A stretch of 64,000 nt of DNA from NCBI GenBank assembly GCA_002730875.1, contig PCBI01000005.1:901191-965190 (forward strand), given 5' to 3'. Each line of letters starts with the position of its first letter. Position 1 is the stretch's first letter. The notes under the pieces are model-generated. The model was not told the origin of the DNA. It did no database searches and saw nothing but the letters and a program-made list of their open reading frames with translations. The position numbers and the translations under genes were made by a program. Below are positions 1 through 64,000 of this stretch, one piece after another. This stretch comes from Spirochaetaceae bacterium. GTDB lineage: Bacteria; Spirochaetota; Leptospiria; Leptospirales; Leptonemataceae.

Positions 1-1290
1 TTCTGTATGCCGCACGTGCCGGATCGAGTGAGTATAAAAGCTCGCTGGCCGGGCTTCCAGCGCCGGAAGCCGTCCCGGGTGGCTTTTGCCTCGTAGTTTC
101 CATAGAGATTCCGGAATTGTAGATGGGATCCAGATTGATGGCGCACGGGAAGGTCTAGAGGCTCCGTAGTCTTGCCTATCTGTAGAACAGGCTCGTTCAT
201 ATCGTTCCAGATACCGGAGACGCCAGCATCGAACAAAGTCTTATGGTGACTGGCCCACCAGATGCGTGTCTTTTCCTCAATGAAGTCCGGAAACACGGTG
301 GGGCCGGGCCATACCTTGCCCAGGAAATTGTTGTCGGAGTCCTTTTCTTTGCAGTAAAGGTCTTGCTTTAGTCCATCCTGATAGACCGAGTAATCATCTC
401 CTGTGTACACTCCGGGATCCACAATGGCCACCGTGCGAATCCCCTTTTCTTCCAGTTCGCGATGCAGCCCTTCCGGATCCGGAAATCTCTTCTGATTCCA
501 GGTGAATACCCGATATCGGTCCATATAATGGATATCCAGGTGAATAGCGTCGCAGGGCAGATCCCTTCCTCGAAAGCCTTCGGCAATTTCTCGAACCTTA
601 TCGGCCGTTTTGTAGGACCATCTGGATTGATGAAAACCCATGGACCAAAGCGGAGGGTGAATCGGCCGACCGGTGAGCGCCGTGTAGGCATCCAGGATAT
701 CCTTCAAACCGCCAACAAAGCAGAACAGATCCACAGGTAGCGGGCCTTCCGGCCGGTAGTTCTGAACGATGATCGAAGCTCCTTCCTCGCTTGATGGATC
801 GCTTATCGTGGTTACATTCTGCGGATACGAAGTATGAAGATATAAAGCCCGAAAACGGTGGCCTTTTCTGAGCAGAAAGAAAGGGAAGGAAGAGTAGGTC
901 TGGCCCGGCAGTGAATAGAACTGAGTGTCCATGGTTCGGAGCAGGAATTCCTGATCCATTCGGTTTGGTTCGCCACTGGCCGCGCCAAGGCCGTAGAGCA
1001 TTTCATCGCGTTCGAGAACTATCCTTATTCTATCAAGGGGGTACTCGGCCATCCGAAACTGGCCGGATAAGACCTCATCGGCGCCCGCATCCAGACGAAA
1101 AATGCCGGTGGGTGGGTCATAGGCGAAGCGGAAATCCTTCTTCTTGGAGACTGCCTTTCCTTCCGCATCTCGATGCACCGGAATGGTCTGGTATCCTTCC
1201 GTGGTCAGCTCCGGATCTGCGGGGATATCGATGGCCGGTTCGGGAAAGATACAGAACCGGAACGCATTATTCCCGGCTATTTGTGTCATA
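1..1290 (-). CDS. Glycoside hydrolase family 31 alpha-glucosidase, N-terminal part; gene runs off the window start
   Basis: Not in the ORF track because it hits the window edge. Reverse-strand translation from ATG at 1288-1290 gives MTQIAGNNAF... with GH31 blocks 'DIHYMDRYRVFTWN' and 'GIWNDMNEP' (WxDMNE nucleophile region) and 'RAFILTRSG'. Confidence 0.7.
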
Positions 1291-1406
1291 ACGCTATGAG
1301 TGTTGCGCTGCTGGATTTCGGGCATAGGTGATCCGTCGGAAAAAAACTTTTCCTTAGCTTGGTCTGTCATAGGTTCGGCAGACGTACAGATTATCGGATC
1401 GGAAAT

Positions 1407-2435
1407 ATGGAAAAAGAAACACCTGTGTACCGCAAATGGAAGCTATACGCCGCTCTGGCCGGATTACTGGTTCTGGGCTACGTACTGCTGCCAGGACAAA
1501 GCTACGAGTATCATAGCAGTCTCACCGAAGAACAGAAAGGCAACTTCGATGTCTTCCTGCAATCCAGGCTGCAAGAGGGCTCAGAAAAGGGGGCCCGCCC
1601 CGGAAATGAGGAGAAGCTCATTCGATATGGCGAAAAGACTCCTATCGCCTTTCTCTATATCCATGGGTTCGGAGCTTCCCGAGCTGAAGGGGAAATGGTA
1701 ATGGATGAGATCGCTGCCAAATTCCAGGCGAATACCTTCTATGCCCGCTTGCCCGGTCATGGGACGAACATGGATGACCATGCTTCCGTTCAGATGGCCG
1801 ATTACCTGGATTATGCTGCCGACACACTGATTATGATGCATGAATTGGGCGAACGGGTCATCGTTGTGGGTACCAGCATGGGCGGTCTGGTCTCTACCTA
1901 CCTGGCAGCCCATCATCCGGACAAAGTGGATGCGTTAATCCTGGCATCCCCTTTTTACGAGTTCCGGGACAAGACCGGTAATGTACTGGGATTTCCCGGC
2001 GGATTGGCTCTGGCCGAAATGGTAAACGGCGGGGAGATTCGAGACTCCTCCCGGGATCCGAAAAACCCCCGTTCGGTGGACGGTTACGAGGAGTTCTGGT
2101 ATGGAAGGCAGTACATGTCGGCCCTTGTCCCGCTCTACGAACTCAAGGAATTTGTAGCCCGTCCGGCAACTTTTGAGGCTGTGCAATGCCCGACGTTAAT
2201 GCTATACTACTACAAGAACGAACAGGAGCAGGACCCTACCGCTGACGTGAATGCAATGCTGGAGGGATTTGCCCAATTCGATGCTCATCCGTTGAATCGT
2301 TCGGTTGCCATTGAAGATGGAGCCCATGTGCTTCTGAGCAAATATGTAAGAACCGATAAAGAAAGAATTACTGAAGAGATTGTGAGCTTTGTAAACGATT
2401 ATCAGGAGTTTTCCAACAAAGCGAAGCAGAACTAA
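1407..2435 (+). CDS. Alpha/beta hydrolase fold esterase/lipase-like protein
   Basis: ORF 1359..2435, probable start MEKETPVY at 1407. N-terminal TM/signal segment, 'IHGFGAS' and nucleophile elbow 'GTSMGG' (GxSxG). Confidence 0.75.
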   Translation: MEKETPVYRKWKLYAALAGLLVLGYVLLPGQSYEYHSSLTEEQKGNFDVFLQSRLQEGSEKGARPGNEEKLIRYGEKTPIAFLYIHGFGASRAEGEMVMDEIAAKFQANTFYARLPGHGTNMDDHASVQMADYLDYAADTLIMMHELGERVIVVGTSMGGLVSTYLAAHHPDKVDALILASPFYEFRDKTGNVLGFPGGLALAEMVNGGEIRDSSRDPKNPRSVDGYEEFWYGRQYMSALVPLYELKEFVARPATFEAVQCPTLMLYYYKNEQEQDPTADVNAMLEGFAQFDAHPLNRSVAIEDGAHVLLSKYVRTDKERITEEIVSFVNDYQEFSNKAKQN

Positions 2436-2437
2436 CC

Positions 2438-2785
2438 TTGGAAATGCACGCCTACATACTTGTCATTACGGACGATGACGGACTCCGCAACGTGGTTCGC
2501 GGAGTATTGGAAGATGAAGGCCATGTCTTTGATATGGCCGACTCTTCGGCTCCCATCGGGCCCGATTACTGTCTGGTAATTGCCGGTCCGGATATCGAAG
2601 GCTGCGTGATGGAAGAAAAACTGAGCGCGGTGCCGGGTATCCCACCGCGGATGCTCTATCTGCGGTACCAGCATGAGCCTTTTAAGGGCCGTTGCGCCAA
2701 ATGCCAGACCCTGACTCTGCCTATGGACATGCTCCGCATTCGAGATTTTATCAAAGACATGATGCGCGTCGAATTTGCCGATTGA
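2438..2785 (+). CDS. Small hypothetical protein with degenerate CheY-like receiver features
   Basis: TTG start 3 nt after the upstream stop; 'ILVITDDDGLRNVVRGVLEDEGHVF' resembles receiver beta1-alpha1 but the remaining motifs are degenerate. Competes with antisense ORF 2432..2998. Confidence 0.35.
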   Translation: MEMHAYILVITDDDGLRNVVRGVLEDEGHVFDMADSSAPIGPDYCLVIAGPDIEGCVMEEKLSAVPGIPPRMLYLRYQHEPFKGRCAKCQTLTLPMDMLRIRDFIKDMMRVEFAD

Positions 2786-3126
2786 ACTTGCCAAATGAAC
2801 TGGCGGGAAAGCCCGGATGACCTTTTTTCCATCGTAGCCCAACCACAGGTCGCAAAAGGGTTCGCCAATACCTACCTCCAAACAACCTGCACTGTATAAG
2901 AGCGTCTCCTGATTGGTCCCATCGGAATAGATGGAGTCAGGGAATGAGTCCAGGCCCCTACAGCTAAAGGATTCCGGGGTCCAGGCCTGATCCTCCATTG
3001 GTTGCGCTTGACCGGGTTTTCCTTTCTATGTTCCCTGGATCTCTTCCTGTGAAATGCCGGAGCCTGCCATTGTTGCCCATGATACAGGACGGCTTTTCCG
3101 GACGGCATCCGAAGTGGAGTTTCCCA

Positions 3127-3588
3127 ATGAACGAAAGCGAAATGCTGCACATTGCAATCGAAGAGGCGCGAAAGGGTCTCGAAGAAGGTGGAGTGCCCGT
3201 GGGAGCGGCGCTCTTTGACTCCTCCGGCAAATTGCTGGGTAAAGGCCACAATCAAAGAGTGCAAAAGGACGACCCTTCGGTGCATGGGGAAACGGATGCA
3301 TTTCGAAACGCTGGCCGGCAGAGAACTTACAAAGATAAGATCATGGTCACTACCCTTGCTCCCTGCTGGTATTGTAGCGGCCTAATTCGCCAGTTCCAGA
3401 TTGGAACGGTCATTGTCGGCGAGTCCCAGAACTTCTCCGGCGGTATAGATTGGCTCCGTGAAGCTGGCGTGAAAGTCGTAGACATGAACTCCCAGGAATG
3501 CATAGAGTTGATGAAAGGCTTTATAGAGTCCAATCCCGCCATATGGAACGAAGATATTGGCGAAGACATCGGAGAAGACGTTGACTGA
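3127..3588 (+). CDS. CMP/dCMP-type zinc deaminase, yeast Fcy1-like cytosine deaminase
   Basis: 'HGETDA' (H[AC]E zinc motif), 'PCWYCSG' (PCxxC), and C-terminus 'FIESNPAIWNEDIGE' closely resembling the Fcy1 C-terminus 'FIDERPQDWFEDIGE'. ATG at 3127 within ORF 2998..3588. Confidence 0.75.
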   Translation: MNESEMLHIAIEEARKGLEEGGVPVGAALFDSSGKLLGKGHNQRVQKDDPSVHGETDAFRNAGRQRTYKDKIMVTTLAPCWYCSGLIRQFQIGTVIVGESQNFSGGIDWLREAGVKVVDMNSQECIELMKGFIESNPAIWNEDIGEDIGEDVD

Positions 3589-5539
3589 TTTTCTCTATTC
3601 TCCTCGCTTCCGGCTCCAACCCGGAATTCGGGGAAACCAGTGGAGCGCGCCGGCAAAGACCCATAGAAGTTCGTTCCGTTCCAGGCTTCTGACTTTCGCC
3701 TATTCATTCGTCCTTTTCGGCGGATTGCTGATCGGGACAACTGCTCTTGTGGCGAAGCCGAATCCCCTGGAGCAACCTCTATCCGGTCCGGAAGCGGAAC
3801 AAAGCCAGAATAAAGATACAATCCTGCAGGACCAGGGTCAGACGCCCGCTCTGGCTCTGGATTCGGTGCGCCTGCAGCTTAAGTGGAAGCATCAGTTTCA
3901 ATTTGCGGGTTACTACGCTGCCGTGGAAAAGGGGTTCTACCGGGAAGCTGGCCTGGATGTGCAGATTCTGGAAGCCCGGGAAGGCCAGGATACCATCGAA
4001 CGCGTACTGGACGGACATGCGGAATTCGGAGTAGGAACTACGGACCTGGTGCTTCTTCATCAAAAAGGGGAACCGGTGGTAGTGTTGGCTGTGATCTTTC
4101 AGCATTCGCCTTTGTCTTTGCTTCTGCGAAAGGACTCCGGCATTCAGACCCTTCATGGCCTGGAAGGGAAGCGAGTCATGATCGAGCCCCATTCCGCAGA
4201 ACTCTTTGCGTATCTGAATCGCGAAGGTGTTTCTCTGCATAAGTTAATACAGCCTCCCCATACCTTCAGTACCTCCGCCCTTGTTGAAGGCGAGGCGGAT
4301 GCGATGTCGGTGTACATCACCGACGAGCCTTATGCGTTGCGAAGACAGAATGTACCCTATTTGCTTTTTTCTCCCAGAGCGGCGGGCATTGATTTCTACG
4401 GAGATAACATGTTCACCACCGAGGCGCAAATTCATGATCATCCAGAAAGGGTTCGCCGCTTTCGAGAGGCCAGTCTTCGCGGGTGGCGCTATGCGATGCA
4501 GAACAAAGAAGAGATTGTGCAACTGATATACAATAAGTATAGCAAGCGACACACTCTGGATCATCTTCGCTTTGAAGCCCGCCAGATGGACTTACTCATG
4601 CCGGACATTGTAGAAATCGGTCACATGTATCCGGGTCGATGGGAACACATTGCCAGCGTATACTCTGAATTGAATATGATGCGTCCGGACTACGACCTGG
4701 ACGGCTTCATGTACGATCCGAATCCGGCGCCAGATCTGACATTTCTCTATATTGCGCTGGGCGTGACCTTTCTGGTTGCTGCGGCCGTTTCGGTCGTGGC
4801 CCTTATGATTCATCGACTCAACCTGGAGTTACGAAAGAGCGAGAATCTGCGGGTTGAGGCTGAGCGAATTATTCAGCATGACTTGAAGAGCCCTCTGGGC
4901 GTTATTCTGGGCTACACGGAAATGCTCATGGCAGAAGGGGGGGACTCTGCGAATGCCGATGTATATCGTCGGATCAACCGTTCCGCCGCACAAATGCTGG
5001 AAATGGTGAATCGTTCCCTGGATATTTCTGCCATGGAGTCCGGGAGCCATGCGCTGTCCCGAAATCCGGTGGATCTAAATCAGCTGCTCCAGGAAGTGCT
5101 GGCCGGATTTGCTCGAATGGCCAGAAGTAAAGAACTGACTCTATCAGCCTATTATCGCGATGCATTACTGGAAAAATCGCCGCCCTGTATGGTGTCGGGG
5201 GATGAACTCTACATAAAGACCATGCTGGAGAATCTAATCAAGAATGCGATTGAGGCGGCGCCGGAAGATAGCGTCGTATCGGTTTCCATTGGCAATGGAT
5301 CCGGAAACCCTCGGGAAACCACTGCTTCTACTACTATTGCGATTCACAATCAGGGCGTAATACCGGAATCGGTGCGAGGCACCTTTTTTGAACGCTATTC
5401 CCGAGGACCGGGCTCTGGAGGCGCCGGCCTGGGCACGTATAGCGCTCGGCTCATTGCCAGAGCCCATGGCGGCGATATTACGTTTACTACCGATGAAGCC
5501 AAAGGCACCGAGATCACGGTAACGTTGCCCGGTACCTAA
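3557..5539 (+). CDS. Sensor histidine kinase with periplasmic NMT1/THI5/SsuA-like substrate-binding domain
   Basis: TM segment, SBP-like domain ('QLKWKHQFQFAGYYAAVEKGFY...'), second TM, H-box 'HDLKSPLGVILGYTEML', HATPase N/G boxes ('NLIKNAIEA', 'GAGLGTYSARLIA'). The start may lie downstream of 3557. Confidence 0.8.
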   Translation: MAKTSEKTLTDFLYSPRFRLQPGIRGNQWSAPAKTHRSSFRSRLLTFAYSFVLFGGLLIGTTALVAKPNPLEQPLSGPEAEQSQNKDTILQDQGQTPALALDSVRLQLKWKHQFQFAGYYAAVEKGFYREAGLDVQILEAREGQDTIERVLDGHAEFGVGTTDLVLLHQKGEPVVVLAVIFQHSPLSLLLRKDSGIQTLHGLEGKRVMIEPHSAELFAYLNREGVSLHKLIQPPHTFSTSALVEGEADAMSVYITDEPYALRRQNVPYLLFSPRAAGIDFYGDNMFTTEAQIHDHPERVRRFREASLRGWRYAMQNKEEIVQLIYNKYSKRHTLDHLRFEARQMDLLMPDIVEIGHMYPGRWEHIASVYSELNMMRPDYDLDGFMYDPNPAPDLTFLYIALGVTFLVAAAVSVVALMIHRLNLELRKSENLRVEAERIIQHDLKSPLGVILGYTEMLMAEGGDSANADVYRRINRSAAQMLEMVNRSLDISAMESGSHALSRNPVDLNQLLQEVLAGFARMARSKELTLSAYYRDALLEKSPPCMVSGDELYIKTMLENLIKNAIEAAPEDSVVSVSIGNGSGNPRETTASTTIAIHNQGVIPESVRGTFFERYSRGPGSGGAGLGTYSARLIARAHGGDITFTTDEAKGTEITVTLPGT

Positions 5540-5667
5540 CATTTGGATTATCAACCAGGTTGCGAAACCATGCGCCGGGGCCAAAGAGCATTGCCGGCTA
5601 CGGTCAAGCGAGCGCGTCATATTCTTGCAGGAATACCAACCTGACCCCAACCCCTTCAGGACCCCTG

Positions 5668-7182
5668 TCAGTAGCCGTAAAGCTTCATACTCCAGGATGT
5701 GAATGTACCGTTGGCTGTACCGCGTACTCCTTGATCTCTCAGACGCAATGACCAGGTGCCATCCGCCGACTCACCCATGGTACGCAGCACACCAAATCGC
5801 CAGGTTCCGGTAAAGGGGCAGTTTCCGTTGGCTTCAATCGTCGGTGAGGCTACGGCAATATTAACGCAGATTCCGTCACTGCCCCTGGATAGAAGGATAC
5901 TTTGCGTCCCGGACGGAGACGTAAGAGTGATATCCAGATCGCGATAGTAGTTGTGACTGAAGGTAACGTTGACGTCTACGGACTCAATTGTGCTTATCCC
6001 GCTACCGCTCACCACAATGCTGTTTGTTACTCCGGTAGCGTTGCCGTCGGTAACGGTTGCACTCACTGTACTCGTAGAAGTCTGGAATGTCTTTTGTGTC
6101 GCCAGGCTGATCCAGTTCCGCGCCAGGTTTACTGCTGCGTTAGCATCTACCACGCCAAAGCCATATTTATGGTTGATGTTCAGTCCCGCCCCGTTGGTGG
6201 TCCAGTCCGAGTCCCCAGAGTTGTTCTTGCGCGCCGTACGTGCCAGGATCATGCGAACATCGCGCCAGGAAAGGTTGGGGTTGGCATAGAGCATCATCGC
6301 CGTTACTCCTGCTACTTCAGCGACGGCTGTGCCGGTGCCCGTGGCCAGCTTCGTATAATTCGAATCGCTATAGTCCGAGCCGGAACTGCCGTTGTTGTAG
6401 CCGCCGGCGCCCGTCGTATCGGTGGTGCGGATTCCAATATCTCCATTTCCTTTTGAGTGACCGCAAACTAGCAGGTTGGCGCCCTGTTCGGAAAATGATG
6501 CGCGGACTCCGTCGTGGCCCACCCCGCAGATGGCCATTACGCCGTGATAATTTGTATATCCATTGAGGTTGGAATTGTCTATACCCGAGAATGACGAAAC
6601 TGTATCGCCGTCGCCGGAACCAAAGAAGTAGAGCGCGCCCAGGCCGTTTCTGCCCAGGGATAGTCCGCTATCTATGGCGCTTCTCCATTCGCTGGTTGAG
6701 TCCTGGAACTTCCCGCTGAATTCAGGCTCCGACCATCCGTTGGCATAGACGGAAACTTCGGACAGGCCTCTTATCATCGCATCTGCGTCATTGGTCGTGC
6801 TTCTGTTCTGCGAAACGTTGAAGCCTCGCAATTTTGCATAGGGAGAAACACCGCGTCCCCCTTTGTTGTTTGGCTCCGCTGCAATGATGCCGGCCATGGC
6901 CGTGCCCAGTCCGGTACCGGCCGTTCCTGGATCGGTTCCTCCATTCGAATAATTATGGCTTTTGCCCCTTTCTACGTTATTCGCCAGGTCCTCATGGTCT
7001 ATGTCCAGGCCGTCGCTCACAATGGCAATGGATACTCCGGTGCCGCAGTTACCGGTATTCCAGAGATTACTGACGTTTGCATCTTCGCCGGAGGTGCCGC
7101 TGGTTTGCCCCGTATTCTCCAGGTGCCATTGATCAGAAAACAGGGAATCCGAGTTAGTGGAGCAGTTTGCTTGATTGAGCAA
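5668..7182 (-). CDS. Kexin/furin-like (S8B) subtilase homolog with P-domain, predicted catalytically inactive; possible pseudogene
   Basis: Blocks align to Kex2/furin: 'AIVSDGLD' vs 'AIVDDGLD', 'LGTAMAGIIAAEPNN' vs 'HGTRCAGEVAAVANN', 'GTGTAVAEVAGV..NPNLSWRDV' vs 'GTSASAPLAAGI..NKNLTWRDM'; P-domain 'DLDITLTSPSGTQSILL..WSLRL'. TTG start immediately after an in-frame TGA; no ATG or n-region. Confidence 0.7.
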   Translation of the reverse strand: MLNQANCSTNSDSLFSDQWHLENTGQTSGTSGEDANVSNLWNTGNCGTGVSIAIVSDGLDIDHEDLANNVERGKSHNYSNGGTDPGTAGTGLGTAMAGIIAAEPNNKGGRGVSPYAKLRGFNVSQNRSTTNDADAMIRGLSEVSVYANGWSEPEFSGKFQDSTSEWRSAIDSGLSLGRNGLGALYFFGSGDGDTVSSFSGIDNSNLNGYTNYHGVMAICGVGHDGVRASFSEQGANLLVCGHSKGNGDIGIRTTDTTGAGGYNNGSSGSDYSDSNYTKLATGTGTAVAEVAGVTAMMLYANPNLSWRDVRMILARTARKNNSGDSDWTTNGAGLNINHKYGFGVVDANAAVNLARNWISLATQKTFQTSTSTVSATVTDGNATGVTNSIVVSGSGISTIESVDVNVTFSHNYYRDLDITLTSPSGTQSILLSRGSDGICVNIAVASPTIEANGNCPFTGTWRFGVLRTMGESADGTWSLRLRDQGVRGTANGTFTSWSMKLYGY

Positions 7183-7569
7183 AGCCAGGAGCAGGGGAAG
7201 GTTGTTGGTGCGACTGCTGAATCAAACAGCACGTCTAACGTACGCCCTGGGTAGTAGATTTGGATGGTCTCAAGCTTTCCCTATTGAGAAACAGTTTGGC
7301 TCATGCCGCTATCCCTCTGGTACGCCGTTCAGCCGGAATCGGAACTCGCCTGGCGCCAGGTTGCGGGGGCACAGACTTGCCTGCCCAGGAATGAACTCGT
7401 TGTCCGGTGGTTAAATCCAAGGCTACCTCCGTGCGGCCCCTCCGGGCTGGCTATCCTCTTGCGGCTTCGCTGCATCCAGGGTTGGAATCGTGGCCGGAGG
7501 GGAAGGACATCCCAAAAATCGCTGTTCCACTTGCCTTCTGAGGCCAATTTTGCATATTGAGTTCTAACG

Positions 7570-8631
7570 ATGGCTGCTACTCAGAACTTACACGTACGAT
7601 CCTTTGAAAAACTAAGACCCGCCACCGAGCTTCTGAAAGAGATTCCGGCCTCTCCGGAAATCAGCAAGCTGGTGAGCGAAAGCCGTGCCACTATCGCGCG
7701 TATCCTTTCCGGGGAAGATCCCCGATTCATGGTTATATCCGGCCCGTGTTCTATCCATGACGAAAAGGCGGCGTTCGAATACGCCGAGCGCTTCGCCGCA
7801 CTGAGCAAGGAAATCGATGATAAGATCTATCCTGTGATGCGAGTGTATTTCGAAAAACCCCGTACCACGGTGGGCTGGAAAGGACTCATCAACGATCCCC
7901 ATATGGACGGGTCTTACGACATAAACACCGGGCTGGAAAAGGCCAGACGCATTCTTTTGAAGATCCTGGAGATGGGACTTCCCACGGCCACGGAATTTCT
8001 GGACCCATTCGTTCCTCAGTACACCGGCGATCTGGTCTGTTGGGCCGCCATTGGCGCGCGCACTACCGAATCCCAGACTCACCGGGAAATGGCCAGCGGC
8101 CTTTCCATGCCCGTAGGTTTTAAGAACAATACGGATGGAAATACCCAGGTGGCCCTGGAAGCAGTGGAGTCGGCGGCCCATCCGCATAACTTCCTGGGAG
8201 TGGACGAAAACGGAGCGGTAAGCGTGGTTCGTACCACCGGAAATCCGCACTGCCACATTATCCTTCGCGGAGGCCGCAGCAAACCTAACTACGATGAAGC
8301 GAGTGTGGCCGAAGTCATGAAAGCCATGGAAAAATCTGGTTCCCGCAATCGGATCATTGTGGATTGTTCCCATGCGAATTCCGGCAAGCAGCACGGCAAG
8401 CAGGAGATTGCCCTTCAAGAGATTGTAGCTCAGCGACGCTCAGGAAACGATCAACTCGTAGGCATCATGCTGGAAAGCCATCTGTTCGAAGGAAATCAGA
8501 AGATCCCGGATGACCTGAAGGATCTGAAATACGGAGTCTCGGTCACCGATGCCTGTATTGATTTTCCCACTACCGAGCGCCTCTTGCGCGATGCGCATGC
8601 GAACTTGAGCCCCGTTGCGGCCGGGGTGTAG
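7570..8631 (+). CDS. aroG: 3-deoxy-7-phosphoheptulonate (DAHP) synthase, class I (AroF/G/H type)
   Basis: 'GPCSIHD', 'VYFEKPRTTVGWKGLINDP', 'IVDCSHANS'; 353 aa is typical class I-alpha length. Confidence 0.9.
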   Translation: MAATQNLHVRSFEKLRPATELLKEIPASPEISKLVSESRATIARILSGEDPRFMVISGPCSIHDEKAAFEYAERFAALSKEIDDKIYPVMRVYFEKPRTTVGWKGLINDPHMDGSYDINTGLEKARRILLKILEMGLPTATEFLDPFVPQYTGDLVCWAAIGARTTESQTHREMASGLSMPVGFKNNTDGNTQVALEAVESAAHPHNFLGVDENGAVSVVRTTGNPHCHIILRGGRSKPNYDEASVAEVMKAMEKSGSRNRIIVDCSHANSGKQHGKQEIALQEIVAQRRSGNDQLVGIMLESHLFEGNQKIPDDLKDLKYGVSVTDACIDFPTTERLLRDAHANLSPVAAGV

Positions 8632-8853
8632 GTTGCTTCCCCTGGGACTGTTTTGTCGTTTCGATTCCAGTAGAGGGCCGGGTGTAAAAGGCAAGGGCCC
8701 TGCCCGAAACAGGCGTACTATCTCTGTGCGTTGTGCGGGAAAAAGAGCCTGACCTGTGCGGGATAGCAAGAAACCAGGGCCCGGCAAAACTTGTTCTGAG
8801 CCTGAGTTTGACTCCAGACATGCAACAGGTTCATACAAGACCAGGTTCCTGTT

Positions 8854-9783
8854 TCAGTATTGTGTGATGTCGATGTCTGCGCAACCTACATTGCTACGAA
8901 GTATCGTATTGTTTGTGCCATTTTCGCGTACCCGGCCAATCTCCTGGTCTCCGGTGTTACAATAGTAGATATAGTCGCTGGTGGGATCCAATGCCAATCC
9001 GCGCGGACCATTTAGCCCCGCCAGGATGAGTTGATTGTTGGTTCCGTCCAGGTTGGCCGAGCGCAATTCGCCGTTGGGGAAGTCTACCCAGTACATGGTC
9101 TGTTGCGACTGTTCAATCTCCAGATCGTGGCCGGTTGTTGGGCCGCCCACCAAAAGCGTATACCCGGAACCATCCAGATTGTAACGGTGAATTTCATTGT
9201 TAGCCAGGAGATAAATCTGGTCATCTCCAGTATCAATATCCAGCCCACCGGGCGTGCCTGGTGTGACCAGGTTGCTCACGTTGTTACCTTGCAGGTCAGT
9301 CCTTTGCAGATCTCCGCTACCATTTTCTGCCAGATAGATTTCGTTTCGATCTTCGAGTACGTGCATACCCCAGTAGTCAGCCGATGGGTAGTTCTTCAGA
9401 AAGGTCACATTTCCATCGTCCGGCATTACTCTGGACAGGTCTCTTCCGTTGTTGCTGATAAACCAGAGGGTCTGGCCGGTTGAGTTGAAGCCGAGCCTCT
9501 CTACTGCGTTGGCGGTAGTGAACAGGTTCACCGGAGTTTGCTCTTCCAGGTCCATGCGGTAGAAGCCCAGATCCAGAGAATTGCCATAGTAGAGGGCGTA
9601 GTCCGGGGCAAGCAGGCTCCACAGGGTCAGGAAAGAACTCTCCGAACAGGAAGGATCCTCCGGCCTACAGGGAAGCTCGCCGCAGCTCACAAACGGAACC
9701 CAGGTGCTCAGGGTCAGGATAAGGAGCAATCTGAGACCCTTTCTTGATACTCGGCAAATGGAGATAATTCGTTTCATCAGCAA
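8854..9783 (-). CDS. YWTD/LDL-receptor class B repeat beta-propeller lipoprotein
   Basis: Signal peptide with lipobox-like 'FVSCG'; repeated 'IYLL/MYWVD/IYYCN' YWTD-type blades. Confidence 0.7.
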   Translation of the reverse strand: MLMKRIISICRVSRKGLRLLLILTLSTWVPFVSCGELPCRPEDPSCSESSFLTLWSLLAPDYALYYGNSLDLGFYRMDLEEQTPVNLFTTANAVERLGFNSTGQTLWFISNNGRDLSRVMPDDGNVTFLKNYPSADYWGMHVLEDRNEIYLAENGSGDLQRTDLQGNNVSNLVTPGTPGGLDIDTGDDQIYLLANNEIHRYNLDGSGYTLLVGGPTTGHDLEIEQSQQTMYWVDFPNGELRSANLDGTNNQLILAGLNGPRGLALDPTSDYIYYCNTGDQEIGRVRENGTNNTILRSNVGCADIDITQY

Positions 9784-10003
9784 TCCCCTTTGTGATTTTT
9801 ATTCAACGCAGATTGCCTGTCAAGTAGTCCGTCTCCTGGATCAGGCTTGGATGTAACGTCTACTCAGGATCCGGAGCCGCTTCTTTGGGAGCGAAGGCAG
9901 TCCTCGCATTTGCGAGGTGGGCAGAAGCCGCAACCTGGCTTCGCGCGCCTGGGCAGGGCCGCTTCGCGTCCGTTCTGATTGAGCGATAGTCCGATTCCCA
10001 TCT

Positions 10004-11791
10004 TCATAGCCGGCGTTCGATGGGTGCTTGTTGGAGAAGTTCTGCAGCGGATTGCAGCGCATATACCTTGAGCGGCGCCTGTCGGCCACGTACGGACACC
10101 TCATGGCTGGAGAGCCCCTCTGTGCGGATTTCTGTCTGATCCAGCACATCCTCCGATACAACCAGATTGCAGTGTAATGCGCGGGTCATTCCTTCCAGAC
10201 GACTGGCGGTGTTCACCGGATCGCCTACAGCAGTTAAACCGATGGTGCGCCCATAACCCATTCGTCCTACAATCACATGACCGCAATGGATGCCAATACT
10301 CATCTGCAACGGTTCAATCAAGTCCATGGCCATACGATGATTCAAGGCCGCCATCTCCTGCTCCATGGATCCGGCCGCGCGAATTGCGGAAAGGCAGCCA
10401 GTGGAAAGGTCGCTGTGCAATCCAAACAGCGCCATGATTCCGTCACCAATGAACTTATCTACATGTCCTCCCTGCTGTTCGATGGCCCGACCCATCTGTT
10501 GAAAGTACTGGTTGAGCATGAAGACAATATCGTACGGCAGTTTGTTTTCGGAGAGTTGTGTGAATCCTCTGAGGTCTGCGAAAAGAATGGCGATGTCCGT
10601 GTCCCGGCCAAAGCTGAATTCGTCCGAACGAGTCAGAGTCATTTCCGAGGCATCCTGAATCCCCAGCAAAGGTTGAACTTCCACAGCCGCCAGTACGCTG
10701 GCCGAGCATGCCAGCCGTACGTTGGGCGCCGCGCGTATTCGGGAAAGGACCCTCTTTTCTTCTTCGGAGGGAGCGCTCAAATTTTCAGCCCCGTCAGATA
10801 CTCGGATCCTGCAGGTAGAGCAACGACCTCTTCCGCCACACACCGACGGATGGCGGACTCTAGCCAGAGCGCTGGCATTCAGAACCGTAATCCCCGGAGG
10901 CACCAGGATTTCGGTTCCATCGCTGTATCGGATCCGAATGGTCCTTCTTCTTCTGCTCACGGATTGAGTAATGAATCGGGCCGCCAGAGCAATGGCCAGA
11001 AACGCTGTGTAACCGGCGCTGGCCACATTCCCGAGTTGCAATGCCTCGCTCACCAGTTCCTCTTCGGTAGAGGCGCCGTGGGATTCCAGCAATGCCTGTT
11101 TGATCGCTGGATCCTGGATCTGGAGCATGACTTCTTTGCCGCCGGCTACAAAGCCCGCCACGGCCAGAACGGGCAGAGCAATGGCCGGACCAATCGCCCA
11201 TTTCCAGGCCGTAGAGTACCAGGACTTGAAGCGAAGCCAGTAATGGAGTCCCATGCATCCGTGACCCCAGGAAACCACAATCAGAAATACCATTACGGGA
11301 AAGATGAACGGATTGAACATGGAGTAGATCGAACTCGCATATTCGGGTCGGTATCCGAGAAGAACCGGCGTTAGATGGGAACCCAGATAGTGAGCGATTA
11401 GAGCATAGGGGATCAGAAATCCCAGAATTAACCTTAACCAGTAACCTCGACTGAATTGTAGTCGGGGAAGTCTTACCAGCTCATAAATGGCCGAGCATAC
11501 GTGCAATAGTGCGGCCAGAGGCACCACCCAGCCAACGCCAAACGGGTTCCATACCGGTTGCATCACTCTGAGGCCGGCATTCATCCAATCCAGAGAAAAC
11601 AAGCCCAGGGACGTGTTCAGCAGGTGCGTGAACAAATACGTCATCAGCACAAGTCCCGCATATAAGCGGATCCGTGAGTGTATCTCCTTCAGCCCGGATC
11701 CCTTGCTTTCGACCCTTTGTAGATGCATGAACCGGTTCTGAACCTGAACCCTGGGTTTGTCAACCCGCTGCTCGGCCGGGCGAGGGCACAA
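10004..11791 (-). CDS. Membrane-anchored class III adenylate/guanylate cyclase with 2Fe-2S ferredoxin-type domain
   Basis: About 6 N-terminal TM helices; 'CGGRGRCSTCRIRV...LACSASV' 2Fe-2S ferredoxin cysteine pattern; CYCc 'FADLRGFTQLSE', 'FIGDGIMALFG', 'GDPVNTASRLE'. Confidence 0.8.
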   Translation of the reverse strand: MCPRPAEQRVDKPRVQVQNRFMHLQRVESKGSGLKEIHSRIRLYAGLVLMTYLFTHLLNTSLGLFSLDWMNAGLRVMQPVWNPFGVGWVVPLAALLHVCSAIYELVRLPRLQFSRGYWLRLILGFLIPYALIAHYLGSHLTPVLLGYRPEYASSIYSMFNPFIFPVMVFLIVVSWGHGCMGLHYWLRFKSWYSTAWKWAIGPAIALPVLAVAGFVAGGKEVMLQIQDPAIKQALLESHGASTEEELVSEALQLGNVASAGYTAFLAIALAARFITQSVSRRRRTIRIRYSDGTEILVPPGITVLNASALARVRHPSVCGGRGRCSTCRIRVSDGAENLSAPSEEEKRVLSRIRAAPNVRLACSASVLAAVEVQPLLGIQDASEMTLTRSDEFSFGRDTDIAILFADLRGFTQLSENKLPYDIVFMLNQYFQQMGRAIEQQGGHVDKFIGDGIMALFGLHSDLSTGCLSAIRAAGSMEQEMAALNHRMAMDLIEPLQMSIGIHCGHVIVGRMGYGRTIGLTAVGDPVNTASRLEGMTRALHCNLVVSEDVLDQTEIRTEGLSSHEVSVRGRQAPLKVYALQSAAELLQQAPIERRL

Positions 11792-11865
11792 AAAAAGCCG
11801 CTGGGAGCGGCCTTCGTAGGGAGCCGAAATGCATCCGGCTTATGCTGTTTCTTCTATAGGAAATG

Positions 11866-11949
11866 TGGGCAGGGGAGGATTCGAACCTCCGTAGACTCGC
11901 GTCGGCAGATTTACAGTCTGCTGCCATTAACCACTCGGCCACCTACCCG
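11866..11949 (-). tRNA. tRNA-Tyr (anticodon GTA), type II long variable arm
   Basis: Reverse complement GGGTAGGTGGCCGAGTGGTTAATGGCAGCAGACTGTAAATCTGCCGACGCGAGTCTACGGAGGTTCGAATCCTCCCCTGCCCA folds as a cloverleaf; anticodon loop ACTGTAAAT. Confidence 0.85.
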
Positions 11950-11950
11950 A

Positions 11951-12027
11951 TGGTGCTGCCTGTAGGCCTCGAACCCACGACCTGCTGATTACAAGTCAGC
12001 TGCTCTACCAGACTGAGCTAAGGCAGC
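11951..12027 (-). tRNA. tRNA-Thr (anticodon TGT), CCA encoded
   Basis: Reverse complement GCTGCCTTAGCTCAGTCTGGTAGAGCAGCTGACTTGTAATCAGCAGGTCGTGGGTTCGAGGCCTACAGGCAGCACCA; acceptor stem pairs fully; anticodon loop CTTGTAA; 1 nt from tRNA-Tyr. Confidence 0.85.
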
Positions 12028-12195
12028 GCTCGCAAGCACGGTCCCGGAAGGGCCCCCCTGAGTCAAGCAAAGTAAAGCGATTGTGTCCCTGGGCCGGGCT
12101 CATATTTTGGGATTCTGTGCCCGCAGCAAGCGGAACCCGGGCCCTGACAGCCATTTCAAGCATTTGCAGTGGCTGATCGGAGCGTGAGCTGATCT

Positions 12196-12867
12196 ATGAG
12201 TATTGTAGATAATTGTAAGTCATTCTATGAACGCGCCAAAGTGGAAAACTCGCTGCGCTTCAAAATATCCGCCTCCAGTCTGGTGATCATTTTTCTTGGA
12301 AGCGCGGTGTTGGCCGATGCCAATCCTCTCAAGCTTTTGATACCCGGTACTCTGTATCCATTTCCCGCCTATGATGCACGGGACTCGGTGAAGATTTATG
12401 CTACCGAGAAAGAAACCGGCAAACTCATCCAGGTGGAAGAACCAATTCTCATGGATGGAACAGCAGTGGATCGGATCCATCGACTGGCGGCGGCTGTGGC
12501 CAGTCCCTCGGCCGGTTCTGTGCGAAACTTCAAAGAACTTGTGTATGCCGTCCCCTATCCGGCGTTTAATCTTTCGATTCAGAGAGTTTGGATCCAGGAC
12601 GGAAAGCTCGTGCTCGCCCTGGACGGGGAGAGTTTGCGTCACGAACTCAAGGCCCGCTTCAAAGATGAGAGGCTGGAGGATAACTCCGAACCCGCGGCTC
12701 TGCTGGATGGCTACTTTCGCTGCCTTACATTAACGCTGGCGGAAGCGGAGCTGGGCACAGAAAAGCCTATCCAATTCATTAGCTACAGTCTGCAAAACGA
12801 AGAAGCTCTCGGTGAATACAAAGAGTTTCTGAAATTCTCCTTCGAAGCCAGATATTCGACGAAATGA
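12196..12867 (+). CDS. Hypothetical protein with N-terminal hydrophobic segment
   Basis: 223-aa ORF upstream of cdd on the same strand; no recognisable domain; the overlapping antisense ORF 12220..12642 is judged less likely. Confidence 0.4.
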   Translation: MSIVDNCKSFYERAKVENSLRFKISASSLVIIFLGSAVLADANPLKLLIPGTLYPFPAYDARDSVKIYATEKETGKLIQVEEPILMDGTAVDRIHRLAAAVASPSAGSVRNFKELVYAVPYPAFNLSIQRVWIQDGKLVLALDGESLRHELKARFKDERLEDNSEPAALLDGYFRCLTLTLAEAELGTEKPIQFISYSLQNEEALGEYKEFLKFSFEARYSTK

Positions 12868-12939
12868 TTTGAAGCAGGCTCGATTTCTCTTTCCTGCCGC
12901 GAATTTCTCGTCCTCCGGAGCCCGCGGCAAACGCATCTA

Positions 12940-13314
12940 ATGGATTCCTTAATTCAAACAGCGCAAAACCTGGCCGGCGAATTTGCTCTCGCTCGCCCTT
13001 CCTTCACCGCCGGCGCCGTGGGAGCCGCGCTTAAATCGGCCAGCGGGAAGGTCTACACGGGTATTTGCGTAGAGCTTGCCTGCGGCATCGGCTTTTGCGC
13101 CGAACATGCTGCCATGGCGGAGATGCTAAAGATGCGGGAAACAGTGATCGATACAATCGTGGCCTGCAAGGTGGACGAAATCGTCGCTCCCTGCGGTCGA
13201 TGCCGGGAAATGATGTACCAGGTGGATGCTCGAAATAGGAGTGCGAAAATCATCCTGACTGAGAATCGGATCGTTACCCTGGATGAGCTTCTGCCGGAGC
13301 ACTGGAAGATATAG
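12940..13314 (+). CDS. cdd: Cytidine deaminase (homotetrameric type)
   Basis: 'CAEHAA' (H[AC]E) and 'PCGRCRE' zinc-ligand motifs; 124 aa. Confidence 0.85.
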   Translation: MDSLIQTAQNLAGEFALARPSFTAGAVGAALKSASGKVYTGICVELACGIGFCAEHAAMAEMLKMRETVIDTIVACKVDEIVAPCGRCREMMYQVDARNRSAKIILTENRIVTLDELLPEHWKI

Positions 13315-13521
13315 GCAATGCTGGCCTATCCCTGGAGCTGGGATTTCTAAGCGATAACGGAAACTACATACGGCTCGAAGATACCGGGCCAGGGCAGGAA
13401 TCTCCACAAGGGCCTTCCCGCGTTGCTCCGTGGTCGTATTGCAAGCTCGCCCGGCTTCCGCAAATAAAGTCAAAAACGACGAAGAGACCCGAGCCCGGAT
13501 CTCTCCGCCAGGAGTGAATGT

Positions 13522-14706
13522 TTATGGCAAGCTGCTTAGCTGTCGCAATCGTTCCCGCTTTTCGGGCGAGTCGTACGGATCATCGGGAAATTCCGAAGCC
13601 GCATACTTGCGGGTTTCATGGCGGGCCGCGGAATATGGAATAAGCATTCGCTTGGGTCGATCCTCGCGAACGTTCTTCAAGAATCGCTCAACCTCGGCAG
13701 GCGATTGGGCCAGAATCTCCGGCTGGATCACATCGGTATTCAGATAACCTCGAAGATCCTTCAGTTCAAAGGGACCGTCAATTTCTCGGTCATGGAGCAC
13801 CTTGCCGAAGAATTCAAGCTCGACGAACTGCAGACCTGGATCCAGTTTCGCATCTTCCCTGGCATAAGCGATAGGTTGCTCGTCGCCAAAAAGATTGGCT
13901 TCAATCGTATAGTTGCCGGGTTTCATTACTTCCAGTTCAGCCGAAATGAACAACGAACCATCTCTGTATGTTTCGTTGAACCTGCCTGTGAAGCGAGCCG
14001 GAGCTACCGGCGAAGAAAAGAAGTGCGTGGACAGAGAAAGCTCGGTGCTGCGGTTCCCGTCGAGCACCGCAAAGTTAATGGTTACGTGAATGTCCCCCCA
14101 ATCCTGCTTTTTGGGCGAAAAGCTGAAAGTATGGATGCCATCGCCTGCATTCGGGTCTCCATTTGTGCCATCATCAAACGGACCCAGAATCTCCTCCGGC
14201 GAGAATTTCTTTACGCCGGCGCGGCCTACGGTCTTTATTTCTACAAGTTTGATGGGCAACGGAGTAATGGAGCCCTTGCCGGTGCAGGCCAGGAATAGTT
14301 GCATCTTTTCGCCTTCCGTTACGCTGTGCGTAGCCGGCTGCAAAAGGCACTGATAGCCCGAGTCCTGCGGCTTTCCGTCTTGCATCACCGGCATGGTCTG
14401 CAGGGCCACAGGTATTTCCCTGTGACGAATCACATCCCTGTGTTCCGGCAGCAAGGGCCTGGAATCTGGCGGATACTTTGACCACTCTTTGTAATTTTTT
14501 ATTAGATCTTCTTTCTTAACGGAGCCATCGAATAACAATTCGGACTGATTTCCCAGAGGACCTGGAGCCCGACTGAGTATTCGACTGTCTTGACTGTCGC
14601 TTTCTTCCAGCTCGTACCCAACGTGCACGTTTTCTGTTTGTAACAGTATGATGGCGGTGGCTACAAGACCGATGATTACTGCGATGATTACATAGTATTT
14701 CTTCAT
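13522..14706 (-). CDS. Hypothetical membrane-anchored or secreted protein
   Basis: 'MKKYYVIIAVIIGLVATAIILL' anchor; 394 aa with no recognised catalytic motif; own intergenic region separate from the upstream lipase terminator. Confidence 0.55.
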   Translation of the reverse strand: MKKYYVIIAVIIGLVATAIILLQTENVHVGYELEESDSQDSRILSRAPGPLGNQSELLFDGSVKKEDLIKNYKEWSKYPPDSRPLLPEHRDVIRHREIPVALQTMPVMQDGKPQDSGYQCLLQPATHSVTEGEKMQLFLACTGKGSITPLPIKLVEIKTVGRAGVKKFSPEEILGPFDDGTNGDPNAGDGIHTFSFSPKKQDWGDIHVTINFAVLDGNRSTELSLSTHFFSSPVAPARFTGRFNETYRDGSLFISAELEVMKPGNYTIEANLFGDEQPIAYAREDAKLDPGLQFVELEFFGKVLHDREIDGPFELKDLRGYLNTDVIQPEILAQSPAEVERFLKNVREDRPKRMLIPYSAARHETRKYAASEFPDDPYDSPEKRERLRQLSSLP

Positions 14707-14741
14707 GGTGAATCTCCAATGCCGATAATCGTCGGCTTAGA

Positions 14742-14770
14742 ATGAAAAATGGCGGGGGATAATCCCCCGC
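14742..14770 (-). terminator. Rho-independent terminator candidate after the lipase gene
   Basis: Hairpin GCGGGGGAT-AAT-CCCCCGC at 14752-14770, followed on the minus strand by a U-tract (plus-strand 'gaaaaat' at 14741-14751). Confidence 0.4.
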
Positions 14771-14781
14771 GCATGCCAGGC

Positions 14782-15645
14782 CTAATCCAACAGGATGTAG
14801 GTGGGGTCGTTATGAGGTTCAGTGTGACGCATGGGAATTCCACCGTTGGGAACAGAAGGATGCATCACGTGTCCATCCCAGGGGGTAATCAGCTGCTTTC
14901 GCTGCCAGAAGCACCAGTTACACTGACGGATCTTTTCGCCCATGCACTGGCTAAAGGCGCCAGTGGTTCGATAACCGCAGGCGCTGTGGAAGGCCACCAG
15001 GGTATCGTCCTCCCCAGGAAGGAATGGCTCGGCAATCCAGATGGATTTATTCGCGGCTACGTGGTAGAACACCGTACCATTTGTTCGGTTATGATCGAAC
15101 AGTCCCCGGGCATTGCTTGTAACCAGGGCTTGAATCGCATCGTGGTTTTCCACCAGGTTATCCGTAAGTTGATTATCCTGCAGACCGAACACAAACTTCA
15201 AGATTTCGATGGCGGTGTCGCCCAGGTTGGCGATTTCCGATCCGCCCTCAGCCGAAACAATCTGAGTTGTGTACAGAACGTTGTAGAGTCCTGTGCGATT
15301 GTACATTGCCAGGGTTCCCGCTGTAGTGAATCCACCCAGGGATTCAGCCACGATTCGGCAGGTCTGTCCCTGATCCTTTCGGCAGTACTTGTTCAGTAGC
15401 TCGAGCAGGCGAACGCTGCCGGCTGTGGGAACGGCCACAAAGGGATTTCTGCGTCCATCGTATCCCGCAAGTGTGTAGTCATCCACCGGAAGGTTTTGCC
15501 AGTAGCCATTACAGGAACCGGTTGTATCCTGGCATTCTTCGTTGGATTCAATCAAGCTCATCCCGTGGACGAAGATTACCTTTTCCGCATGCACTCCGCT
15601 GACGCTCATGCAAATGGCGGCCAGCATTAGTATTATCTTTTTCAT
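14782..15645 (-). CDS. Secreted alpha/beta hydrolase, lipase family
   Basis: Signal peptide 'MKKIILMLAAICMSVSGVHA'; 'VIFVHGM' oxyanion region; 'AESLGG' nucleophile elbow; RBS GGAGAAA before the ATG. Confidence 0.75.
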   Translation of the reverse strand: MKKIILMLAAICMSVSGVHAEKVIFVHGMSLIESNEECQDTTGSCNGYWQNLPVDDYTLAGYDGRRNPFVAVPTAGSVRLLELLNKYCRKDQGQTCRIVAESLGGFTTAGTLAMYNRTGLYNVLYTTQIVSAEGGSEIANLGDTAIEILKFVFGLQDNQLTDNLVENHDAIQALVTSNARGLFDHNRTNGTVFYHVAANKSIWIAEPFLPGEDDTLVAFHSACGYRTTGAFSQCMGEKIRQCNWCFWQRKQLITPWDGHVMHPSVPNGGIPMRHTEPHNDPTYILLD

Positions 15646-15697
15646 TTTCTCCTCTCATCGTTTGCCCCGAACTTCGTCGGGCGTTTCCGAGAGCATT

Positions 15698-15712
15698 TCA
15701 AGAATCGTGCCA
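15698..15712 (-). promoter_or_regulatory. Sigma-54 (-24/-12)-like promoter candidate upstream of the lipase gene
   Basis: Minus-strand TGGCACGATTCTTGA matches TGGCACG-N4-TTGCW with exact spacing, except -12 'GA' instead of 'GC'; about 50 nt upstream of the lipase ATG and immediately downstream of the bEBP gene. Confidence 0.3.
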
Positions 15713-15970
15713 CCCCGGCAATGCCGCGGTTTTGGCCCCGGCCGCCCGTGCTGGACAGATTGGCGCTGCGGAAGGAAAAACAGCCAGATAGGCACCGTTT
15801 CCGCCAGGCAGGGCGCACAGGGCCATTAAGGCCCATTAAGGCGCTTTTACTGGCGATTGATTTCTGATGGTCGGGACCGGATTCTGCGAGTTCTCAGGTC
15901 GTTTCAGCCTGGGTAGCAGATCAGAATTAACGAAATGGCTGCCTCGAAAGAGTGAATGGTAGACGAACCG

Positions 15971-16020
15971 GCCAGATCTGGCCGGTGGAAAATGGCCAGG
16001 TGGCCGGATCTGGCCACCTG
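15971..16020 (-). terminator. Two adjacent perfect palindromes, CCGGCCAGATCTGGCCGG and CAGGTGGCCGGATCTGGCCACCTG, just 3' of the bEBP gene; candidate terminator and/or protein-binding site
   Basis: Exact inverted repeats read directly; on the minus strand the second palindrome is followed by GCCAUUUUCC. Confidence 0.35.
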
Positions 16021-16028
16021 TTTCGGTC

Positions 16029-18494
16029 TCAGTTGTCCAAACCCAGTTCTTTCATTCTATTTCTCAGGGTACTTCGTTTGAGTCCCAGGATTTCTGCGGC
16101 TCTGGTCTTGTTTCCTCCGGATAAGCTCAGGGCCCTCTTGACCATGGCCCGACCGTAATCTCGAATTTCCCGGTCATAGGGAATGTTTACGCTGTCCGGT
16201 CCGGTAGATTCCCCGGAATCCCGGACCATGCCCTCATCTTTGCGGCTATCAGTCCGGGAACCGATGCCCCCTGGTCGAGGCAATACCCGGCTTCTATCTG
16301 AATCAGAGAGTAGATGCAAAAACTGCGAAGGGGCCAGGCTTTCACTTTCGTTTAGAACGATGGTCCGTATTAGCAGGTTTTCCAGTTCGCGAATGTTTCC
16401 GGGCCAGGAGTAGCTCATTAAAGCCCGTAGAGAGTCTGCCGGGATTTCAGGTGGTGAGATCTTATGCTCGCTGCAGATTCGGTCTACGAGATAATGCACG
16501 AGACCGGGGATATCTTCTGGTCTTTCCCGCAGAGGAGGCAACTGCAAAGTGAATACATTTATTCGGTAGAGCAGATCCTGCCTGAAGCTGCCTTCTTTTA
16601 TCATGCTATCCAGATCGCGGTTCGTGGCGAACAAGAATCGACAGCGCGCTTCCACAGTGCCTTCGGCTCCCAGGGGACTGAAAACCCTCTCTTGAAGGAC
16701 TCGCAATAGTTTGGCCTGCATGTTCAGCGGCATTTCGCCGATCTCATCCAGAAAAAGCACTCCGCCGGCCGCTTCGGCAATGCGGCCGGTGCGCTCCGAA
16801 CGTGCATCGGTAAAGGCCCCGCGTCTATGCCCAAACAACTCCGATTCCCACAGAGTTTCCGGAATGGCCGCACAGTTCACGGCTACAAACGGGCCGCCGG
16901 AAGAGCTACCGATAAGCCGGGCCACCAGCTCCTTTCCTGTACCCGTTTCTCCGTGAATCAGCACGGATTGGTTTACCGGTTGCAGCTTGCGAATCTGGTC
17001 GATCACTCGTCGCATGGCGACGCTGCGAATTACCATGTTCCGACCGCCGCCAGTGGGTATTAGATCTGGCTCGGTGCGAACTACCCTTTCCAGTTCTTCT
17101 AAATGAACGGAAAAATCAGGTAATTCCTTTCTGGCCGTGCGAAGCATGTCAGTCATATCTTCAAATGCCGCCCGCAGCTTCAGGATTTCATCGCCTTCCT
17201 GCCTGCCATCGCTTTTCTGGCCGCGTAGCTTGCCCATGTCTTCCAGCAGCCGATGTATTGGTCTAATAATACTTCCGCGAAAGAGCACAGGAAAAAGAAG
17301 TAGCGTTAACCCGGAAGCTGCCAGAAGCAGAACGGCATGGATCATGGCAGAATCGTGCAATTCCTGGCGAAATGAAGAGTACGGAAATCCCACAAGATAA
17401 GAGCGACCTGCATGGTTGAATGTCGCGCCAGCAAAGGCTTTTCTGTCGTAGAGGCCATACTGGATCCAGGGGTCTGAATGCCCTGGCTCCAAAGCCTTAC
17501 TTTCGAGGCGCTTTTCCTGCGAACCGTCTTGATCGAAGTGGCTCTCTTCCAACATTTCATCAAACTGAACAGGCTGCAAAAACAGAATGTCGGAGTTTGC
17601 TTCCCCTCTGGCCAGCGCCAGCTTCCCGATCAGGATGGATTTTTGTCTGAAGGATTCCATGAACCATCGATCGCTCTGAACCGATGCGAAACTCAGCAAT
17701 CCCAGGACCGTGACGAAGGTAATCCCTATTAATCGATGCATGAAGCCGGTACGTGCGGTGGCCGCGGAGGAATAGACTACTACATAGATACCGAAAATAA
17801 GCAGCATGACGGCATTCATTGTGAATGCCAGGCCTGCATTATCCAGAAGGCTGGCCCGACTCATCAGGTATACGGTGTTCACTCCCAGTTCCACGGATGT
17901 TACGAAGACCAGGAATACGGAAGCACGAAGGCGGGCATCGCTCTGCCACGCCGACTTCAGGCTGGCCAGACTACTCGACTGCGTTGCTTTTCGATGCTGC
18001 TGTATGAAATGAAGGGCCGATCGCAGGGCTACCAGGATACTCCCCAGGAAACAAAGAAAGCTTACAAGGGGGACCCAGAGTGAGCTGTAGGAGGATCCGT
18101 AGGTGTGGACTCCAAAGACGGGTCCGAAATCCGTGCCTGCGCGGACCAGATACTCCATGGTGGCAGCCGTGGCGGCCAAACCGCTAATGTAGAGCACTGG
18201 TTTTCGCTCTCTTTCAAAAGGAGAATCCGGAAAGACATAGGCGAATTGTAGTCTGGCCACTCCGGCGAAGGCAATGATGCAGGCGAAGTACCAGGAATAA
18301 CCGGCATACGGGCTGTTCCAGCAGTAACCTACAAAATAGCTTAGATTGAATGCGGTCAAACAGCTGAAGTAGATAGCGAGCCACAGGCTGCTAAGCTCGC
18401 CCCTGGACCGATACCAGAGGTAAGCGCTAATGGCGGAGGTGAGAAGTAGCGGCCCCAGGCGTCCTATGGCAAAATAGGTGAGCTGAATCTCCAC
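16029..18494 (-). CDS. Sigma-54-dependent transcriptional activator (bEBP) with N-terminal 7TMR-DISM-type 7-TM domain and C-terminal Fis-type HTH
   Basis: Seven N-terminal TM helices; AAA+ 'VLIHGETGTGKELVA'; 'GAFTDA' variant of GAFTGA; 'FRQDLLYRINVFTLQLPPLRERPEDI'; HTH 'GNKTRAAEILGLKRSTLRNRMKEL'. GTG start overlaps the upstream stop (TAGTG). Confidence 0.85.
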   Translation of the reverse strand: MEIQLTYFAIGRLGPLLLTSAISAYLWYRSRGELSSLWLAIYFSCLTAFNLSYFVGYCWNSPYAGYSWYFACIIAFAGVARLQFAYVFPDSPFERERKPVLYISGLAATAATMEYLVRAGTDFGPVFGVHTYGSSYSSLWVPLVSFLCFLGSILVALRSALHFIQQHRKATQSSSLASLKSAWQSDARLRASVFLVFVTSVELGVNTVYLMSRASLLDNAGLAFTMNAVMLLIFGIYVVVYSSAATARTGFMHRLIGITFVTVLGLLSFASVQSDRWFMESFRQKSILIGKLALARGEANSDILFLQPVQFDEMLEESHFDQDGSQEKRLESKALEPGHSDPWIQYGLYDRKAFAGATFNHAGRSYLVGFPYSSFRQELHDSAMIHAVLLLAASGLTLLLFPVLFRGSIIRPIHRLLEDMGKLRGQKSDGRQEGDEILKLRAAFEDMTDMLRTARKELPDFSVHLEELERVVRTEPDLIPTGGGRNMVIRSVAMRRVIDQIRKLQPVNQSVLIHGETGTGKELVARLIGSSSGGPFVAVNCAAIPETLWESELFGHRRGAFTDARSERTGRIAEAAGGVLFLDEIGEMPLNMQAKLLRVLQERVFSPLGAEGTVEARCRFLFATNRDLDSMIKEGSFRQDLLYRINVFTLQLPPLRERPEDIPGLVHYLVDRICSEHKISPPEIPADSLRALMSYSWPGNIRELENLLIRTIVLNESESLAPSQFLHLLSDSDRSRVLPRPGGIGSRTDSRKDEGMVRDSGESTGPDSVNIPYDREIRDYGRAMVKRALSLSGGNKTRAAEILGLKRSTLRNRMKELGLDN

Positions 18495-21265
18495 TAGATG
18501 TCTCCTACGGATGCTACCATATCAGTGTCGTCGTCCGATGCCGTTCCCGCGGCCGCCTCAAGCGCTGCACGAAGCGCCGGAAGGGAGGGTTCACCAGGAT
18601 TCGCATTCTCCAGCTCCTGGATAAGTTCCCTGGCGCGGCGGAAGTCACGGGAAATAAGATAAAGACGGACCAGATGGCGGAGGTTATCGCTTCTTTCCGG
18701 GGCCCGTAGCAGCAAACGCTCGCCCAGGTCAATGGCTTCTGTGATACGGTCTCCCTTGCGACAGGCCCTGGACGCAGAAAGCAGGAACTCGGTGTCTTCC
18801 GGGATCAGAGACACTCGCCGCATGGACAGAATGGCCGCCAGGGACCAATCCTCGGCCGCGATGGCTTCCTTAAGTTGGCCTGTAACCGTTCGGTAATCCG
18901 GAGCCTGTCCATCAAACCCAATGGACATCAGGGAAAGATCGTCAGTGATTTCTCCTGTGGCCTGAAGGATTTCGTAGATGCGGGAAAGGTCTCCCTGGCT
19001 CCTTTCGACTATGTCAAGAAATGGTTTTTCGCTGGTATTCATTTGCGGACCTGACTCCGTCTCCACGATGATGTCATCACGACCATCAGATCCCAGAATC
19101 AATAATTGCTCCGGAAGTAATCTGAAAACCTGAACGCGTAGTCTTCGCGCATCGGCCGGGGTACCCAGCTTCATCAATTGATCGCTGATATCCAGGAACC
19201 GGGCTTTTCCATCCTCATAGATGACCGGAGCCGGATGTTCGGCGCTGATACAGTAAACTACCCCTGTGGCTTCATCAATCAAACCCAGCACAAAGCTTAT
19301 GAGCATGCTGCCGTCGAAAGCGCGAAAGACCGAGTTCATTTCTTCAAAGGATGTTTTCAGCCATCGCTCCGGCGAATACCTCTGAAGCGCCGAGGCCGAC
19401 CGACTACGGTGCAGAATAGCCTTGAAAAGACTGCCCAGAACCAGTATTCCACCGCCCCCCTGAATGGATTTACCCATGGCATCGGCATTTAGAAAGACCG
19501 TGTAAGTCCTCTGTCCGAGCTGAAAGCGATCGGCCACGCAGTAATCACCGCCTATCTCGGATTTCCATTTTTTGAAGGCGAATTCCTTTTTCTGTTTTAA
19601 AAGAAACTCTACATGAACCAGCCCATTGGCCGTTTCATTGTGTACAAGGGGCGTAAGTAGCAGGGACGTAAGAAAATAATCCCCATCCTGCCTGGATTTG
19701 GCCTCATGCAGTGCATCATTGGTTTCGCTCAATTCCCTGGTTCTCGCTTCGACCATTTGTTCCAGGTTCTCCGCGTATTGTTGTAATCTCTGTCTTGCAT
19801 CCTGGACGCTACGTACCATGGAATTGAAGGATCGAGCCAGAAATCCGATCTCATCCTCAACCTGCACCGGTACATGAACGGTAAGGTCCCCTTCGTTTAC
19901 CTGTTTAACTCCGGAGAGCAGGGAATTCAGCGGTCGTATCAAGCTACTGGAAAAGAAAAACGGAAATAGCACCAGTAGCAAAAAGGTCAATAGCAGCACG
20001 AGTGCACTGTATTCCAGGACGCTGTCATGTACTTCCCGGCGAAAAACTTCATATGGGAAACCGAATTCAATCCAGCCCGTATTGGTAGGAGCGGAGTAGA
20101 AGACAATTCTCCTGTCTTCCGCGATTCGGTAATCCCTTTGAAGCTGACTTCTGGTTTTTCCCAGGATCTCCTCCCTGGCCCGGGTGAGGGCTTCCTCTTC
20201 GCTTACTTGCTTTTCCCCTATGATCTTTAGGGCCCGTTTCTCGATAAGATAGTCACTCCGGTTTATATCGCTGTCCTTCAGCGCTTCTGCGCTCCATTCC
20301 GACCCGGTAACTTCCAGATAGGTGTCGGGATACCGCCGGTCGGCGGGCAGTGACGCAAGATAAATAGCTCCTGGCGGAAGGGTGGGTACATCCCGGGTGA
20401 GCATGGACTGGATCGCGGCCCGGTTCTTCTGATCAAAGGAGTCTTCAATTCGCTGAATGCTTCTGGATCCCAGCAGGGAAGTGGCGACCAGCAGAGTCAC
20501 GAGAGAGATACCCACCAGTCGAACCATGATACTTGTATTCTCTCGGGAATGGTTGATGTAGACAATGAAGTAGAAGAAATACACAAACATGAGCCCCAGA
20601 TTGAAGATCTGATTAATCGTAAGGGCAGATACGAAATCCGTAACCGTGGAGATCATGTACAGAATATTGACGATTAATTCAGCCAGTGCGATCAACAGGA
20701 AGGAGCGTACGGCCACGATGTTTCTGTGAGATGGTCGAAACAAAGCCTGGAAAAAGCTTTGCGAGTTTGCTTTGCCGAGAGCTCGAATCTGCCGGAGAAA
20801 AATAATCATCACACCAAAGAACATGATCATGGTAACCAGAGGAACATACGGAGAGGCATAGAGCGATCCGTAGATATGGTTATCGAAAAAGAATCTGTAG
20901 GGCGTTTGCTCGGCAACGTACGAGTATTCCGCAATGGCAAACAGGGAGATTAGCAAAGAAAGGATGAGTACCACTTTGGATTCCCGGGGGAACCGGTTTG
21001 CCGGCATATGATACGCAAACTGTAGCTTAAAAACCAGAGCAAGTGTGATGCAGCAAGCAATATAGAAGCCATATCTCCCTTCCGGTACATCCAATGCAAA
21101 GGCAAGGAGATATCCAATATTGAAGAGCGAAAGGAATCCAAAGAAACCGCCCAGATAAAGCGCCGGCCGCGAATTTCGCACAAAGAGTAGCATATGTCCG
21201 GCCAGAAGGATTGTAAGGATTGTTGGCGTTAGCCGATCGAAGAAATTTGCATTTAATAGGATCAT
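18494..21265 (-). CDS. 7TMR-DISM 7-TM receptor / HAMP / PP2C (SpoIIE/RsbU-type) serine phosphatase with C-terminal TPR repeats
   Basis: Seven TM helices; HAMP-like linker; PP2C motifs 'NADAMGKSIQGGGG' (GDxxGKG-like, as in RsbU) and 'ILGSDGRDD'; TPR-like C-terminus. Confidence 0.85.
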   Translation of the reverse strand: MILLNANFFDRLTPTILTILLAGHMLLFVRNSRPALYLGGFFGFLSLFNIGYLLAFALDVPEGRYGFYIACCITLALVFKLQFAYHMPANRFPRESKVVLILSLLISLFAIAEYSYVAEQTPYRFFFDNHIYGSLYASPYVPLVTMIMFFGVMIIFLRQIRALGKANSQSFFQALFRPSHRNIVAVRSFLLIALAELIVNILYMISTVTDFVSALTINQIFNLGLMFVYFFYFIVYINHSRENTSIMVRLVGISLVTLLVATSLLGSRSIQRIEDSFDQKNRAAIQSMLTRDVPTLPPGAIYLASLPADRRYPDTYLEVTGSEWSAEALKDSDINRSDYLIEKRALKIIGEKQVSEEEALTRAREEILGKTRSQLQRDYRIAEDRRIVFYSAPTNTGWIEFGFPYEVFRREVHDSVLEYSALVLLLTFLLLVLFPFFFSSSLIRPLNSLLSGVKQVNEGDLTVHVPVQVEDEIGFLARSFNSMVRSVQDARQRLQQYAENLEQMVEARTRELSETNDALHEAKSRQDGDYFLTSLLLTPLVHNETANGLVHVEFLLKQKKEFAFKKWKSEIGGDYCVADRFQLGQRTYTVFLNADAMGKSIQGGGGILVLGSLFKAILHRSRSASALQRYSPERWLKTSFEEMNSVFRAFDGSMLISFVLGLIDEATGVVYCISAEHPAPVIYEDGKARFLDISDQLMKLGTPADARRLRVQVFRLLPEQLLILGSDGRDDIIVETESGPQMNTSEKPFLDIVERSQGDLSRIYEILQATGEITDDLSLMSIGFDGQAPDYRTVTGQLKEAIAAEDWSLAAILSMRRVSLIPEDTEFLLSASRACRKGDRITEAIDLGERLLLRAPERSDNLRHLVRLYLISRDFRRARELIQELENANPGEPSLPALRAALEAAAGTASDDDTDMVASVGDI

Positions 21266-21324
21266 GGCGTCTAAAGTGGAATGAATTCTCCTCGGAATTT
21301 GTTTTGAATCAATCCTTTTTCGGA

Positions 21325-21341
21325 TGCAGAAAACGTGCCAG
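21325..21341 (-). promoter_or_regulatory. Sigma-54 promoter candidate upstream of the 7TMR-DISM PP2C / bEBP operon
   Basis: Minus-strand CTGGCACGTTTTCTGCA = TGGCACG-N4-CTGCA (-24 GG and -12 GC, correct spacing); about 60 nt upstream of the ATG at 21265. Confidence 0.5.
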
Positions 21342-21626
21342 GAATCAGAACGGCAGCCAGGACTCCTGCTTTGAATTCAGCCCCGGGAGCATTTAGCAGG
21401 AATACCGGGCAAGGCTTTCCGCTAAATCGATTGGCCAATGGATGGATTCTTCAGAAGCAATTCTGCATACGGGCGCGGGCAAAAAGCTATCCTGAATACC
21501 GCCGCGGGAAAAAAGCCAGAAATTACAAAGTGGCTTAATGAGTAGTTAGTGGGCTACCCGTGCCTGTGACACTTGCTAACTTGACTGCTCTTCAGGAGTA
21601 GCAAAGAATGCGTCGAATCCCCGGAA

Positions 21627-22415
21627 CTACATAGCCAGAACAATGGCAACGTTGGCCGCCGAATGAACCAGAAATGTCCAGAGGAGTGAATCGGTCTGAA
21701 TACGAAGGGCCGAAAGCGTAATCCCACATAGCGTATAGTAAAGAGCCAATTCTGGATCCAGGGTTGTGGGAACGTGGGCTGCCGTGAATATTGCCGCCGA
21801 AACAAAATGACCAATCCAGTGCGGGGCCCGACCTATACGCGAAGGAAGCCAGTGCCTGAAAGCAATCTCTTCGAAGAGCGGAGCGATTCCTATACCAATC
21901 AGCCAAATTGTAAGATGGAACCCATCCATACGGCCGGAACTTACCGGTACATCCTGGTTGATGCTGGCCAGAAGCATGGTCAGGGCCGTGAAGGCCAGAA
22001 TCGAATGAAGCAAACTGGAAGGGCGTGTATCCAGGCGGAAGAAGAGCTTTCGCTCCAGGTTGCTTAGAAGATAGAGCGAGAATGGGGCCAGCGCGGCCAG
22101 AAGAAGGGGCTGAAACACATAGAACCGGAGTAGCTCCTTGTTAGGATAGAGCGTCGTATGAACAATCAACAGAACGCACCATGCCAGCATACCGGCAATT
22201 CCCAGATAGGCCGGAAGTCTGGCGGCTGGCCCGGAAAGAAGACTCCGCAATTCCAGGGCCGTGGCGCGCCTGGTCGCGTCGGATTCCCGGCCCAGTTTAT
22301 CATAGTGGTCGTTTAGGCTGGTTCTTTCTTCACTGGTCAGTAGACGCCGAAGCTCGACGTTGTTACGCACCATCCGCCAAAGAAGCGCTGCTCTGTATCT
22401 GTCCCTTTTTGCCAT
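21627..22415 (-). CDS. CPBP family intramembrane metalloprotease (CAAX protease / Abi family)
   Basis: 'EEIAFRHWL' (EExxxR), 'FxxxH' and 'HSAANVA' motifs; probable start MAKRD at 22415, to avoid overlap with divergent asd. Confidence 0.7.
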   Translation of the reverse strand: MAKRDRYRAALLWRMVRNNVELRRLLTSEERTSLNDHYDKLGRESDATRRATALELRSLLSGPAARLPAYLGIAGMLAWCVLLIVHTTLYPNKELLRFYVFQPLLLAALAPFSLYLLSNLERKLFFRLDTRPSSLLHSILAFTALTMLLASINQDVPVSSGRMDGFHLTIWLIGIGIAPLFEEIAFRHWLPSRIGRAPHWIGHFVSAAIFTAAHVPTTLDPELALYYTLCGITLSALRIQTDSLLWTFLVHSAANVAIVLAM

Positions 22416-22459
22416 TGCCACTGCAGGGCTTCTCTCAAACCTGGTAATCGGAGGAACCC

Positions 22460-23464
22460 ATGAAAGCCAGAAAGTTAGCCATAGTAGGGGCCACCGGAGC
22501 GGTGGGCCAGGAGATGCTAAAGGTGCTGGAAAAGCGCAATTTCCCCTACGATGAACTCGTGTTACTTGCATCGGCAAGATCTGCAGGAAAGAAGATTACC
22601 TTTCGCGGCACGGAACACACGATTCAGGAGCTAACCGAAGATTCCTTTCATGGGATCGATCTGGCCCTTTTCAGCGCCGGCGGATCCATCACAAAGAAAT
22701 TCGCGCCCGTTGCCGTATCTGCGGGTACAGTGGTCGTGGATAATTCCAGCGCTTACAGACTGGATCCCGATGTTCCTTTGATCGTTCCGGAAATCAATCC
22801 CCAGGATGCGAAAAGCCACAAGGGAATTCTGGCCAACCCAAACTGTTCTACGATTATCATGCTAATGGCGGTGTATCCCATCTACAAGCTCTATGGCATT
22901 CGTCGACTGGTAGTGTCTACTTATCAGGCGGCCTCCGGAGCCGGGGCCGCAGCCATGGAAGAGCTGGAAGAGCAGGCCAGGGCGATGCTGGCCGGAAATC
23001 AACCGCCCACGGAATCGTTTCCCTTTCCTCTCGCATTTAATGTCTTCAGTCATAATTCCGCTCTTTATCCAGAGAACGGATTTAACCAGGAAGAAGTGAA
23101 AATGGTAAAGGAAAGCCATAAGATCCTGGGAAACAGCAATTTGCGAATCAGTCCTACCTGCATTCGAGTAGGTACGTTTCGCGCCCATGCGGAATCCATT
23201 CATGTGGAACTGGAAAAGGAAGGCGATCTGGACGAGATTCGCAATGCGCTGGCAGACTTTCCGGGAGTGCAACTAAAAGAGGACATGGAAAAGAACCATT
23301 TCCCCATGCCGCTGGAAGTATCCGGCCAGGACGACGTCTACGTCGGTCGCATTCGCTGGGATCTGGACGATCCAGAACATAAGAATCTGCAATTATTCTG
23401 CGTAGGTGATCAGCTGCTGAAAGGCGCGGCCCTGAATGCAGTGCAGATTGCCGAGATCCTTTAG
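22460..23464 (+). CDS. asd: Aspartate-semialdehyde dehydrogenase
   Basis: 'LAIVGATGAVGQEML' NAD(P)-binding; 'NPNCSTI' active-site Cys; 334 aa. Confidence 0.9.
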   Translation: MKARKLAIVGATGAVGQEMLKVLEKRNFPYDELVLLASARSAGKKITFRGTEHTIQELTEDSFHGIDLALFSAGGSITKKFAPVAVSAGTVVVDNSSAYRLDPDVPLIVPEINPQDAKSHKGILANPNCSTIIMLMAVYPIYKLYGIRRLVVSTYQAASGAGAAAMEELEEQARAMLAGNQPPTESFPFPLAFNVFSHNSALYPENGFNQEEVKMVKESHKILGNSNLRISPTCIRVGTFRAHAESIHVELEKEGDLDEIRNALADFPGVQLKEDMEKNHFPMPLEVSGQDDVYVGRIRWDLDDPEHKNLQLFCVGDQLLKGAALNAVQIAEIL

Positions 23465-23585
23465 CTTTCGGCAAGCGGGCGGCGGGCCCTGTGATGGATG
23501 TACGGGATGAGCCTCTTTTCCGGGCCCCGTTGCCGGGAGCCGAACCGGGCCGCACTTTCTCCTTTCCCGGCGCTCCATTTCCGAA

Positions 23586-23879
23586 ATGAAGTGTTACGGC
23601 CCCGGAAAGGATCCAACTTTGCGCGAGGAAACAATTACCATGGATGAACGAGAGCAAGTTCTGCGAGACATTCTTCAAATATTCAAGTCGAACGGGGTCA
23701 AAGCGGGCGACGTTATGGACAAAAAGCAGATGATGGATGAAATCAAATCCTGGCCACAGGAGCGCAAGCTCATGGTTCGGGATGCATGGCATATGCTCGT
23801 CGGTAATGGCCTCATCCAGGAAGGGGATCCGGCGGGTCCCAGACTAACGCCGCGTGGCGAGCAGTTCATGAATTCGTAA
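23586..23879 (+). CDS. Small hypothetical protein
   Basis: 97-aa ORF in a 590-nt gap between asd and the DJ-1 gene; no motif; start uncertain (an internal MDEREQ is also possible). Confidence 0.3.
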   Translation: MKCYGPGKDPTLREETITMDEREQVLRDILQIFKSNGVKAGDVMDKKQMMDEIKSWPQERKLMVRDAWHMLVGNGLIQEGDPAGPRLTPRGEQFMNS

Positions 23880-24103
23880 TGGGCCCGTAGGTCGCCACGA
23901 AGTATTCGATCATACAGATTCCTTTTCTAGTGGAGGCGGACTTCTTTGGCCGTTGTATCGCTACTGAGGCTCGTTTTCTTTGGGCTGCTCGGGCCGATTC
24001 CCGCCTGCCCTGGCTGGCCCCATCCATCTGGCGCCATGAGAAGTGACCATGAGGGATGGTCCGATTTGTTGACATCTGGAGCGAAAGTTTGCATCCTGAG
24101 GTC

Positions 24104-24664
24104 ATGAAAGTACTGGTACCACTGGCCGACGGCTTTGAAGAAATGGAAGGAATCATCATTATCGATGTTCTACGTCGCGCTGGACTGGAAGTGCGAACTG
24201 CATCCCTGAAGCCGGGGGAGGTTCTGGCATCCCGCAAAACGCGGCACCTGGCAGATACTACAGTGGATGCTGTGCGCAAGGAAACGTTTGATGCTGTGGT
24301 GCTTCCAGGCGGCGCCGAGGGAGCGCGAAACCTGGCGGCCAATGGGGATCTTGCCAATATCCTGAAGGACATGCAGGAGCGCGGTAAGGTTATTGGAGCC
24401 ATCTGTGCCGCTCCCAACGTTCTACTACAACATGGCATTCTCGGAGATAAAGACCGCTTCACTTTGCATCCGGGAACCAGGCCGGACAGCTACCCCGGCC
24501 ATTACGATGCCGACGCACGTGTGGTGCGTTCAGGACAGGTTTTTACTAGCAAGGGGCCAGGCACGGCTTTTGAATTTGCGCTAGCTATAGTAGAAGAGCT
24601 CTGCGGCAAAGAAACTCGCGAGAAGGTGGCGGCACCCATGTTTGTAGCGGAGCCGGCGGTGTAG
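24104..24664 (+). CDS. DJ-1/PfpI family protein (ThiJ/YajL-like)
   Basis: 'MKVLVPLADGFEEMEG', 'AICAAP' nucleophile elbow Cys, 'VVLPGG'. Confidence 0.8.
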   Translation: MKVLVPLADGFEEMEGIIIIDVLRRAGLEVRTASLKPGEVLASRKTRHLADTTVDAVRKETFDAVVLPGGAEGARNLAANGDLANILKDMQERGKVIGAICAAPNVLLQHGILGDKDRFTLHPGTRPDSYPGHYDADARVVRSGQVFTSKGPGTAFEFALAIVEELCGKETREKVAAPMFVAEPAV

Positions 24665-24790
24665 CAGGGATCGGACCATGGCGACTCAATCGGAATTTGA
24701 GTTTCATCGGTATTGTAACCGAGGCTTAGATCGCAGAGATGAAAAGCAAGGCTGCCCATAGGCAGCCTTTTTCCATTGGATCCGTCCGGA

Positions 24791-24991
24791 TCAGTCCCCT
24801 TTCGTAGAAAGCTTTAGCGGAAGATAAAGCGGACAGAATCCCACCAGGCTGGTGAGCACAAACACACCGCCCAGCACCAGAAGTACAATTCCCAGAGTTC
24901 CGGTGATTATACCCTGCCAATACAGAACGCCAATTACTACAGCCACAGCTACTCGGAGAACCCGGTCTACAACACCCATATTCAGTTTCAT
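24791..24991 (-). CDS. DUF2892 (YgaP-like) small inner-membrane protein
   Basis: Two TM helices and a 'GFCPLY' motif. Confidence 0.6.
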   Translation of the reverse strand: MKLNMGVVDRVLRVAVAVVIGVLYWQGIITGTLGIVLLVLGGVFVLTSLVGFCPLYLPLKLSTKGD

Positions 24992-25054
24992 ATCATGCTC
25001 CTCATATTGAGAGATACTTATTTATCGACACTTATCTGGATCCATCGCTCCGTG

Positions 25055-25147
25055 TTATTGAATGGCAACTTCTACGATCAGAACAATTGCCGCAACGAGT
25101 GCGATACATGAGATGCAGGCGATAAGCAGTTTTTTGCCTTTGCTCAT
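25055..25147 (-). CDS. 30-aa single-TM peptide (MSKGKKLLIACISCIALVAAIVLIVEVAIQ)
   Basis: Below the ORF-track cutoff; GGAG 9 nt upstream of the ATG; immediately upstream of DUF2892 on the same strand. Confidence 0.3.
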   Translation of the reverse strand: MSKGKKLLIACISCIALVAAIVLIVEVAIQ

Positions 25148-25340
25148 TTTGACGGCTCCAGACAACGCATCTTACCTTTCATATTCGACGAAATAAAGCT
25201 CAGAGTTTCAGTTGCGGATGCAAATCACTCATCAGAAGTTGATAAGGATTCGCAACATCAAGTCCGGAGACTCCGAAAGTACAATCTGGACCGAGCATGG
25301 GAGAAGAAACCGCCCTTTAGATGCGTCGGTCCCGTTGGGA

Positions 25341-26111
25341 CTAAATCTTTCTGACATCCAGAAAGCTTCCCGAAGCGCTGGCGGCGATTTGATCCCACTT
25401 ATTTAAGATCCTGCTGGCAGCCTCCAATGGCTGCGGCATATTTTCGGTCCCTCGGGCCTGTTGCAGTCTCTTGAGGGCCGGAAAGGTATCCGTGTCTTCC
25501 AATCCGGAGATGGTTTCCTGCATATCGGTATCGATCAAGCCGGGGGCCAGAGAAATGAAATGCACATCCGGCAATTCTTCCGAGTAAAGCTTAATAAGCA
25601 TGTTTAGCGCGGCTTTGCTTATGCTGTACCCTGCCCAGCCCCGGTGGCCGTTAACAGAAGCTCCCGAGGATATACCAACAATGTGCTCGGAGAAAAAGGG
25701 ACAATCTGGCGAATTCAGTGAGTCTATTAGCAGCTTGTTCGCCCACAGGTTGACGTCGGTGATTTTCTGTAATTCGGACAGACGCGTGTTCTGAAGATCG
25801 TCTATCCGACCCAGAATGCCGGCGTTCAGCCATGTGCGGTGGATGGTAATTTTGCCGTCTTTGTTTCTTTTCAGCGGCGCGGAGTTAGGACCGCTCAGTC
25901 TTTCGCGAAGTAGTTGATAGTATTGCCTTAGCCTGGCCGGGAGTTCCGCCAGATTGGCCAGATCGCATTCCTGGTGAAAATATAGATCGGGGAATTCATG
26001 ATTAAGCGGCGAAGGTCTTCTGCTCATACCCGCAACAAAATGGCCTTTCTGGAGCAGATACTTTGCCAGGCCGTAGCCCAGGCCGGAACTGGTTCCTGTA
26101 ATGAATTCCAT
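25341..26111 (-). CDS. Short-chain dehydrogenase/reductase (SDR) family oxidoreductase
   Basis: 'ITGTSSGLGYG' (TGxxxGxG); 'YSISKAALN' (YxxxK). Confidence 0.8.
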   Translation of the reverse strand: MEFITGTSSGLGYGLAKYLLQKGHFVAGMSRRPSPLNHEFPDLYFHQECDLANLAELPARLRQYYQLLRERLSGPNSAPLKRNKDGKITIHRTWLNAGILGRIDDLQNTRLSELQKITDVNLWANKLLIDSLNSPDCPFFSEHIVGISSGASVNGHRGWAGYSISKAALNMLIKLYSEELPDVHFISLAPGLIDTDMQETISGLEDTDTFPALKRLQQARGTENMPQPLEAASRILNKWDQIAASASGSFLDVRKI

Positions 26112-26340
26112 AGACTTTTTCTGAATTCACGGGGCTAAAGTGCAATCGGCTTTTGAACAGACGGTTCGATGCCCGGTTCTGGCGCGATTGAAAAGATACG
26201 GTCAGTCATTATCCGGGATATAGAAGTAAGCCTCCCTTCTCCCGGATGCCCTTTGCATCCGCCCGGGCCTGGCTGCCGGAAGTCACAAGAGCGCGGCTCC
26301 AGGAGGGTAGCGCTCCATTTCTAGCTTTCCTTTTTCGGGG

Positions 26341-26865
26341 TTACGCTTCGGACTGCTTATCCGCAAGCTTTCGGGACTTCAATGTACTTCTTTGTGAGCT
26401 ACGGCAGCAATTGTTCTGCATCTCTTCCAGTTGGCCGCCTTTTCCATTGAGCTTTCCGCGCACAATGATGGATGTTTCCAGAACCTCGGCGCCTTCCAGC
26501 GGAGAGCCTTCCAGAACCGGGGCTTCAATCATATGGGCCGGTAGATCGTAGATTCCGCCCGAATCCACATCCACGAAATGATGGTGCTTGTCCGTGTTAG
26601 AATCGTAATAGATTCGATCTGCGGAAAAGATGAGCTCGCGCACCACTTCTTTCTCGACAAAAAGGCGTAGAGTGTTGTACACTGTCGCCTGGCTGCACTT
26701 CTCGTACTCGGAATTCATCCGCTGGCGGATTTCTTCCGCGGACAGATGCTGCGGTTTTTCGAACAATAAATGAGCAATCTCAATCCGCTGCGTAGTGGGA
26801 TTGATGTCGCGATCCCGCAACAGATCGGCGATTTCTCTTTTATTCAGACCATATTTGCCGTTCAT
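26341..26865 (-). CDS. Fur family transcriptional regulator (Fur/PerR-like, atypical C-terminus)
   Basis: 'QRIEIAHLLFEKPQHLSAEEIRQRMN...ATVYNTLRLFVEKEVVREL' winged-helix region; 'HHHF'; lacks the usual CxxC pairs. Confidence 0.65.
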   Translation of the reverse strand: MNGKYGLNKREIADLLRDRDINPTTQRIEIAHLLFEKPQHLSAEEIRQRMNSEYEKCSQATVYNTLRLFVEKEVVRELIFSADRIYYDSNTDKHHHFVDVDSGGIYDLPAHMIEAPVLEGSPLEGAEVLETSIIVRGKLNGKGGQLEEMQNNCCRSSQRSTLKSRKLADKQSEA

Positions 26866-27049
26866 AATGACTGAAACCCTGTAACCCCGAGGGGTAATAA
26901 CCTTTCTAAATATAGAATTACTATCGGAAAGGAAGCCCTGTGACCAGTAGATGACAAGGATTTTTCCTGCCAGAAGTGTCCAGGGCTACCTTGGAACCCT
27001 GGTCAGAATGGTTTCCTGTCCAAAGCGTGGGTGGTCTTGACAGGCCCTT

Positions 27050-28483
27050 TTGCATTCCGTTTCTGGCTCTATGCTGTTTAACTCAGCAATCTTTGTTCTA
27101 CTATTTTTGATTGTGTATTCTATGTACTGGTTCCTGCCAGTGCGGGGTAAGCATTATCTGATCATTGTAGCCAGTCTGCTGTTCTACTCCTGGTATAGCG
27201 TTCCGTTCTTACTTCTATTTCTGGCTCTCATCGTCTGGAACTACTATGTATCCCTTACTCTTCTGAATCGAAAGCTACGCTGGCTTCTGGCGCTCACGGT
27301 AATTCTGGACCTTTCGGTGCTGGGATTCTTCAAATACTTTTATCTGCTGGCCCACACAGTTGGTTATGCTCTCGGGATTCCGTATATTCAGGAGCTCCGC
27401 GCTAATTGGGAGCAGGACTATGATGTTGTCATCATATTGCCCATAGCCATCAGTTTTTATACGTTTCAGATTATCGCCTACGTGGTGGATACCTATCGCG
27501 GCGTAATCAATGAGCCACTGGCTCCAAGACGCTTTTTTGTTTTTATCCTTTTCTTTCCGCAATTTGTGGCGGGCCCCATTCTTCGTTCCCAGGACTTCAT
27601 TCCCCAGATCGACACTCCCAATATTGATCCGGAGCGCATGATGCGCGGATTGATGCTGCTGATACAGGGCACAATCAAGAAGGTTCTCATCGCAGACAAC
27701 CTGGGGAAGTTTACGGGTCCGGTCTGGATGAACCCGGAAGGCTACGACGCTTTGGTTCTGTACACGTTGCCCTTTTCGTTCATGGCCAGGATCTATTGCG
27801 ATTTTTCCGGATATACCGACATGGCCCGGGGTATGGCGAAGCTCATGGGCTACGAAATCCCGGAAAACTTCAGCGGACCCTTTCTGTCCACGTCCATGTC
27901 CGAACTCTGGACCCGTTGGCACATTACCCTCTCCACCTGGTTGCGCGACTATATCTATATTCCTCTAGGGGGATCCAAACTAGGCGAATTTCGCACAGTG
28001 ATGAATCTACTGATTACCATGGGGCTGGGCGGCCTATGGCATGGAGCCACCTGGAATATGTTATTCTGGGGAGTTTACATTGGCTTTTTCCTTGTTGCGG
28101 AAAGAGAGATGCGCGTTGCTGGAATTCGTTTGCTTCCGGAAGGAGCGATCGGCAATACCTTTCGCAGGCTCTATGTAGTGTTTGTCTTTGGTATGAGCGC
28201 TCTGTTTTTTGCTTCGCCGGACCTGGAAAGCACCGGAGCCATCCTTTCGGGCATGTTCAGTTTTCAGCGCGGGGAACCCGTAACTGGCTTTGAAACAGTC
28301 TTCTTTCTGATCATTCTGTCGTTCGTATTCAACTATCTGCAGTACCGACCGAGGCTGCATGACAAATTACTGGAGCGTCCCAGGCTGCAGTATGCTCTGA
28401 CCATTGCAGGCACTTTTATCACCGGTTTTCTCGTCTATCTCTACGGAGACGCGTCCGGCAGCTTTATATACTTTGCCTTCTAG
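27050..28483 (+). CDS. MBOAT family membrane-bound O-acyltransferase (AlgI/DltB-like)
   Basis: Polytopic; 'WHITLSTWLRDYIYIPLGGSK' with conserved His and 'LWHGATWN'. Confidence 0.8.
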   Translation: MHSVSGSMLFNSAIFVLLFLIVYSMYWFLPVRGKHYLIIVASLLFYSWYSVPFLLLFLALIVWNYYVSLTLLNRKLRWLLALTVILDLSVLGFFKYFYLLAHTVGYALGIPYIQELRANWEQDYDVVIILPIAISFYTFQIIAYVVDTYRGVINEPLAPRRFFVFILFFPQFVAGPILRSQDFIPQIDTPNIDPERMMRGLMLLIQGTIKKVLIADNLGKFTGPVWMNPEGYDALVLYTLPFSFMARIYCDFSGYTDMARGMAKLMGYEIPENFSGPFLSTSMSELWTRWHITLSTWLRDYIYIPLGGSKLGEFRTVMNLLITMGLGGLWHGATWNMLFWGVYIGFFLVAEREMRVAGIRLLPEGAIGNTFRRLYVVFVFGMSALFFASPDLESTGAILSGMFSFQRGEPVTGFETVFFLIILSFVFNYLQYRPRLHDKLLERPRLQYALTIAGTFITGFLVYLYGDASGSFIYFAF

Positions 28484-28494
28484 TTTACGCTGCG

Positions 28495-29763
28495 ATGTGT
28501 TTCGATACGCTACCCGCATCAGGAGATAATGTGAAATCCAGTCAATCTGCCCCATTGGTTAGCTCAACTTCCAAACGCCGTGTACCTATTCTGCTGTTAT
28601 CGTTGCATACCCTGCTGGCGCTGTTATTAACTCTGCTCCTGGGCTGTAACGGAGGAACAGTCCTGAACGGTTCGCAGGAGCCTCTGCAAATCGAAAACGA
28701 AAAGCTCAAGGTTTCCGATTTCCATCTAAATGCATTTGTCCCAATAGAGAAGAAAATCTATGATTATCCGGAGTTGCCGGCCCTGTACGAAAGCCTGCGT
28801 AGCTCCAGCGACGGTTATTGCGAAATCATACACAACCGCAAGCCCTTTCGCAGGGATGTCGCTTTAAAGCTCATCTCCGAAGAATATCTAAGTCAATTCT
28901 GGAAAGATCGTTTCTGGGGCAGCTTCCACAACCTGGTCTCCGGCTGTTGGAACTTCTACATAATGAATGATGTCCGCCCCTTTGACGATTTTCGTTTGGT
29001 CAAGAGCCTATTTCCGGAAGCCACGAAGCACTGTTACTCCGTGGGACTGATGCAGCCCTATATTATGCATAACATCCTGGGTTGTGAGGATTTGAACTTC
29101 CTGGATGTGGACTGGCGAATTCATTACGCCCACTTTCAGCTCGAACAAATGTTTCGCGACCAGATGTTTGCCAGCGTCGGCGATGTGCCGGAGAGTATTC
29201 GCAAGTTACATCTGGGATGGATTGCATTTTCTCCTACACCGGTACAGGCAAAGCATGCCGTGACTCCGGCCACCCTTTGCCGATTGAATCAAAACGAATG
29301 CATGGAGCATCTCAGTCTTTATCAGAAGAACCGAGTGAATCTAAGTTCCATCACCTGGAATCTAGCCAAATTGCATGATGCCGACTTTCCCCGGCATCCG
29401 GGAATGCCAGTGGTTTATCTCAGCAATGCAATTGAGGAGCTATATACATCTCGCTCCCAGTTCGATCTGCTTCTGGGCCGAGTGGCCGCCTCCATTCAAG
29501 TGGGCAAGCAAGCTCTATTTGCCTACCATGCAGCCGGCACGGACGAGATCGGCCTTTACCGTCTGGTTCGAAAAGCCGAGAAGACCGTGGATGCGTCTGG
29601 TCCGTTAACTCCCAACTATGAGATCGAGACTATTTGCAGGGATCGGTATCATCGTGCGAACACTGGAGCTCTCAAGGAGTATACGACCTACTTCGAGACT
29701 GTGAGCAAGACACAAAACCCGACGGCCTGCAAGACGCTTATTCAAGAAATGGATCGGGACTAA
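28495..29763 (+). CDS. Hypothetical lipoprotein/secreted protein immediately downstream of MBOAT
   Basis: Signal peptide with 'LLLGCNGG'; 422 aa; no SGNH motif recognised by eye. Confidence 0.55.
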   Translation: MCFDTLPASGDNVKSSQSAPLVSSTSKRRVPILLLSLHTLLALLLTLLLGCNGGTVLNGSQEPLQIENEKLKVSDFHLNAFVPIEKKIYDYPELPALYESLRSSSDGYCEIIHNRKPFRRDVALKLISEEYLSQFWKDRFWGSFHNLVSGCWNFYIMNDVRPFDDFRLVKSLFPEATKHCYSVGLMQPYIMHNILGCEDLNFLDVDWRIHYAHFQLEQMFRDQMFASVGDVPESIRKLHLGWIAFSPTPVQAKHAVTPATLCRLNQNECMEHLSLYQKNRVNLSSITWNLAKLHDADFPRHPGMPVVYLSNAIEELYTSRSQFDLLLGRVAASIQVGKQALFAYHAAGTDEIGLYRLVRKAEKTVDASGPLTPNYEIETICRDRYHRANTGALKEYTTYFETVSKTQNPTACKTLIQEMDRD

Positions 29764-29969
29764 CCACCTGGCAGCCCTTCCTCCCAGGAATTCGCGATGG
29801 CGGAAAAGGTTCTGCACCGCAAACACTTCGGGGACGTAGTGGCTACGTCCTGGCTGACGCAATAGTGATACGGGGATGGCCGGTATGTCCTGGACTTTTT
29901 TCCGCTGGACGAAGCCAGGTCACCCTTTCTGATCTGAGCGTGCACATAAAGGAACGCGTACGGCCCGGG

Positions 29970-30536
29970 ATGCTATTTCGGGCAATCATTCGAATCAATG
30001 CTCTGGGATTTCTGATGATCTGTTTGGTCTACCCGTCAAAGCCTGGGGCCGAGCCCCGGGAGGCTGACATTGAAGCCGTTTCCGAAAATCCCAGGAACCC
30101 CGGCGGCGAAGGCGACGAGCAAACGGGACCAGACTCCGAAGAGCGCAAAGCTCTGGAGTTCTTTGAACTTCATCAAGAGCTGGCCGCAAACTTTGATCCC
30201 GGACTGGCAAAGCACTACCATCCGGAGGCCAGGATTCGAATGGTAAGGATTGGCGCCGACGGTTCCGTGCGAAAGATGGAACTGACCGGAAGTCAGTGGT
30301 CCTCATTAATGCCTGCTATGATGGATGCCGCCGAGAAATCGGGAGACGTCAGTGTATACAGCGACATCCGATTACAGTCCATGGATACAGGCATCAAGAT
30401 ATTGGCCAGCCGCTACTCTAAATTAAAGTGCTACACGGATAGTAAATACTATATGGTGGTGGCGCCGGGCCCGGACGGAAGTCTGCTCGTCGTAGAAGAG
30501 CACATAGAAGGCCAGGCAGAGAACCAATGCGAATAG
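29970..30536 (+). CDS. Hypothetical secreted protein
   Basis: Within ORF 29634..30536; start at MLFRAIIRINALGFLMICLVYPS (signal peptide) avoids overlap with the upstream gene. Confidence 0.4.
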   Translation: MLFRAIIRINALGFLMICLVYPSKPGAEPREADIEAVSENPRNPGGEGDEQTGPDSEERKALEFFELHQELAANFDPGLAKHYHPEARIRMVRIGADGSVRKMELTGSQWSSLMPAMMDAAEKSGDVSVYSDIRLQSMDTGIKILASRYSKLKCYTDSKYYMVVAPGPDGSLLVVEEHIEGQAENQCE

Positions 30537-31084
30537 CGCTGGCAATCACGGACGAGGAAATCCAGCGGTGCTATCCGGCGCTTTCGCAGCTACGGCCGCA
30601 TATCTCTGAAGGCCAGTTCCTGGAACGGATCCGGCAACAAATGCAGGGCGGTTATGAACTGGCCTACCTGATTGGCGTGCCAACCCCGTCTGCGGATTCT
30701 ACTCCGCTCGTCGATACTACTCCGGTCGCTGATTCTACTCGGGCGGCTGCGGGAAACGGTCTGGCTCAGTCCGTAAGCGAGCCTCAAGAGCCGCCATCTC
30801 GAGCCTCCGAAACCGAACGAGTATTGACCGTAGCCGGGTTTCGCATGGGTCTGAACCTGGCCTGGGGTAAGTATCTTTACGTGGATGATCTGGTTACGGC
30901 AGAGGTTGCCCGTAGCTCCGGTTGGGGGAGGCAAATGCTATCCTGGTTAATGGATCTGGCTCGATCGAGAAGCTGCGATCAATTCCATCTGGACTCGGGG
31001 CTGCAACGAAGAGAGGCCCACCGGTTCTACGAAAGGGAAGGAATGGAGATTAGCAGTTACCATTTCTTCAAACAGTTACATTGA
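30527..31084 (+). CDS. GNAT family N-acetyltransferase with internal low-complexity insertion
   Basis: 'YLYVDDLVT..SGWGRQMLSWL..AHRFYEREGM' acetyl-CoA-binding blocks; 'PTPSADSTPLVDTTPVADSTRAAAG' insert. Confidence 0.7.
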   Translation: MRIALAITDEEIQRCYPALSQLRPHISEGQFLERIRQQMQGGYELAYLIGVPTPSADSTPLVDTTPVADSTRAAAGNGLAQSVSEPQEPPSRASETERVLTVAGFRMGLNLAWGKYLYVDDLVTAEVARSSGWGRQMLSWLMDLARSRSCDQFHLDSGLQRREAHRFYEREGMEISSYHFFKQLH

Positions 31085-31169
31085 TTAGTTGCATCGATTC
31101 GTAGTCATTCTTCTTTCCCGTAGCCGCGCCTCCTGAGCCATTTGTCACACCCAGGCCTTAGACTGTCCC

Positions 31170-31421
31170 TTGTTGAGTAGATCGAAAGGAGCTGAGATGA
31201 CAAAAGAAGAAAGAGATAAGTACGAAAAATGGGTGAGAGACTACGGCGGCACGCCGGAAGATGAGTTTATGGAATTGCCCATCCACATGTCGCTGGAGTT
31301 CAATGAAAGCTATGGGTTCCCGGGGAACTCTTCTGAAATGGAGAGTCCAGACTCCGTTCAGAGGGAGCCCGGGCAGGCGCCAGAAATAAGAATGTATCCT
31401 CGTATCCTCTGGGAGCTCTAA
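31170..31421 (+). CDS. Small acidic hypothetical protein
   Basis: 83-aa ORF convergent with the SPFH gene; no motif. Confidence 0.25.
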   Translation: MLSRSKGAEMTKEERDKYEKWVRDYGGTPEDEFMELPIHMSLEFNESYGFPGNSSEMESPDSVQREPGQAPEIRMYPRILWEL

Positions 31422-31450
31422 ACAGGGCTCCCGGGCTCGGAAACCTTATC

Positions 31451-32551
31451 TCAGGAACTATCGCCCTTACGATCCGAAAGAAGCGATCCAAGCTGATCCA
31501 GAAAGGAGCCGCCGCCCATGAGTTTGATCTCTTGCACTTTTTCGATCATCTTTTCCAGGGATTCCAGTTCTTTCAGGCGAAGTAGCGTGGGATTGTTCTC
31601 CATTAGCTTTGCCGTGTTCATCAGGCTTCGTGTGGATGCAGTTTCTTCGCGTCTTTGAATGATGTTTGCCTGCGCCTGCTTTTCCGCCAGAAGCACCCGA
31701 TTCATGATTTCGCGCACCTCGCCGGGCAGGATAATGTCCCGGGCTCCTGCGGAAATCAACTTGTAGCCGATAGCCTCGGCCTTTTCTTTTACATGCTCAA
31801 GTACGGTAGTCCCGATCTTTTCGCGGTTCTCGAGTAGCTCGTCCAGAGTGAACCCTCCGGTGTATTCGCGCAGCGATAGCTGCCATGCTGAATAAAGCTG
31901 CTGCAAAGGGTTGACCGATTGTCGCAGGACTTTTTCTGGATCCGCCGCCTGGATCTGGCAGGTGAAATTGATTCGTAGAGTGACTTTGTCTTTGGACAGA
32001 AGCTCCTGCCCGCTTATGTCCAATTGTTGTATTCGCAGATCGCAGGTATGGACTTCTACTGCGTCGGCGCATTTCCAGTATGCGTAATCCCCGGGCTCCA
32101 AAAGTCTCTGGAAGGTCCGATCAATATAGAGCGCGCCCTTCTCATAGCTCTGCACAGTGAATACCTGGACTTGCTCTATAACTCCCGGCTTTCGTAGCCA
32201 ATCGCGTTTGATGTTTTCATGAATAAAAGGTTGTGAGACATCAGCGAATACGAAGTCATAGTTATGCAAGCCGTGCCAGTAGGCGTAGTTTCCTGGTTTC
32301 AACGCTTCCAGATACACCGAATCCTGGAAAACCAGACAGATCTGACCCTCTTCCACTCTGGCGAACCGGAGAAACCTCTCGGCGTCTGCTGCTTTCTCTA
32401 GAAGAGCGATGTCCAGCTCCGCCGCAACTCGTCCTTTTCTGTGGTAGGTGCGAATATTGAAGCCCGGGTCGAAGTAAAAGCCCGGTCCGAGCACCTTCTT
32501 GAGGGAGCCCTGCTTGAACACTACTCCGCATTCATGGTCTGCAATTCTCAT
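31451..32551 (-). CDS. SPFH/Band 7 (stomatin/flotillin-like) domain protein
   Basis: 'LLSKDKVTLRINFTCQIQAADPEKV' and the C-terminal helical segment are typical of SPFH. Confidence 0.65.
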   Translation of the reverse strand: MRIADHECGVVFKQGSLKKVLGPGFYFDPGFNIRTYHRKGRVAAELDIALLEKAADAERFLRFARVEEGQICLVFQDSVYLEALKPGNYAYWHGLHNYDFVFADVSQPFIHENIKRDWLRKPGVIEQVQVFTVQSYEKGALYIDRTFQRLLEPGDYAYWKCADAVEVHTCDLRIQQLDISGQELLSKDKVTLRINFTCQIQAADPEKVLRQSVNPLQQLYSAWQLSLREYTGGFTLDELLENREKIGTTVLEHVKEKAEAIGYKLISAGARDIILPGEVREIMNRVLLAEKQAQANIIQRREETASTRSLMNTAKLMENNPTLLRLKELESLEKMIEKVQEIKLMGGGSFLDQLGSLLSDRKGDSS

Positions 32552-32879
32552 GGAATCCTCCGATACGTCCCTTTTTGCCTTCGGGCATCACAGGCCCCAT
32601 CCGCGCCGGAAGCAGGCGGTTTATTGTCCAAATAGAGAGGAAAAGAGGCCGCCCTGCCATTCGTCCCGGGCGGGGAATCGGTTAAGCAACGGTTCTTCCC
32701 TTTGATCAGGAGTTCCGATTTTGACCGTAGCCGCCATCTTCATTCCGTCTCGCAGGAGGGCGCGATGCGGTATCCCCTTTTCCTCGAGGCCCCTTTCGAA
32801 CTGCCGCAAGCGGCGGGCACGGGCAGCCCCCTTTCCAGGATGATCCTTTTTACAAGGGATCAGCTTATCTACCACAGAT

Positions 32880-32950
32880 TAACAGTCTGTTGCCTTTACC
32901 GTTAGGCTACCAGTCAGTAACTGGACGGGATTCGAACCCGCATGGAGCAC
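32880..32950 (-). other. tRNA-like fragments in non-canonical order (T-arm/acceptor fragment followed by tRNA-Asn(GTT)-like D and anticodon arms); possible pseudo-tRNA or integration scar
   Basis: Minus strand GCGGGTTCGAATCCCGTCCAGTTAC, then TGACTGGTAGCCTAACGGTAAAGGCAACAGACTGTTAATCTGT; no complete cloverleaf can be assembled. Confidence 0.3.
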
Positions 32951-33199
32951 GTTCCTGTGCGAAGGCGGAATGCCGTACCTGAGTCAGGCGGCACCGTCTG
33001 GCGCTGTGAAACCAGGACCCCGGGCCTATCGCGTCGGACTACGCGCGACGCTATGGGAAGCGATTTCGGATAACATTGCAAGTCTTTTCTGCTCTGTGCA
33101 TTTCCGGGAGCTGGCTTATTTCCGTGGAGCAGCTCTTTTGCGAAGCCCCCTGACTTACAATTTCGTTGCCGCAATTCAAGTGGCGGAATACATTGCACC

Positions 33200-33700
33200 A
33201 TGCGAGTTAATGTCAATCCGCTGGATCTGGGCTGGACAACCCTGTTCTTCATGCTTCGGCGAAAAGGGACGTGGGTTAGCTGGATTGTTTACTCGCTGGT
33301 TGCCTTTCTAATTCTGTTCTTTTTTCTCGAGATTGAAAGGACTGTGCCCGACATCATTGCCCTGGTTCTGATCTCCCTGATAGGCGGTCTTGTTGGAATC
33401 ACACTCAGTATTCTGATTCAGGTGATTCTGGTTATGGTCGTTTACAGACAGAAGGATGGCTTCACCGGAGAGCATGAATTCTACGTAGAGGAGGCCGGTC
33501 TGCGAGAAAAAACACATGCGAACGATTCGCTTCATCACTGGGCCTCCATTCGGGACGTGTCCATCACCAGGCGCTACACCTGGGTCTGGATCAATGCCAT
33601 ACAGGCCCACATATTGCCAAGGCGCTCCTTTCCGGACGATGCCACTTACCGAGAATTCGTAGGTAGCATCTACCAGCGCTGGATCGAGCATCGCGATTGA
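33200..33700 (+). CDS. Hypothetical membrane protein (two TM helices plus cytoplasmic domain)
   Basis: 166-aa ORF; hydrophobic helices 'WVSWIVYSLVAFLILFFFL' and 'IIALVLISLIGGLVGITLSILIQVILVMVV'. Confidence 0.5.
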   Translation: MRVNVNPLDLGWTTLFFMLRRKGTWVSWIVYSLVAFLILFFFLEIERTVPDIIALVLISLIGGLVGITLSILIQVILVMVVYRQKDGFTGEHEFYVEEAGLREKTHANDSLHHWASIRDVSITRRYTWVWINAIQAHILPRRSFPDDATYREFVGSIYQRWIEHRD

Positions 33701-33735
33701 CTGGCACGGTCCGCTTTCTATCAATATCTGATGCA

Positions 33736-35037
33736 TTACAGGGCGGAGCTTTCCTCTGCATGCTGACGGGCTTGACGACCGGAAATACCGATTAGCCAGC
33801 CCAGTCCAAGAGCGCAGGCCGCGTAAAGAACAGCCCAGAAGAATGGCACATGCATGAGACCGGCGCCTACTGGCTCTGGAAGCCATTCCCGGTAGCTGGA
33901 CGTAAGCAGTATGCAAAGGACAGCCGTAAGCGACAGTCGCATCGCTTCCAGCTGCTTCCAGCGCCGTGTCTCGGAGAGCATTTGGCCCAGAGCTACGAGA
34001 GACAAGGTGCTCCACAGTACGACTGCGAGCAAAACCCATACACTCGTTGACTCCGATACCAGAAAGGCCAGAGAAAGTCCACTCACCACGGCAAACCAGA
34101 AACCAACGTATAGGATCCGCGCCCAGGATGTGCTCTGGCGATATGGCTGCGCTCCCGGGCGGACACTGGGAACGACAATGGGCTTCTCTGGATGCTCCGG
34201 CTCAAATCCAGGTGGTCGGAACAGGATCCGCAGTTTGTCCAGCGGACCGGAAGCGCGCCGCATTAGTCCGACAATTTCGCGCCAGTATTGCAGATTCGCA
34301 TATAGCGGGTCGTAGCTGCGAAACGGCTTTACGATACCGTACACCGGTTCTTCGCGCTCCCGGGCAAACGTTCCAAATAATCGGTCCCAGATGATCAATG
34401 TGCCGCCATGGTTCTTATCTATGTATTCCGGATTTCTGCCATGGTGTACTCTATGATGCGAAGGCGTGTTTAGAATCCACTCCAGCAGACCCAGGTCCTT
34501 TATCACCCTGGTATGAATCCAGAACTGATAGATCAGACTGATTTCTCCTATCGCTATCAGTACGGCCGGATGGATGCCCAGCAGTGCAAGGGGCAAAAAG
34601 AAAATCCAGGTAAACAGTTGATGAAACGCGGGCTGTCGGAGGGCAACAGTAAGGTTGAACTCTTCGCTCTGATGGTGCACCACATGTCCGGCCCATAGAA
34701 CGTTCCATTCATGGCTCATGCGATGAGCCCAGTAGTACAGGAAATCAAATACCAGAAATCCCAGAATGGCGGACATCCAGAGCTGAGCCGGATCCTCCAA
34801 ATCCCAGCGGACCAGGCGCAGCTTTTCGAAGAGCAAAGAATATGCGGCAACGGTGAAGCCAATATAAAGCAATGTGAACCCGCGGTTCAATACCCCTGTG
34901 GAGAGATCAGCGATGCTGTCGCGGAAATTGTAGAGCTTGCGCCCGGTGATCCACTGGAAGGACAGTTCCACTCCGATGAGCAGAAAAAAGGCCGGAATGG
35001 CATAGGTGATAAATGAAGGTATTTCAAGGGTTTCCAT
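33736..35037 (-). CDS. Fatty acid hydroxylase superfamily / sterol desaturase-like membrane protein with C-terminal TM extension
   Basis: His boxes 'HRMSHE', 'HVVHHQSEE', 'HHRVHHGRN'. Confidence 0.8.
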   Translation of the reverse strand: METLEIPSFITYAIPAFFLLIGVELSFQWITGRKLYNFRDSIADLSTGVLNRGFTLLYIGFTVAAYSLLFEKLRLVRWDLEDPAQLWMSAILGFLVFDFLYYWAHRMSHEWNVLWAGHVVHHQSEEFNLTVALRQPAFHQLFTWIFFLPLALLGIHPAVLIAIGEISLIYQFWIHTRVIKDLGLLEWILNTPSHHRVHHGRNPEYIDKNHGGTLIIWDRLFGTFAREREEPVYGIVKPFRSYDPLYANLQYWREIVGLMRRASGPLDKLRILFRPPGFEPEHPEKPIVVPSVRPGAQPYRQSTSWARILYVGFWFAVVSGLSLAFLVSESTSVWVLLAVVLWSTLSLVALGQMLSETRRWKQLEAMRLSLTAVLCILLTSSYREWLPEPVGAGLMHVPFFWAVLYAACALGLGWLIGISGRQARQHAEESSAL

Positions 35038-35169
35038 ACGCTGCTCCAGGATAGATTATTCTGACACTGTGTCAGCTTTCTGGGGAGAGTCAAACGGTTA
35101 TTGGGCTTATTTGAAGGTTATCCGGCGCTTGCTCCCGATACGAATGCCCGCGGTGTTGGTGGCCTCGGT

Positions 35170-35528
35170 GGAGTTCGGGTTAGAGCTCCGGGGCGGTGAT
35201 TACACGAACCCGGGGCTCTGGTTGCTCCGGCCGGAGTTCGGGTTAAAGCTCCGGGGCGGTGATTACACGAACCCGGGGCTCTGGTTGCTCCGGCTGGAGT
35301 TCGGGTTATAGCTTCCGGGCGTTGATTAAGCGAACCCGGGGCTCTGGTTGCTCCGGCCGGAGTTCGGGTTAAAGCTTCCGGGCGTTGATTAAGCGAACCT
35401 GGGGCTCTGGTTGCTCCGGGTGGAGTTCGGGTTAAAGCTTCCGGGCGGTGATTAGACGAACCCGGGGCTCTGGTTGCTCCGGCCGGAGTTCGGGTTATAG
35501 CTTCCGGGCGTTGATTAAGGGAACCCGG
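35170..35528. repeat. Tandem repeat, 63-bp unit x ~5.7 copies (GGAGTTCGGGTTAAAGCTCCGGGGCGGTGATTACACGAACCCGGGGCTCTGGTTGCTCCGGCC and variants)
   Basis: Copies start at 35170, 35233, 35296, 35359, 35422 and 35485, with a few substitutions each; open in frames on both strands. Confidence 0.9.
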
Positions 35529-35562
35529 TCGATTTTCTGGTCGATTTTCTGGTCGATTTCCT
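35527..35562. repeat. Tandem repeat, 12-bp unit GGTCGATTTTCT x 3
   Basis: Directly abuts the 63-bp array. Confidence 0.85.
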
Positions 35563-35678
35563 GGTGATGACCGGGTGTAGCCCCGGCGAGGGCCAACGAG
35601 GACTTGCAGAAATCGCGGCGCAGAAGCCGGGAATTTCGGTTGCGTAAGACAGACCGAACGCATAGACTCTGGAAATCC

Positions 35679-36008
35679 ATGAATCTGAGCGATTGGTTAC
35701 ACGTATCCTTTGACGATGCACAGGTGCATATGAAGGCGAATCCCCCGGAAAAACCGGGCTGGGAGCAATCCTTCGCCTGGGATGACATCATTCGAATTTG
35801 TTTTGAAAACGGTGACTGGCTAAGTTCAGACACCATCTACGTTTTCACGAACCAGCGGAAAGAAAGCTACGTTATTCCCACCGAAGCCGATGGTGGGGCG
35901 GAGTTCTGGTCCGAAGTGATCAGCCGAAAGTTGTTTGATGCGGAACTGGCTATTGAAATGGCCACGCAGTCCGAAGGCTTCGCCTGCTGCCCGCCGGAAG
36001 ACTCATAG
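35679..36008 (+). CDS. Small hypothetical protein
   Basis: ORF 35604..36008, probable start MNLSDW at 35679; no motif. Confidence 0.35.
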   Translation: MNLSDWLHVSFDDAQVHMKANPPEKPGWEQSFAWDDIIRICFENGDWLSSDTIYVFTNQRKESYVIPTEADGGAEFWSEVISRKLFDAELAIEMATQSEGFACCPPEDS

Positions 36009-36089
36009 AGCAGTTCCGCAATTGGACCCATGGTTGCCTGGTTGTAGTCGAAATACTTCAAGGAGCTTCCCACCAGGAAAGCATCGACT

Positions 36090-37415
36090 CTAGTTCGGGT
36101 CGCTCGGATCGTCGAGATCATTCGGATCCGCCGCTTGAACCGCGCGAATGAGCTCTTCGATATGCGAATCAAGCATAGTCAGGCCATCTATGGTCCATTG
36201 AAAGATACCGGCTTCAGACAGAGCGCAAAGCCCCTCCTTTTCCATTGACTTCAGCTTCTTAATCAATGCGTTCCACAGGTTATCTGTTTGGGTCTGGCTC
36301 CATCCTTGCTCGCCCCAGACGTTCTGTATTCTGTGGATGTCTATGGGAAGCGTAATGCGGAATAGATTCAGAAATACATCGATGATCGGATCGTGGAGCT
36401 CGCTTTCCTGATTGTGTCCCGGGCCGCTTGCCCATGCGTTCAGGTTTCGCGGATTCGCATACCGTCGATATCCATCGAATCCGTGAGCGCCCGGACCTAA
36501 GCCAAGGTAAGGGAGATACTGCCAGTACTTCCAATTGTGTAGACAGATCGCATTTCCTTGAGCATAGTTCGAAATCTCGTATTGATTCCACCCGCGATCC
36601 GCCAGATGCTCGGGTAGTTCGCGAAAGATTTTTTCCTGAAGCTTTTCTTCCGGCGAACCCTGCCGTCCGCGCTTGATGTTTCGAGCGTATCGGGTTTCCG
36701 GTTCTACAGTAAGGGAGTATACCGATAGATGATGAATGGGATACTCAAGCACGCGATTCAGATCCTCCAGAAAGTCTTCGTAGCTCTGTCCGTGAAAGCC
36801 ATAGATCAGGTCCACTCCCACCCGGGGAATGGGGGAGCTTACCAGGGTTTCCAGGAGTTCGGCGTAACGCTCCGTATGATGGTAGCGATTCATATCTTTT
36901 AGAAAGCGCGCGTTGTACGTCTGGAGTCCGGAGTTAACGCGATTCACGCCTATTTCGTGCAGAGCTACGAGATATTCCGGGTTAAGGTTTTCCGGGTTTC
37001 CCTCCAGCGTGACCTCTGCGGCCTGATCGATGTCCAGGTATTCCTGCAAAGCCTGGAGGATTCGCCGAATCATGTCCGGAGGCATGAGCGATGATGTGCC
37101 CCCTCCGAAATAGATAGTATCAAATGACTGATTCGAAAACGAGGGCTGCTGGCTGTGGTCAGAACCCGACCTGGCTATTCCGGACTCCAGGGCTGTCGGT
37201 GTCCTGGAATCAGAGCAGCGAACCTGGAGTTCCTGCAGCAACGCAGATTCGTACTCTTTGAGTCTGCGCTGAAAGTCGGCCCCGGGGATTTCGTCCAGAC
37301 CCACGGAATAGAAGTCGCAGTAATGGCACTTCTGCAGGCAGTACGGGAAGTGCAGGTAGATTCCCGATTTAGTGCTGGACACCGGCTGAATTGGCTGGAC
37401 TTTCGGAATTCTCAC
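36090..37415 (-). CDS. Radical SAM HemN/HemW family protein (oxygen-independent coproporphyrinogen III oxidase-like / heme chaperone)
   Basis: 'YLHFPYCLQKCHYCDFYS' CxxxCxxC radical SAM motif; 'GGGTSS' SAM-binding; 441 aa. Confidence 0.8.
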   Translation of the reverse strand: MRIPKVQPIQPVSSTKSGIYLHFPYCLQKCHYCDFYSVGLDEIPGADFQRRLKEYESALLQELQVRCSDSRTPTALESGIARSGSDHSQQPSFSNQSFDTIYFGGGTSSLMPPDMIRRILQALQEYLDIDQAAEVTLEGNPENLNPEYLVALHEIGVNRVNSGLQTYNARFLKDMNRYHHTERYAELLETLVSSPIPRVGVDLIYGFHGQSYEDFLEDLNRVLEYPIHHLSVYSLTVEPETRYARNIKRGRQGSPEEKLQEKIFRELPEHLADRGWNQYEISNYAQGNAICLHNWKYWQYLPYLGLGPGAHGFDGYRRYANPRNLNAWASGPGHNQESELHDPIIDVFLNLFRITLPIDIHRIQNVWGEQGWSQTQTDNLWNALIKKLKSMEKEGLCALSEAGIFQWTIDGLTMLDSHIEELIRAVQAADPNDLDDPSDPN

Positions 37416-37416
37416 T

Positions 37417-38358
37417 ATGAGCTACGCTCCAGAATCCATTGCCTATCATCAAGGTGAATACAAGCCTCTGAAAGACTGCAATGTGAATATTATGACCCAT
37501 GCGCTTCAGTATGGCACCATGGTATTCGGCGGCCTAAGAGGATACTATGATGCGGAATCGGACAACGTCTATCTGTTCCGTCCGGAAGACCATATGCGGC
37601 GCCTCCACCGAAGCGCCCACATAATGCAGATGGTTCCGCCATTGAGCGAATCCAAAATGGTGGAAGTGGCTCTGGAGATTACCCGTCGAAACAACTACCG
37701 CTGTAACGTGTACTACCGGCCATTCGTCTACAAGGACGCTCTACAACTGTCGCCCAGATTGCACGACGTAACCGATGACTTTGCCATGTATTCGCTGGTT
37801 CTGGACGACTATCTGGATACGAGCCGCGGTATGCGCACCGTGGTTTCCAGCTGGCGACGAATTGACGAAAACATCATTCCTACACGCGCCAAGGTTTCCG
37901 GCGGTTACGCCAACTCGGCTCTGGCAAAATCGGAAGCGGTTCAACATGGTTTTGACGAAGCTATCTTTCTGGATTCACGGGGATTCGTAAGCGAAGGAAG
38001 CGCCGAAAACATCTTCATGGTGCGCGACGGAGTCTTGATCACTCCTCCGGTGACGGCCTCCGTGCTGGAAGGAATTACCCGTCGCAGCATACTGGAACTG
38101 GCCCGGCTGGAAGGAATGACCGTACTGGAGCGCGACATCGCGCGCACCGAGCTTTATATCGCTGACGAGCTTTTCTTCTGCGGCACCGGCGCGCAGGTAG
38201 CCTGGATTGAAGAAGTGGATCGGCGCATTATCGCCGATGGTCAGATCGGGCCCATCACGCGCCGACTCCGCGACCGCTTTCGTCAGGCAGTGATTGGCAA
38301 AGATCCGGAAACCAGAAACTGGGTGCGACCTGTATTCGAATCCCGGGTTAATGCTTGA
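37417..38358 (+). CDS. ilvE: Branched-chain amino acid aminotransferase (class IV)
   Basis: 313 aa; 'LQYGTMVFGGLRGYY', 'KVSGGYANSALAKSEA', 'EGSAENIFMV' typical of IlvE. Confidence 0.85.
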   Translation: MSYAPESIAYHQGEYKPLKDCNVNIMTHALQYGTMVFGGLRGYYDAESDNVYLFRPEDHMRRLHRSAHIMQMVPPLSESKMVEVALEITRRNNYRCNVYYRPFVYKDALQLSPRLHDVTDDFAMYSLVLDDYLDTSRGMRTVVSSWRRIDENIIPTRAKVSGGYANSALAKSEAVQHGFDEAIFLDSRGFVSEGSAENIFMVRDGVLITPPVTASVLEGITRRSILELARLEGMTVLERDIARTELYIADELFFCGTGAQVAWIEEVDRRIIADGQIGPITRRLRDRFRQAVIGKDPETRNWVRPVFESRVNA

Positions 38359-39815
38359 TGGCCACCGGATATGAGCGAAAGCTCGGATTATCCGAAACAC
38401 TTTCCATTGTAGTCGGCCGAATTATCGGATCCGGCATTTTTCGCACCCCTGCCTCGATAATGCTGGCTGTGGGCGTGGTTTCCATGTTCTACGGAGCCTG
38501 GATCGTCGGCGGCATCATAACTATCCTTTCCGCTTTGCTCTTTGCCGAACTTGTGGCCATGGTGCCTCGATCCGGGGGCCCTTACGTTTATCTTCGCCTG
38601 GCCTATCATCCCCTGGTGGCTTTTCTTCGCGGCTGGGCCATGTTTTTCGTATCGGAAACGGCCTCCATCGTAGCCGTGGCGCTGGTTTTTTCTGCGTACG
38701 GACTCGGGCTGGTAGCACAGATTTGGCCGGACTCCATCGTCGGTCTGGACGTGGTCAGCTCGCTTTTGATTCGCGGAAGCATTGCATTTGCGCTAATCTG
38801 GTTGCTTACCCTTGCGAATTGCTTCGGTGTCTTTTTGAGCGGCGTTATACAGGACATCTTTAGCGTAGTTAAGATTGGCGCATTGCTACTGATAGCCGCC
38901 GCCTGCTTTGGCTCTTCGCCGGACTTTTCGCATTTCGGAATGGAAGTAGTGACGCCGCCGGACAAGAATGCGCCGGAGGCCGGCAGTCTGGCCGCCTTAT
39001 TTGCGGCGTTACGATATAGCTTCTTCGCCTACAGCGGTTGGGAAGGCGCCACTTACGTGGCCGAAGAAGTAAAGCAACCGGAAAAGAATCTGCCGCGATC
39101 GTTGTTTCTGGGTATTGGCGCCGTGATGATCCTCTACCTGCTTGTGAATACGGCGTATCTGGTTCAGCTTTCGCCGCAGGAGATGGTGGAGAACCGCGCT
39201 GTGGCGGTGCAGTCCATGACCAATGCCGTTGGTATTGTAGGCGCCGTGCTTGTTGGACTGGCCATCATGATTTCTACGTTTGGCAACGTATCTTCACAGG
39301 TGCTCGTAAAAAGCAGAACCTGGCATGCCATGGCCAGAGACGGTTTATTTTTTGGATTCCTTGCGGATCTGAGCAGTCGCTATCGCACGCCTAACCGGGC
39401 CCTGATTTTCCAGGGATTCTGGGCCAGCTGTCTTCTCACTATGGCGGTAATGGGCGAACTCTTTTCCGGGGACACCGAAAAGGATAATCTGTACGAAACC
39501 CTCATCGATTTCTTTTCGTTTACCAGTACAATTTTTAATATACTGACTCTGGCGGCTGTGGCCGTGCTCCGCTACAGGTTGCCGGATATGCCGCGACCGT
39601 TCCGGGTGCCGTATCTTTCGGTAGTTCTGGGAGTGGTGATGCTTGTTCAGGGCGCTTTTCTAATCTATACGCTCATCGATAAGCCGATGCATTCTCTTCT
39701 GGGAGTGGCGCTTACTCTAACCGGGCTCGTCTATTGGTACGGTTTTGTAGATCCGGAAAAAAGGAAACCGGTCAGCCATGATCAGATTCTGGCAGAACTG
39801 AAAAAAAACGATTGA
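38355..39815 (+). CDS. APC superfamily amino acid permease
   Basis: 12-TM protein; 'SIVVGRIIGSGIFRTPASIM' amino-acid permease signature region; ATGA overlap with ilvE. Confidence 0.8.
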   Translation: MMATGYERKLGLSETLSIVVGRIIGSGIFRTPASIMLAVGVVSMFYGAWIVGGIITILSALLFAELVAMVPRSGGPYVYLRLAYHPLVAFLRGWAMFFVSETASIVAVALVFSAYGLGLVAQIWPDSIVGLDVVSSLLIRGSIAFALIWLLTLANCFGVFLSGVIQDIFSVVKIGALLLIAAACFGSSPDFSHFGMEVVTPPDKNAPEAGSLAALFAALRYSFFAYSGWEGATYVAEEVKQPEKNLPRSLFLGIGAVMILYLLVNTAYLVQLSPQEMVENRAVAVQSMTNAVGIVGAVLVGLAIMISTFGNVSSQVLVKSRTWHAMARDGLFFGFLADLSSRYRTPNRALIFQGFWASCLLTMAVMGELFSGDTEKDNLYETLIDFFSFTSTIFNILTLAAVAVLRYRLPDMPRPFRVPYLSVVLGVVMLVQGAFLIYTLIDKPMHSLLGVALTLTGLVYWYGFVDPEKRKPVSHDQILAELKKND

Positions 39816-39925
39816 GAAAGCGTTCGAAGCACGTCTAAATCTGCATCATGATAAGCCCATTCGCAAAGTCCATCTATGGATTTGTCCGTCCGTTGTGCTT
39901 CCGCTTTCCAGCGGCGCTCCGCCGC

Positions 39926-40261
39926 ATGTTTTTGAGCACTGTGCGTTCGGGATTCCCCGTGTCCCTGCTTCTGGGCCTGCCGCTGGCCACATTGCTTTTT
40001 GCCGGCGCTCCACTGCAGGCCGACGGCTGCTACATCTGCAAACCCGGAAGCGCGGCGAATTGCAAACATTACTGCAAGTACAGGGGCGAAGACGACTGGG
40101 AGAACCGTAAAAAATGCGAAAAGGCGGGCTGCGACATTGGCGGAACAGCCAGCTGTCCTACGGAGGGCGGCTACCAGGTGTGCTACGTCATTCTGGACCC
40201 GCAAGATCCGGCCAATTATCTGTCCTGGCGCTTTGGCCTGGATCACCTCTCCGACCAGTAA
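39926..40261 (+). CDS. Small secreted cysteine-rich protein
   Basis: Signal peptide 'MFLSTVRSGFPVSLLLGLPLATLLFAGAPLQA', then 8 Cys in ~70 aa ('CYICKPGSAANCKHYCKY..CEKAGCDIGGTASC..CYV'). Confidence 0.45.
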   Translation: MFLSTVRSGFPVSLLLGLPLATLLFAGAPLQADGCYICKPGSAANCKHYCKYRGEDDWENRKKCEKAGCDIGGTASCPTEGGYQVCYVILDPQDPANYLSWRFGLDHLSDQ

Positions 40262-40339
40262 CGGCCGAGCCCGAGCCTGCGGGGGAATCGCTCCCCCATG
40301 ACTGTCCTCCTGCGCGGAGAATCCCCGTAAAAAGCCCTG

Positions 40340-41131
40340 TTACGAGCTTTCTTCCGGTTCCGCTGTCCCGGACAGGGCTTCTTCACGTTTGCGATGCTGC
40401 TGCGTATGGGTCTTAAGGTCAAAGTAGATTTTCAGAGCCACAAAAACGCATAGAAAGGCGATGCCTGCCCATTCCTTGCCGGTCAATGTCATAACTCCCG
40501 TATAGAGCGAAGCGCCAAAAATGATTGTTAGGTGCATTACGAAGATGCGCGAATAGGGAAGCATCATAAGGTCTTTATCCGGAATGGCGCGGTACTCCTT
40601 CTTCATAAAATCATGCACCACCAGGGAATTCAGATGGCCCAGAAAGATTGCCGCGAGAATGGCCACCTGAAAGGGTTCGGCCACGGCGAGGTCCCCGCTA
40701 TGTTTGAATGCCTCCGATGAGAAACCTGTCCAGTTAAGCAGAGTATCCACAAAGTCTGGATCTCTTCCGTAAACCAGAAGGGCCGGAAGCACCACCAGAA
40801 ATACCAGGTGACCGGCATTGAATCCGTTGAAATGTATCAGAAAGAAAAAAGCCATAAAAAGCAGGGACATCATTCGGATCGGATTCTTCAGGTCCGGCGC
40901 CGGGGAGAATGCGGATAGCAGGAATCGCATAAAATGGATGATTCCAATGCAGACGCTTTCGAACCAGAAGAGAAACATTAGCTGCCATGCATCCCAGCGA
41001 AAGAAGATGGTGCCGGCAATAATGAGCAGGTTGGCGATTACCAGAATCGTCGAGCTATAAACCAGGTTCCTGGAAGCCCCTCCCAGTTGCGGTAAGATGA
41101 ACTGAAATATTCTAAAGATCCACTGAGTCAT
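40340..41131 (-). CDS. Hypothetical polytopic membrane protein
   Basis: 263 aa with about 7 hydrophobic helices; no motif. Confidence 0.55.
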   Translation of the reverse strand: MTQWIFRIFQFILPQLGGASRNLVYSSTILVIANLLIIAGTIFFRWDAWQLMFLFWFESVCIGIIHFMRFLLSAFSPAPDLKNPIRMMSLLFMAFFFLIHFNGFNAGHLVFLVVLPALLVYGRDPDFVDTLLNWTGFSSEAFKHSGDLAVAEPFQVAILAAIFLGHLNSLVVHDFMKKEYRAIPDKDLMMLPYSRIFVMHLTIIFGASLYTGVMTLTGKEWAGIAFLCVFVALKIYFDLKTHTQQHRKREEALSGTAEPEESS

Positions 41132-41292
41132 CGCTTTCTCCCGCTGACCAGAGATACCAGACGGCCGGATATGACAAGACGGTAATTGGCGGACGACGCA
41201 TTTGTGAGACTGCTCAAGCGCACTCAGAAAATCGGGGCTCCACCGCGTGGGGCCGCAGCTGCGCCGTCCGATGTCAGAGACGATATCTGCTT

Positions 41293-42222
41293 TCAGAGAT
41301 CCCGGTCGGGCATAAGCGATTGTAGCTCCGAAAGGACCTGGCAGAACTCGCTTTGAATCTTTCCGTTGCTGGCTATGAGCAGCGGCATGCCCGGTATATA
41401 TTTTTCGCCCGCCAGATTGGTTACTGCGCCGCCTGCTTCGCGCACTATACAGGTGGCCGCCGCCGTATCCCAGGGCTTCAAGAAGAATTCATAATGAGCG
41501 TCGAAAATCCCTTCGGCCAGATAGGTCATGTCCACACAGCATGCTCCGGTTCTTCGCAGACCACGGGCGTTCTGCAAAGTCAGCTTGATTCCGGTGAGCA
41601 ACGTATCCAGAAATTCCTGCCGTGAATACGGAAAGCCGGTAACTACCAGGCACTGCGATAGCTCGCCCCTGTCAGAAACCCGGATTGGTTTTCCGTTCTT
41701 GAAGGCTCCATTGCCCTGGATGGCTGTGTATAGATCGCCGGTAGCTGGATGTAATATGGCGCCGGCCACACAATCGGAACCCTGCATGATTCCTGCAGAG
41801 ATGGCGTACTGCGGACTTCCGTGGGTGTAATTTACGGTTCCGTCCAGAGGATCCAGCACCCACTGATACTGGCCCTGTCCGGCACCTTGCGTCCATTGAA
41901 TTGTACTGGCTCCCGCCTTCTCCCTGGTCTCATTGTGGCTGTCTTCCGCCGGCCTGGCCCGGTTGGCCTGCTTATCAGATGATCCGCTGGTTCGGGCCGC
42001 TGTTTCGCCGGATTCTTCCGCAAGTATGGAGTCTTCGGGGAAGGAGCTCTGAATTGCCTGGATCAGTATATCTTCGCTTTCTTTGTCGGCCCGGGTTACC
42101 AGGTCCCGGGGATTGCTTTTGGACGATACCTGTAGGTCTCCGTGTTGCAGGCTACGCAGTAGCTCCGCGCTGCGCTCCATGGCCGGAATGATGGTGTCCA
42201 GACGCTTCTGCAGATCCGGCAT
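41293..42222 (-). CDS. Inositol monophosphatase family protein (SuhB-like) with internal insertion
   Basis: 'VLDPLDGTVNYTHG' and 'WDTAAA' IMPase motifs; ~45-aa low-complexity insert; start MPDLQ right after the FmdB stop. Confidence 0.7.
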   Translation of the reverse strand: MPDLQKRLDTIIPAMERSAELLRSLQHGDLQVSSKSNPRDLVTRADKESEDILIQAIQSSFPEDSILAEESGETAARTSGSSDKQANRARPAEDSHNETREKAGASTIQWTQGAGQGQYQWVLDPLDGTVNYTHGSPQYAISAGIMQGSDCVAGAILHPATGDLYTAIQGNGAFKNGKPIRVSDRGELSQCLVVTGFPYSRQEFLDTLLTGIKLTLQNARGLRRTGACCVDMTYLAEGIFDAHYEFFLKPWDTAAATCIVREAGGAVTNLAGEKYIPGMPLLIASNGKIQSEFCQVLSELQSLMPDRDL

Positions 42223-42224
42223 TT

Positions 42225-42455
42225 TTAGTTCTGCGGAAAGCAGCCGCAGGCGGATCCGCATGGACCGCCGCTCTGGAAAGATCTCTCCGGAAGACGATCG
42301 GAAGAGCCCACCGCCACCGCCGCAAATAGTTGATGCGTGTTTTTGGACCCGCAATTGGGACATTCCACCGGATTGCCCACTTCTTTTTGGGCCAGGGAAA
42401 GCTTCACCTCGGCGGTGTTCTGGCAGTCATCGCATTTGTAATCGTAGTAAGGCAT
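42225..42455 (-). CDS. FmdB family zinc-ribbon protein
   Basis: 'MPYYDYKCDDCQN...ECPNCGS' CxxC...CxxC. Confidence 0.7.
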   Translation of the reverse strand: MPYYDYKCDDCQNTAEVKLSLAQKEVGNPVECPNCGSKNTHQLFAAVAVGSSDRLPERSFQSGGPCGSACGCFPQN

Positions 42456-42534
42456 AATCGCAAGGAAGCCCGGCGGTGAACGGGTAGCAACTAAAAATCC
42501 TTTGCCAGGAAGCGCCCCGGAGGATGCTGCCGGC

Positions 42535-43215
42535 ATGCTTGACGTTTACCTGATACGGCATGGAGAGACAATCTACAACAGCCAGCATCGAATCCAGGGG
42601 ACTCTGGACTCGGCGCTTTCCGAAAAAGGAAAGCGGCAATGCGAATCCCTGGGCCGTTCTTTGCAGCGACGCCTGCAGGGGCTGGAAATACATGACTGGT
42701 ACGTATCGCCTCAAGGCCGGGCCCGCCAATCGTCCGCCATTATTCGTCAATTCCTGGGCCGCTCGGACCTCCCCGAAGAGACCGTGGAGAACGATCTTAG
42801 AGAGATCGACTGCGGCGAAGCGGAGGGCATGATTCGTTTTGATCTGGACGCCGAGCTCCTGGAGAATCTGCATCGGGATCCGTATCAGAGGTATCCGGGT
42901 GGCCAGAGCGTGGCGGATCTAATCGAACGGGGAAAATCTCTGCGGGATACGATTCTGCGTGTGCCCGGAAAGGAAGAAATCCCCCGGGATTCGATTCCGG
43001 TTTCTCTGGAAAGGCAGCAAACGCGAAGGGTGGTGATCGTTTCCCATGGCAATTTTATTCGTGCCCTGGCTACGGCTCTTACCGGTATGCCGCCGGAGTT
43101 CTCTCTACGAATAAGTAAAGGCAATACCGGACTGAGCCATCTGGCCCGTCGCACCGGCGAAAAGGATTTTAAGATTTATTTGTGGAATGACCTTTCGCAT
43201 GCGGCAGAAGTCTAG
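42535..43215 (+). CDS. Histidine phosphatase (phosphoglycerate mutase) family protein
   Basis: 'VYLIRHGETIYN' RHG motif; C-terminal 'VVIVSHGNFIRAL'. Confidence 0.75.
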   Translation: MLDVYLIRHGETIYNSQHRIQGTLDSALSEKGKRQCESLGRSLQRRLQGLEIHDWYVSPQGRARQSSAIIRQFLGRSDLPEETVENDLREIDCGEAEGMIRFDLDAELLENLHRDPYQRYPGGQSVADLIERGKSLRDTILRVPGKEEIPRDSIPVSLERQQTRRVVIVSHGNFIRALATALTGMPPEFSLRISKGNTGLSHLARRTGEKDFKIYLWNDLSHAAEV

Positions 43216-43371
43216 CCCGTCGGATTGTTCGGCGGGTAGATGGCAGGTCGACAATATCTATGCCTGGCAGGCCCGTTCACGGGATTGTCCACGGGCCGTT
43301 TCGACGATAGAGCGGATAGAGACAATAGGGCGGATAGAGCCAGAAAGGTGCGGGCTCCTTCAATCCGGTTA

Positions 43372-45519
43372 CTATTCTTCGGGCAGGTGATTCAGATACT
43401 GAAGCATGGCGCGAAAGAAGAGTTTATCTTCTTCTTTCGTGTTTAGCTGGATCGTGGTTCCGCCGCTAACCTGTACGCCAGAGGCCTGGTCCAATTTGCT
43501 TTTGAACTTCTCAATCAGTTCCTTCTTGTGACCATGAACATAATCGTGTCCGGCATAAACGTGACCCTTCCCGGGTACCGGAATACGAATTAAGGCCGCG
43601 GTGGATTGCGCTCCTGCATCCACAAGACCCAGGACCTTCTGGGCGATCTCCCGCTGGTTGGCATTTGCCAGTCTGAGCACCTGCTCCCGGTCGGGATAGA
43701 AGCTCTTGTCCCACATCATATTCACCTGGGTTAGCAGATAGTTCAGAACCTCCTGGGCTTCGTGGTCGAATCCGGCGGAATCCTGTTTGCTATTGAGATC
43801 CGCCAGCGGGGAGCTTTCTTCGCGTGCTCGCTGTCGGGCCAGGGTCTTTACGTCCTGTTTCGCCCGTTTAGTGTTCGCCCGGCTCTTTCTTTCTGCACGA
43901 CTTCTTTCCTCTTCGCCCCGCTCCATATCCAGGCGTCGCTGGATCTTCTTGATTTTCGCATCGCTAATGCGCTTGCCAGTGAGCGCCATCCAGATTCGCT
44001 CCAGGGGCGAAAGGTATGCCTTGTAGGAGTCTCGAATCGCTTCCCTCAGTTGCTCCAGGTATGCGGGGGCCACATAGTGCTTGAGTTCGGAATCCGGTAA
44101 TTTGTTTAGCTGCAGCAGGTCTTCCAGAATTCGAATCAGAAATGTGTCTTCTGTTTTGTTGTATGAGTCCAGAGCTGTTTGAATGGCCTGACCCGTGATG
44201 GTACGGTCTTTGTAGAGCAAATAGATAGTGTCATAGTCTGATGCTTCGCGGTGACCGCCCTTGCTCAGCGGTGGATCCGCCGCAATGAGGACCGGGCTGT
44301 TGGATTCGTTCAAGAACAGATTCAGGTACTTTTCGTCTATGTTAATCTTCCTTCCATTCTTTGCGCGAAAGATCCCCTTCTGGCCCTTTAATCGCTGCAG
44401 TATCTGCTGAATCTCTTGCTTCTGCTTATCCTTCTTATGCTCTTTCGACTTTTCGTCATACCATTGTCGCAAACGAATGGCTTCGGCCGCTATTTCCACC
44501 AGGAAGCCGGGGATGCTTTCTTGCGACTTTGCATGTTCCAGAAGGAAGTGTGCCCCGGTTTCGGCCGCGTCTTCAAGATGGCCGGATTGCATGAAGCGGT
44601 GCATCTGCTGTCGGGTTCGGTCGTCCACCAGTTCCAGAACTGCCTGATGACTCAGGATTTCGCACAGCCTGGCGAATCGATGCTGTACATTTTCCAGGAT
44701 GTTAAACAATACAATGTCAGGAATCTTCTGGCCGGTCTGGTTTCGGATGTCCTGACAGGAAAGACTGAAGATCATCTTCTCCCGCAGAAGATCCATAACT
44801 AGCGGCCGAAATAGTTTGATCCGCAGGGACTGATTGACTCGCTTCAGAGTGACTTCATCGGAATGGCCATCTTCGTCCTCTTCCTGAACTGCTGCCCCGG
44901 CATTCATGGAAGAGAAATACATATTGCCCAGCATGGATTCCACGCGCCCGGCTCGGGGATTGGCATCCTGTATTTTGTTAAAGGCAGGCCCGCCGGGCAA
45001 GGGCGGATCCAGATCCCGGATCATGGACTTAATATGAACCAGGTTGTTGCGAATCGTAGAGCGATAAGCCACTGACACCTTGTCCGGATGCTTTTCGGTT
45101 GGAGCCACCAGTCTGGTAACGAATTCGGGCGAAGTGGCGTTAGTTGGGATCTCGCGTAAAATGTGCAGGAATGGCGGGGACTGCACGGACATCAGACAAA
45201 CGGTTCGCAGCAGCTCAGCTTCCGACGGCATGGGGGTCTTGTCGGAAATGGCCCGCTTGTGCATCTGCAGATCGCCATAAATGTCGGCCAGGGAAGGATA
45301 ATAGGCGTCCTTGCCAGCCCGGGCTCCGGTGAGAAAGCTTTGCACCAGGTCATAAACCTGGTTGGCCAACCTGGATCGGCTCTTGAGCGGAGCGATGATC
45401 CTGGAATCGTCCAGCTGAAGATTGCTCAAGGTCTTCAGAGCCACATCCGGGGCCATTGCATCGAAAATGCCGCTGCCTTCCCCCTTTTCCTGGGAAGCGG
45501 CGCTCTGATTCTCGCTCAC
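43372..45519 (-). CDS. Large (715 aa) hypothetical cytoplasmic protein with central coiled-coil/charged region
   Basis: Long intact ORF with no recognised domain; lysine/arginine-rich helix 'KKIQRRLDMERGEEERSRAERKSRANTKRAKQD'; His-rich 'GKGHVYAGHDYVHGHKKE'. Confidence 0.6.
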   Translation of the reverse strand: MSENQSAASQEKGEGSGIFDAMAPDVALKTLSNLQLDDSRIIAPLKSRSRLANQVYDLVQSFLTGARAGKDAYYPSLADIYGDLQMHKRAISDKTPMPSEAELLRTVCLMSVQSPPFLHILREIPTNATSPEFVTRLVAPTEKHPDKVSVAYRSTIRNNLVHIKSMIRDLDPPLPGGPAFNKIQDANPRAGRVESMLGNMYFSSMNAGAAVQEEDEDGHSDEVTLKRVNQSLRIKLFRPLVMDLLREKMIFSLSCQDIRNQTGQKIPDIVLFNILENVQHRFARLCEILSHQAVLELVDDRTRQQMHRFMQSGHLEDAAETGAHFLLEHAKSQESIPGFLVEIAAEAIRLRQWYDEKSKEHKKDKQKQEIQQILQRLKGQKGIFRAKNGRKINIDEKYLNLFLNESNSPVLIAADPPLSKGGHREASDYDTIYLLYKDRTITGQAIQTALDSYNKTEDTFLIRILEDLLQLNKLPDSELKHYVAPAYLEQLREAIRDSYKAYLSPLERIWMALTGKRISDAKIKKIQRRLDMERGEEERSRAERKSRANTKRAKQDVKTLARQRAREESSPLADLNSKQDSAGFDHEAQEVLNYLLTQVNMMWDKSFYPDREQVLRLANANQREIAQKVLGLVDAGAQSTAALIRIPVPGKGHVYAGHDYVHGHKKELIEKFKSKLDQASGVQVSGGTTIQLNTKEEDKLFFRAMLQYLNHLPEE

Positions 45520-45674
45520 ATTACTTGCTTATCATGCTGCCTCCAGAAAGGCAAGTAATGCGCAAACATTATGGCCCTTTTCGGGAAGCTGGTACCCTAA
45601 TCCAGGTAGGCTATGGGCGCGATTATGGGTGGTTGTGTCGACGCTCCTCTTGAAGAGGAGATCTGACTCCGAGG

Positions 45675-46292
45675 CTATTCCTGATCCGGCAGGGGTTCTG
45701 GCTGACGATTCAGGCTTCGGTAAGAGCCGGCAATATCCCAGCCGGCTTCGTCCGGCAGAAGCAGAGACCCCACGATGCAGGCGCCGAGCACTCCCGGATA
45801 GATCCAGAAAGGAAGTAGTATCTCGTAGGTTGTTTCGGGATGGAAGTTCACATGAAGCAACGACGGCCAGATAAGTCCAACGATCCAGGCAACCATAGCC
45901 ACGCTGGCGATGGTAAGGTACAGGATGCGTCGGTAGGGAAACTGAATAAGAACGGCAATCATGCCAAGAACGCCGGCAAATGTGAAAAATGTCCAGAATC
46001 TGGAACGAACTCCATAGAATTCGATCTGTTCAAACTGGATCTGATAGCTGAACCACGGCCAGCCCGCAACCAGCACCGTAACGAATGATAGCAGCAATAA
46101 GACCCAGCCCCCGCCCAGCGAACTAAGAAAATCGATCAACAGCTTGTAGGCGCCCTGAATCAGCCTCCACCAACCGCGAAAAAAGGCAACGGGCGTCTTC
46201 CAGATCAGGGCAATTAGGTTTTGTATGGCCTGGCTCATTGGTTTTAGGATCGATCGTTCAAACTGGCGACTTTGAGGGGGAGCTAACGGCAA
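45675..46292 (-). CDS. Hypothetical membrane protein
   Basis: 4-5 TM helices; no motif; start uncertain. Confidence 0.45.
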   Translation of the reverse strand: MPLAPPQSRQFERSILKPMSQAIQNLIALIWKTPVAFFRGWWRLIQGAYKLLIDFLSSLGGGWVLLLLSFVTVLVAGWPWFSYQIQFEQIEFYGVRSRFWTFFTFAGVLGMIAVLIQFPYRRILYLTIASVAMVAWIVGLIWPSLLHVNFHPETTYEILLPFWIYPGVLGACIVGSLLLPDEAGWDIAGSYRSLNRQPEPLPDQE

Positions 46293-46313
46293 CCATTGCT
46301 TTCCACTCCGGAA

Positions 46314-46769
46314 TTAGTCCTGAACCTCAAATAGCATTTCAAGCTCCACCGCAGCGTTCAGTGGTAGGGCCGCCACTCCCACGGCCGCTCGACTGTGTAT
46401 ACCTGCCTGGCCCAGGATTTGCTGCGCCAGGTTCGAGGCGCCGTTGGCAACGATGTGATGACCATGAAAGTCGGGGCTGGAAGAGACGAATGCTCCCAAA
46501 CGGACTAGCTGCTTTATGCTATCCAGATCGGCCACCGTGGAAAGTGCCGCCAGACCGTTCAGGAAGCACTGGGCCATGGCGGCCTGGGCTGCTTCCACAT
46601 CGTCGTCGGTCTTTAGTTGCCCCATAAGGATGAGCTTGCCATCCCTTACAGGAAGCTGACCGCTGATAAAGACCTGGTTTCCGATTCTTTTGGCCGGCAC
46701 GTAGGAAGCCACAGGAGGATTCACCACCGGCAACTCCAGTCCGAGTTCCTTTAGCTTTTCACGTACCAT
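46314..46769 (-). CDS. RidA/YjgF family protein
   Basis: About 150 aa; 'QVFISGQLP...GKLI' and 'AAVGVAALPLNAAVELEM' fit the Rid-family fold signature. Confidence 0.7.
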   Translation of the reverse strand: MVREKLKELGLELPVVNPPVASYVPAKRIGNQVFISGQLPVRDGKLILMGQLKTDDDVEAAQAAMAQCFLNGLAALSTVADLDSIKQLVRLGAFVSSSPDFHGHHIVANGASNLAQQILGQAGIHSRAAVGVAALPLNAAVELEMLFEVQD

Positions 46770-46878
46770 ACCTACGGCATGGCCGGCGGGGCTGCTGGAT
46801 GCAAACCTTTTTGCATCATAGGGTTGCTACTCCGGACGGGTAAGCCCGGATGCGATGAAAATGGGCCCTGTAATGCGC

Positions 46879-47394
46879 TTAATTGTAGAGCGAATCGTCG
46901 CCGGGCTGGAAGATGGTTCGTGCTCCTGCGTAGGTGTTTTTCCAGTATTTCAGCCTGAGATCAGCCAGACTTACGTTTTTTCCGCTCGAAGGGGCGTGAA
47001 TGAACCTGTAATTCCCTACATAAATGCCCACATGCGAGATTGACTTTCCATCAATGCGAAAGAATACCAGGTCGCCGACTTCCGGTACACGGACAGGCCG
47101 CAGAGCAGTGTACTGGCTGGATGCGGATCGAGGAATGGAATAGCCTGCTTCTTTGTACACGTAACTTGTAAGTCCGGAACAATCGAAGCCCGAAGGCGAG
47201 TAGCCCCCCGGTCTATACGGCACGCCCAGATATTGCTCGGCCAGACGAGCGATTCCGCCGCCGTCATACACAGTGATCCTGCGATGGTTCACTTCGGTGG
47301 TGTCCTCCGGGCTATAGGCCACCACTACGGCCGCTGGTATCAAAAATGCCAGGGCAAGCAGGCTCAATTTCCATCTGGCTCTTCGCTTCATCAT
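46879..47394 (-). CDS. NlpC/P60 (C40) family cell-wall peptidase
   Basis: Signal peptide 'MMKRRARWKLSLLALAFLIPAAVV'; 'GFDCSGLTSYVY' catalytic Cys; 'HVGIYVGNYRFIHA' His. Confidence 0.75.
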   Translation of the reverse strand: MMKRRARWKLSLLALAFLIPAAVVVAYSPEDTTEVNHRRITVYDGGGIARLAEQYLGVPYRPGGYSPSGFDCSGLTSYVYKEAGYSIPRSASSQYTALRPVRVPEVGDLVFFRIDGKSISHVGIYVGNYRFIHAPSSGKNVSLADLRLKYWKNTYAGARTIFQPGDDSLYN

Positions 47395-47527
47395 CTGAGA
47401 GTCCCCATTGCTTTCTATTATCGGCATTTCTGAACCTGCTTTAATACCACAGCCGCAAATTGGTCATTCCAGGGATGGCTGAATCCCGACTGGATCACTA
47501 TTTGGAAAGCCAGAGCCAATCCGAAGT

Positions 47528-48661
47528 TCAGTTTTTTTCTGGATAGAAGCAGGCCACCAGTCGCGAGCCGCTCCGGGGACCGCCCCCTGAATCCGGCTGC
47601 TCGGCGGAGGTCAGGGAATCGGATCGGACCGAACCTGGAATCTCGGATCTCAGCGAACCCGCAAAATCCGATCCAGGCACATCAGCAGAAGTCATGGACG
47701 ATGTCGAATCCATGGACGGAGACGATGCTGAATCCATGGAGTCCAAAGTCTCCAGAGGCGGGATTCTCTGAGAGCAATCCTCTTTTGCCCGGGGACACCG
47801 TGGATGAAAGACGCAGCCCGAGGGCAGATTGGAAGGAGAGGGAACCTCGCCGCCCAGAAGTTTCGGTCGACGGTCCGGGTGGAGGGATGGAATTGCCTCC
47901 ATTAGAGCCCTCGTATACGGATGGGCCGGATTACGGAATAGATCCTCTGTTCGGGCAACTTCCATAACTCGTCCGCCATACATTACGCAAACCCGGTCGC
48001 TCATGTTTCGCACAAGACTTAAATCGTGGGTGATGAAGACCAGGCTCAGCTTCAGTTCCGCCTTTAGTTTTAGCAAGAGCTGAATGATCTGCGCCTGCAC
48101 CGAAACATCCAGGGCACTGGTAACCTCATCGCATACAATCAGTCGGGGTCGCAGACCGACCGCCCGCGCAATTCCGATTCGCTGGCGCTGCCCGCCGGAA
48201 AAGGCATGGGGAAAACGGTCCATGGCGCTTGCCGGGAGGCCTACCAGGTCCAGCAACTCCGTCACTTTCTGTCGGGCGTTGCTGCGATCGCAAAGCCCAT
48301 GGATTCGCATGGGCTCGCTCAGAATCTCAAAGATCGTATGCCGGGGATTCAGCGAAGAATAGGGATCCTGAAAGATAATCTGAAAATCGCTGCGAAATGG
48401 TTTCCAGGAACTCGCCTTGCGAATGTCGATCTCCTGGCCTTCCAGAAATAATCGTCCGGAAGTGGGAAGAGTGAGCCCCAGGATGCTGTTTCCCAGGGTG
48501 CTCTTGCCGCAGCCGGATTCGCCTACAACGGCCAGGACCTCGCCTTCTTCCACGGAAAGGGTCACTCCATCCACAGCTTTCGTCCAGCCCACGGTCTTGC
48601 GAAACAATCCACCGGTAATGGGAAAATGGGTACGGAGATCTTCTACTTTCAGGAGGCTCAT
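47528..48661 (-). CDS. oppF: Peptide ABC transporter ATP-binding protein (OppF/DppF-type) with Ser-rich C-terminal extension
   Basis: Walker A 'GESGCGKST', signature 'FSGGQRQRIGIARA', Walker B 'LIVCDE'; C-terminal oligopeptide-type Cys/His region; ~60-aa S/D-rich tail. Confidence 0.85.
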   Translation of the reverse strand: MSLLKVEDLRTHFPITGGLFRKTVGWTKAVDGVTLSVEEGEVLAVVGESGCGKSTLGNSILGLTLPTSGRLFLEGQEIDIRKASSWKPFRSDFQIIFQDPYSSLNPRHTIFEILSEPMRIHGLCDRSNARQKVTELLDLVGLPASAMDRFPHAFSGGQRQRIGIARAVGLRPRLIVCDEVTSALDVSVQAQIIQLLLKLKAELKLSLVFITHDLSLVRNMSDRVCVMYGGRVMEVARTEDLFRNPAHPYTRALMEAIPSLHPDRRPKLLGGEVPSPSNLPSGCVFHPRCPRAKEDCSQRIPPLETLDSMDSASSPSMDSTSSMTSADVPGSDFAGSLRSEIPGSVRSDSLTSAEQPDSGGGPRSGSRLVACFYPEKN

Positions 48662-49611
48662 ACCCGGGCCTCCTCATACAAAAAACAACAGACCTTCTGA
48701 TTGGGTTCCGGTTCGAATTCGGGCACCGTCTGGGAGCAGGGCGCAAAGGCTTGCTTGCACCGAGGACGAAAGCGGCAACCTTCCGGAAAATCTCCGGCGG
48801 ACGGTACCTGGCCGGGGATAGGATGCAGTTCTTTTCGCTCGTCTACATCGGGCAATGCGCTCATCAGGCCCTGACTGTAGGGATGATACGGTTGTCGTAA
48901 AAAGTCGGCTACATTCCTTTGTTCAATCATATGGCCGGCATACATAACGCCTACGCGATCGGCATACTGAGCGATGAGGCCAATGTTATGCGTGATGAGC
49001 AATACAGCGCATCCTTCCTCTTTTTGTAGTTCTACCAGAAGCTCCATGATCTGGGCCTGCACGGTAACGTCCAGGGCAGTCGTGGGTTCGTCTGCGATAA
49101 TCAAAGACGGGTGCAGGAGCAAGGCCAGAGCAATAACCACTCGCTGAAGCATTCCACCGGATAGCTGATGAGGATAAGATGAAAGAATTCTCTCCGGATC
49201 CGAAAACCCAACGCGACGAAGAACCTGATCCATACGTTCTTCTGGATCTCCATTGAACTCATGAAATTCGAAGAGTTCGGCCAGTTGCTTGCGAATGCTC
49301 AGCAATGGATTGAGCGCGCTGGTAGGTTCCTGGAAAATCATGCTGATTTCGGAACCCCGAATTTGACGCAGTCTTTCGGGCTTCAACGAATGGATGTCTT
49401 CTCCTTTGAAGAAGATGCGACCCTGCAGGAGTTTTCCGCCGGGCTCCGGAAGCATGCCCAGACAGGAGAGCGCAGTGATCGTCTTTCCGCAACCGGACTC
49501 GCCGACGATTCCGTAGATCTGACCCGGCTCAATGGAGAAGCTCACGTTTTCGGTAATACCCGTGGAGCCAATTCCAATGGACAAGTTTTGGACTTCCAGC
49601 ACCGGCTCCAT
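48658..49611 (-). CDS. oppD: Peptide ABC transporter ATP-binding protein (OppD/DppD-type)
   Basis: 'GESGCGKT', 'LSGGMLQRVVIALAL', 'IIADEPTTALD'; ATGA overlap with oppF. Confidence 0.85.
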   Translation of the reverse strand: MEPVLEVQNLSIGIGSTGITENVSFSIEPGQIYGIVGESGCGKTITALSCLGMLPEPGGKLLQGRIFFKGEDIHSLKPERLRQIRGSEISMIFQEPTSALNPLLSIRKQLAELFEFHEFNGDPEERMDQVLRRVGFSDPERILSSYPHQLSGGMLQRVVIALALLLHPSLIIADEPTTALDVTVQAQIMELLVELQKEEGCAVLLITHNIGLIAQYADRVGVMYAGHMIEQRNVADFLRQPYHPYSQGLMSALPDVDERKELHPIPGQVPSAGDFPEGCRFRPRCKQAFAPCSQTVPEFEPEPNQKVCCFLYEEARV

Positions 49612-50027
49612 CAGTTCAGCTCTTTGTAGTACTTATATAGCTCTTCGAGAAGAAACTCGCACACGTACCTATCCCGAATGTTTGGCTCTTTTTGATCCAG
49701 CAGAATTTCTTTTAGACGAAGCAGCTTGTAATTCATCATTTTTTGCTTCGTGGTCTTGTCTTGTGTCTTACTATGAAGCACATACATCGTCAATGTGCCC
49801 GGATCGGAGGTGAGGATTTTGGCTTTCGCATGCACCTCCAGAAATCTGCGTAATTTCTCCAGCAGATCCTCTCTATGCATTGCTTCCACGGGCCCAATAT
49901 GGCCGCACCCATCAGGATTCAAAGTACTTTCCAGAGCTGACTGGCTGCCATTTAAGCTGATGCAGCCAGATATGTCTGAGCAGTCATTTACGACTGCCCG
50001 GCCACTTGCGATTGTCTGGCCATTCAC
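49611..50027 (-). CDS. Small hypothetical protein in a low-GC islet, translationally bridging PP2C paralog and oppD
   Basis: ORF overlaps the PP2C stop (50024-50027) and the oppD start (49611); the segment is visibly AT-richer than its surroundings; true start may be internal (MHREDL). Confidence 0.3.
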   Translation of the reverse strand: MNGQTIASGRAVVNDCSDISGCISLNGSQSALESTLNPDGCGHIGPVEAMHREDLLEKLRRFLEVHAKAKILTSDPGTLTMYVLHSKTQDKTTKQKMMNYKLLRLKEILLDQKEPNIRDRYVCEFLLEELYKYYKELN

Positions 50028-52699
50028 GCCTGGGCGGCCGAGCGAATCAAATCTGACAGCTTTTTAGCCGAAGGGTTTTCCGGCTCCAGGTCCAGGGCCT
50101 TTTCCGCAAGCTCCCGGGCCCGATCCAGATTCCCTGTAACACGATAGCTATCCGCCAGATTGATCAAGTTGGCAATCCTACCCGGTTGAGCTGAGGCCAC
50201 CCTTTCGCCGGTTTGAATGGCCATGTCATGCTGACGCAGATGTTTGTAGCATACGGAAAGCGAAAAGAAAGCGTCGCTGTTATCCGGCTCCAATTCCGCA
50301 AGCTGGCTTAAAGGCTGCACGGCCTCCTGATATCGGTTTTCCATCATCAGGATTCGTCCTTTGAGGCGTAGAGCATTTCCGTGATCGGGATCGATCTCCA
50401 GAAGCTGATCCAGTTTTCTCAGCGCGCCGCTTACATCATTTCCCTGCTGGCCTTCCCGGGCCATACGCAGAAGACTGTCGATATCGCCTATCTTCGATCC
50501 AGAGCCAGTTTCTTGAAAGCCCACTCGCAGGAGGCTCAAATCGTCGGTAACAGTGCCCGTGGCATGGATTCGATCTACAATGGCCAGCAGATCCCCGTCG
50601 GCCTCTTCTACGTACTTCAAAAACAGGGTCTCGTCTTCATTGATGGTGCGAACATCGGCGCCGCCGCTAAGATCCAGGTCGTCCCGTCCGTCGGAGCCGG
50701 CAAAGAGTACGTCCCCGGGTTCCAGCTGGAAACGCTGGACCTGAAACTTGAACTCGGAGGGGGATCCCAGCTTTCGGAGCATCAACTCCTGTTCGATGAA
50801 TGTTGCCTGTCCCTTTCGGTATAGCACCGTCCACGGATGCTCGGCGTTGAAATAGGTCATCATGCCGGTTTCCTCATCGATAACGCCCACAACTGCCGAA
50901 AGCATCATAAGACCGTCAAAGGCCAGAAACAGGTTATGCAATTCTTCATAGGTTTCGGTTAGCCATTCTTCGGGACTAACATTCAAAACTCGGTCATCGC
51001 CAGCGGACCGGGCCAGTATGTTGTTCATCGCCGTTCCCATTACGATGGCGCCGCCGGCTCCCTGCATGGATTTGCCCATGGCATCGCCGTTCATGAATAC
51101 GGTGTGTCGCCGAGCTTGCGGCCCAAGACGCAGGTTTCCGGTAACGCATATATCGCCGCCCAGGTCCGCGGACCGTTCTTTGAAGACAAACTTCTTCTTT
51201 TGCTCCACGTAGAACTCGGTGTTGATTCGATCCGATTTGTTTCGATTGGTCTGCAGCGGTCGTCCAATCAGATAAGTCAGGTAATAGTCTCCGTCCTGCT
51301 GGACTTTCATCTCATGGATCTGCTGCATCTTTTCGGTAACTTCTTTGGTGCGCTCATCGACCTTGAGTTCCAGGTTTTCGGCGTAGTCCTGGAGTTTCTG
51401 TCGGGCGTCCAGAATACTCTTTACCATGTTGTTGAAAGCCCGGGATAGATAGCCGATTTCATCCTCCACCATCACGGGGATCTTGACTTCGAAGTCTCCT
51501 TCTTCTACCTGGCCCACGCCGTCCAGAAGCGAATGCAGCGGTTTTACCAGGCTTCGCGAAAAGAAAATGGGGTAGAGGATCAGAACGCTGAGAACCAGAG
51601 CAAGAGTCAGGATTGCCGTTCCGATCATGGAATCATGGATGAACTGCCTGTATTCTTGATAGCGGTAGCCTACTTCGATGACATCTCCTTGATTTTCGCC
51701 TGCAGGCGGCACGTGGTAGGCTACGTACAGATCGTCTGAGTGCGGTTCCATCTGGCGAAAATGGCGCGCCATAAAGTCCGTGCGTTCGCTTCGCTTTACG
51801 AGCTTTCCCTGGTCCAGGGATTCCAGCGGTTTTGCATATGCCACCGGACTTACCGGTTCCTGGCCGGTTACAACATAGCTCTGGGCCTGGAGGCCATGGA
51901 TACGGTCATAGCTGCGATGAGTCTGCTGTCCGGAGAAAGCGGAAAGGGCCTGGATTGCCAGGAGTAGCGTAACCAGCGAAATCCCCACAATCTTGGTCAT
52001 GAAGCTGGTTCGCTCTACAGTGTTGTTTATGAATACAAGAACAATGGCCGTGTAGCCCAGAAGACTGGTGAGTACATATCCCTGTTGAAAAGTTGAATGG
52101 CTGATGCGGCCGCCGTTGTAGAGAACATTAACGATACCGGGAAGTAGCGTTGGAATGAGCATGGCCACTACCAATTGCCGGGCCGCCCGACGTTCCTTCC
52201 GCTCCATTTTGAAGCTTCGATACGTCAGGACCACCGTGAACCAGAGAATCATCAGAATCATGCCCCGGGCCACCCATGCTCCCATCTCCTGCGGATAATT
52301 GAAAAGTTCGCCCTGGAAGTCAAAGTCCGGACGAGTTTGCAATGCATTAAAATAGAAATGAACTACGAGCGCCAGGCCGAGTGTCAGGCTGGTCCAGAAG
52401 GCTATCCGCGAAGCGCGCGTCTTCTTATTCTCCGGGAAGTGATGAGCAAACTGAATCATGTAGACCAGAGGAATGAAGACAACACCCACCGTTATGAATC
52501 GATGATCGCCGCCCAGCGGTCCAATTACCAGGGCTGACCAGAGATAGCCTACATTGAGGCCAACGGCTCCAAAGAAGAATAGAGTCATGTCCCGGGTATA
52601 TAGCTGTTTCTCTTTCAGTGAAATCAGATACAGCAGAAGTACCAGAGTGTAGAGAGTGCAAACCAGGGTAGCAATTCCCCATTCATTGAAGTAGAGCAT
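50024..52699 (-). CDS. 7TMR-DISM 7-TM receptor / HAMP / PP2C (SpoIIE-type) phosphatase with TPR C-terminus (paralog of 18494..21265)
   Basis: Same architecture; linker and PP2C regions ~60% identical by eye ('PVMVEDEIGYLSRAFNNMVKSILDARQKLQDYAENLE' vs 'PVQVEDEIGFLARSFNSMVRSVQDARQRLQQYAENLE'); 'NGDAMGKSMQGAGG'. Confidence 0.85.
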   Translation of the reverse strand: MLYFNEWGIATLVCTLYTLVLLLYLISLKEKQLYTRDMTLFFFGAVGLNVGYLWSALVIGPLGGDHRFITVGVVFIPLVYMIQFAHHFPENKKTRASRIAFWTSLTLGLALVVHFYFNALQTRPDFDFQGELFNYPQEMGAWVARGMILMILWFTVVLTYRSFKMERKERRAARQLVVAMLIPTLLPGIVNVLYNGGRISHSTFQQGYVLTSLLGYTAIVLVFINNTVERTSFMTKIVGISLVTLLLAIQALSAFSGQQTHRSYDRIHGLQAQSYVVTGQEPVSPVAYAKPLESLDQGKLVKRSERTDFMARHFRQMEPHSDDLYVAYHVPPAGENQGDVIEVGYRYQEYRQFIHDSMIGTAILTLALVLSVLILYPIFFSRSLVKPLHSLLDGVGQVEEGDFEVKIPVMVEDEIGYLSRAFNNMVKSILDARQKLQDYAENLELKVDERTKEVTEKMQQIHEMKVQQDGDYYLTYLIGRPLQTNRNKSDRINTEFYVEQKKKFVFKERSADLGGDICVTGNLRLGPQARRHTVFMNGDAMGKSMQGAGGAIVMGTAMNNILARSAGDDRVLNVSPEEWLTETYEELHNLFLAFDGLMMLSAVVGVIDEETGMMTYFNAEHPWTVLYRKGQATFIEQELMLRKLGSPSEFKFQVQRFQLEPGDVLFAGSDGRDDLDLSGGADVRTINEDETLFLKYVEEADGDLLAIVDRIHATGTVTDDLSLLRVGFQETGSGSKIGDIDSLLRMAREGQQGNDVSGALRKLDQLLEIDPDHGNALRLKGRILMMENRYQEAVQPLSQLAELEPDNSDAFFSLSVCYKHLRQHDMAIQTGERVASAQPGRIANLINLADSYRVTGNLDRARELAEKALDLEPENPSAKKLSDLIRSAAQA

Positions 52700-53324
52700 C
52701 GGAGGCGAAATCTAACCTCGATTAAATCTCAGACAATCGGTTTTCCAGTCCCTGAATGAAAAAATGTGTCTGACTGCTTGCGGTCAAAGTTACGGTGCGT
52801 CGCATTATCTCTGGCGATTCTCAAGCTGTGGCATCCTGTCTGTTACGGCGCCGATTTTTGAAGAGAGGCGCAATAGGTGTCAGCTCTGTTACGGAGAACT
52901 CGGGTAGCCGGGAACCATTCGGCAAATAAAGGGCCCTCGGATTCCTGCACACGGAAGTAAAAAACGAAATCAAGCGTACCTTTTTTGATTTTGGACTTGA
53001 CCGGTTGCGGTAATTTCCGATCTTAAAATAGTGAGTGACGCGTCCCAAATTCAGAGCGTTTTCTCCGGTTCCCTGGTAACCGTGGCAGCTCTAGTTGCGT
53101 CCTCACTACTTCTAGCTTCCTCTCTGCTAGCCGGGCTTCGCCTGGCATAAGTATAACATATTACCGTACCCGTATTCTCCGTCGCCAGATTTACGGACCT
53201 CTTGCGCCCAATGGTCGCATGCATGGGGAATTGAGCGTTTGCAGTTCAGCTTCCGGGTCTTGTGAAGGTTCCGACGGAACGGTCGCTTCAAAAACGGCGA
53301 CCTGAGTCTAATTGAGAGGACATT

Positions 53325-54677
53325 ATGAAAAACAACGAAATCCATCCCGGTTCAAAATACCGACCAGTTGTGCCAGTGGAGCTTCCGGACCGAACGTGGC
53401 CATCGAAGCGAATCGAAGCCGCGCCCCGATTCTGTAGCGTAGATTTGCGCGATGGAAACCAGGCTCTTGTAATTCCCATGGAACCGGAAAAGAAGGCCCG
53501 GATGTTTCGGACGCTGGTCGGCATGGGCTTTAAAGAGATCGAGGCCGGTTTTCCATCGGCATCGGCGCCGGACTTTAATTTTCTGCGATGGCTGGCTACA
53601 TCGGGAGCGGTACCGGAAGATACGTATATCCAGGTATTGAGTCAGGCGCGACAGCATCTAATCGAAAGAAGTTTCGAGTCTATAAGAGGACTGGATAAGG
53701 TAATCTTTCATGTGTACAACAGCACTTCGCCGGCGCAGAGGGAGTACGTATTTCAGAAATCCAGAGAGGAAGTGATTCAAGTCGCGGTGGATGCCGTGCG
53801 TCAGATCAAGACTCTGGCCCGGTCCTTTCCTGGCGAATTTGTTCTGGAGTATTCGCCGGAAAGCTATTCGGCCACCGAGCCGGACTTTGCACTGGAAATT
53901 TGCCACGCAGTAATGGAAGAGTGGGCGCCGTTCGAACCAGGATCTTTGATCTTAAACTTACCATCGACCGTGGAAGTCACCACACCCAACTTGTTCGCCG
54001 ACCAAATTGAATGGTTCTGTCGTAACCTCAACAATCGCAAGGATGTCGTAATCAGCGTCCATCCGCACAATGACCGTGGCACTGCAGTGGCCGCGGCGGA
54101 GATGTCTCTTCTGGCCGGAGCCGATCGATTGGAAGGGACGCTCTTTGGTAACGGCGAAAGAACCGGAAACGTGGATCTGGTGACTGTGGGTCTCAATATG
54201 TTGAGCCAGGGAGTGGATCCGGGCATTGACTTTTCCCACCTTCCGGAAATCAGGCAGGTATACGAGCAAACCACGGGAATGACGGTTCCGCCCAGGCAAC
54301 CCTATGCCGGTGAACTTGTATTTACTGCCTTTTCGGGTTCGCATCAGGATGCCATTCGAAAGTCCCTGAATGCGCGAAAGAAGCGAGGCGATTCGGGGGC
54401 CTGGGATATCCCTTATTTGCCGGTAGACCCCGCCGACATCGGCCGGAGATACGAAAAGTACATTCGAATTAATAGCCAGTCCGGGAAGGGCGGCGTTGCC
54501 TATGTGCTCGAAGATCAGGGTTTGGATCTGAGTTCTATACCAGTACGAGACTTGATGGATTTCGCATCCCTGGTTCAAGCCGAGGCTGAAAAGAAAGGCA
54601 CCGAACTCAGTAGCCTGGAGATTCTGGAGCTCTGGTCCCGGAAGTCATCGAACGCCACAACAGCGGGCCCCGTCTAG
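53325..54677 (+). CDS. leuA: Long-form (LeuA type 2, actinobacterial-like) 2-isopropylmalate synthase homolog lacking the C-terminal regulatory domain
   Basis: 'KYRPVVPVELPDRTWPSKRIEAAPRFCSVDLRDGNQALVIPMEP' closely parallels the M. tuberculosis LeuA N-terminus; HMGL-like barrel with 'HPHNDRGTAVAA'; ends at 450 aa. Confidence 0.75.
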   Translation: MKNNEIHPGSKYRPVVPVELPDRTWPSKRIEAAPRFCSVDLRDGNQALVIPMEPEKKARMFRTLVGMGFKEIEAGFPSASAPDFNFLRWLATSGAVPEDTYIQVLSQARQHLIERSFESIRGLDKVIFHVYNSTSPAQREYVFQKSREEVIQVAVDAVRQIKTLARSFPGEFVLEYSPESYSATEPDFALEICHAVMEEWAPFEPGSLILNLPSTVEVTTPNLFADQIEWFCRNLNNRKDVVISVHPHNDRGTAVAAAEMSLLAGADRLEGTLFGNGERTGNVDLVTVGLNMLSQGVDPGIDFSHLPEIRQVYEQTTGMTVPPRQPYAGELVFTAFSGSHQDAIRKSLNARKKRGDSGAWDIPYLPVDPADIGRRYEKYIRINSQSGKGGVAYVLEDQGLDLSSIPVRDLMDFASLVQAEAEKKGTELSSLEILELWSRKSSNATTAGPV

Positions 54678-54786
54678 GCCCGTCGTTGGCTGCAGCCCTG
54701 GCACTCGCTTCGGGCTACGATAGGCCTGGAACGTAGAGGTCAGTGCGGCGGAACCTGCCAGACGGAGGGCGAACCTTGGCCACAGG

Positions 54787-54828
54787 CCACGGAGCTTAGC
54801 CATACGGCCACGGAGCTTAGCCATACGG
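54787..54828. repeat. Perfect 21-bp tandem duplication (CCACGGAGCTTAGCCATACGG x 2)
   Basis: Read directly in the convergent leuA/oppC intergenic region. Confidence 0.9.
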
Positions 54829-54849
54829 CGGTCAGCGCGGCGCCAGAGC

Positions 54850-55881
54850 TCAGGGATCATGATCCTGATATTTAGGATCAAACGCTTCGCGCGCCCCTTC
54901 GCCTATGAAGGTGGCCATGAGCAGAGTAAAAAACAGCGCCAGAACGGTGCTAATGGCAATCCAGGGAAAATCCAGATTGTCCAATCCCTGCTGGAGTAAT
55001 TCGCCCCAGGATGGAGTGGGAGGAGGCAGGCCAAAACCCAGGAAATCCAGCGCTGTGAGCGAACTAATGCCTGCGATCAAAGTGAACGGCAGAATTGTAA
55101 TCAATGGAGTCAGCGCATTGGGAAGGATCTGGCCCATAAAAATGCGAACCGAGCCCAGGCCGCTGGCCCGGGCGGCCTGCACATAGGTTTGACCGCGAAG
55201 CTTGAAGAATTCTCCGCGCATATAGTAAGAAAGGCCCACCCAGCTAAAGAGTGACATGACCACAAGGAGCATCCAGAAGTTCTGGCCGTAGATTGAGCCC
55301 AGCAGAATGACCACGTACAGAAAGGGCAGGGCGGACCAGACTTCTATGATTCGCTGCATGACGATATCGGTGCGTCCTCCCAGGTAACCCTGGATGCCGC
55401 CGATGATTACTCCGAGAAGACCGCTAAGAACGGTGAGACTCAGCGCAAATAGCATACAGATGCGAAAGCCGTAGAGCAGACGGGCAAACACATCCCGGCC
55501 AAGGCTGTCGGTGCCCAGCCAGTGTCGTAAGGAAGGCGGATGCGGCGGGGGGTCCTGGTCGGCCAGGTCGGCCTCCAGGGGATTGAATGGCACCGGCGGA
55601 AAGACGGCCCATCCCCTTTCTTCGAAGTCTGCGGTTTGTCTTAGAGCGCGGTAGTCGGCTTCGGTTCCGTACTGCTGGCCCAGTTCCTTGCCCGAGTAAA
55701 AGAACAGAAGCGGAAAGTAGGTACTTCCGTCGTAGCCCATGACAATGGGTCGGTTCTCGGCGATGCATTCACTGAACAGAGATAGGCCAAAGAGCGAACT
55801 CAGCAAGATAAGCGAAAAGTAGGCCCGCCGGATGCTGCGAAATCGTCGCCATCGCTCTATTGTCAGATCCGAGAATCTCAC
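54850..55881 (-). CDS. oppC: Peptide ABC transporter permease (OppC/DppC-type)
   Basis: 'HWLGTDSLGRDVFARLLYG' and the EAA-loop region; 6 TM. Confidence 0.85.
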   Translation of the reverse strand: MRFSDLTIERWRRFRSIRRAYFSLILLSSLFGLSLFSECIAENRPIVMGYDGSTYFPLLFFYSGKELGQQYGTEADYRALRQTADFEERGWAVFPPVPFNPLEADLADQDPPPHPPSLRHWLGTDSLGRDVFARLLYGFRICMLFALSLTVLSGLLGVIIGGIQGYLGGRTDIVMQRIIEVWSALPFLYVVILLGSIYGQNFWMLLVVMSLFSWVGLSYYMRGEFFKLRGQTYVQAARASGLGSVRIFMGQILPNALTPLITILPFTLIAGISSLTALDFLGFGLPPPTPSWGELLQQGLDNLDFPWIAISTVLALFFTLLMATFIGEGAREAFDPKYQDHDP

Positions 55882-56891
55882 TGCAGTCGAATCCTGGGAT
55901 CAATATACGTATAGAGCAGATCGGAAAACAGGCGTCCGAACAGAGTTAGGATAGAAGATATCAGAATGATTCCCATGACTACATTGTAGTCCCGGCTCAC
56001 GATGGAGTTCCAGACCAGAAGCCCCATGCCGTCGATATCGAATACCTTTTCGATGAGCAGTGCGCCGGCAAAGACGAGAGTGAAAATCTCGCTCATTCGT
56101 GTGGCAATAGGTATAAGAGCATTTCGCAAGGCATGGCGAAACAGCGCCGTTTTGGGAAGCATGCCTTTCAGGATCGCGGTTCGCATGTAGTCTTTCTTCA
56201 GTTCTTCCAGGATGCCATTCTTCATGAGCATGGTTAAGAAAGCGAATTCGCCTACCATGTAGCAAACCATGGGAAGGATCATATGGTGCAGGAAGTCCAA
56301 CACCTTTGCCCCGGGCGAAAGAAGTTCGAAGTTATCGGATACGACGCCGCGCAATGGAAAAAGGTCCAGAAAGGTACCCCCGGCGAAAAAAATGATCAGC
56401 AAGATACCCAATGCGTAACCGGGAATAACGTATCCAGCGAAAATAACAATTGAGCTGGCCGTGTCAAAAAGGGAGCGATGCTTTCGGGCCTTCCACATAC
56501 CCAGAGGAATGCACACAGCGTAAGAAAGTAGAAAAGACGTTAGGCCGAAGAACAGCGAAATGGGCATTCGCTCCAGGATCACTTCCAGCACCGGCCGATT
56601 ATAGGTGTAAGATTCGCCCAGATCGCCGGTGAGGGCGCTTCCCAGCCAGGTAAAATAGCGTACATAGGCAGGCTGATCAAAGCCGAAGTTTCGCTTGATG
56701 TTTTCGATTTCCGCTTCGGAGATGGCTGCGGCCGGATTGGCGCCCTGGGCGGCGCTGGCTGCCCGAATGTTGGCAATCATCTGCTCCACGGGTCCGCCCG
56801 GCACGAATTGGATCAGCACAAAACAGGCCACGGTGATCCCCAGAATCGTGGGGATCATGTAAAGTAGTCTTCTTAATACGTAGGTCTGCAC
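55878..56891 (-). CDS. oppB: Peptide ABC transporter permease (OppB/DppB/YejB-type)
   Basis: 'MQTYVLRRLLYMIPTILGITVACFVLIQFVPGGP' canonical OppB N-terminus; ATGA overlap with oppC. Confidence 0.85.
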   Translation of the reverse strand: MQTYVLRRLLYMIPTILGITVACFVLIQFVPGGPVEQMIANIRAASAAQGANPAAAISEAEIENIKRNFGFDQPAYVRYFTWLGSALTGDLGESYTYNRPVLEVILERMPISLFFGLTSFLLSYAVCIPLGMWKARKHRSLFDTASSIVIFAGYVIPGYALGILLIIFFAGGTFLDLFPLRGVVSDNFELLSPGAKVLDFLHHMILPMVCYMVGEFAFLTMLMKNGILEELKKDYMRTAILKGMLPKTALFRHALRNALIPIATRMSEIFTLVFAGALLIEKVFDIDGMGLLVWNSIVSRDYNVVMGIILISSILTLFGRLFSDLLYTYIDPRIRLQ

Positions 56892-56974
56892 AGTTCTATG
56901 GGCTTTCGGGAACCAGTATTTCGAACGTTAATCGAACATCATGGAGTGGCATTGCATGCATGAAACCTATGCGA

Positions 56975-58759
56975 TCAAGGGCCGGTGTAGTCTACGTTGG
57001 TTGCCGGTTTTTTCAGAGCCTGGTTGTTTTTTCGTGCTTCTTCCAGGGTCTTTTCCTGGTCCGGGTCAACCCACCAGTAGGTATTCACCGAATCGTCGGA
57101 GCCGTACTTCCCCAGCGGGTTTTCCGGAACGCCGTACCGGTTCCAGTAAAGCATACGATGGGAATCGGCCTGCCAGAGTAGAACGTAGGGATGAATCTCG
57201 TACAGGCGGCGGTCCAGTTGCTTGAGGATCTCTGTTCTTTCGGCCGGGCTACGGGCTACCTTGTAGGACTCGATTAAAGCATCCACTTTTGCGTCTTTTA
57301 CGCCGGCCAGGTTGATGCTTCCTTTGTCGCCGGCCGTTTTGGAGTGCCACATGGGTTCCGGATCCTTCAGCCGGCCGGCGCCCCAGTTGATCCAGTAGAG
57401 GTCAAAGTCGAACTCGTCCAGACGCTTTCGCGCTGTACTCAAACTGACCTGGTCGATGACCGCTTCAATGCCAACGCTCTTTAGATCCTGGAGGTAGATG
57501 TTAATGTGACGCAGGTCGGAACCGCTCTGCAAGAATCGAAGGCTCAGGACCTGGCCGTCTTTTTCGAGGAGTCCTTTTGCATTTGGTTCATAGCCGGCTT
57601 CGGTGAGTAGTTTTCGCGCTTTTTCCGGATCATATTTGATCACCGGTACTGCCGGATTAACGTATCCCGGATACAAATCCGGAATATATGAATTCAACAG
57701 AACGTACTCCTCATACATGAGCTTCTTGTTCATCAGCGACCGATTGAGCAGAAGCGACAAAGCCTCTCTTACTCTTTCGTCCTGGAACTTCTCGCGCCTT
57801 AGATTGATAACAAATCCTTGAAAACCACGGGGTGTTCGGTTCTGTATTTTTTGTCGGGCCACCCAGCCTTTCTGCACTTCTTCCAGATGGGTTTTGATGG
57901 CCCAGATAGAGGCGGTGTGTACCGGGAAATAATCGAACTCGCCTTTCTTGAACGCTTCCAGGGCTTTGTTTCTGTCTTCAATAAACCTGTAGCGGATGTA
58001 GTCGAAGTTGTATTTGCCACTGTTGAACTTGAGTTTTCGACCCCACCAATCGCCCCGACGCTTCAGGAGCACAAATCGATTCACTTTGTTCTGAACTACT
58101 TGATACGGGCCGCTGGTAACCTCAAACTCGTTTACATCGTTGAAGTCTTTGCCTTTCAGCGAGTGGGCGGGTAGCGCCACCAGGCTTCCGGCATCCCAGA
58201 AGTTCTTCCAGTGCTTCTCTTTCGCAGTGATGCGAACAGTCCGCTCATCCACGGCTTCCGGTCGCTCAAATCGACTCAGGGATACACGAAACACAGCGGT
58301 ATTGTGCTCTTTTTTCATCATCGTATCGTAGTAGAAAACAATGTCCTGGGCGGTGATGGGCTTTCCGTCGCTCCAGGTAGCTTGCTCGCGAAGCTTGAAC
58401 GTGAAGGTCATTCCGTCGGGACTGGTTTCCCAGGATTCGGCCAGGATTCCCACCGGCTCCTGCCTGGTTGTATGCATGGTGATCAACGGCTCAAACTGCA
58501 TGTAGGTGATTTCTGCTGATAGTGTATTGGTATCCAGCCAGTAGTTCAGGGACTTCGGGTACGAAGCGCCCCATACATTGTTTACCCCACCTCGGACGGC
58601 AGAAGGGTCGGCCATGGGATCGGTTTCTCCCACGGGCAATCCTTCCAGGGGCACGTCCTCTACGGGCTCCAGTTGAATCTCCTTTTCTTCTCCGCAATGG
58701 ATGGAAAAAAGGGTGGCTAGTAGTATTGCAGGGATCAGACTAGATTTCAGACCTTTCAT
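56975..58759 (-). CDS. ABC transporter substrate-binding lipoprotein, SBP family 5 (OppA/YejA-like)
   Basis: Signal with 'FSIHCGEE' lipobox-like Cys; 594 aa; family-5 SBP architecture. Confidence 0.8.
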   Translation of the reverse strand: MKGLKSSLIPAILLATLFSIHCGEEKEIQLEPVEDVPLEGLPVGETDPMADPSAVRGGVNNVWGASYPKSLNYWLDTNTLSAEITYMQFEPLITMHTTRQEPVGILAESWETSPDGMTFTFKLREQATWSDGKPITAQDIVFYYDTMMKKEHNTAVFRVSLSRFERPEAVDERTVRITAKEKHWKNFWDAGSLVALPAHSLKGKDFNDVNEFEVTSGPYQVVQNKVNRFVLLKRRGDWWGRKLKFNSGKYNFDYIRYRFIEDRNKALEAFKKGEFDYFPVHTASIWAIKTHLEEVQKGWVARQKIQNRTPRGFQGFVINLRREKFQDERVREALSLLLNRSLMNKKLMYEEYVLLNSYIPDLYPGYVNPAVPVIKYDPEKARKLLTEAGYEPNAKGLLEKDGQVLSLRFLQSGSDLRHINIYLQDLKSVGIEAVIDQVSLSTARKRLDEFDFDLYWINWGAGRLKDPEPMWHSKTAGDKGSINLAGVKDAKVDALIESYKVARSPAERTEILKQLDRRLYEIHPYVLLWQADSHRMLYWNRYGVPENPLGKYGSDDSVNTYWWVDPDQEKTLEEARKNNQALKKPATNVDYTGP

Positions 58760-58789
58760 TGGGGCAAAGATTTTCTGCTACCGGCTCGG

Positions 58790-60865
58790 GTGTCAAACAT
58801 GCATTTTAAATTTCGCGTACCGATACTACTATTGGGAGCCCGTTTTTTTTGCGCTGTCCATGGCCGGGGGCGGCAAGACCTTTCGCCGCCGCATCTGCGT
58901 CGCTCGAGACGCGGTTGTCGTTCGTTGGTCCGGGCCCTGTCGCAGCCATCTCTTGTGCTTCTCTTTCTGATCCTGCTCCCCGTCCTACACTGCAATCGTC
59001 CGCTGAATCATCCCTATCCGGAAACCGTTGGCAATAACTGGCATTTAATCGCCATGTCATCGGAGCCCTCCACAATGGATCCGGTGCGCATGGCCGATGG
59101 CCCTTCCTACACCGTGGCATCCAACCTGGCCATCACGCCTTTTCGGTATGCCTATCTGAAGCGGCCCATTCAAATGGAGCCCCTTCTGGCGAGAGAGATA
59201 CCCTCAATCAAGCCGGGCGCTTTAGACGGCCAGCCCGTCCACTTTTTTGACCTGAATCTGGACACCCATTACTACGCGCCCGTAGAAGAATGTCTCAAGG
59301 ATTCGCATCACGATGGTACCGGCCGTCCGGTATTGGCGGCGGATCTGGAATTGAATCTTAAGCGCAGCGCCGATCCTGCCAACGAAGCATTTATGATATC
59401 GCTGCTTTCAAAGAGTATTGTAGGTTTCGCCGATTATAGCGAATATCTGCAACTGGCGCGACAGGAAAAAGACATTGGCTCTTTGAGCGCCTCGGAGCAG
59501 GCCCGAGTCCTGGCGGAACTCTATTCGCGGCCCATTGATGGGGTAAAGGTTCTGGATGATGATACTCTCCGGATCTATTTAAATAGCAGCAGCGATCGGA
59601 TTCTCTATTTCTTTGCCATGGTGAGTGCGGCCCCCATTACGGAGGCCTGCTGGAGAGAATTCAACAGCCGCGATAAGGACCAGAACGCTCTGGAAAGAAC
59701 AATGATTTCCTCCGGCCCGTATTATTTGAAGAGCTGGGAACCAAGGGATCGCATTGTTCTGGAAAGAAACACTCTGTATCGTGATCGCTTTCCGGCCCTT
59801 CCGGAGGACTCCAGCCAGTGGCCGGATGGCCTGCAGAAACATCCGGAAAGAGCCCGAGAAATGTCTTCGCTTGAGGGAAAACCTCTTCCTTTGACCGATC
59901 GCGTAATCTTCTATCTTATCCAGTCCGGATCCACTGTATGGACCCTCTTCGAGCAGGGGTATCAAGATCGAGTAGCCCTTACGAAGGACTCTTACGAAGG
60001 AGTCCTGGATGGCGAAGAACTCCGGCCGGAGTACAGGGAGCGCGGGGTTCGACTGAGCACCGAGGCGGAGCTTACTACATTCGGTTGGATTTTCAATCTT
60101 CGCGACCCCGTCGTAGGTCGCAGCGTTGAATTGCGAAAAGCCATTCGATGCATCATTGATCCCCGGGAATTGATCAATCGGTTCTACGAAGGGCGAGCCA
60201 TGGTCGCTTACGGATTGCTTCCCCCAGGTATGGAAGGTTTCGAACCGGAAAAAGAGGCCCGGAAATGCACGAAAGGGTACGTCGACAATCTGCTATCCAG
60301 GGCCGGGTATGCGAAAGGCATTGATCCGGAAACCGGAAAGCCCCTGGTTCTGCGATTGATCGATGTGCCCCGGCCCGCCAGCGCAAGTTTCCATAGTTAT
60401 CTTGTGGAGCGCATTGCGAAGCTCGGCATTCGCCTGGAAGTGGATCTGTTCGATGCGCCTACATATTTCGAAAAGAGAATGAAGGGCAAATTTCAGATCA
60501 CCACCTGGGGATGGGGCGCCGATTATCCCGATCCGCAGAATTTCTTTCAACTATTCTACGGCGGAAATGCCGGAACGCCTTACAACGAGGCGCATTTTCA
60601 GAATGCCGCCTTTGACCAGGCCTATCGCGCACTGGACGAAGCCAAAGATCCTGCTCGTCGCCAGCAGTTGATAGATCGCATGAATTCAATTCTGGAAGAG
60701 GAAGTGCCCGTACTTCTGTTGTTTCACAGGATAAACTATGGTATTTCGCAACCCTGGCTTTCGGTCTACGAACCTCATCCCATGGGATACAATTTGCTAC
60801 AGTATCGGGGAGTAGATTCAGAGCAGAGGGATAGGTTCCAGAGCGAATACAACTCCATTTTCTGA
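58790..60865 (+). CDS. Second SBP family 5 peptide-binding protein, divergent from the first
   Basis: 691 aa; signal-like 'MHFKFRVPILLLGARFFCAVHG' and a second hydrophobic segment; family-5 SBP core; start uncertain. Confidence 0.75.
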   Translation: MSNMHFKFRVPILLLGARFFCAVHGRGRQDLSPPHLRRSRRGCRSLVRALSQPSLVLLFLILLPVLHCNRPLNHPYPETVGNNWHLIAMSSEPSTMDPVRMADGPSYTVASNLAITPFRYAYLKRPIQMEPLLAREIPSIKPGALDGQPVHFFDLNLDTHYYAPVEECLKDSHHDGTGRPVLAADLELNLKRSADPANEAFMISLLSKSIVGFADYSEYLQLARQEKDIGSLSASEQARVLAELYSRPIDGVKVLDDDTLRIYLNSSSDRILYFFAMVSAAPITEACWREFNSRDKDQNALERTMISSGPYYLKSWEPRDRIVLERNTLYRDRFPALPEDSSQWPDGLQKHPERAREMSSLEGKPLPLTDRVIFYLIQSGSTVWTLFEQGYQDRVALTKDSYEGVLDGEELRPEYRERGVRLSTEAELTTFGWIFNLRDPVVGRSVELRKAIRCIIDPRELINRFYEGRAMVAYGLLPPGMEGFEPEKEARKCTKGYVDNLLSRAGYAKGIDPETGKPLVLRLIDVPRPASASFHSYLVERIAKLGIRLEVDLFDAPTYFEKRMKGKFQITTWGWGADYPDPQNFFQLFYGGNAGTPYNEAHFQNAAFDQAYRALDEAKDPARRQQLIDRMNSILEEEVPVLLLFHRINYGISQPWLSVYEPHPMGYNLLQYRGVDSEQRDRFQSEYNSIF

Positions 60866-60957
60866 ACGAAACCATCGGCTTTGGGATACCTCCCCTGCAC
60901 CGGGCGATACGGTATTTGACCGGCTTGGAGGGAATTCTCTCTTCTTTCAGCCCCGGG

Positions 60958-61644
60958 CTATCGAAACTCGCGCAGATCTCTACGGGCTATGTGAAACTCG
61001 GCCAGGCCTTTATCCGATTCGGTGGAGTTGACCACTTCCAGAGCCTTCTGAATTAAATGGTCGCGCAATTCATTTTCTGTGTATCCAAGTTCGGCGGAAT
61101 ACTGTTCTATGATGTCGTTGAATGACTGATTAATCAAGAACGGAGTCTGGTCCTCGTTTAGCACAACCAGACCGTCCGGAATCACTTCCAGGATTGTGCT
61201 AATGAAAGACCGGTATCTTTCCTCGGTTCTTCGCAGGTTCTCCTGGGTCTTCTGCCTTTCTTTGAACACTGCATGGCTTCGCAGTTCCCGGGTCACCACA
61301 GGTATGAGCCGATCCATGCGATCCTTCATTACGAAATCCGTGGCGCCGGTTCGCATCATTTCCACCACCGTTTCTTCGCCGATCTTTCCGGATACGATGA
61401 TAAATGGTACGTTGGGGTCCCGTTCTCTTATTCGTTTTAGCGCCTCGGCGCAATCCAGGTTGGGCATGTAGTAGTCGGAAAGGATCAGGTCGTATTGTTG
61501 CGATTCCAGGGCCTCATCCAGATCCGGTCTATTGTCGACAATGCGATGCTCGAATTGAATGCCTTCTTGCTGTAGCGTCTTTACCAGCAACAGGGCGCTA
61601 ATCTGGGAATCCTCCAGGATTAGAATTCGGTAGTCTTCGCTCAT
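60958..61644 (-). CDS. Response regulator (receiver domain) with C-terminal PAS-like output domain
   Basis: 'ILILEDS', 'DLILSDYYMPNLDCAE', 'IIVSGK' receiver motifs. Confidence 0.75.
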   Translation of the reverse strand: MSEDYRILILEDSQISALLLVKTLQQEGIQFEHRIVDNRPDLDEALESQQYDLILSDYYMPNLDCAEALKRIRERDPNVPFIIVSGKIGEETVVEMMRTGATDFVMKDRMDRLIPVVTRELRSHAVFKERQKTQENLRRTEERYRSFISTILEVIPDGLVVLNEDQTPFLINQSFNDIIEQYSAELGYTENELRDHLIQKALEVVNSTESDKGLAEFHIARRDLREFR

Positions 61645-62966
61645 TTGGCCTCCGCGGCCGCCTTCTGTCCGGAAGACTGCAGGTCCGCTTCCAGCAGCGG
61701 CAACTGAATCTCGAAGTCCACCAGCAGCCGACCGGCTTGAATCTTTGTATCCCTGTAATCCTTAACGTTGGAAGCCGCAATACTTCCGCCCAATTTTTCC
61801 ACAATGGTGCGCACTATGTTCAGGCCCATGCCAATGTCCAGGGTGTCAAAATTTTCGAATACGCTATGCTCCAGGCGAAAGAAGGGCTCAAAAACCAGGT
61901 TTTGATACTCCAGTGGAATGCCGCCCTCTACGACCTTGCCGTTTCCCAGGTCACGAGTATCTCTTACCTCGTTTAGAATATTGATGTTCAGCTTGTTTCC
62001 GGACTGACGCAGCAACACCGATATGGTCGTGCCTTTTGGAGAGAACTTCATGGCGTTGATGAGCAATTCCCGTACCGCTCGCTTTAGTTGTTCCGCGTTG
62101 CACTTTACTTTCAGTTTCGAAAATGACTCTTTGTATTCAGAGATTACGATATGGTTTTCGTGAACCTTCTGCATATTTTCGGCCTCAACGACGGTTTCGG
62201 ACAGAATAGCGCGAATGTCGGCAGCAGTCATTTCTTCCGTGACGATGTCCTGTCCCAGTAGAATGTCGATTTCCTGGAGGGAGTCAATAATGCGACTGGC
62301 AGTGTAGGTGTTCTCACGCACCATATCCATGATGCCTTTGTCTATTTGATACTTGTTGTCCTTTAGTTCTGCAGACTCCAGCACAAATAGCAGAACCGAA
62401 ATGAGTTGCCCGAAGCCTGAGCCCTGGGTCAGGGAAGTGCGAAGATTGTAGAACAGCGCCTTTTCTTTCGCGGCTTTGTCGAAGGCGCCGCTCTGGGAGC
62501 GATCGTGCATCCATTTGAGCCAGCTCAGCTGATTCTCCAGCCTGATGGTACGCTCCTTCTCCGAAGCTCGGTTCACTTTCTTCAGGTAAGCCGATTCTAT
62601 GGCCCGCTGCACTTTCAGCAGTAGTTCGTTCAGATCAATGGGCTTGATCAGATAATCGTAGATGCCATTCTTCATTACATCTATGATGACTTCCGATTCG
62701 TTGTGACAGGTCTCTACTATGATTTCCGCATCGTTGCCGCTGTTGGATAAATGGCGAATCAGCTCCTGACCGTTTACCTCGGGCATCTCCAGATCGGTAA
62801 TGACCAGAGGAAAGTTGCGCTTTTCCAGAATGCTCTGCGCTTCTTTGCCGTTGGAGGCGAGTACCACGTTGTAGCCGCTGCCTTCCAGGACATCCTTTAG
62901 AAGCTGGCTGGAGCGTTCGTCGTCCTCTACTACAAGTATGCTGCGATCTTCATCCTTTAGATGCAT
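61641..62966 (-). CDS. Receiver domain fused to histidine-kinase-like ATPase (HATPase_c) domain without recognisable H-box
   Basis: 'ILVVEDDE', 'PLVITDLEMPEVNG' receiver; N-box 'LLINAMKFSP'; G-box 'DIGMGLNIV'; ATGA overlap with the downstream RR. Confidence 0.75.
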   Translation of the reverse strand: MHLKDEDRSILVVEDDERSSQLLKDVLEGSGYNVVLASNGKEAQSILEKRNFPLVITDLEMPEVNGQELIRHLSNSGNDAEIIVETCHNESEVIIDVMKNGIYDYLIKPIDLNELLLKVQRAIESAYLKKVNRASEKERTIRLENQLSWLKWMHDRSQSGAFDKAAKEKALFYNLRTSLTQGSGFGQLISVLLFVLESAELKDNKYQIDKGIMDMVRENTYTASRIIDSLQEIDILLGQDIVTEEMTAADIRAILSETVVEAENMQKVHENHIVISEYKESFSKLKVKCNAEQLKRAVRELLINAMKFSPKGTTISVLLRQSGNKLNINILNEVRDTRDLGNGKVVEGGIPLEYQNLVFEPFFRLEHSVFENFDTLDIGMGLNIVRTIVEKLGGSIAASNVKDYRDTKIQAGRLLVDFEIQLPLLEADLQSSGQKAAAEAK

Positions 62967-63103
62967 CTTTTTCCTCGGTTGACCTGCCGGACTCCATAAG
63001 AGGGACAGGTGCAGGCTTACGAGAGCCGGTTGGTTATCTTATACTTTTCTACTGCGGGGCCCGCTAACAGATCCAAAAAGGCCGATCACCGGACAGCTTG
63101 CGT

Positions 63104-63982
63104 TCAGTGGTAAGGCAGTCCAATTGTGAAGGTGGTCCCCGAGTTTTCCATTGTCTGAAGGGTAATGAATCCCTGGTGCATGTCAACTATTCTCTTTACG
63201 ATGGCCAGCCCCAGGCCCGCCCCCTCTCGTTTCCTTGAACGATTGGATACGCTTTGTTCGAAAGGTTCAAAGATACGGTCCTGGTCTTCCAGCGGTATTC
63301 CGGAACCGGTGTCCTGAACCCGGATCAGGATATTTTCCGTTCCTTCCAGAAGCGAGATCTTAACTGAACCCTGGGGATCCGTATGCTTCACTGCATTGGA
63401 GAGAAGGTTGTCCAGCACCTGGCGCATTTTCGTTTGATCGCACTCTATCTGCACGGAACCGGAGGGTAAATCCTCTTCCAGTTGGATCCCTTTTCCCTTG
63501 CAGATTGTCTTAAAACTCTGAGCCGACTCATGGATTAAGGCTGCAATATCGCAACGAGATCGATCCAGGGGCATTCTTCCGGCTTCCATCCGGGAGTAGT
63601 CCAGAATCTGTTCTACAAGCTTGAGTAGATGGCGCCCGCTACTTTCAATAGAAGAAACCGCTTCGGTCTGCCGGGGGGTGAGGGAGCCGAGTTGTGGCAT
63701 ATGCAAATACTGCGCATACCCCAGAAGGGAGTTCAATGGAGTCTTGAGTTCGTGGGTCATGTTGGCCAGAAACAGGGTTTTGGCACGATTGGCTTGCTCG
63801 GCCTGAGCCACCGACAGGCGTAAAAGCTCATTCTGGTTGCGAATCTCTTGCTCCGTATGCTTGCGTTCGGTGATGTCTCGCAGCGAAAGAATTAGATGCT
63901 TTTCTTCGCCTACCTGCATCGTGGAGAACTGGAGCTCTAGAAAGATGCCATCTATTTGGACTTCTTCTTTGTTTTCATCCAT
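63104..63982 (-). CDS. Sensor histidine kinase core (PAS tail + HisKA + HATPase_c); start unusually close to the kinase core
   Basis: H-box 'THELKTPLNSLLGY'; 'LLSNAVKHT'; 'DTGSGIPLED'; 'GAGLGLAIVKRIV'; in-frame stop 3 codons upstream of the ATG at 63982. Confidence 0.7.
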   Translation of the reverse strand: MDENKEEVQIDGIFLELQFSTMQVGEEKHLILSLRDITERKHTEQEIRNQNELLRLSVAQAEQANRAKTLFLANMTHELKTPLNSLLGYAQYLHMPQLGSLTPRQTEAVSSIESSGRHLLKLVEQILDYSRMEAGRMPLDRSRCDIAALIHESAQSFKTICKGKGIQLEEDLPSGSVQIECDQTKMRQVLDNLLSNAVKHTDPQGSVKISLLEGTENILIRVQDTGSGIPLEDQDRIFEPFEQSVSNRSRKREGAGLGLAIVKRIVDMHQGFITLQTMENSGTTFTIGLPYH

Positions 63983-64000
63983 TTCAGTATCTCATCAATG

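What the first reader, a model, noticed from the sequence alone, without database searches (positions are those of the whole stretch)
47528..58759. Peptide ABC transporter operon split by a 7TMR-DISM phosphatase paralog and an oppositely oriented leuA-like gene; the phosphatase is translationally chained to oppDF
oppA-like SBP (56975..58759), oppB and oppC run contiguously on the minus strand with ATGA overlaps. The ATPase genes oppD/oppF lie 5 kb further on. In between are the plus-strand leuA-like gene and, co-directional with the transporter, a second 7TM/HAMP/PP2C gene. The stop of that PP2C gene overlaps a small ORF (50024-50027), and that small ORF overlaps the oppD start (49611). The phosphatase is thus in an unbroken overlap chain with oppD and oppF. 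This looks like an insertion into an ancestral oppABCDF operon that put the ATPases under co-expression with a 7TM signalling phosphatase. It could be a functional association, for example peptide sensing linked to transport.
Basis: partly seen in the sequence, partly recalled or inferred. Interest (0 to 1): 0.6.

Follow-up and report, generated by a model that had tools for sequence, protein, structure and literature searches.

The report
Split peptide ABC transporter locus
The five genes of one peptide-type ABC importer really are split into two units by unrelated genes in a marine Leptospira-like clade, but the overlap chain tying a membrane phosphatase to the transporter ATPases comes from a recent ~5 kb deletion plus an over-extended ORF call, so this is ordinary genome shuffling and not a new signalling-transport system.

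Summary
All the ORFs exist at the stated coordinates. SBP1-oppB-oppC (54850-58759) and oppD-oppF (47528-49611) are one orthologous PepT-family importer. All five proteins are 51-66% identical to operons in other phyla that keep A-B-C-D(-x-)F together. The split by a leuA-like gene and a HAMP/PP2C/TPR membrane phosphatase is shared by every related lineage in which the oppC-to-PP2C stretch could be read.

The claimed PP2C -> small ORF -> oppD overlap chain does not hold. In eight related lineages, genes lie between the PP2C and the small gene. The usual set is EAL, MCP and a HIBADH-like dehydrogenase on the opposite strand. The window lineage is nested inside this clade and lost about 5 kb. The left breakpoint falls in the last codons of the PP2C.

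The small gene is a real 89-aa gene starting at ATG 49880, not the 138-aa ORF from GTG 50027. The 143 nt upstream of it is non-coding and contains an invariant palindromic motif. Remote homologues of the small protein sit in contexts with no opp genes.

The "7TMR-DISM" label fails Pfam testing. leuA and the PP2C show no compositional anomaly.

Verdict: an ordinary split transporter locus, with the overlap an accident of the deletion. A conserved structured leader upstream of leuA is a side lead.

The parts
59075..60865 (+). Second SBP_bac_5 substrate-binding protein (SBP2), divergent from SBP1. The gene call gives 596 aa. The mechanical ORF from GTG 58790 gives 691 aa.
   Evidence: Pfam SBP_bac_5 E = 8.9e-45. 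Gene call in L001. Conserved at 66-67% in L002/L003.
56975..58759 (-). SBP1, an oppA-like family-5 substrate-binding protein. The N-terminus looks like a lipoprotein signal (by eye).
   Evidence: SBP_bac_5 E = 1.2e-73. N-terminal sequence MKGLKSSLIPAILLATLFSIHC. 55% and 51% identical to the SBPs of the L087 and L089 operons.
55878..56891 (-). Permease oppB. Its best NCBIfam match is YejB-like, below the curated cut-off.
   Evidence: BPD_transp_1 + BPD_transp_1_N. NF011712 scores 279 bits against a cut-off of 445. 83-nt gap to the SBP1 stop.
54850..55881 (-). Permease oppC. Its best NCBIfam match is YejE-like, below the curated cut-off. Its GTG start overlaps the oppB stop (GTGA).
53325..54677 (+). 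leuA-like 2-isopropylmalate synthase, 450 aa. It has the catalytic barrel and subdomain but no C-terminal regulatory LeuA_dimer domain. It is on the opposite strand and interrupts the transporter.
   Evidence: HMGL-like + IPMS_D2 only. NF002991 scores 678 bits against a cut-off of 455, matching profile positions 3-433 of 550. 444-451 aa and 83-86% identical in relatives.
52988..53182 (+). Conserved non-coding block 145-335 nt upstream of the leuA start. It is a candidate structured 5' leader of leuA, and the strand is inferred from G-U pairs.
   Evidence: Alignment of 5 lineages and coordinates. RNAalifold gives 29 pairs, 8 with double compensatory changes, and an invariant 7-bp hairpin with a G-U pair on the + strand. 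No Rfam match.
50024..52699 (-). Membrane PP2C (SpoIIE-type) phosphatase, 891 aa. It has 8 TM + a 106-aa outside loop + 1 TM, HAMP at 379-429, PP2C at 531-727 and TPR at 740-890. The last 6 codons and the stop were created by the deletion junction.
   Evidence: C-terminal comparison: relatives end ...EL[IM]G*, the window ends ...DLIRSAAQA*.
49933..50044 (-). Deletion junction. This is 111 nt with no detectable homologue in relatives. It stands where relatives carry about 5 kb (EAL, MCP and HIBADH-like genes on the opposite strand).
   Evidence: Homology to L002 stops at 50045 and resumes at 49932. Local alignments score no better than shuffles. Block genes identified.
49919..49932 (-). Invariant motif GGAAAGTACTTTGA, containing the perfect 10-bp palindrome AAAGTACTTT, 39-52 nt upstream of the small gene's ATG. 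It is a candidate operator or promoter element of the small-oppD-oppF unit.
   Evidence: Identical in all 7 lineages aligned. Exactly one copy in each clade locus and none in the other 78 loci. Unique in the window. It is non-coding, because an in-frame TAA follows it in L084.
49611..49880 (-). Small gene, 89 aa, predicted three-helix protein from an unannotated family. Its stop shares one base with the oppD start. The 138-aa ORF 49611-50027 is an over-extension of this gene.
   Evidence: The ATG is conserved and the protein is 79-99% identical across the clade. Substitutions by codon position are 276/149/871, and differing codons are 709 synonymous against 330 non-synonymous. Model pLDDT is 72. 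No Pfam, NCBIfam or PDB match.
48658..49611 (-). oppD-like ATPase, 317 aa.
   Evidence: ABC_tran + oligo_HPY. 83-87% identical within the clade, 77% in L090, about 60% to Fibrobacteres and other operons.
47528..48661 (-). oppF-like ATPase, 377 aa. It overlaps oppD by ATGA. The C-terminal ~70 aa are not conserved; relatives are 319-347 aa.
   Evidence: tblastn alignments end at residue 305-306. Gene lengths.
46879..47427 (-). NlpC/P60 peptidase gene 100 nt downstream of oppF, conserved there in the related loci.
   Evidence: Pfam NLPC_P60 E = 6e-29. Synteny.

Best explanation
The region encodes one PepT-family (Opp/Dpp/Yej-type) ABC importer whose genes lie in two transcription units: SBP1-oppB-oppC and small-oppD-oppF. 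A second SBP gene is divergent from SBP1. In the common ancestor of a marine Leptospiraceae-like clade, unrelated genes came to lie between the permease and ATPase genes: a short leuA-like gene on the opposite strand, a membrane HAMP-PP2C-TPR phosphatase, a block on the opposite strand (EAL, MCP, HIBADH-like) and a small 89-aa gene.

The window's lineage then deleted about 5 kb. The deletion ran from the last codon of the PP2C gene to just upstream of a conserved palindromic motif in front of the small gene. This gave the PP2C a new 6-codon tail and a new stop codon. By chance it also left an open frame from a GTG at that stop into the small gene. The 'overlap chain' is that accident.

Shown:
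- Gene identities.
- Orthology of the five transporter parts.
- The arrangement in relatives.
- The nesting of the window inside the clade.
- The real extent of the small gene.

Inferred:
- The transporter works as an ordinary two-permease, two-ATPase importer assembled from separately transcribed halves.
- small-oppDF keeps its own promoter or operator, because the 52 nt retained in the window is the whole intergenic region in L084.
- PP2C transcription may now read through into small-oppDF, since no terminator is seen. That would be a recent by-product with no evidence of selection.
For: - Gene content.
- One transporter: SBP1, B, C, D and F are 55/65/63/61/60% identical to L087 and 51/61/63/60/66% to L089. 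Both are operons holding all five parts. The window has no second B, C, D or F.
- Split shared by relatives: oppC | leuA(-) | PP2C is seen in L002, L003, L079-L081, L102 and L121.
- Genes between the PP2C and the small gene in relatives: EAL-MCP-HIBADH in L002, L003, L079, L080 and L081. EAL lies after the PP2C in L102. MCP-HIBADH lies before the small gene in L090. DUF1554 + HIBADH occur in L084.
- Polarity: NJ trees of the PP2C and oppD place the window inside the clade, with L084 and L090 branching earlier.
- Breakpoints.
- Small gene limits and coding signal.
- Not an assembly artefact: the same neighbourhood was seen in 24 contigs read.
- No compositional anomaly: GC is 0.528 (PP2C) and 0.534 (leuA), GC3 is 0.611 and 0.585, both within the range of neighbouring genes.
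- No terminator-like site or unusual RNA structure between the PP2C and the small gene.
Against: - No transcript data exist, so the transcription units are inferred from strand, spacing and comparison.
- No remnant of the deleted block could be detected in the 111-nt junction. Deletion versus insertion therefore rests on parsimony over two distance trees built from single proteins.
- The rest of the genome could not be searched for other orphan oppDF or oppBC sets.
- The consensus scan found no sigma-70-like promoter in front of the small gene.
- The neighbourhood of the PP2C and the opp genes is conserved within the clade, which a sceptic could read as weak evidence of linkage.
Confidence: 0.8

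Rival explanations
1. The PP2C sensor phosphatase is functionally integrated with the transporter, for example peptide sensing coupled to the ATPases. It would be co-translated with them through a small coupling ORF.
For: In the window the PP2C, the small gene, oppD and oppF are co-directional with no terminator-like site between them. The PP2C lies between the two transporter halves in every related lineage where that stretch could be read.
Against: Eight related lineages have opposite-strand genes between the PP2C and the small gene. The overlap depends on an unconserved GTG extension. The PP2C stop codon itself is new. PP2C homologues at 54% identity or less have no co-directional opp operon beside them. 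In L084 the small gene and oppD are 117 nt apart.
Confidence: 0.06
2. The 5-kb EAL-MCP-HIBADH block is an insertion in the relatives, and the window keeps the ancestral state with the PP2C directly upstream of small-oppDF.
For: No remnant of the block is detectable in the window junction. The trees are simple NJ trees of single proteins.
Against: The HIBADH(-)|small(+) adjacency is present in the two earliest-branching lineages, L084 and L090, as well as in all others. L090 also has MCP. Four of five relatives share the PP2C ending EL[IM]G*, while the window has a unique 6-residue tail. Insertion would need several independent events at the same site.
Confidence: 0.08
3. oppD-oppF serve a different transporter than SBP1-oppB-oppC, so there are two incomplete systems that happen to be neighbours.
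For: The permeases score best against YejB/YejE models, whereas the ATPases are separate Dpp/Opp-like proteins and not a fused YejF. The rest of the genome was not searchable.
Against: All five parts show the same level of identity (51-66%) to two operons that hold all five. The closest non-clade oppD homologues are in exactly those operons. There is only one set in the 64-kb window. The two halves stay 5-10 kb apart in every related lineage where both could be read.
Confidence: 0.07
4. The 89-aa protein is a dedicated accessory or regulatory subunit of the OppDF ATPases, which would explain its tight coupling to oppD.
For: It lies immediately upstream of oppD in all clade lineages. It overlaps oppD by 1-4 nt, or lies within 4 nt of it, in 6 of 7. 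It is under purifying selection. An invariant palindrome lies upstream.
Against: Remote homologues (22 hits in 1.84 billion representatives) sit beside a GH31 glycosidase, DUF2237, a MotB-like gene or radical-SAM/aminotransferase genes, never beside opp genes, in the four contexts read. The outgroup operons L087 and L089 lack it. L084 has a 117-nt gap.
Confidence: 0.1

Closest known systems
Opp/Dpp-type peptide/nickel ABC importers (PepT family, TC 3.A.1.5), e.g. E. coli OppABCDF and DppABCDF
   Same: It has a family-5 SBP, two BPD_transp_1 permeases, and two ATPases each with an ABC_tran domain and the oligo_HPY C-terminal domain. oppD/oppF and oppB/oppC are overlap-coupled.
   Different: The genes are not contiguous. 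About 5 kb of unrelated genes (10 kb in relatives) separates C from D. A second divergent SBP gene is present. No NCBIfam equivalog cut-off is reached, so the substrate is unassigned.
YejABEF (E. coli microcin C / peptide importer) and YejBEF-YepA of Agrobacterium tumefaciens (muropeptide recycling, PMC9790009)
   Same: The best NCBIfam hits for both permeases are YejB and YejE (279 and 332 bits). An NlpC/P60 cell-wall peptidase gene follows oppF in the related loci. That would fit a cell-wall peptide substrate, but this is speculation.
   Different: The scores are below the curated cut-offs (445 and 439). The ATPase is two separate proteins, not the fused two-domain YejF. No functional evidence exists.
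Membrane-bound HAMP-PP2C phosphatases of partner-switching pathways (RsbU/SpoIIE type; SiaA of Pseudomonas aeruginosa)
   Same: It has a HAMP domain followed by a SpoIIE/PP2C domain above the Pfam cut-off. There is a partial match to the SiaA model over the TM-HAMP region. Asp residues in motifs I take to be the PP2C metal-binding motifs are invariant in 22 homologues.
   Different: It has an 8-TM + loop + TM sensor module with no Pfam assignment and a C-terminal TPR domain. No STAS-domain substrate or kinase gene was looked for or seen next to it. The SiaA score is 53 bits against a cut-off of 700.
   Same: It is a multi-pass membrane sensor fused to a PP2C output, in a Leptospira-related organism where true 7TMR-DISM-SpoIIE proteins also occur (one is seen in L133).
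   Different: There is no match to either 7TMR-DISM model even at E = 10. There is no N-terminal extracellular domain. It has nine predicted TM segments and a HAMP linker.
Other interrupted opp operons found here: L087 (hybrid histidine kinase between oppD and oppF) and L089 (two VWA genes between oppC and oppD)
   Same: They are orthologous transporters (51-66% identity) whose operons are also broken by unrelated genes at or near the C/D boundary.
   Different: The inserted genes are different and the events independent. L087 keeps everything on one strand with overlapping stops and starts.

Membership tests
PepT-family (Opp/Dpp/Nik/Yej) ABC importer | Family-5 substrate-binding protein (SBP_bac_5) | tested here: met
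   PF00496 E = 1.2e-73 for 56975-58759, and E = 8.9e-45 for the second SBP.
PepT-family (Opp/Dpp/Nik/Yej) ABC importer | Two BPD_transp_1 permeases | tested here: met
   PF00528 scores 98 and 113 bits against a cut-off of 26.4.
PepT-family (Opp/Dpp/Nik/Yej) ABC importer | Two ATPases carrying the oligo_HPY C-terminal domain | tested here: met
   ABC_tran + PF08352 in both 317-aa and 377-aa proteins.
PepT-family (Opp/Dpp/Nik/Yej) ABC importer | Assignment to a substrate-specific equivalog (OppD/F, DppD/F, NikD/E, GsiA, YejB/E/F) | tested here: not met
   Every NCBIfam hit is below its curated cut-off. Examples are PRK11308 at 360 against 408, PRK15021 at 332 against 439, and PRK15133 at 279 against 445.
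YejABEF | Fused two-domain ATPase YejF | tested here: not met
   There are two separate single-domain ATPase genes. YejF model hits cover only one half each.
7TMR-DISM receptor | 7TMR-DISM_7TM (PF07695) and an extracellular DISMED domain (PF07696) | tested here: not met
   No hit at E <= 10 for residues 1-381 of the PP2C or for the paralogue's N-terminus. The precomputed Pfam lists of 119 homologues lack them.
PP2C / SpoIIE-type serine phosphatase | PP2C catalytic domain with conserved metal-binding aspartates | tested here: met
   PF07228 scores 100.6 bits against a cut-off of 25. D516, D539, D670, D719 and D720 are invariant in 22 homologues. Their assignment as metal ligands comes from my own knowledge of PP2C motifs, not from a test here.
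PP2C / SpoIIE-type serine phosphatase | Phosphatase activity on a phospho-STAS or other substrate | not testable with these tools
   No biochemical data exist, and no partner gene was identified nearby.
2-isopropylmalate synthase (LeuA) | HMGL-like catalytic barrel plus the post-catalytic subdomain | tested here: met
   PF00682 scores 246 bits and PF22615 scores 112 bits. NF002991 scores 678 bits against a cut-off of 455.
2-isopropylmalate synthase (LeuA) | C-terminal LeuA_dimer regulatory (leucine feedback) domain | tested here: not met
   The protein ends at profile position 433 of 550, and there is no PF08502 hit. The length is conserved at 444-451 aa in relatives.
Translationally coupled gene chain PP2C -> small ORF -> oppD -> oppF | Stop/start overlap between the PP2C and the small ORF, conserved in orthologous loci | tested here: not met
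   It is absent in all 8 related lineages, where 1.9-5 kb of other genes intervene. The GTG extension is unconserved.
Translationally coupled gene chain PP2C -> small ORF -> oppD -> oppF | Stop/start overlap between the small gene and oppD, and between oppD and oppF | tested here: met
   The small/oppD junctions are TGATG (window), ATGA (L079, L080) and TAATG (L081, L003). L090 has a 4-nt gap and L084 a 117-nt gap. oppD/oppF is ATGA.

The most novel reading that the evidence does not exclude
In this one lineage the 5-kb deletion may have fused a membrane PP2C sensor gene to the small-oppD-oppF unit. The transporter's ATPases would then be transcribed both from their own palindrome-controlled promoter and by read-through from the phosphatase promoter. 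That would be a very young, naturally occurring operon fusion coupling a signalling gene to an importer. Separately, the 89-aa protein and the invariant AAAGTACTTT palindrome could be a new small regulator/operator pair controlling the ATPase half of a split transporter.
Probability: 0.15. Interest if true: 0.4.

Novelty: new member of a known kind. Interest (0 to 1): 0.18.

Why it matters
It matters mainly as a caution. An overlap chain read from a single genome suggested a signalling-transport module, but comparison with eight related lineages shows that a recent deletion created it, including the PP2C's stop codon. The locus is still a clean natural example of how an ABC importer operon tolerates being split between its permease and ATPase genes. 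Interruption near the C/D boundary happened independently in at least three lineages: this clade, L087 and L089. It also shows how a deletion can create a new potential co-transcription unit. The by-products are probably the more useful leads: an unannotated 89-aa protein family, an invariant palindromic operator candidate, a conserved structured leader in front of a regulatory-domain-less leuA, and a membrane-anchored sigma-54 activator sharing the PP2C's sensor module.

Tried and rejected
- A remnant of the deleted block in the 111-nt junction: local alignments against six relatives scored at shuffle level.
- A sigma-70 promoter or intrinsic terminator between the PP2C and the small gene: none found, and the counts for the whole region are below the shuffle expectation.
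- RNA structure in that gap: z = -0.96, not significant.
- A second copy of the palindromic motif upstream of SBP1 or elsewhere, which would have indicated co-regulation of the two halves: none in the window.
- Rfam on the whole window and on the leuA-PP2C intergenic region: only two tRNAs elsewhere, nothing in the region.
- Function of the small protein:
  - Pfam and NCBIfam gave nothing.
  - A PDB sequence profile search gave nothing.
  - The AlphaFold model (pLDDT 72) searched with Foldseek against PDB had a best E of 3.1, which is meaningless.
- A sigma-54 reading of the conserved TGGG...GTGGAAGC upstream of the small gene was considered by eye and dropped. The GC of the -12 element is not conserved in L084, and the element would sit 3 nt from the ATG.
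- A metagenome scan with an 18-mer of the leuA leader: 39 hits, of which only 3 are genuine (L102, L120, L121). The rest match only 18-23 nt and have no related genes. The covariation sample could not be enlarged.
- Horizontal transfer of leuA and the PP2C, judged from composition: no GC, GC3 or codon-usage anomaly.

Full report
**Observation**

Pfam and NCBIfam confirm the gene types:
- oppF-like, 47528-48661, and oppD-like, 48658-49611. Each has ABC_tran + oligo_HPY.
- A 138-aa ORF, 49611-50027, with no family match.
- An 891-aa protein, 50024-52699, with HAMP, SpoIIE/PP2C and TPR domains.
- A plus-strand leuA-like gene, 53325-54677, with HMGL-like + IPMS_D2.
- Two BPD_transp_1 permeases, 54850-55881 and 55878-56891.
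- An SBP_bac_5 protein, 56975-58759.
- A second, divergent SBP_bac_5 gene just upstream (59075-60865 by the gene call).

The junction details are only partly as described:
- oppD/oppF overlap by ATGA.
- oppB/oppC overlap by GTGA.
- SBP1 and oppB are 83 nt apart.
- The small ORF stop shares one base with the oppD start.
- The overlap with the PP2C stop exists only if the small ORF starts at GTG 50027.

The "7TMR-DISM" label is not supported. Neither 7TMR-DISM model matches, even at E = 10. Hydropathy gives eight TM segments, a 106-aa outside loop, a ninth TM and then HAMP. A paralogue with the same architecture does exist at 18494-21265, at 34% identity.

**Source**

The exact PP2C protein occurs on marine metagenome contigs, for example a 1.05-Mb Tara Oceans contig. 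All 24 contigs that were read show the same neighbourhood, so the arrangement is not an assembly artefact. Sources name the organism Spirochaetaceae or Leptospiraceae bacterium.

**Synteny around the PP2C**

A scan of one genome per species with a profile of 22 PP2C homologues returned 77 loci. I mapped all window proteins onto them with tblastn.
- Only the two closest genomes share the opp context: L002 at 83% PP2C identity and L003 at 81%.
- PP2C homologues at 54% identity or less, including cultured Leptospira species, have no co-directional opp operon beside them. The only opp-like hits there are weak or on the opposite strand (oppD 27% in L007; oppF 49% / oppD 39% about 8 kb away in L010).

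In L002 and L003 the order is SBP2 | SBP1-oppB-oppC | leuA(-) | PP2C, then about 5 kb, then small-oppD-oppF-NlpC/P60-YjgF. The 5 kb holds three opposite-strand genes: a GGDEF/EAL protein, a methyl-accepting chemotaxis protein, and a 3-hydroxyisobutyrate-dehydrogenase-like (HIBADH-like) enzyme.

Looking up homologues of the small protein and of oppD added more lineages:
- L079, L080 and L081 have the same three-gene block.
- L084 has DUF1554(+) and HIBADH(-) between the PP2C and the small gene, plus a 117-nt gap between the small gene and oppD.
- L090 has MCP(-)-HIBADH(-) | small-oppD-oppF.
- L102 has EAL convergent with the PP2C.

So every related lineage has at least one opposite-strand gene between the PP2C and the small gene. 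Only the window lacks them.

**Polarity and breakpoints**

NJ trees of the PP2C and oppD, rooted with outgroups, put the window inside the clade. L084 and L090 branch earlier. Loss in the window lineage is therefore the parsimonious reading.

Nucleotide homology to L002 runs through the PP2C up to window 50045 and resumes at 49932. Four of five relatives end the PP2C with ...EL[I/M]G*. The window reads ...DLIRSAAQA*. The left breakpoint therefore lies in the last codon or two of the PP2C, and the present stop codon (50024-50026) is new. The right breakpoint lies immediately 5' of an invariant motif (below). The 111 nt between the breakpoints matches nothing in the relatives' block beyond shuffle level. 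The net loss is about 4.97 kb (5057 nt in L079 against 91 nt here).

**The small gene**

Its conserved part begins at the ATG at 49880. The upstream 32-49 codons of the 138-aa ORF are not conserved. In L084 an in-frame TAA closes that frame (alignment). Most of the related sequences are called at 89 aa, with a few calls of 92-107 aa.

The 89-aa gene is real. Summed over pairs of seven lineages, differences by codon position are 276, 149 and 871. Differing codons are 709 synonymous against 330 non-synonymous.

So the PP2C stop and the small gene are separated by 143 nt of non-coding DNA. Within it, GGAAAGTACTTTGA (49919-49932) is identical in all seven aligned lineages and contains the perfect palindrome AAAGTACTTT. 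It occurs exactly once per clade locus and in no other locus, and it is unique in the window. In L084 the whole intergenic region between the HIBADH gene and the small gene is the 52 nt that the window retains. The small-oppDF unit has therefore probably kept its own control region. This is an inference.

No terminator-like site or notable RNA structure lies between the PP2C and the small gene. Read-through from the PP2C is possible in this lineage, but nothing suggests it is selected.

**Is the small protein an Opp accessory?**

A word-indexed search found only clade members. A full HMM search of 1.84 billion representatives found 22 hits, including about 20 remote clusters of 85-110 aa with shared motifs. 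The four contexts I could read contain no opp genes. The neighbours are a GH31 glycosidase, DUF2237, a MotB-like gene, and radical-SAM/aminotransferase genes. The outgroup opp operons lack the protein. Its position before oppD is therefore specific to this clade. The model is a three-helix protein (pLDDT 72) with no meaningful PDB match.

**Are the two halves one transporter?**

Outside the clade, the best oppD homologues are about 60% identical and come from other phyla. Two contexts were read:
- L087 is SBP-B-C-D-[hybrid histidine kinase]-F on one strand.
- L089 (Fibrobacteres) is SBP-B-C | two opposite-strand VWA genes | D-F.

All five window proteins match these sets at a uniform level. 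Identities are 55/65/63/61/60% to L087 and 51/61/63/60/66% to L089. The window has no other B, C, D or F gene. This supports one orthologous five-part importer and an ancestrally contiguous operon. It also shows that interruption near the C/D boundary has happened independently elsewhere.

The permeases score best against YejB/YejE models, but below their cut-offs. The ATPases are separate proteins, not a fused YejF. I therefore file the system only at PepT-family level. The conserved NlpC/P60 gene after oppF and the known muropeptide role of YejBEF-YepA (PMC9790009) make a cell-wall peptide substrate a speculative lead.

**Composition**

leuA and the PP2C have the same GC, GC3 and codon usage as their neighbours. 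There is no sign of recent foreign origin.

**Conclusion**

The split of the transporter is real, is shared by the related lineages, and is plausibly derived from a contiguous operon. The distinctive claim, a phosphatase translationally chained to oppDF, is not supported. It results from a lineage-specific deletion that even created the PP2C's stop codon, combined with extending the small ORF to an unconserved GTG.

**Side observations**

The leuA-PP2C intergenic region holds a conserved 195-nt block (52988-53182). It keeps its distance to leuA even where a ~900-nt insert separates it from the PP2C. RNAalifold predicts 29 pairs, 8 of them with compensatory double changes. Several G-U pairs, including one in an invariant hairpin, are possible only on the leuA strand. 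Rfam has no match. Only five lineages are available, since the metagenome scan added no new ones. It remains a lead for a leuA leader RNA.

The sigma-54 activator at 16029-18494 shares the PP2C-type N-terminal membrane sensor module.

Noticed in passing
window 52988-53182 (+ strand inferred), upstream of leuA at 53325: A conserved ~195-nt non-coding block lies in the 625-nt leuA-PP2C intergenic region. It includes an invariant hairpin, GCCGGGC-TTC-GCCTGGC, and lineage-specific compensatory hairpins in the middle. G-U pairs fit only the leuA strand. There is no Rfam match. It is a candidate novel leader or riboswitch for a leuA that lacks its feedback domain.
   Followed up: partly
window 49919-49932 (- strand): The invariant motif GGAAAGTACTTTGA, with the perfect 10-bp palindrome AAAGTACTTT, lies 39-52 nt upstream of the small gene. 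It is identical in 7 lineages, occurs once per clade locus, and is unique in the window. It is a candidate operator.
   Followed up: partly
window 49611-49880 (-); P0250-P0269: The 89-aa protein belongs to an unannotated family of about 20 clusters at 50% identity (85-110 aa) with motifs FLExHxKTKI and INYKLLRLxERLL. The family is found in varied gene contexts.
   Followed up: partly
window 16029-18494 (-), overlapping the paralogous PP2C at 18494-21265: The sigma-54 enhancer-binding protein (821 aa) has an N-terminal region (about aa 43-466) that is 25-27% identical to the multi-TM + HAMP sensor module of both PP2C proteins. It would be a membrane-anchored bEBP. Its start overlaps the stop of the paralogous PP2C.
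   Followed up: no
L087 8001-12092: In an orthologous opp operon (oppD 61% identical), a 695-aa PAS-HisKA-HATPase-REC hybrid histidine kinase sits between oppD and oppF, with overlapping stops and starts on both sides. This is a better case of a signalling gene embedded in an opp operon than the window itself.
   Followed up: no
L089 3287-7716: In a Fibrobacteres orthologue, oppABC and oppDF are separated by two opposite-strand VWA_2 genes of about 690 aa. This is an independent split at the same C/D boundary.
   Followed up: no
window 53325-54677 (+): The leuA-like protein is 450 aa and lacks the C-terminal LeuA_dimer regulatory domain. This short form is conserved (444-451 aa) across the clade.
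   Followed up: partly
window 47528-47740 (3' end of oppF): oppF is 377 aa here against 319-347 aa in relatives. The last ~70 residues have no counterpart, since alignments stop at residue 305-306.
   Followed up: no
window 54786-54827: A 21-nt direct tandem repeat, CCACGGAGCTTAGCCATACGG x2, lies in the gap between the convergent leuA and oppC genes.
   Followed up: no
window 46314-47427 (-): NlpC/P60 peptidase and YjgF/RidA-like genes follow oppF on the same strand in the window and in the related loci that extend that far (one gene call, L079, lacks the NlpC/P60 annotation). This is a possible link of the importer to cell-wall peptide turnover, which is speculative.
   Followed up: no
L133 1-1946: A genuine 7TMR-DISMED2 + 7TMR-DISM_7TM + SpoIIE protein occurs near a remote homologue of the small protein. 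This shows that the Pfam models do detect true members in related organisms.
   Followed up: no
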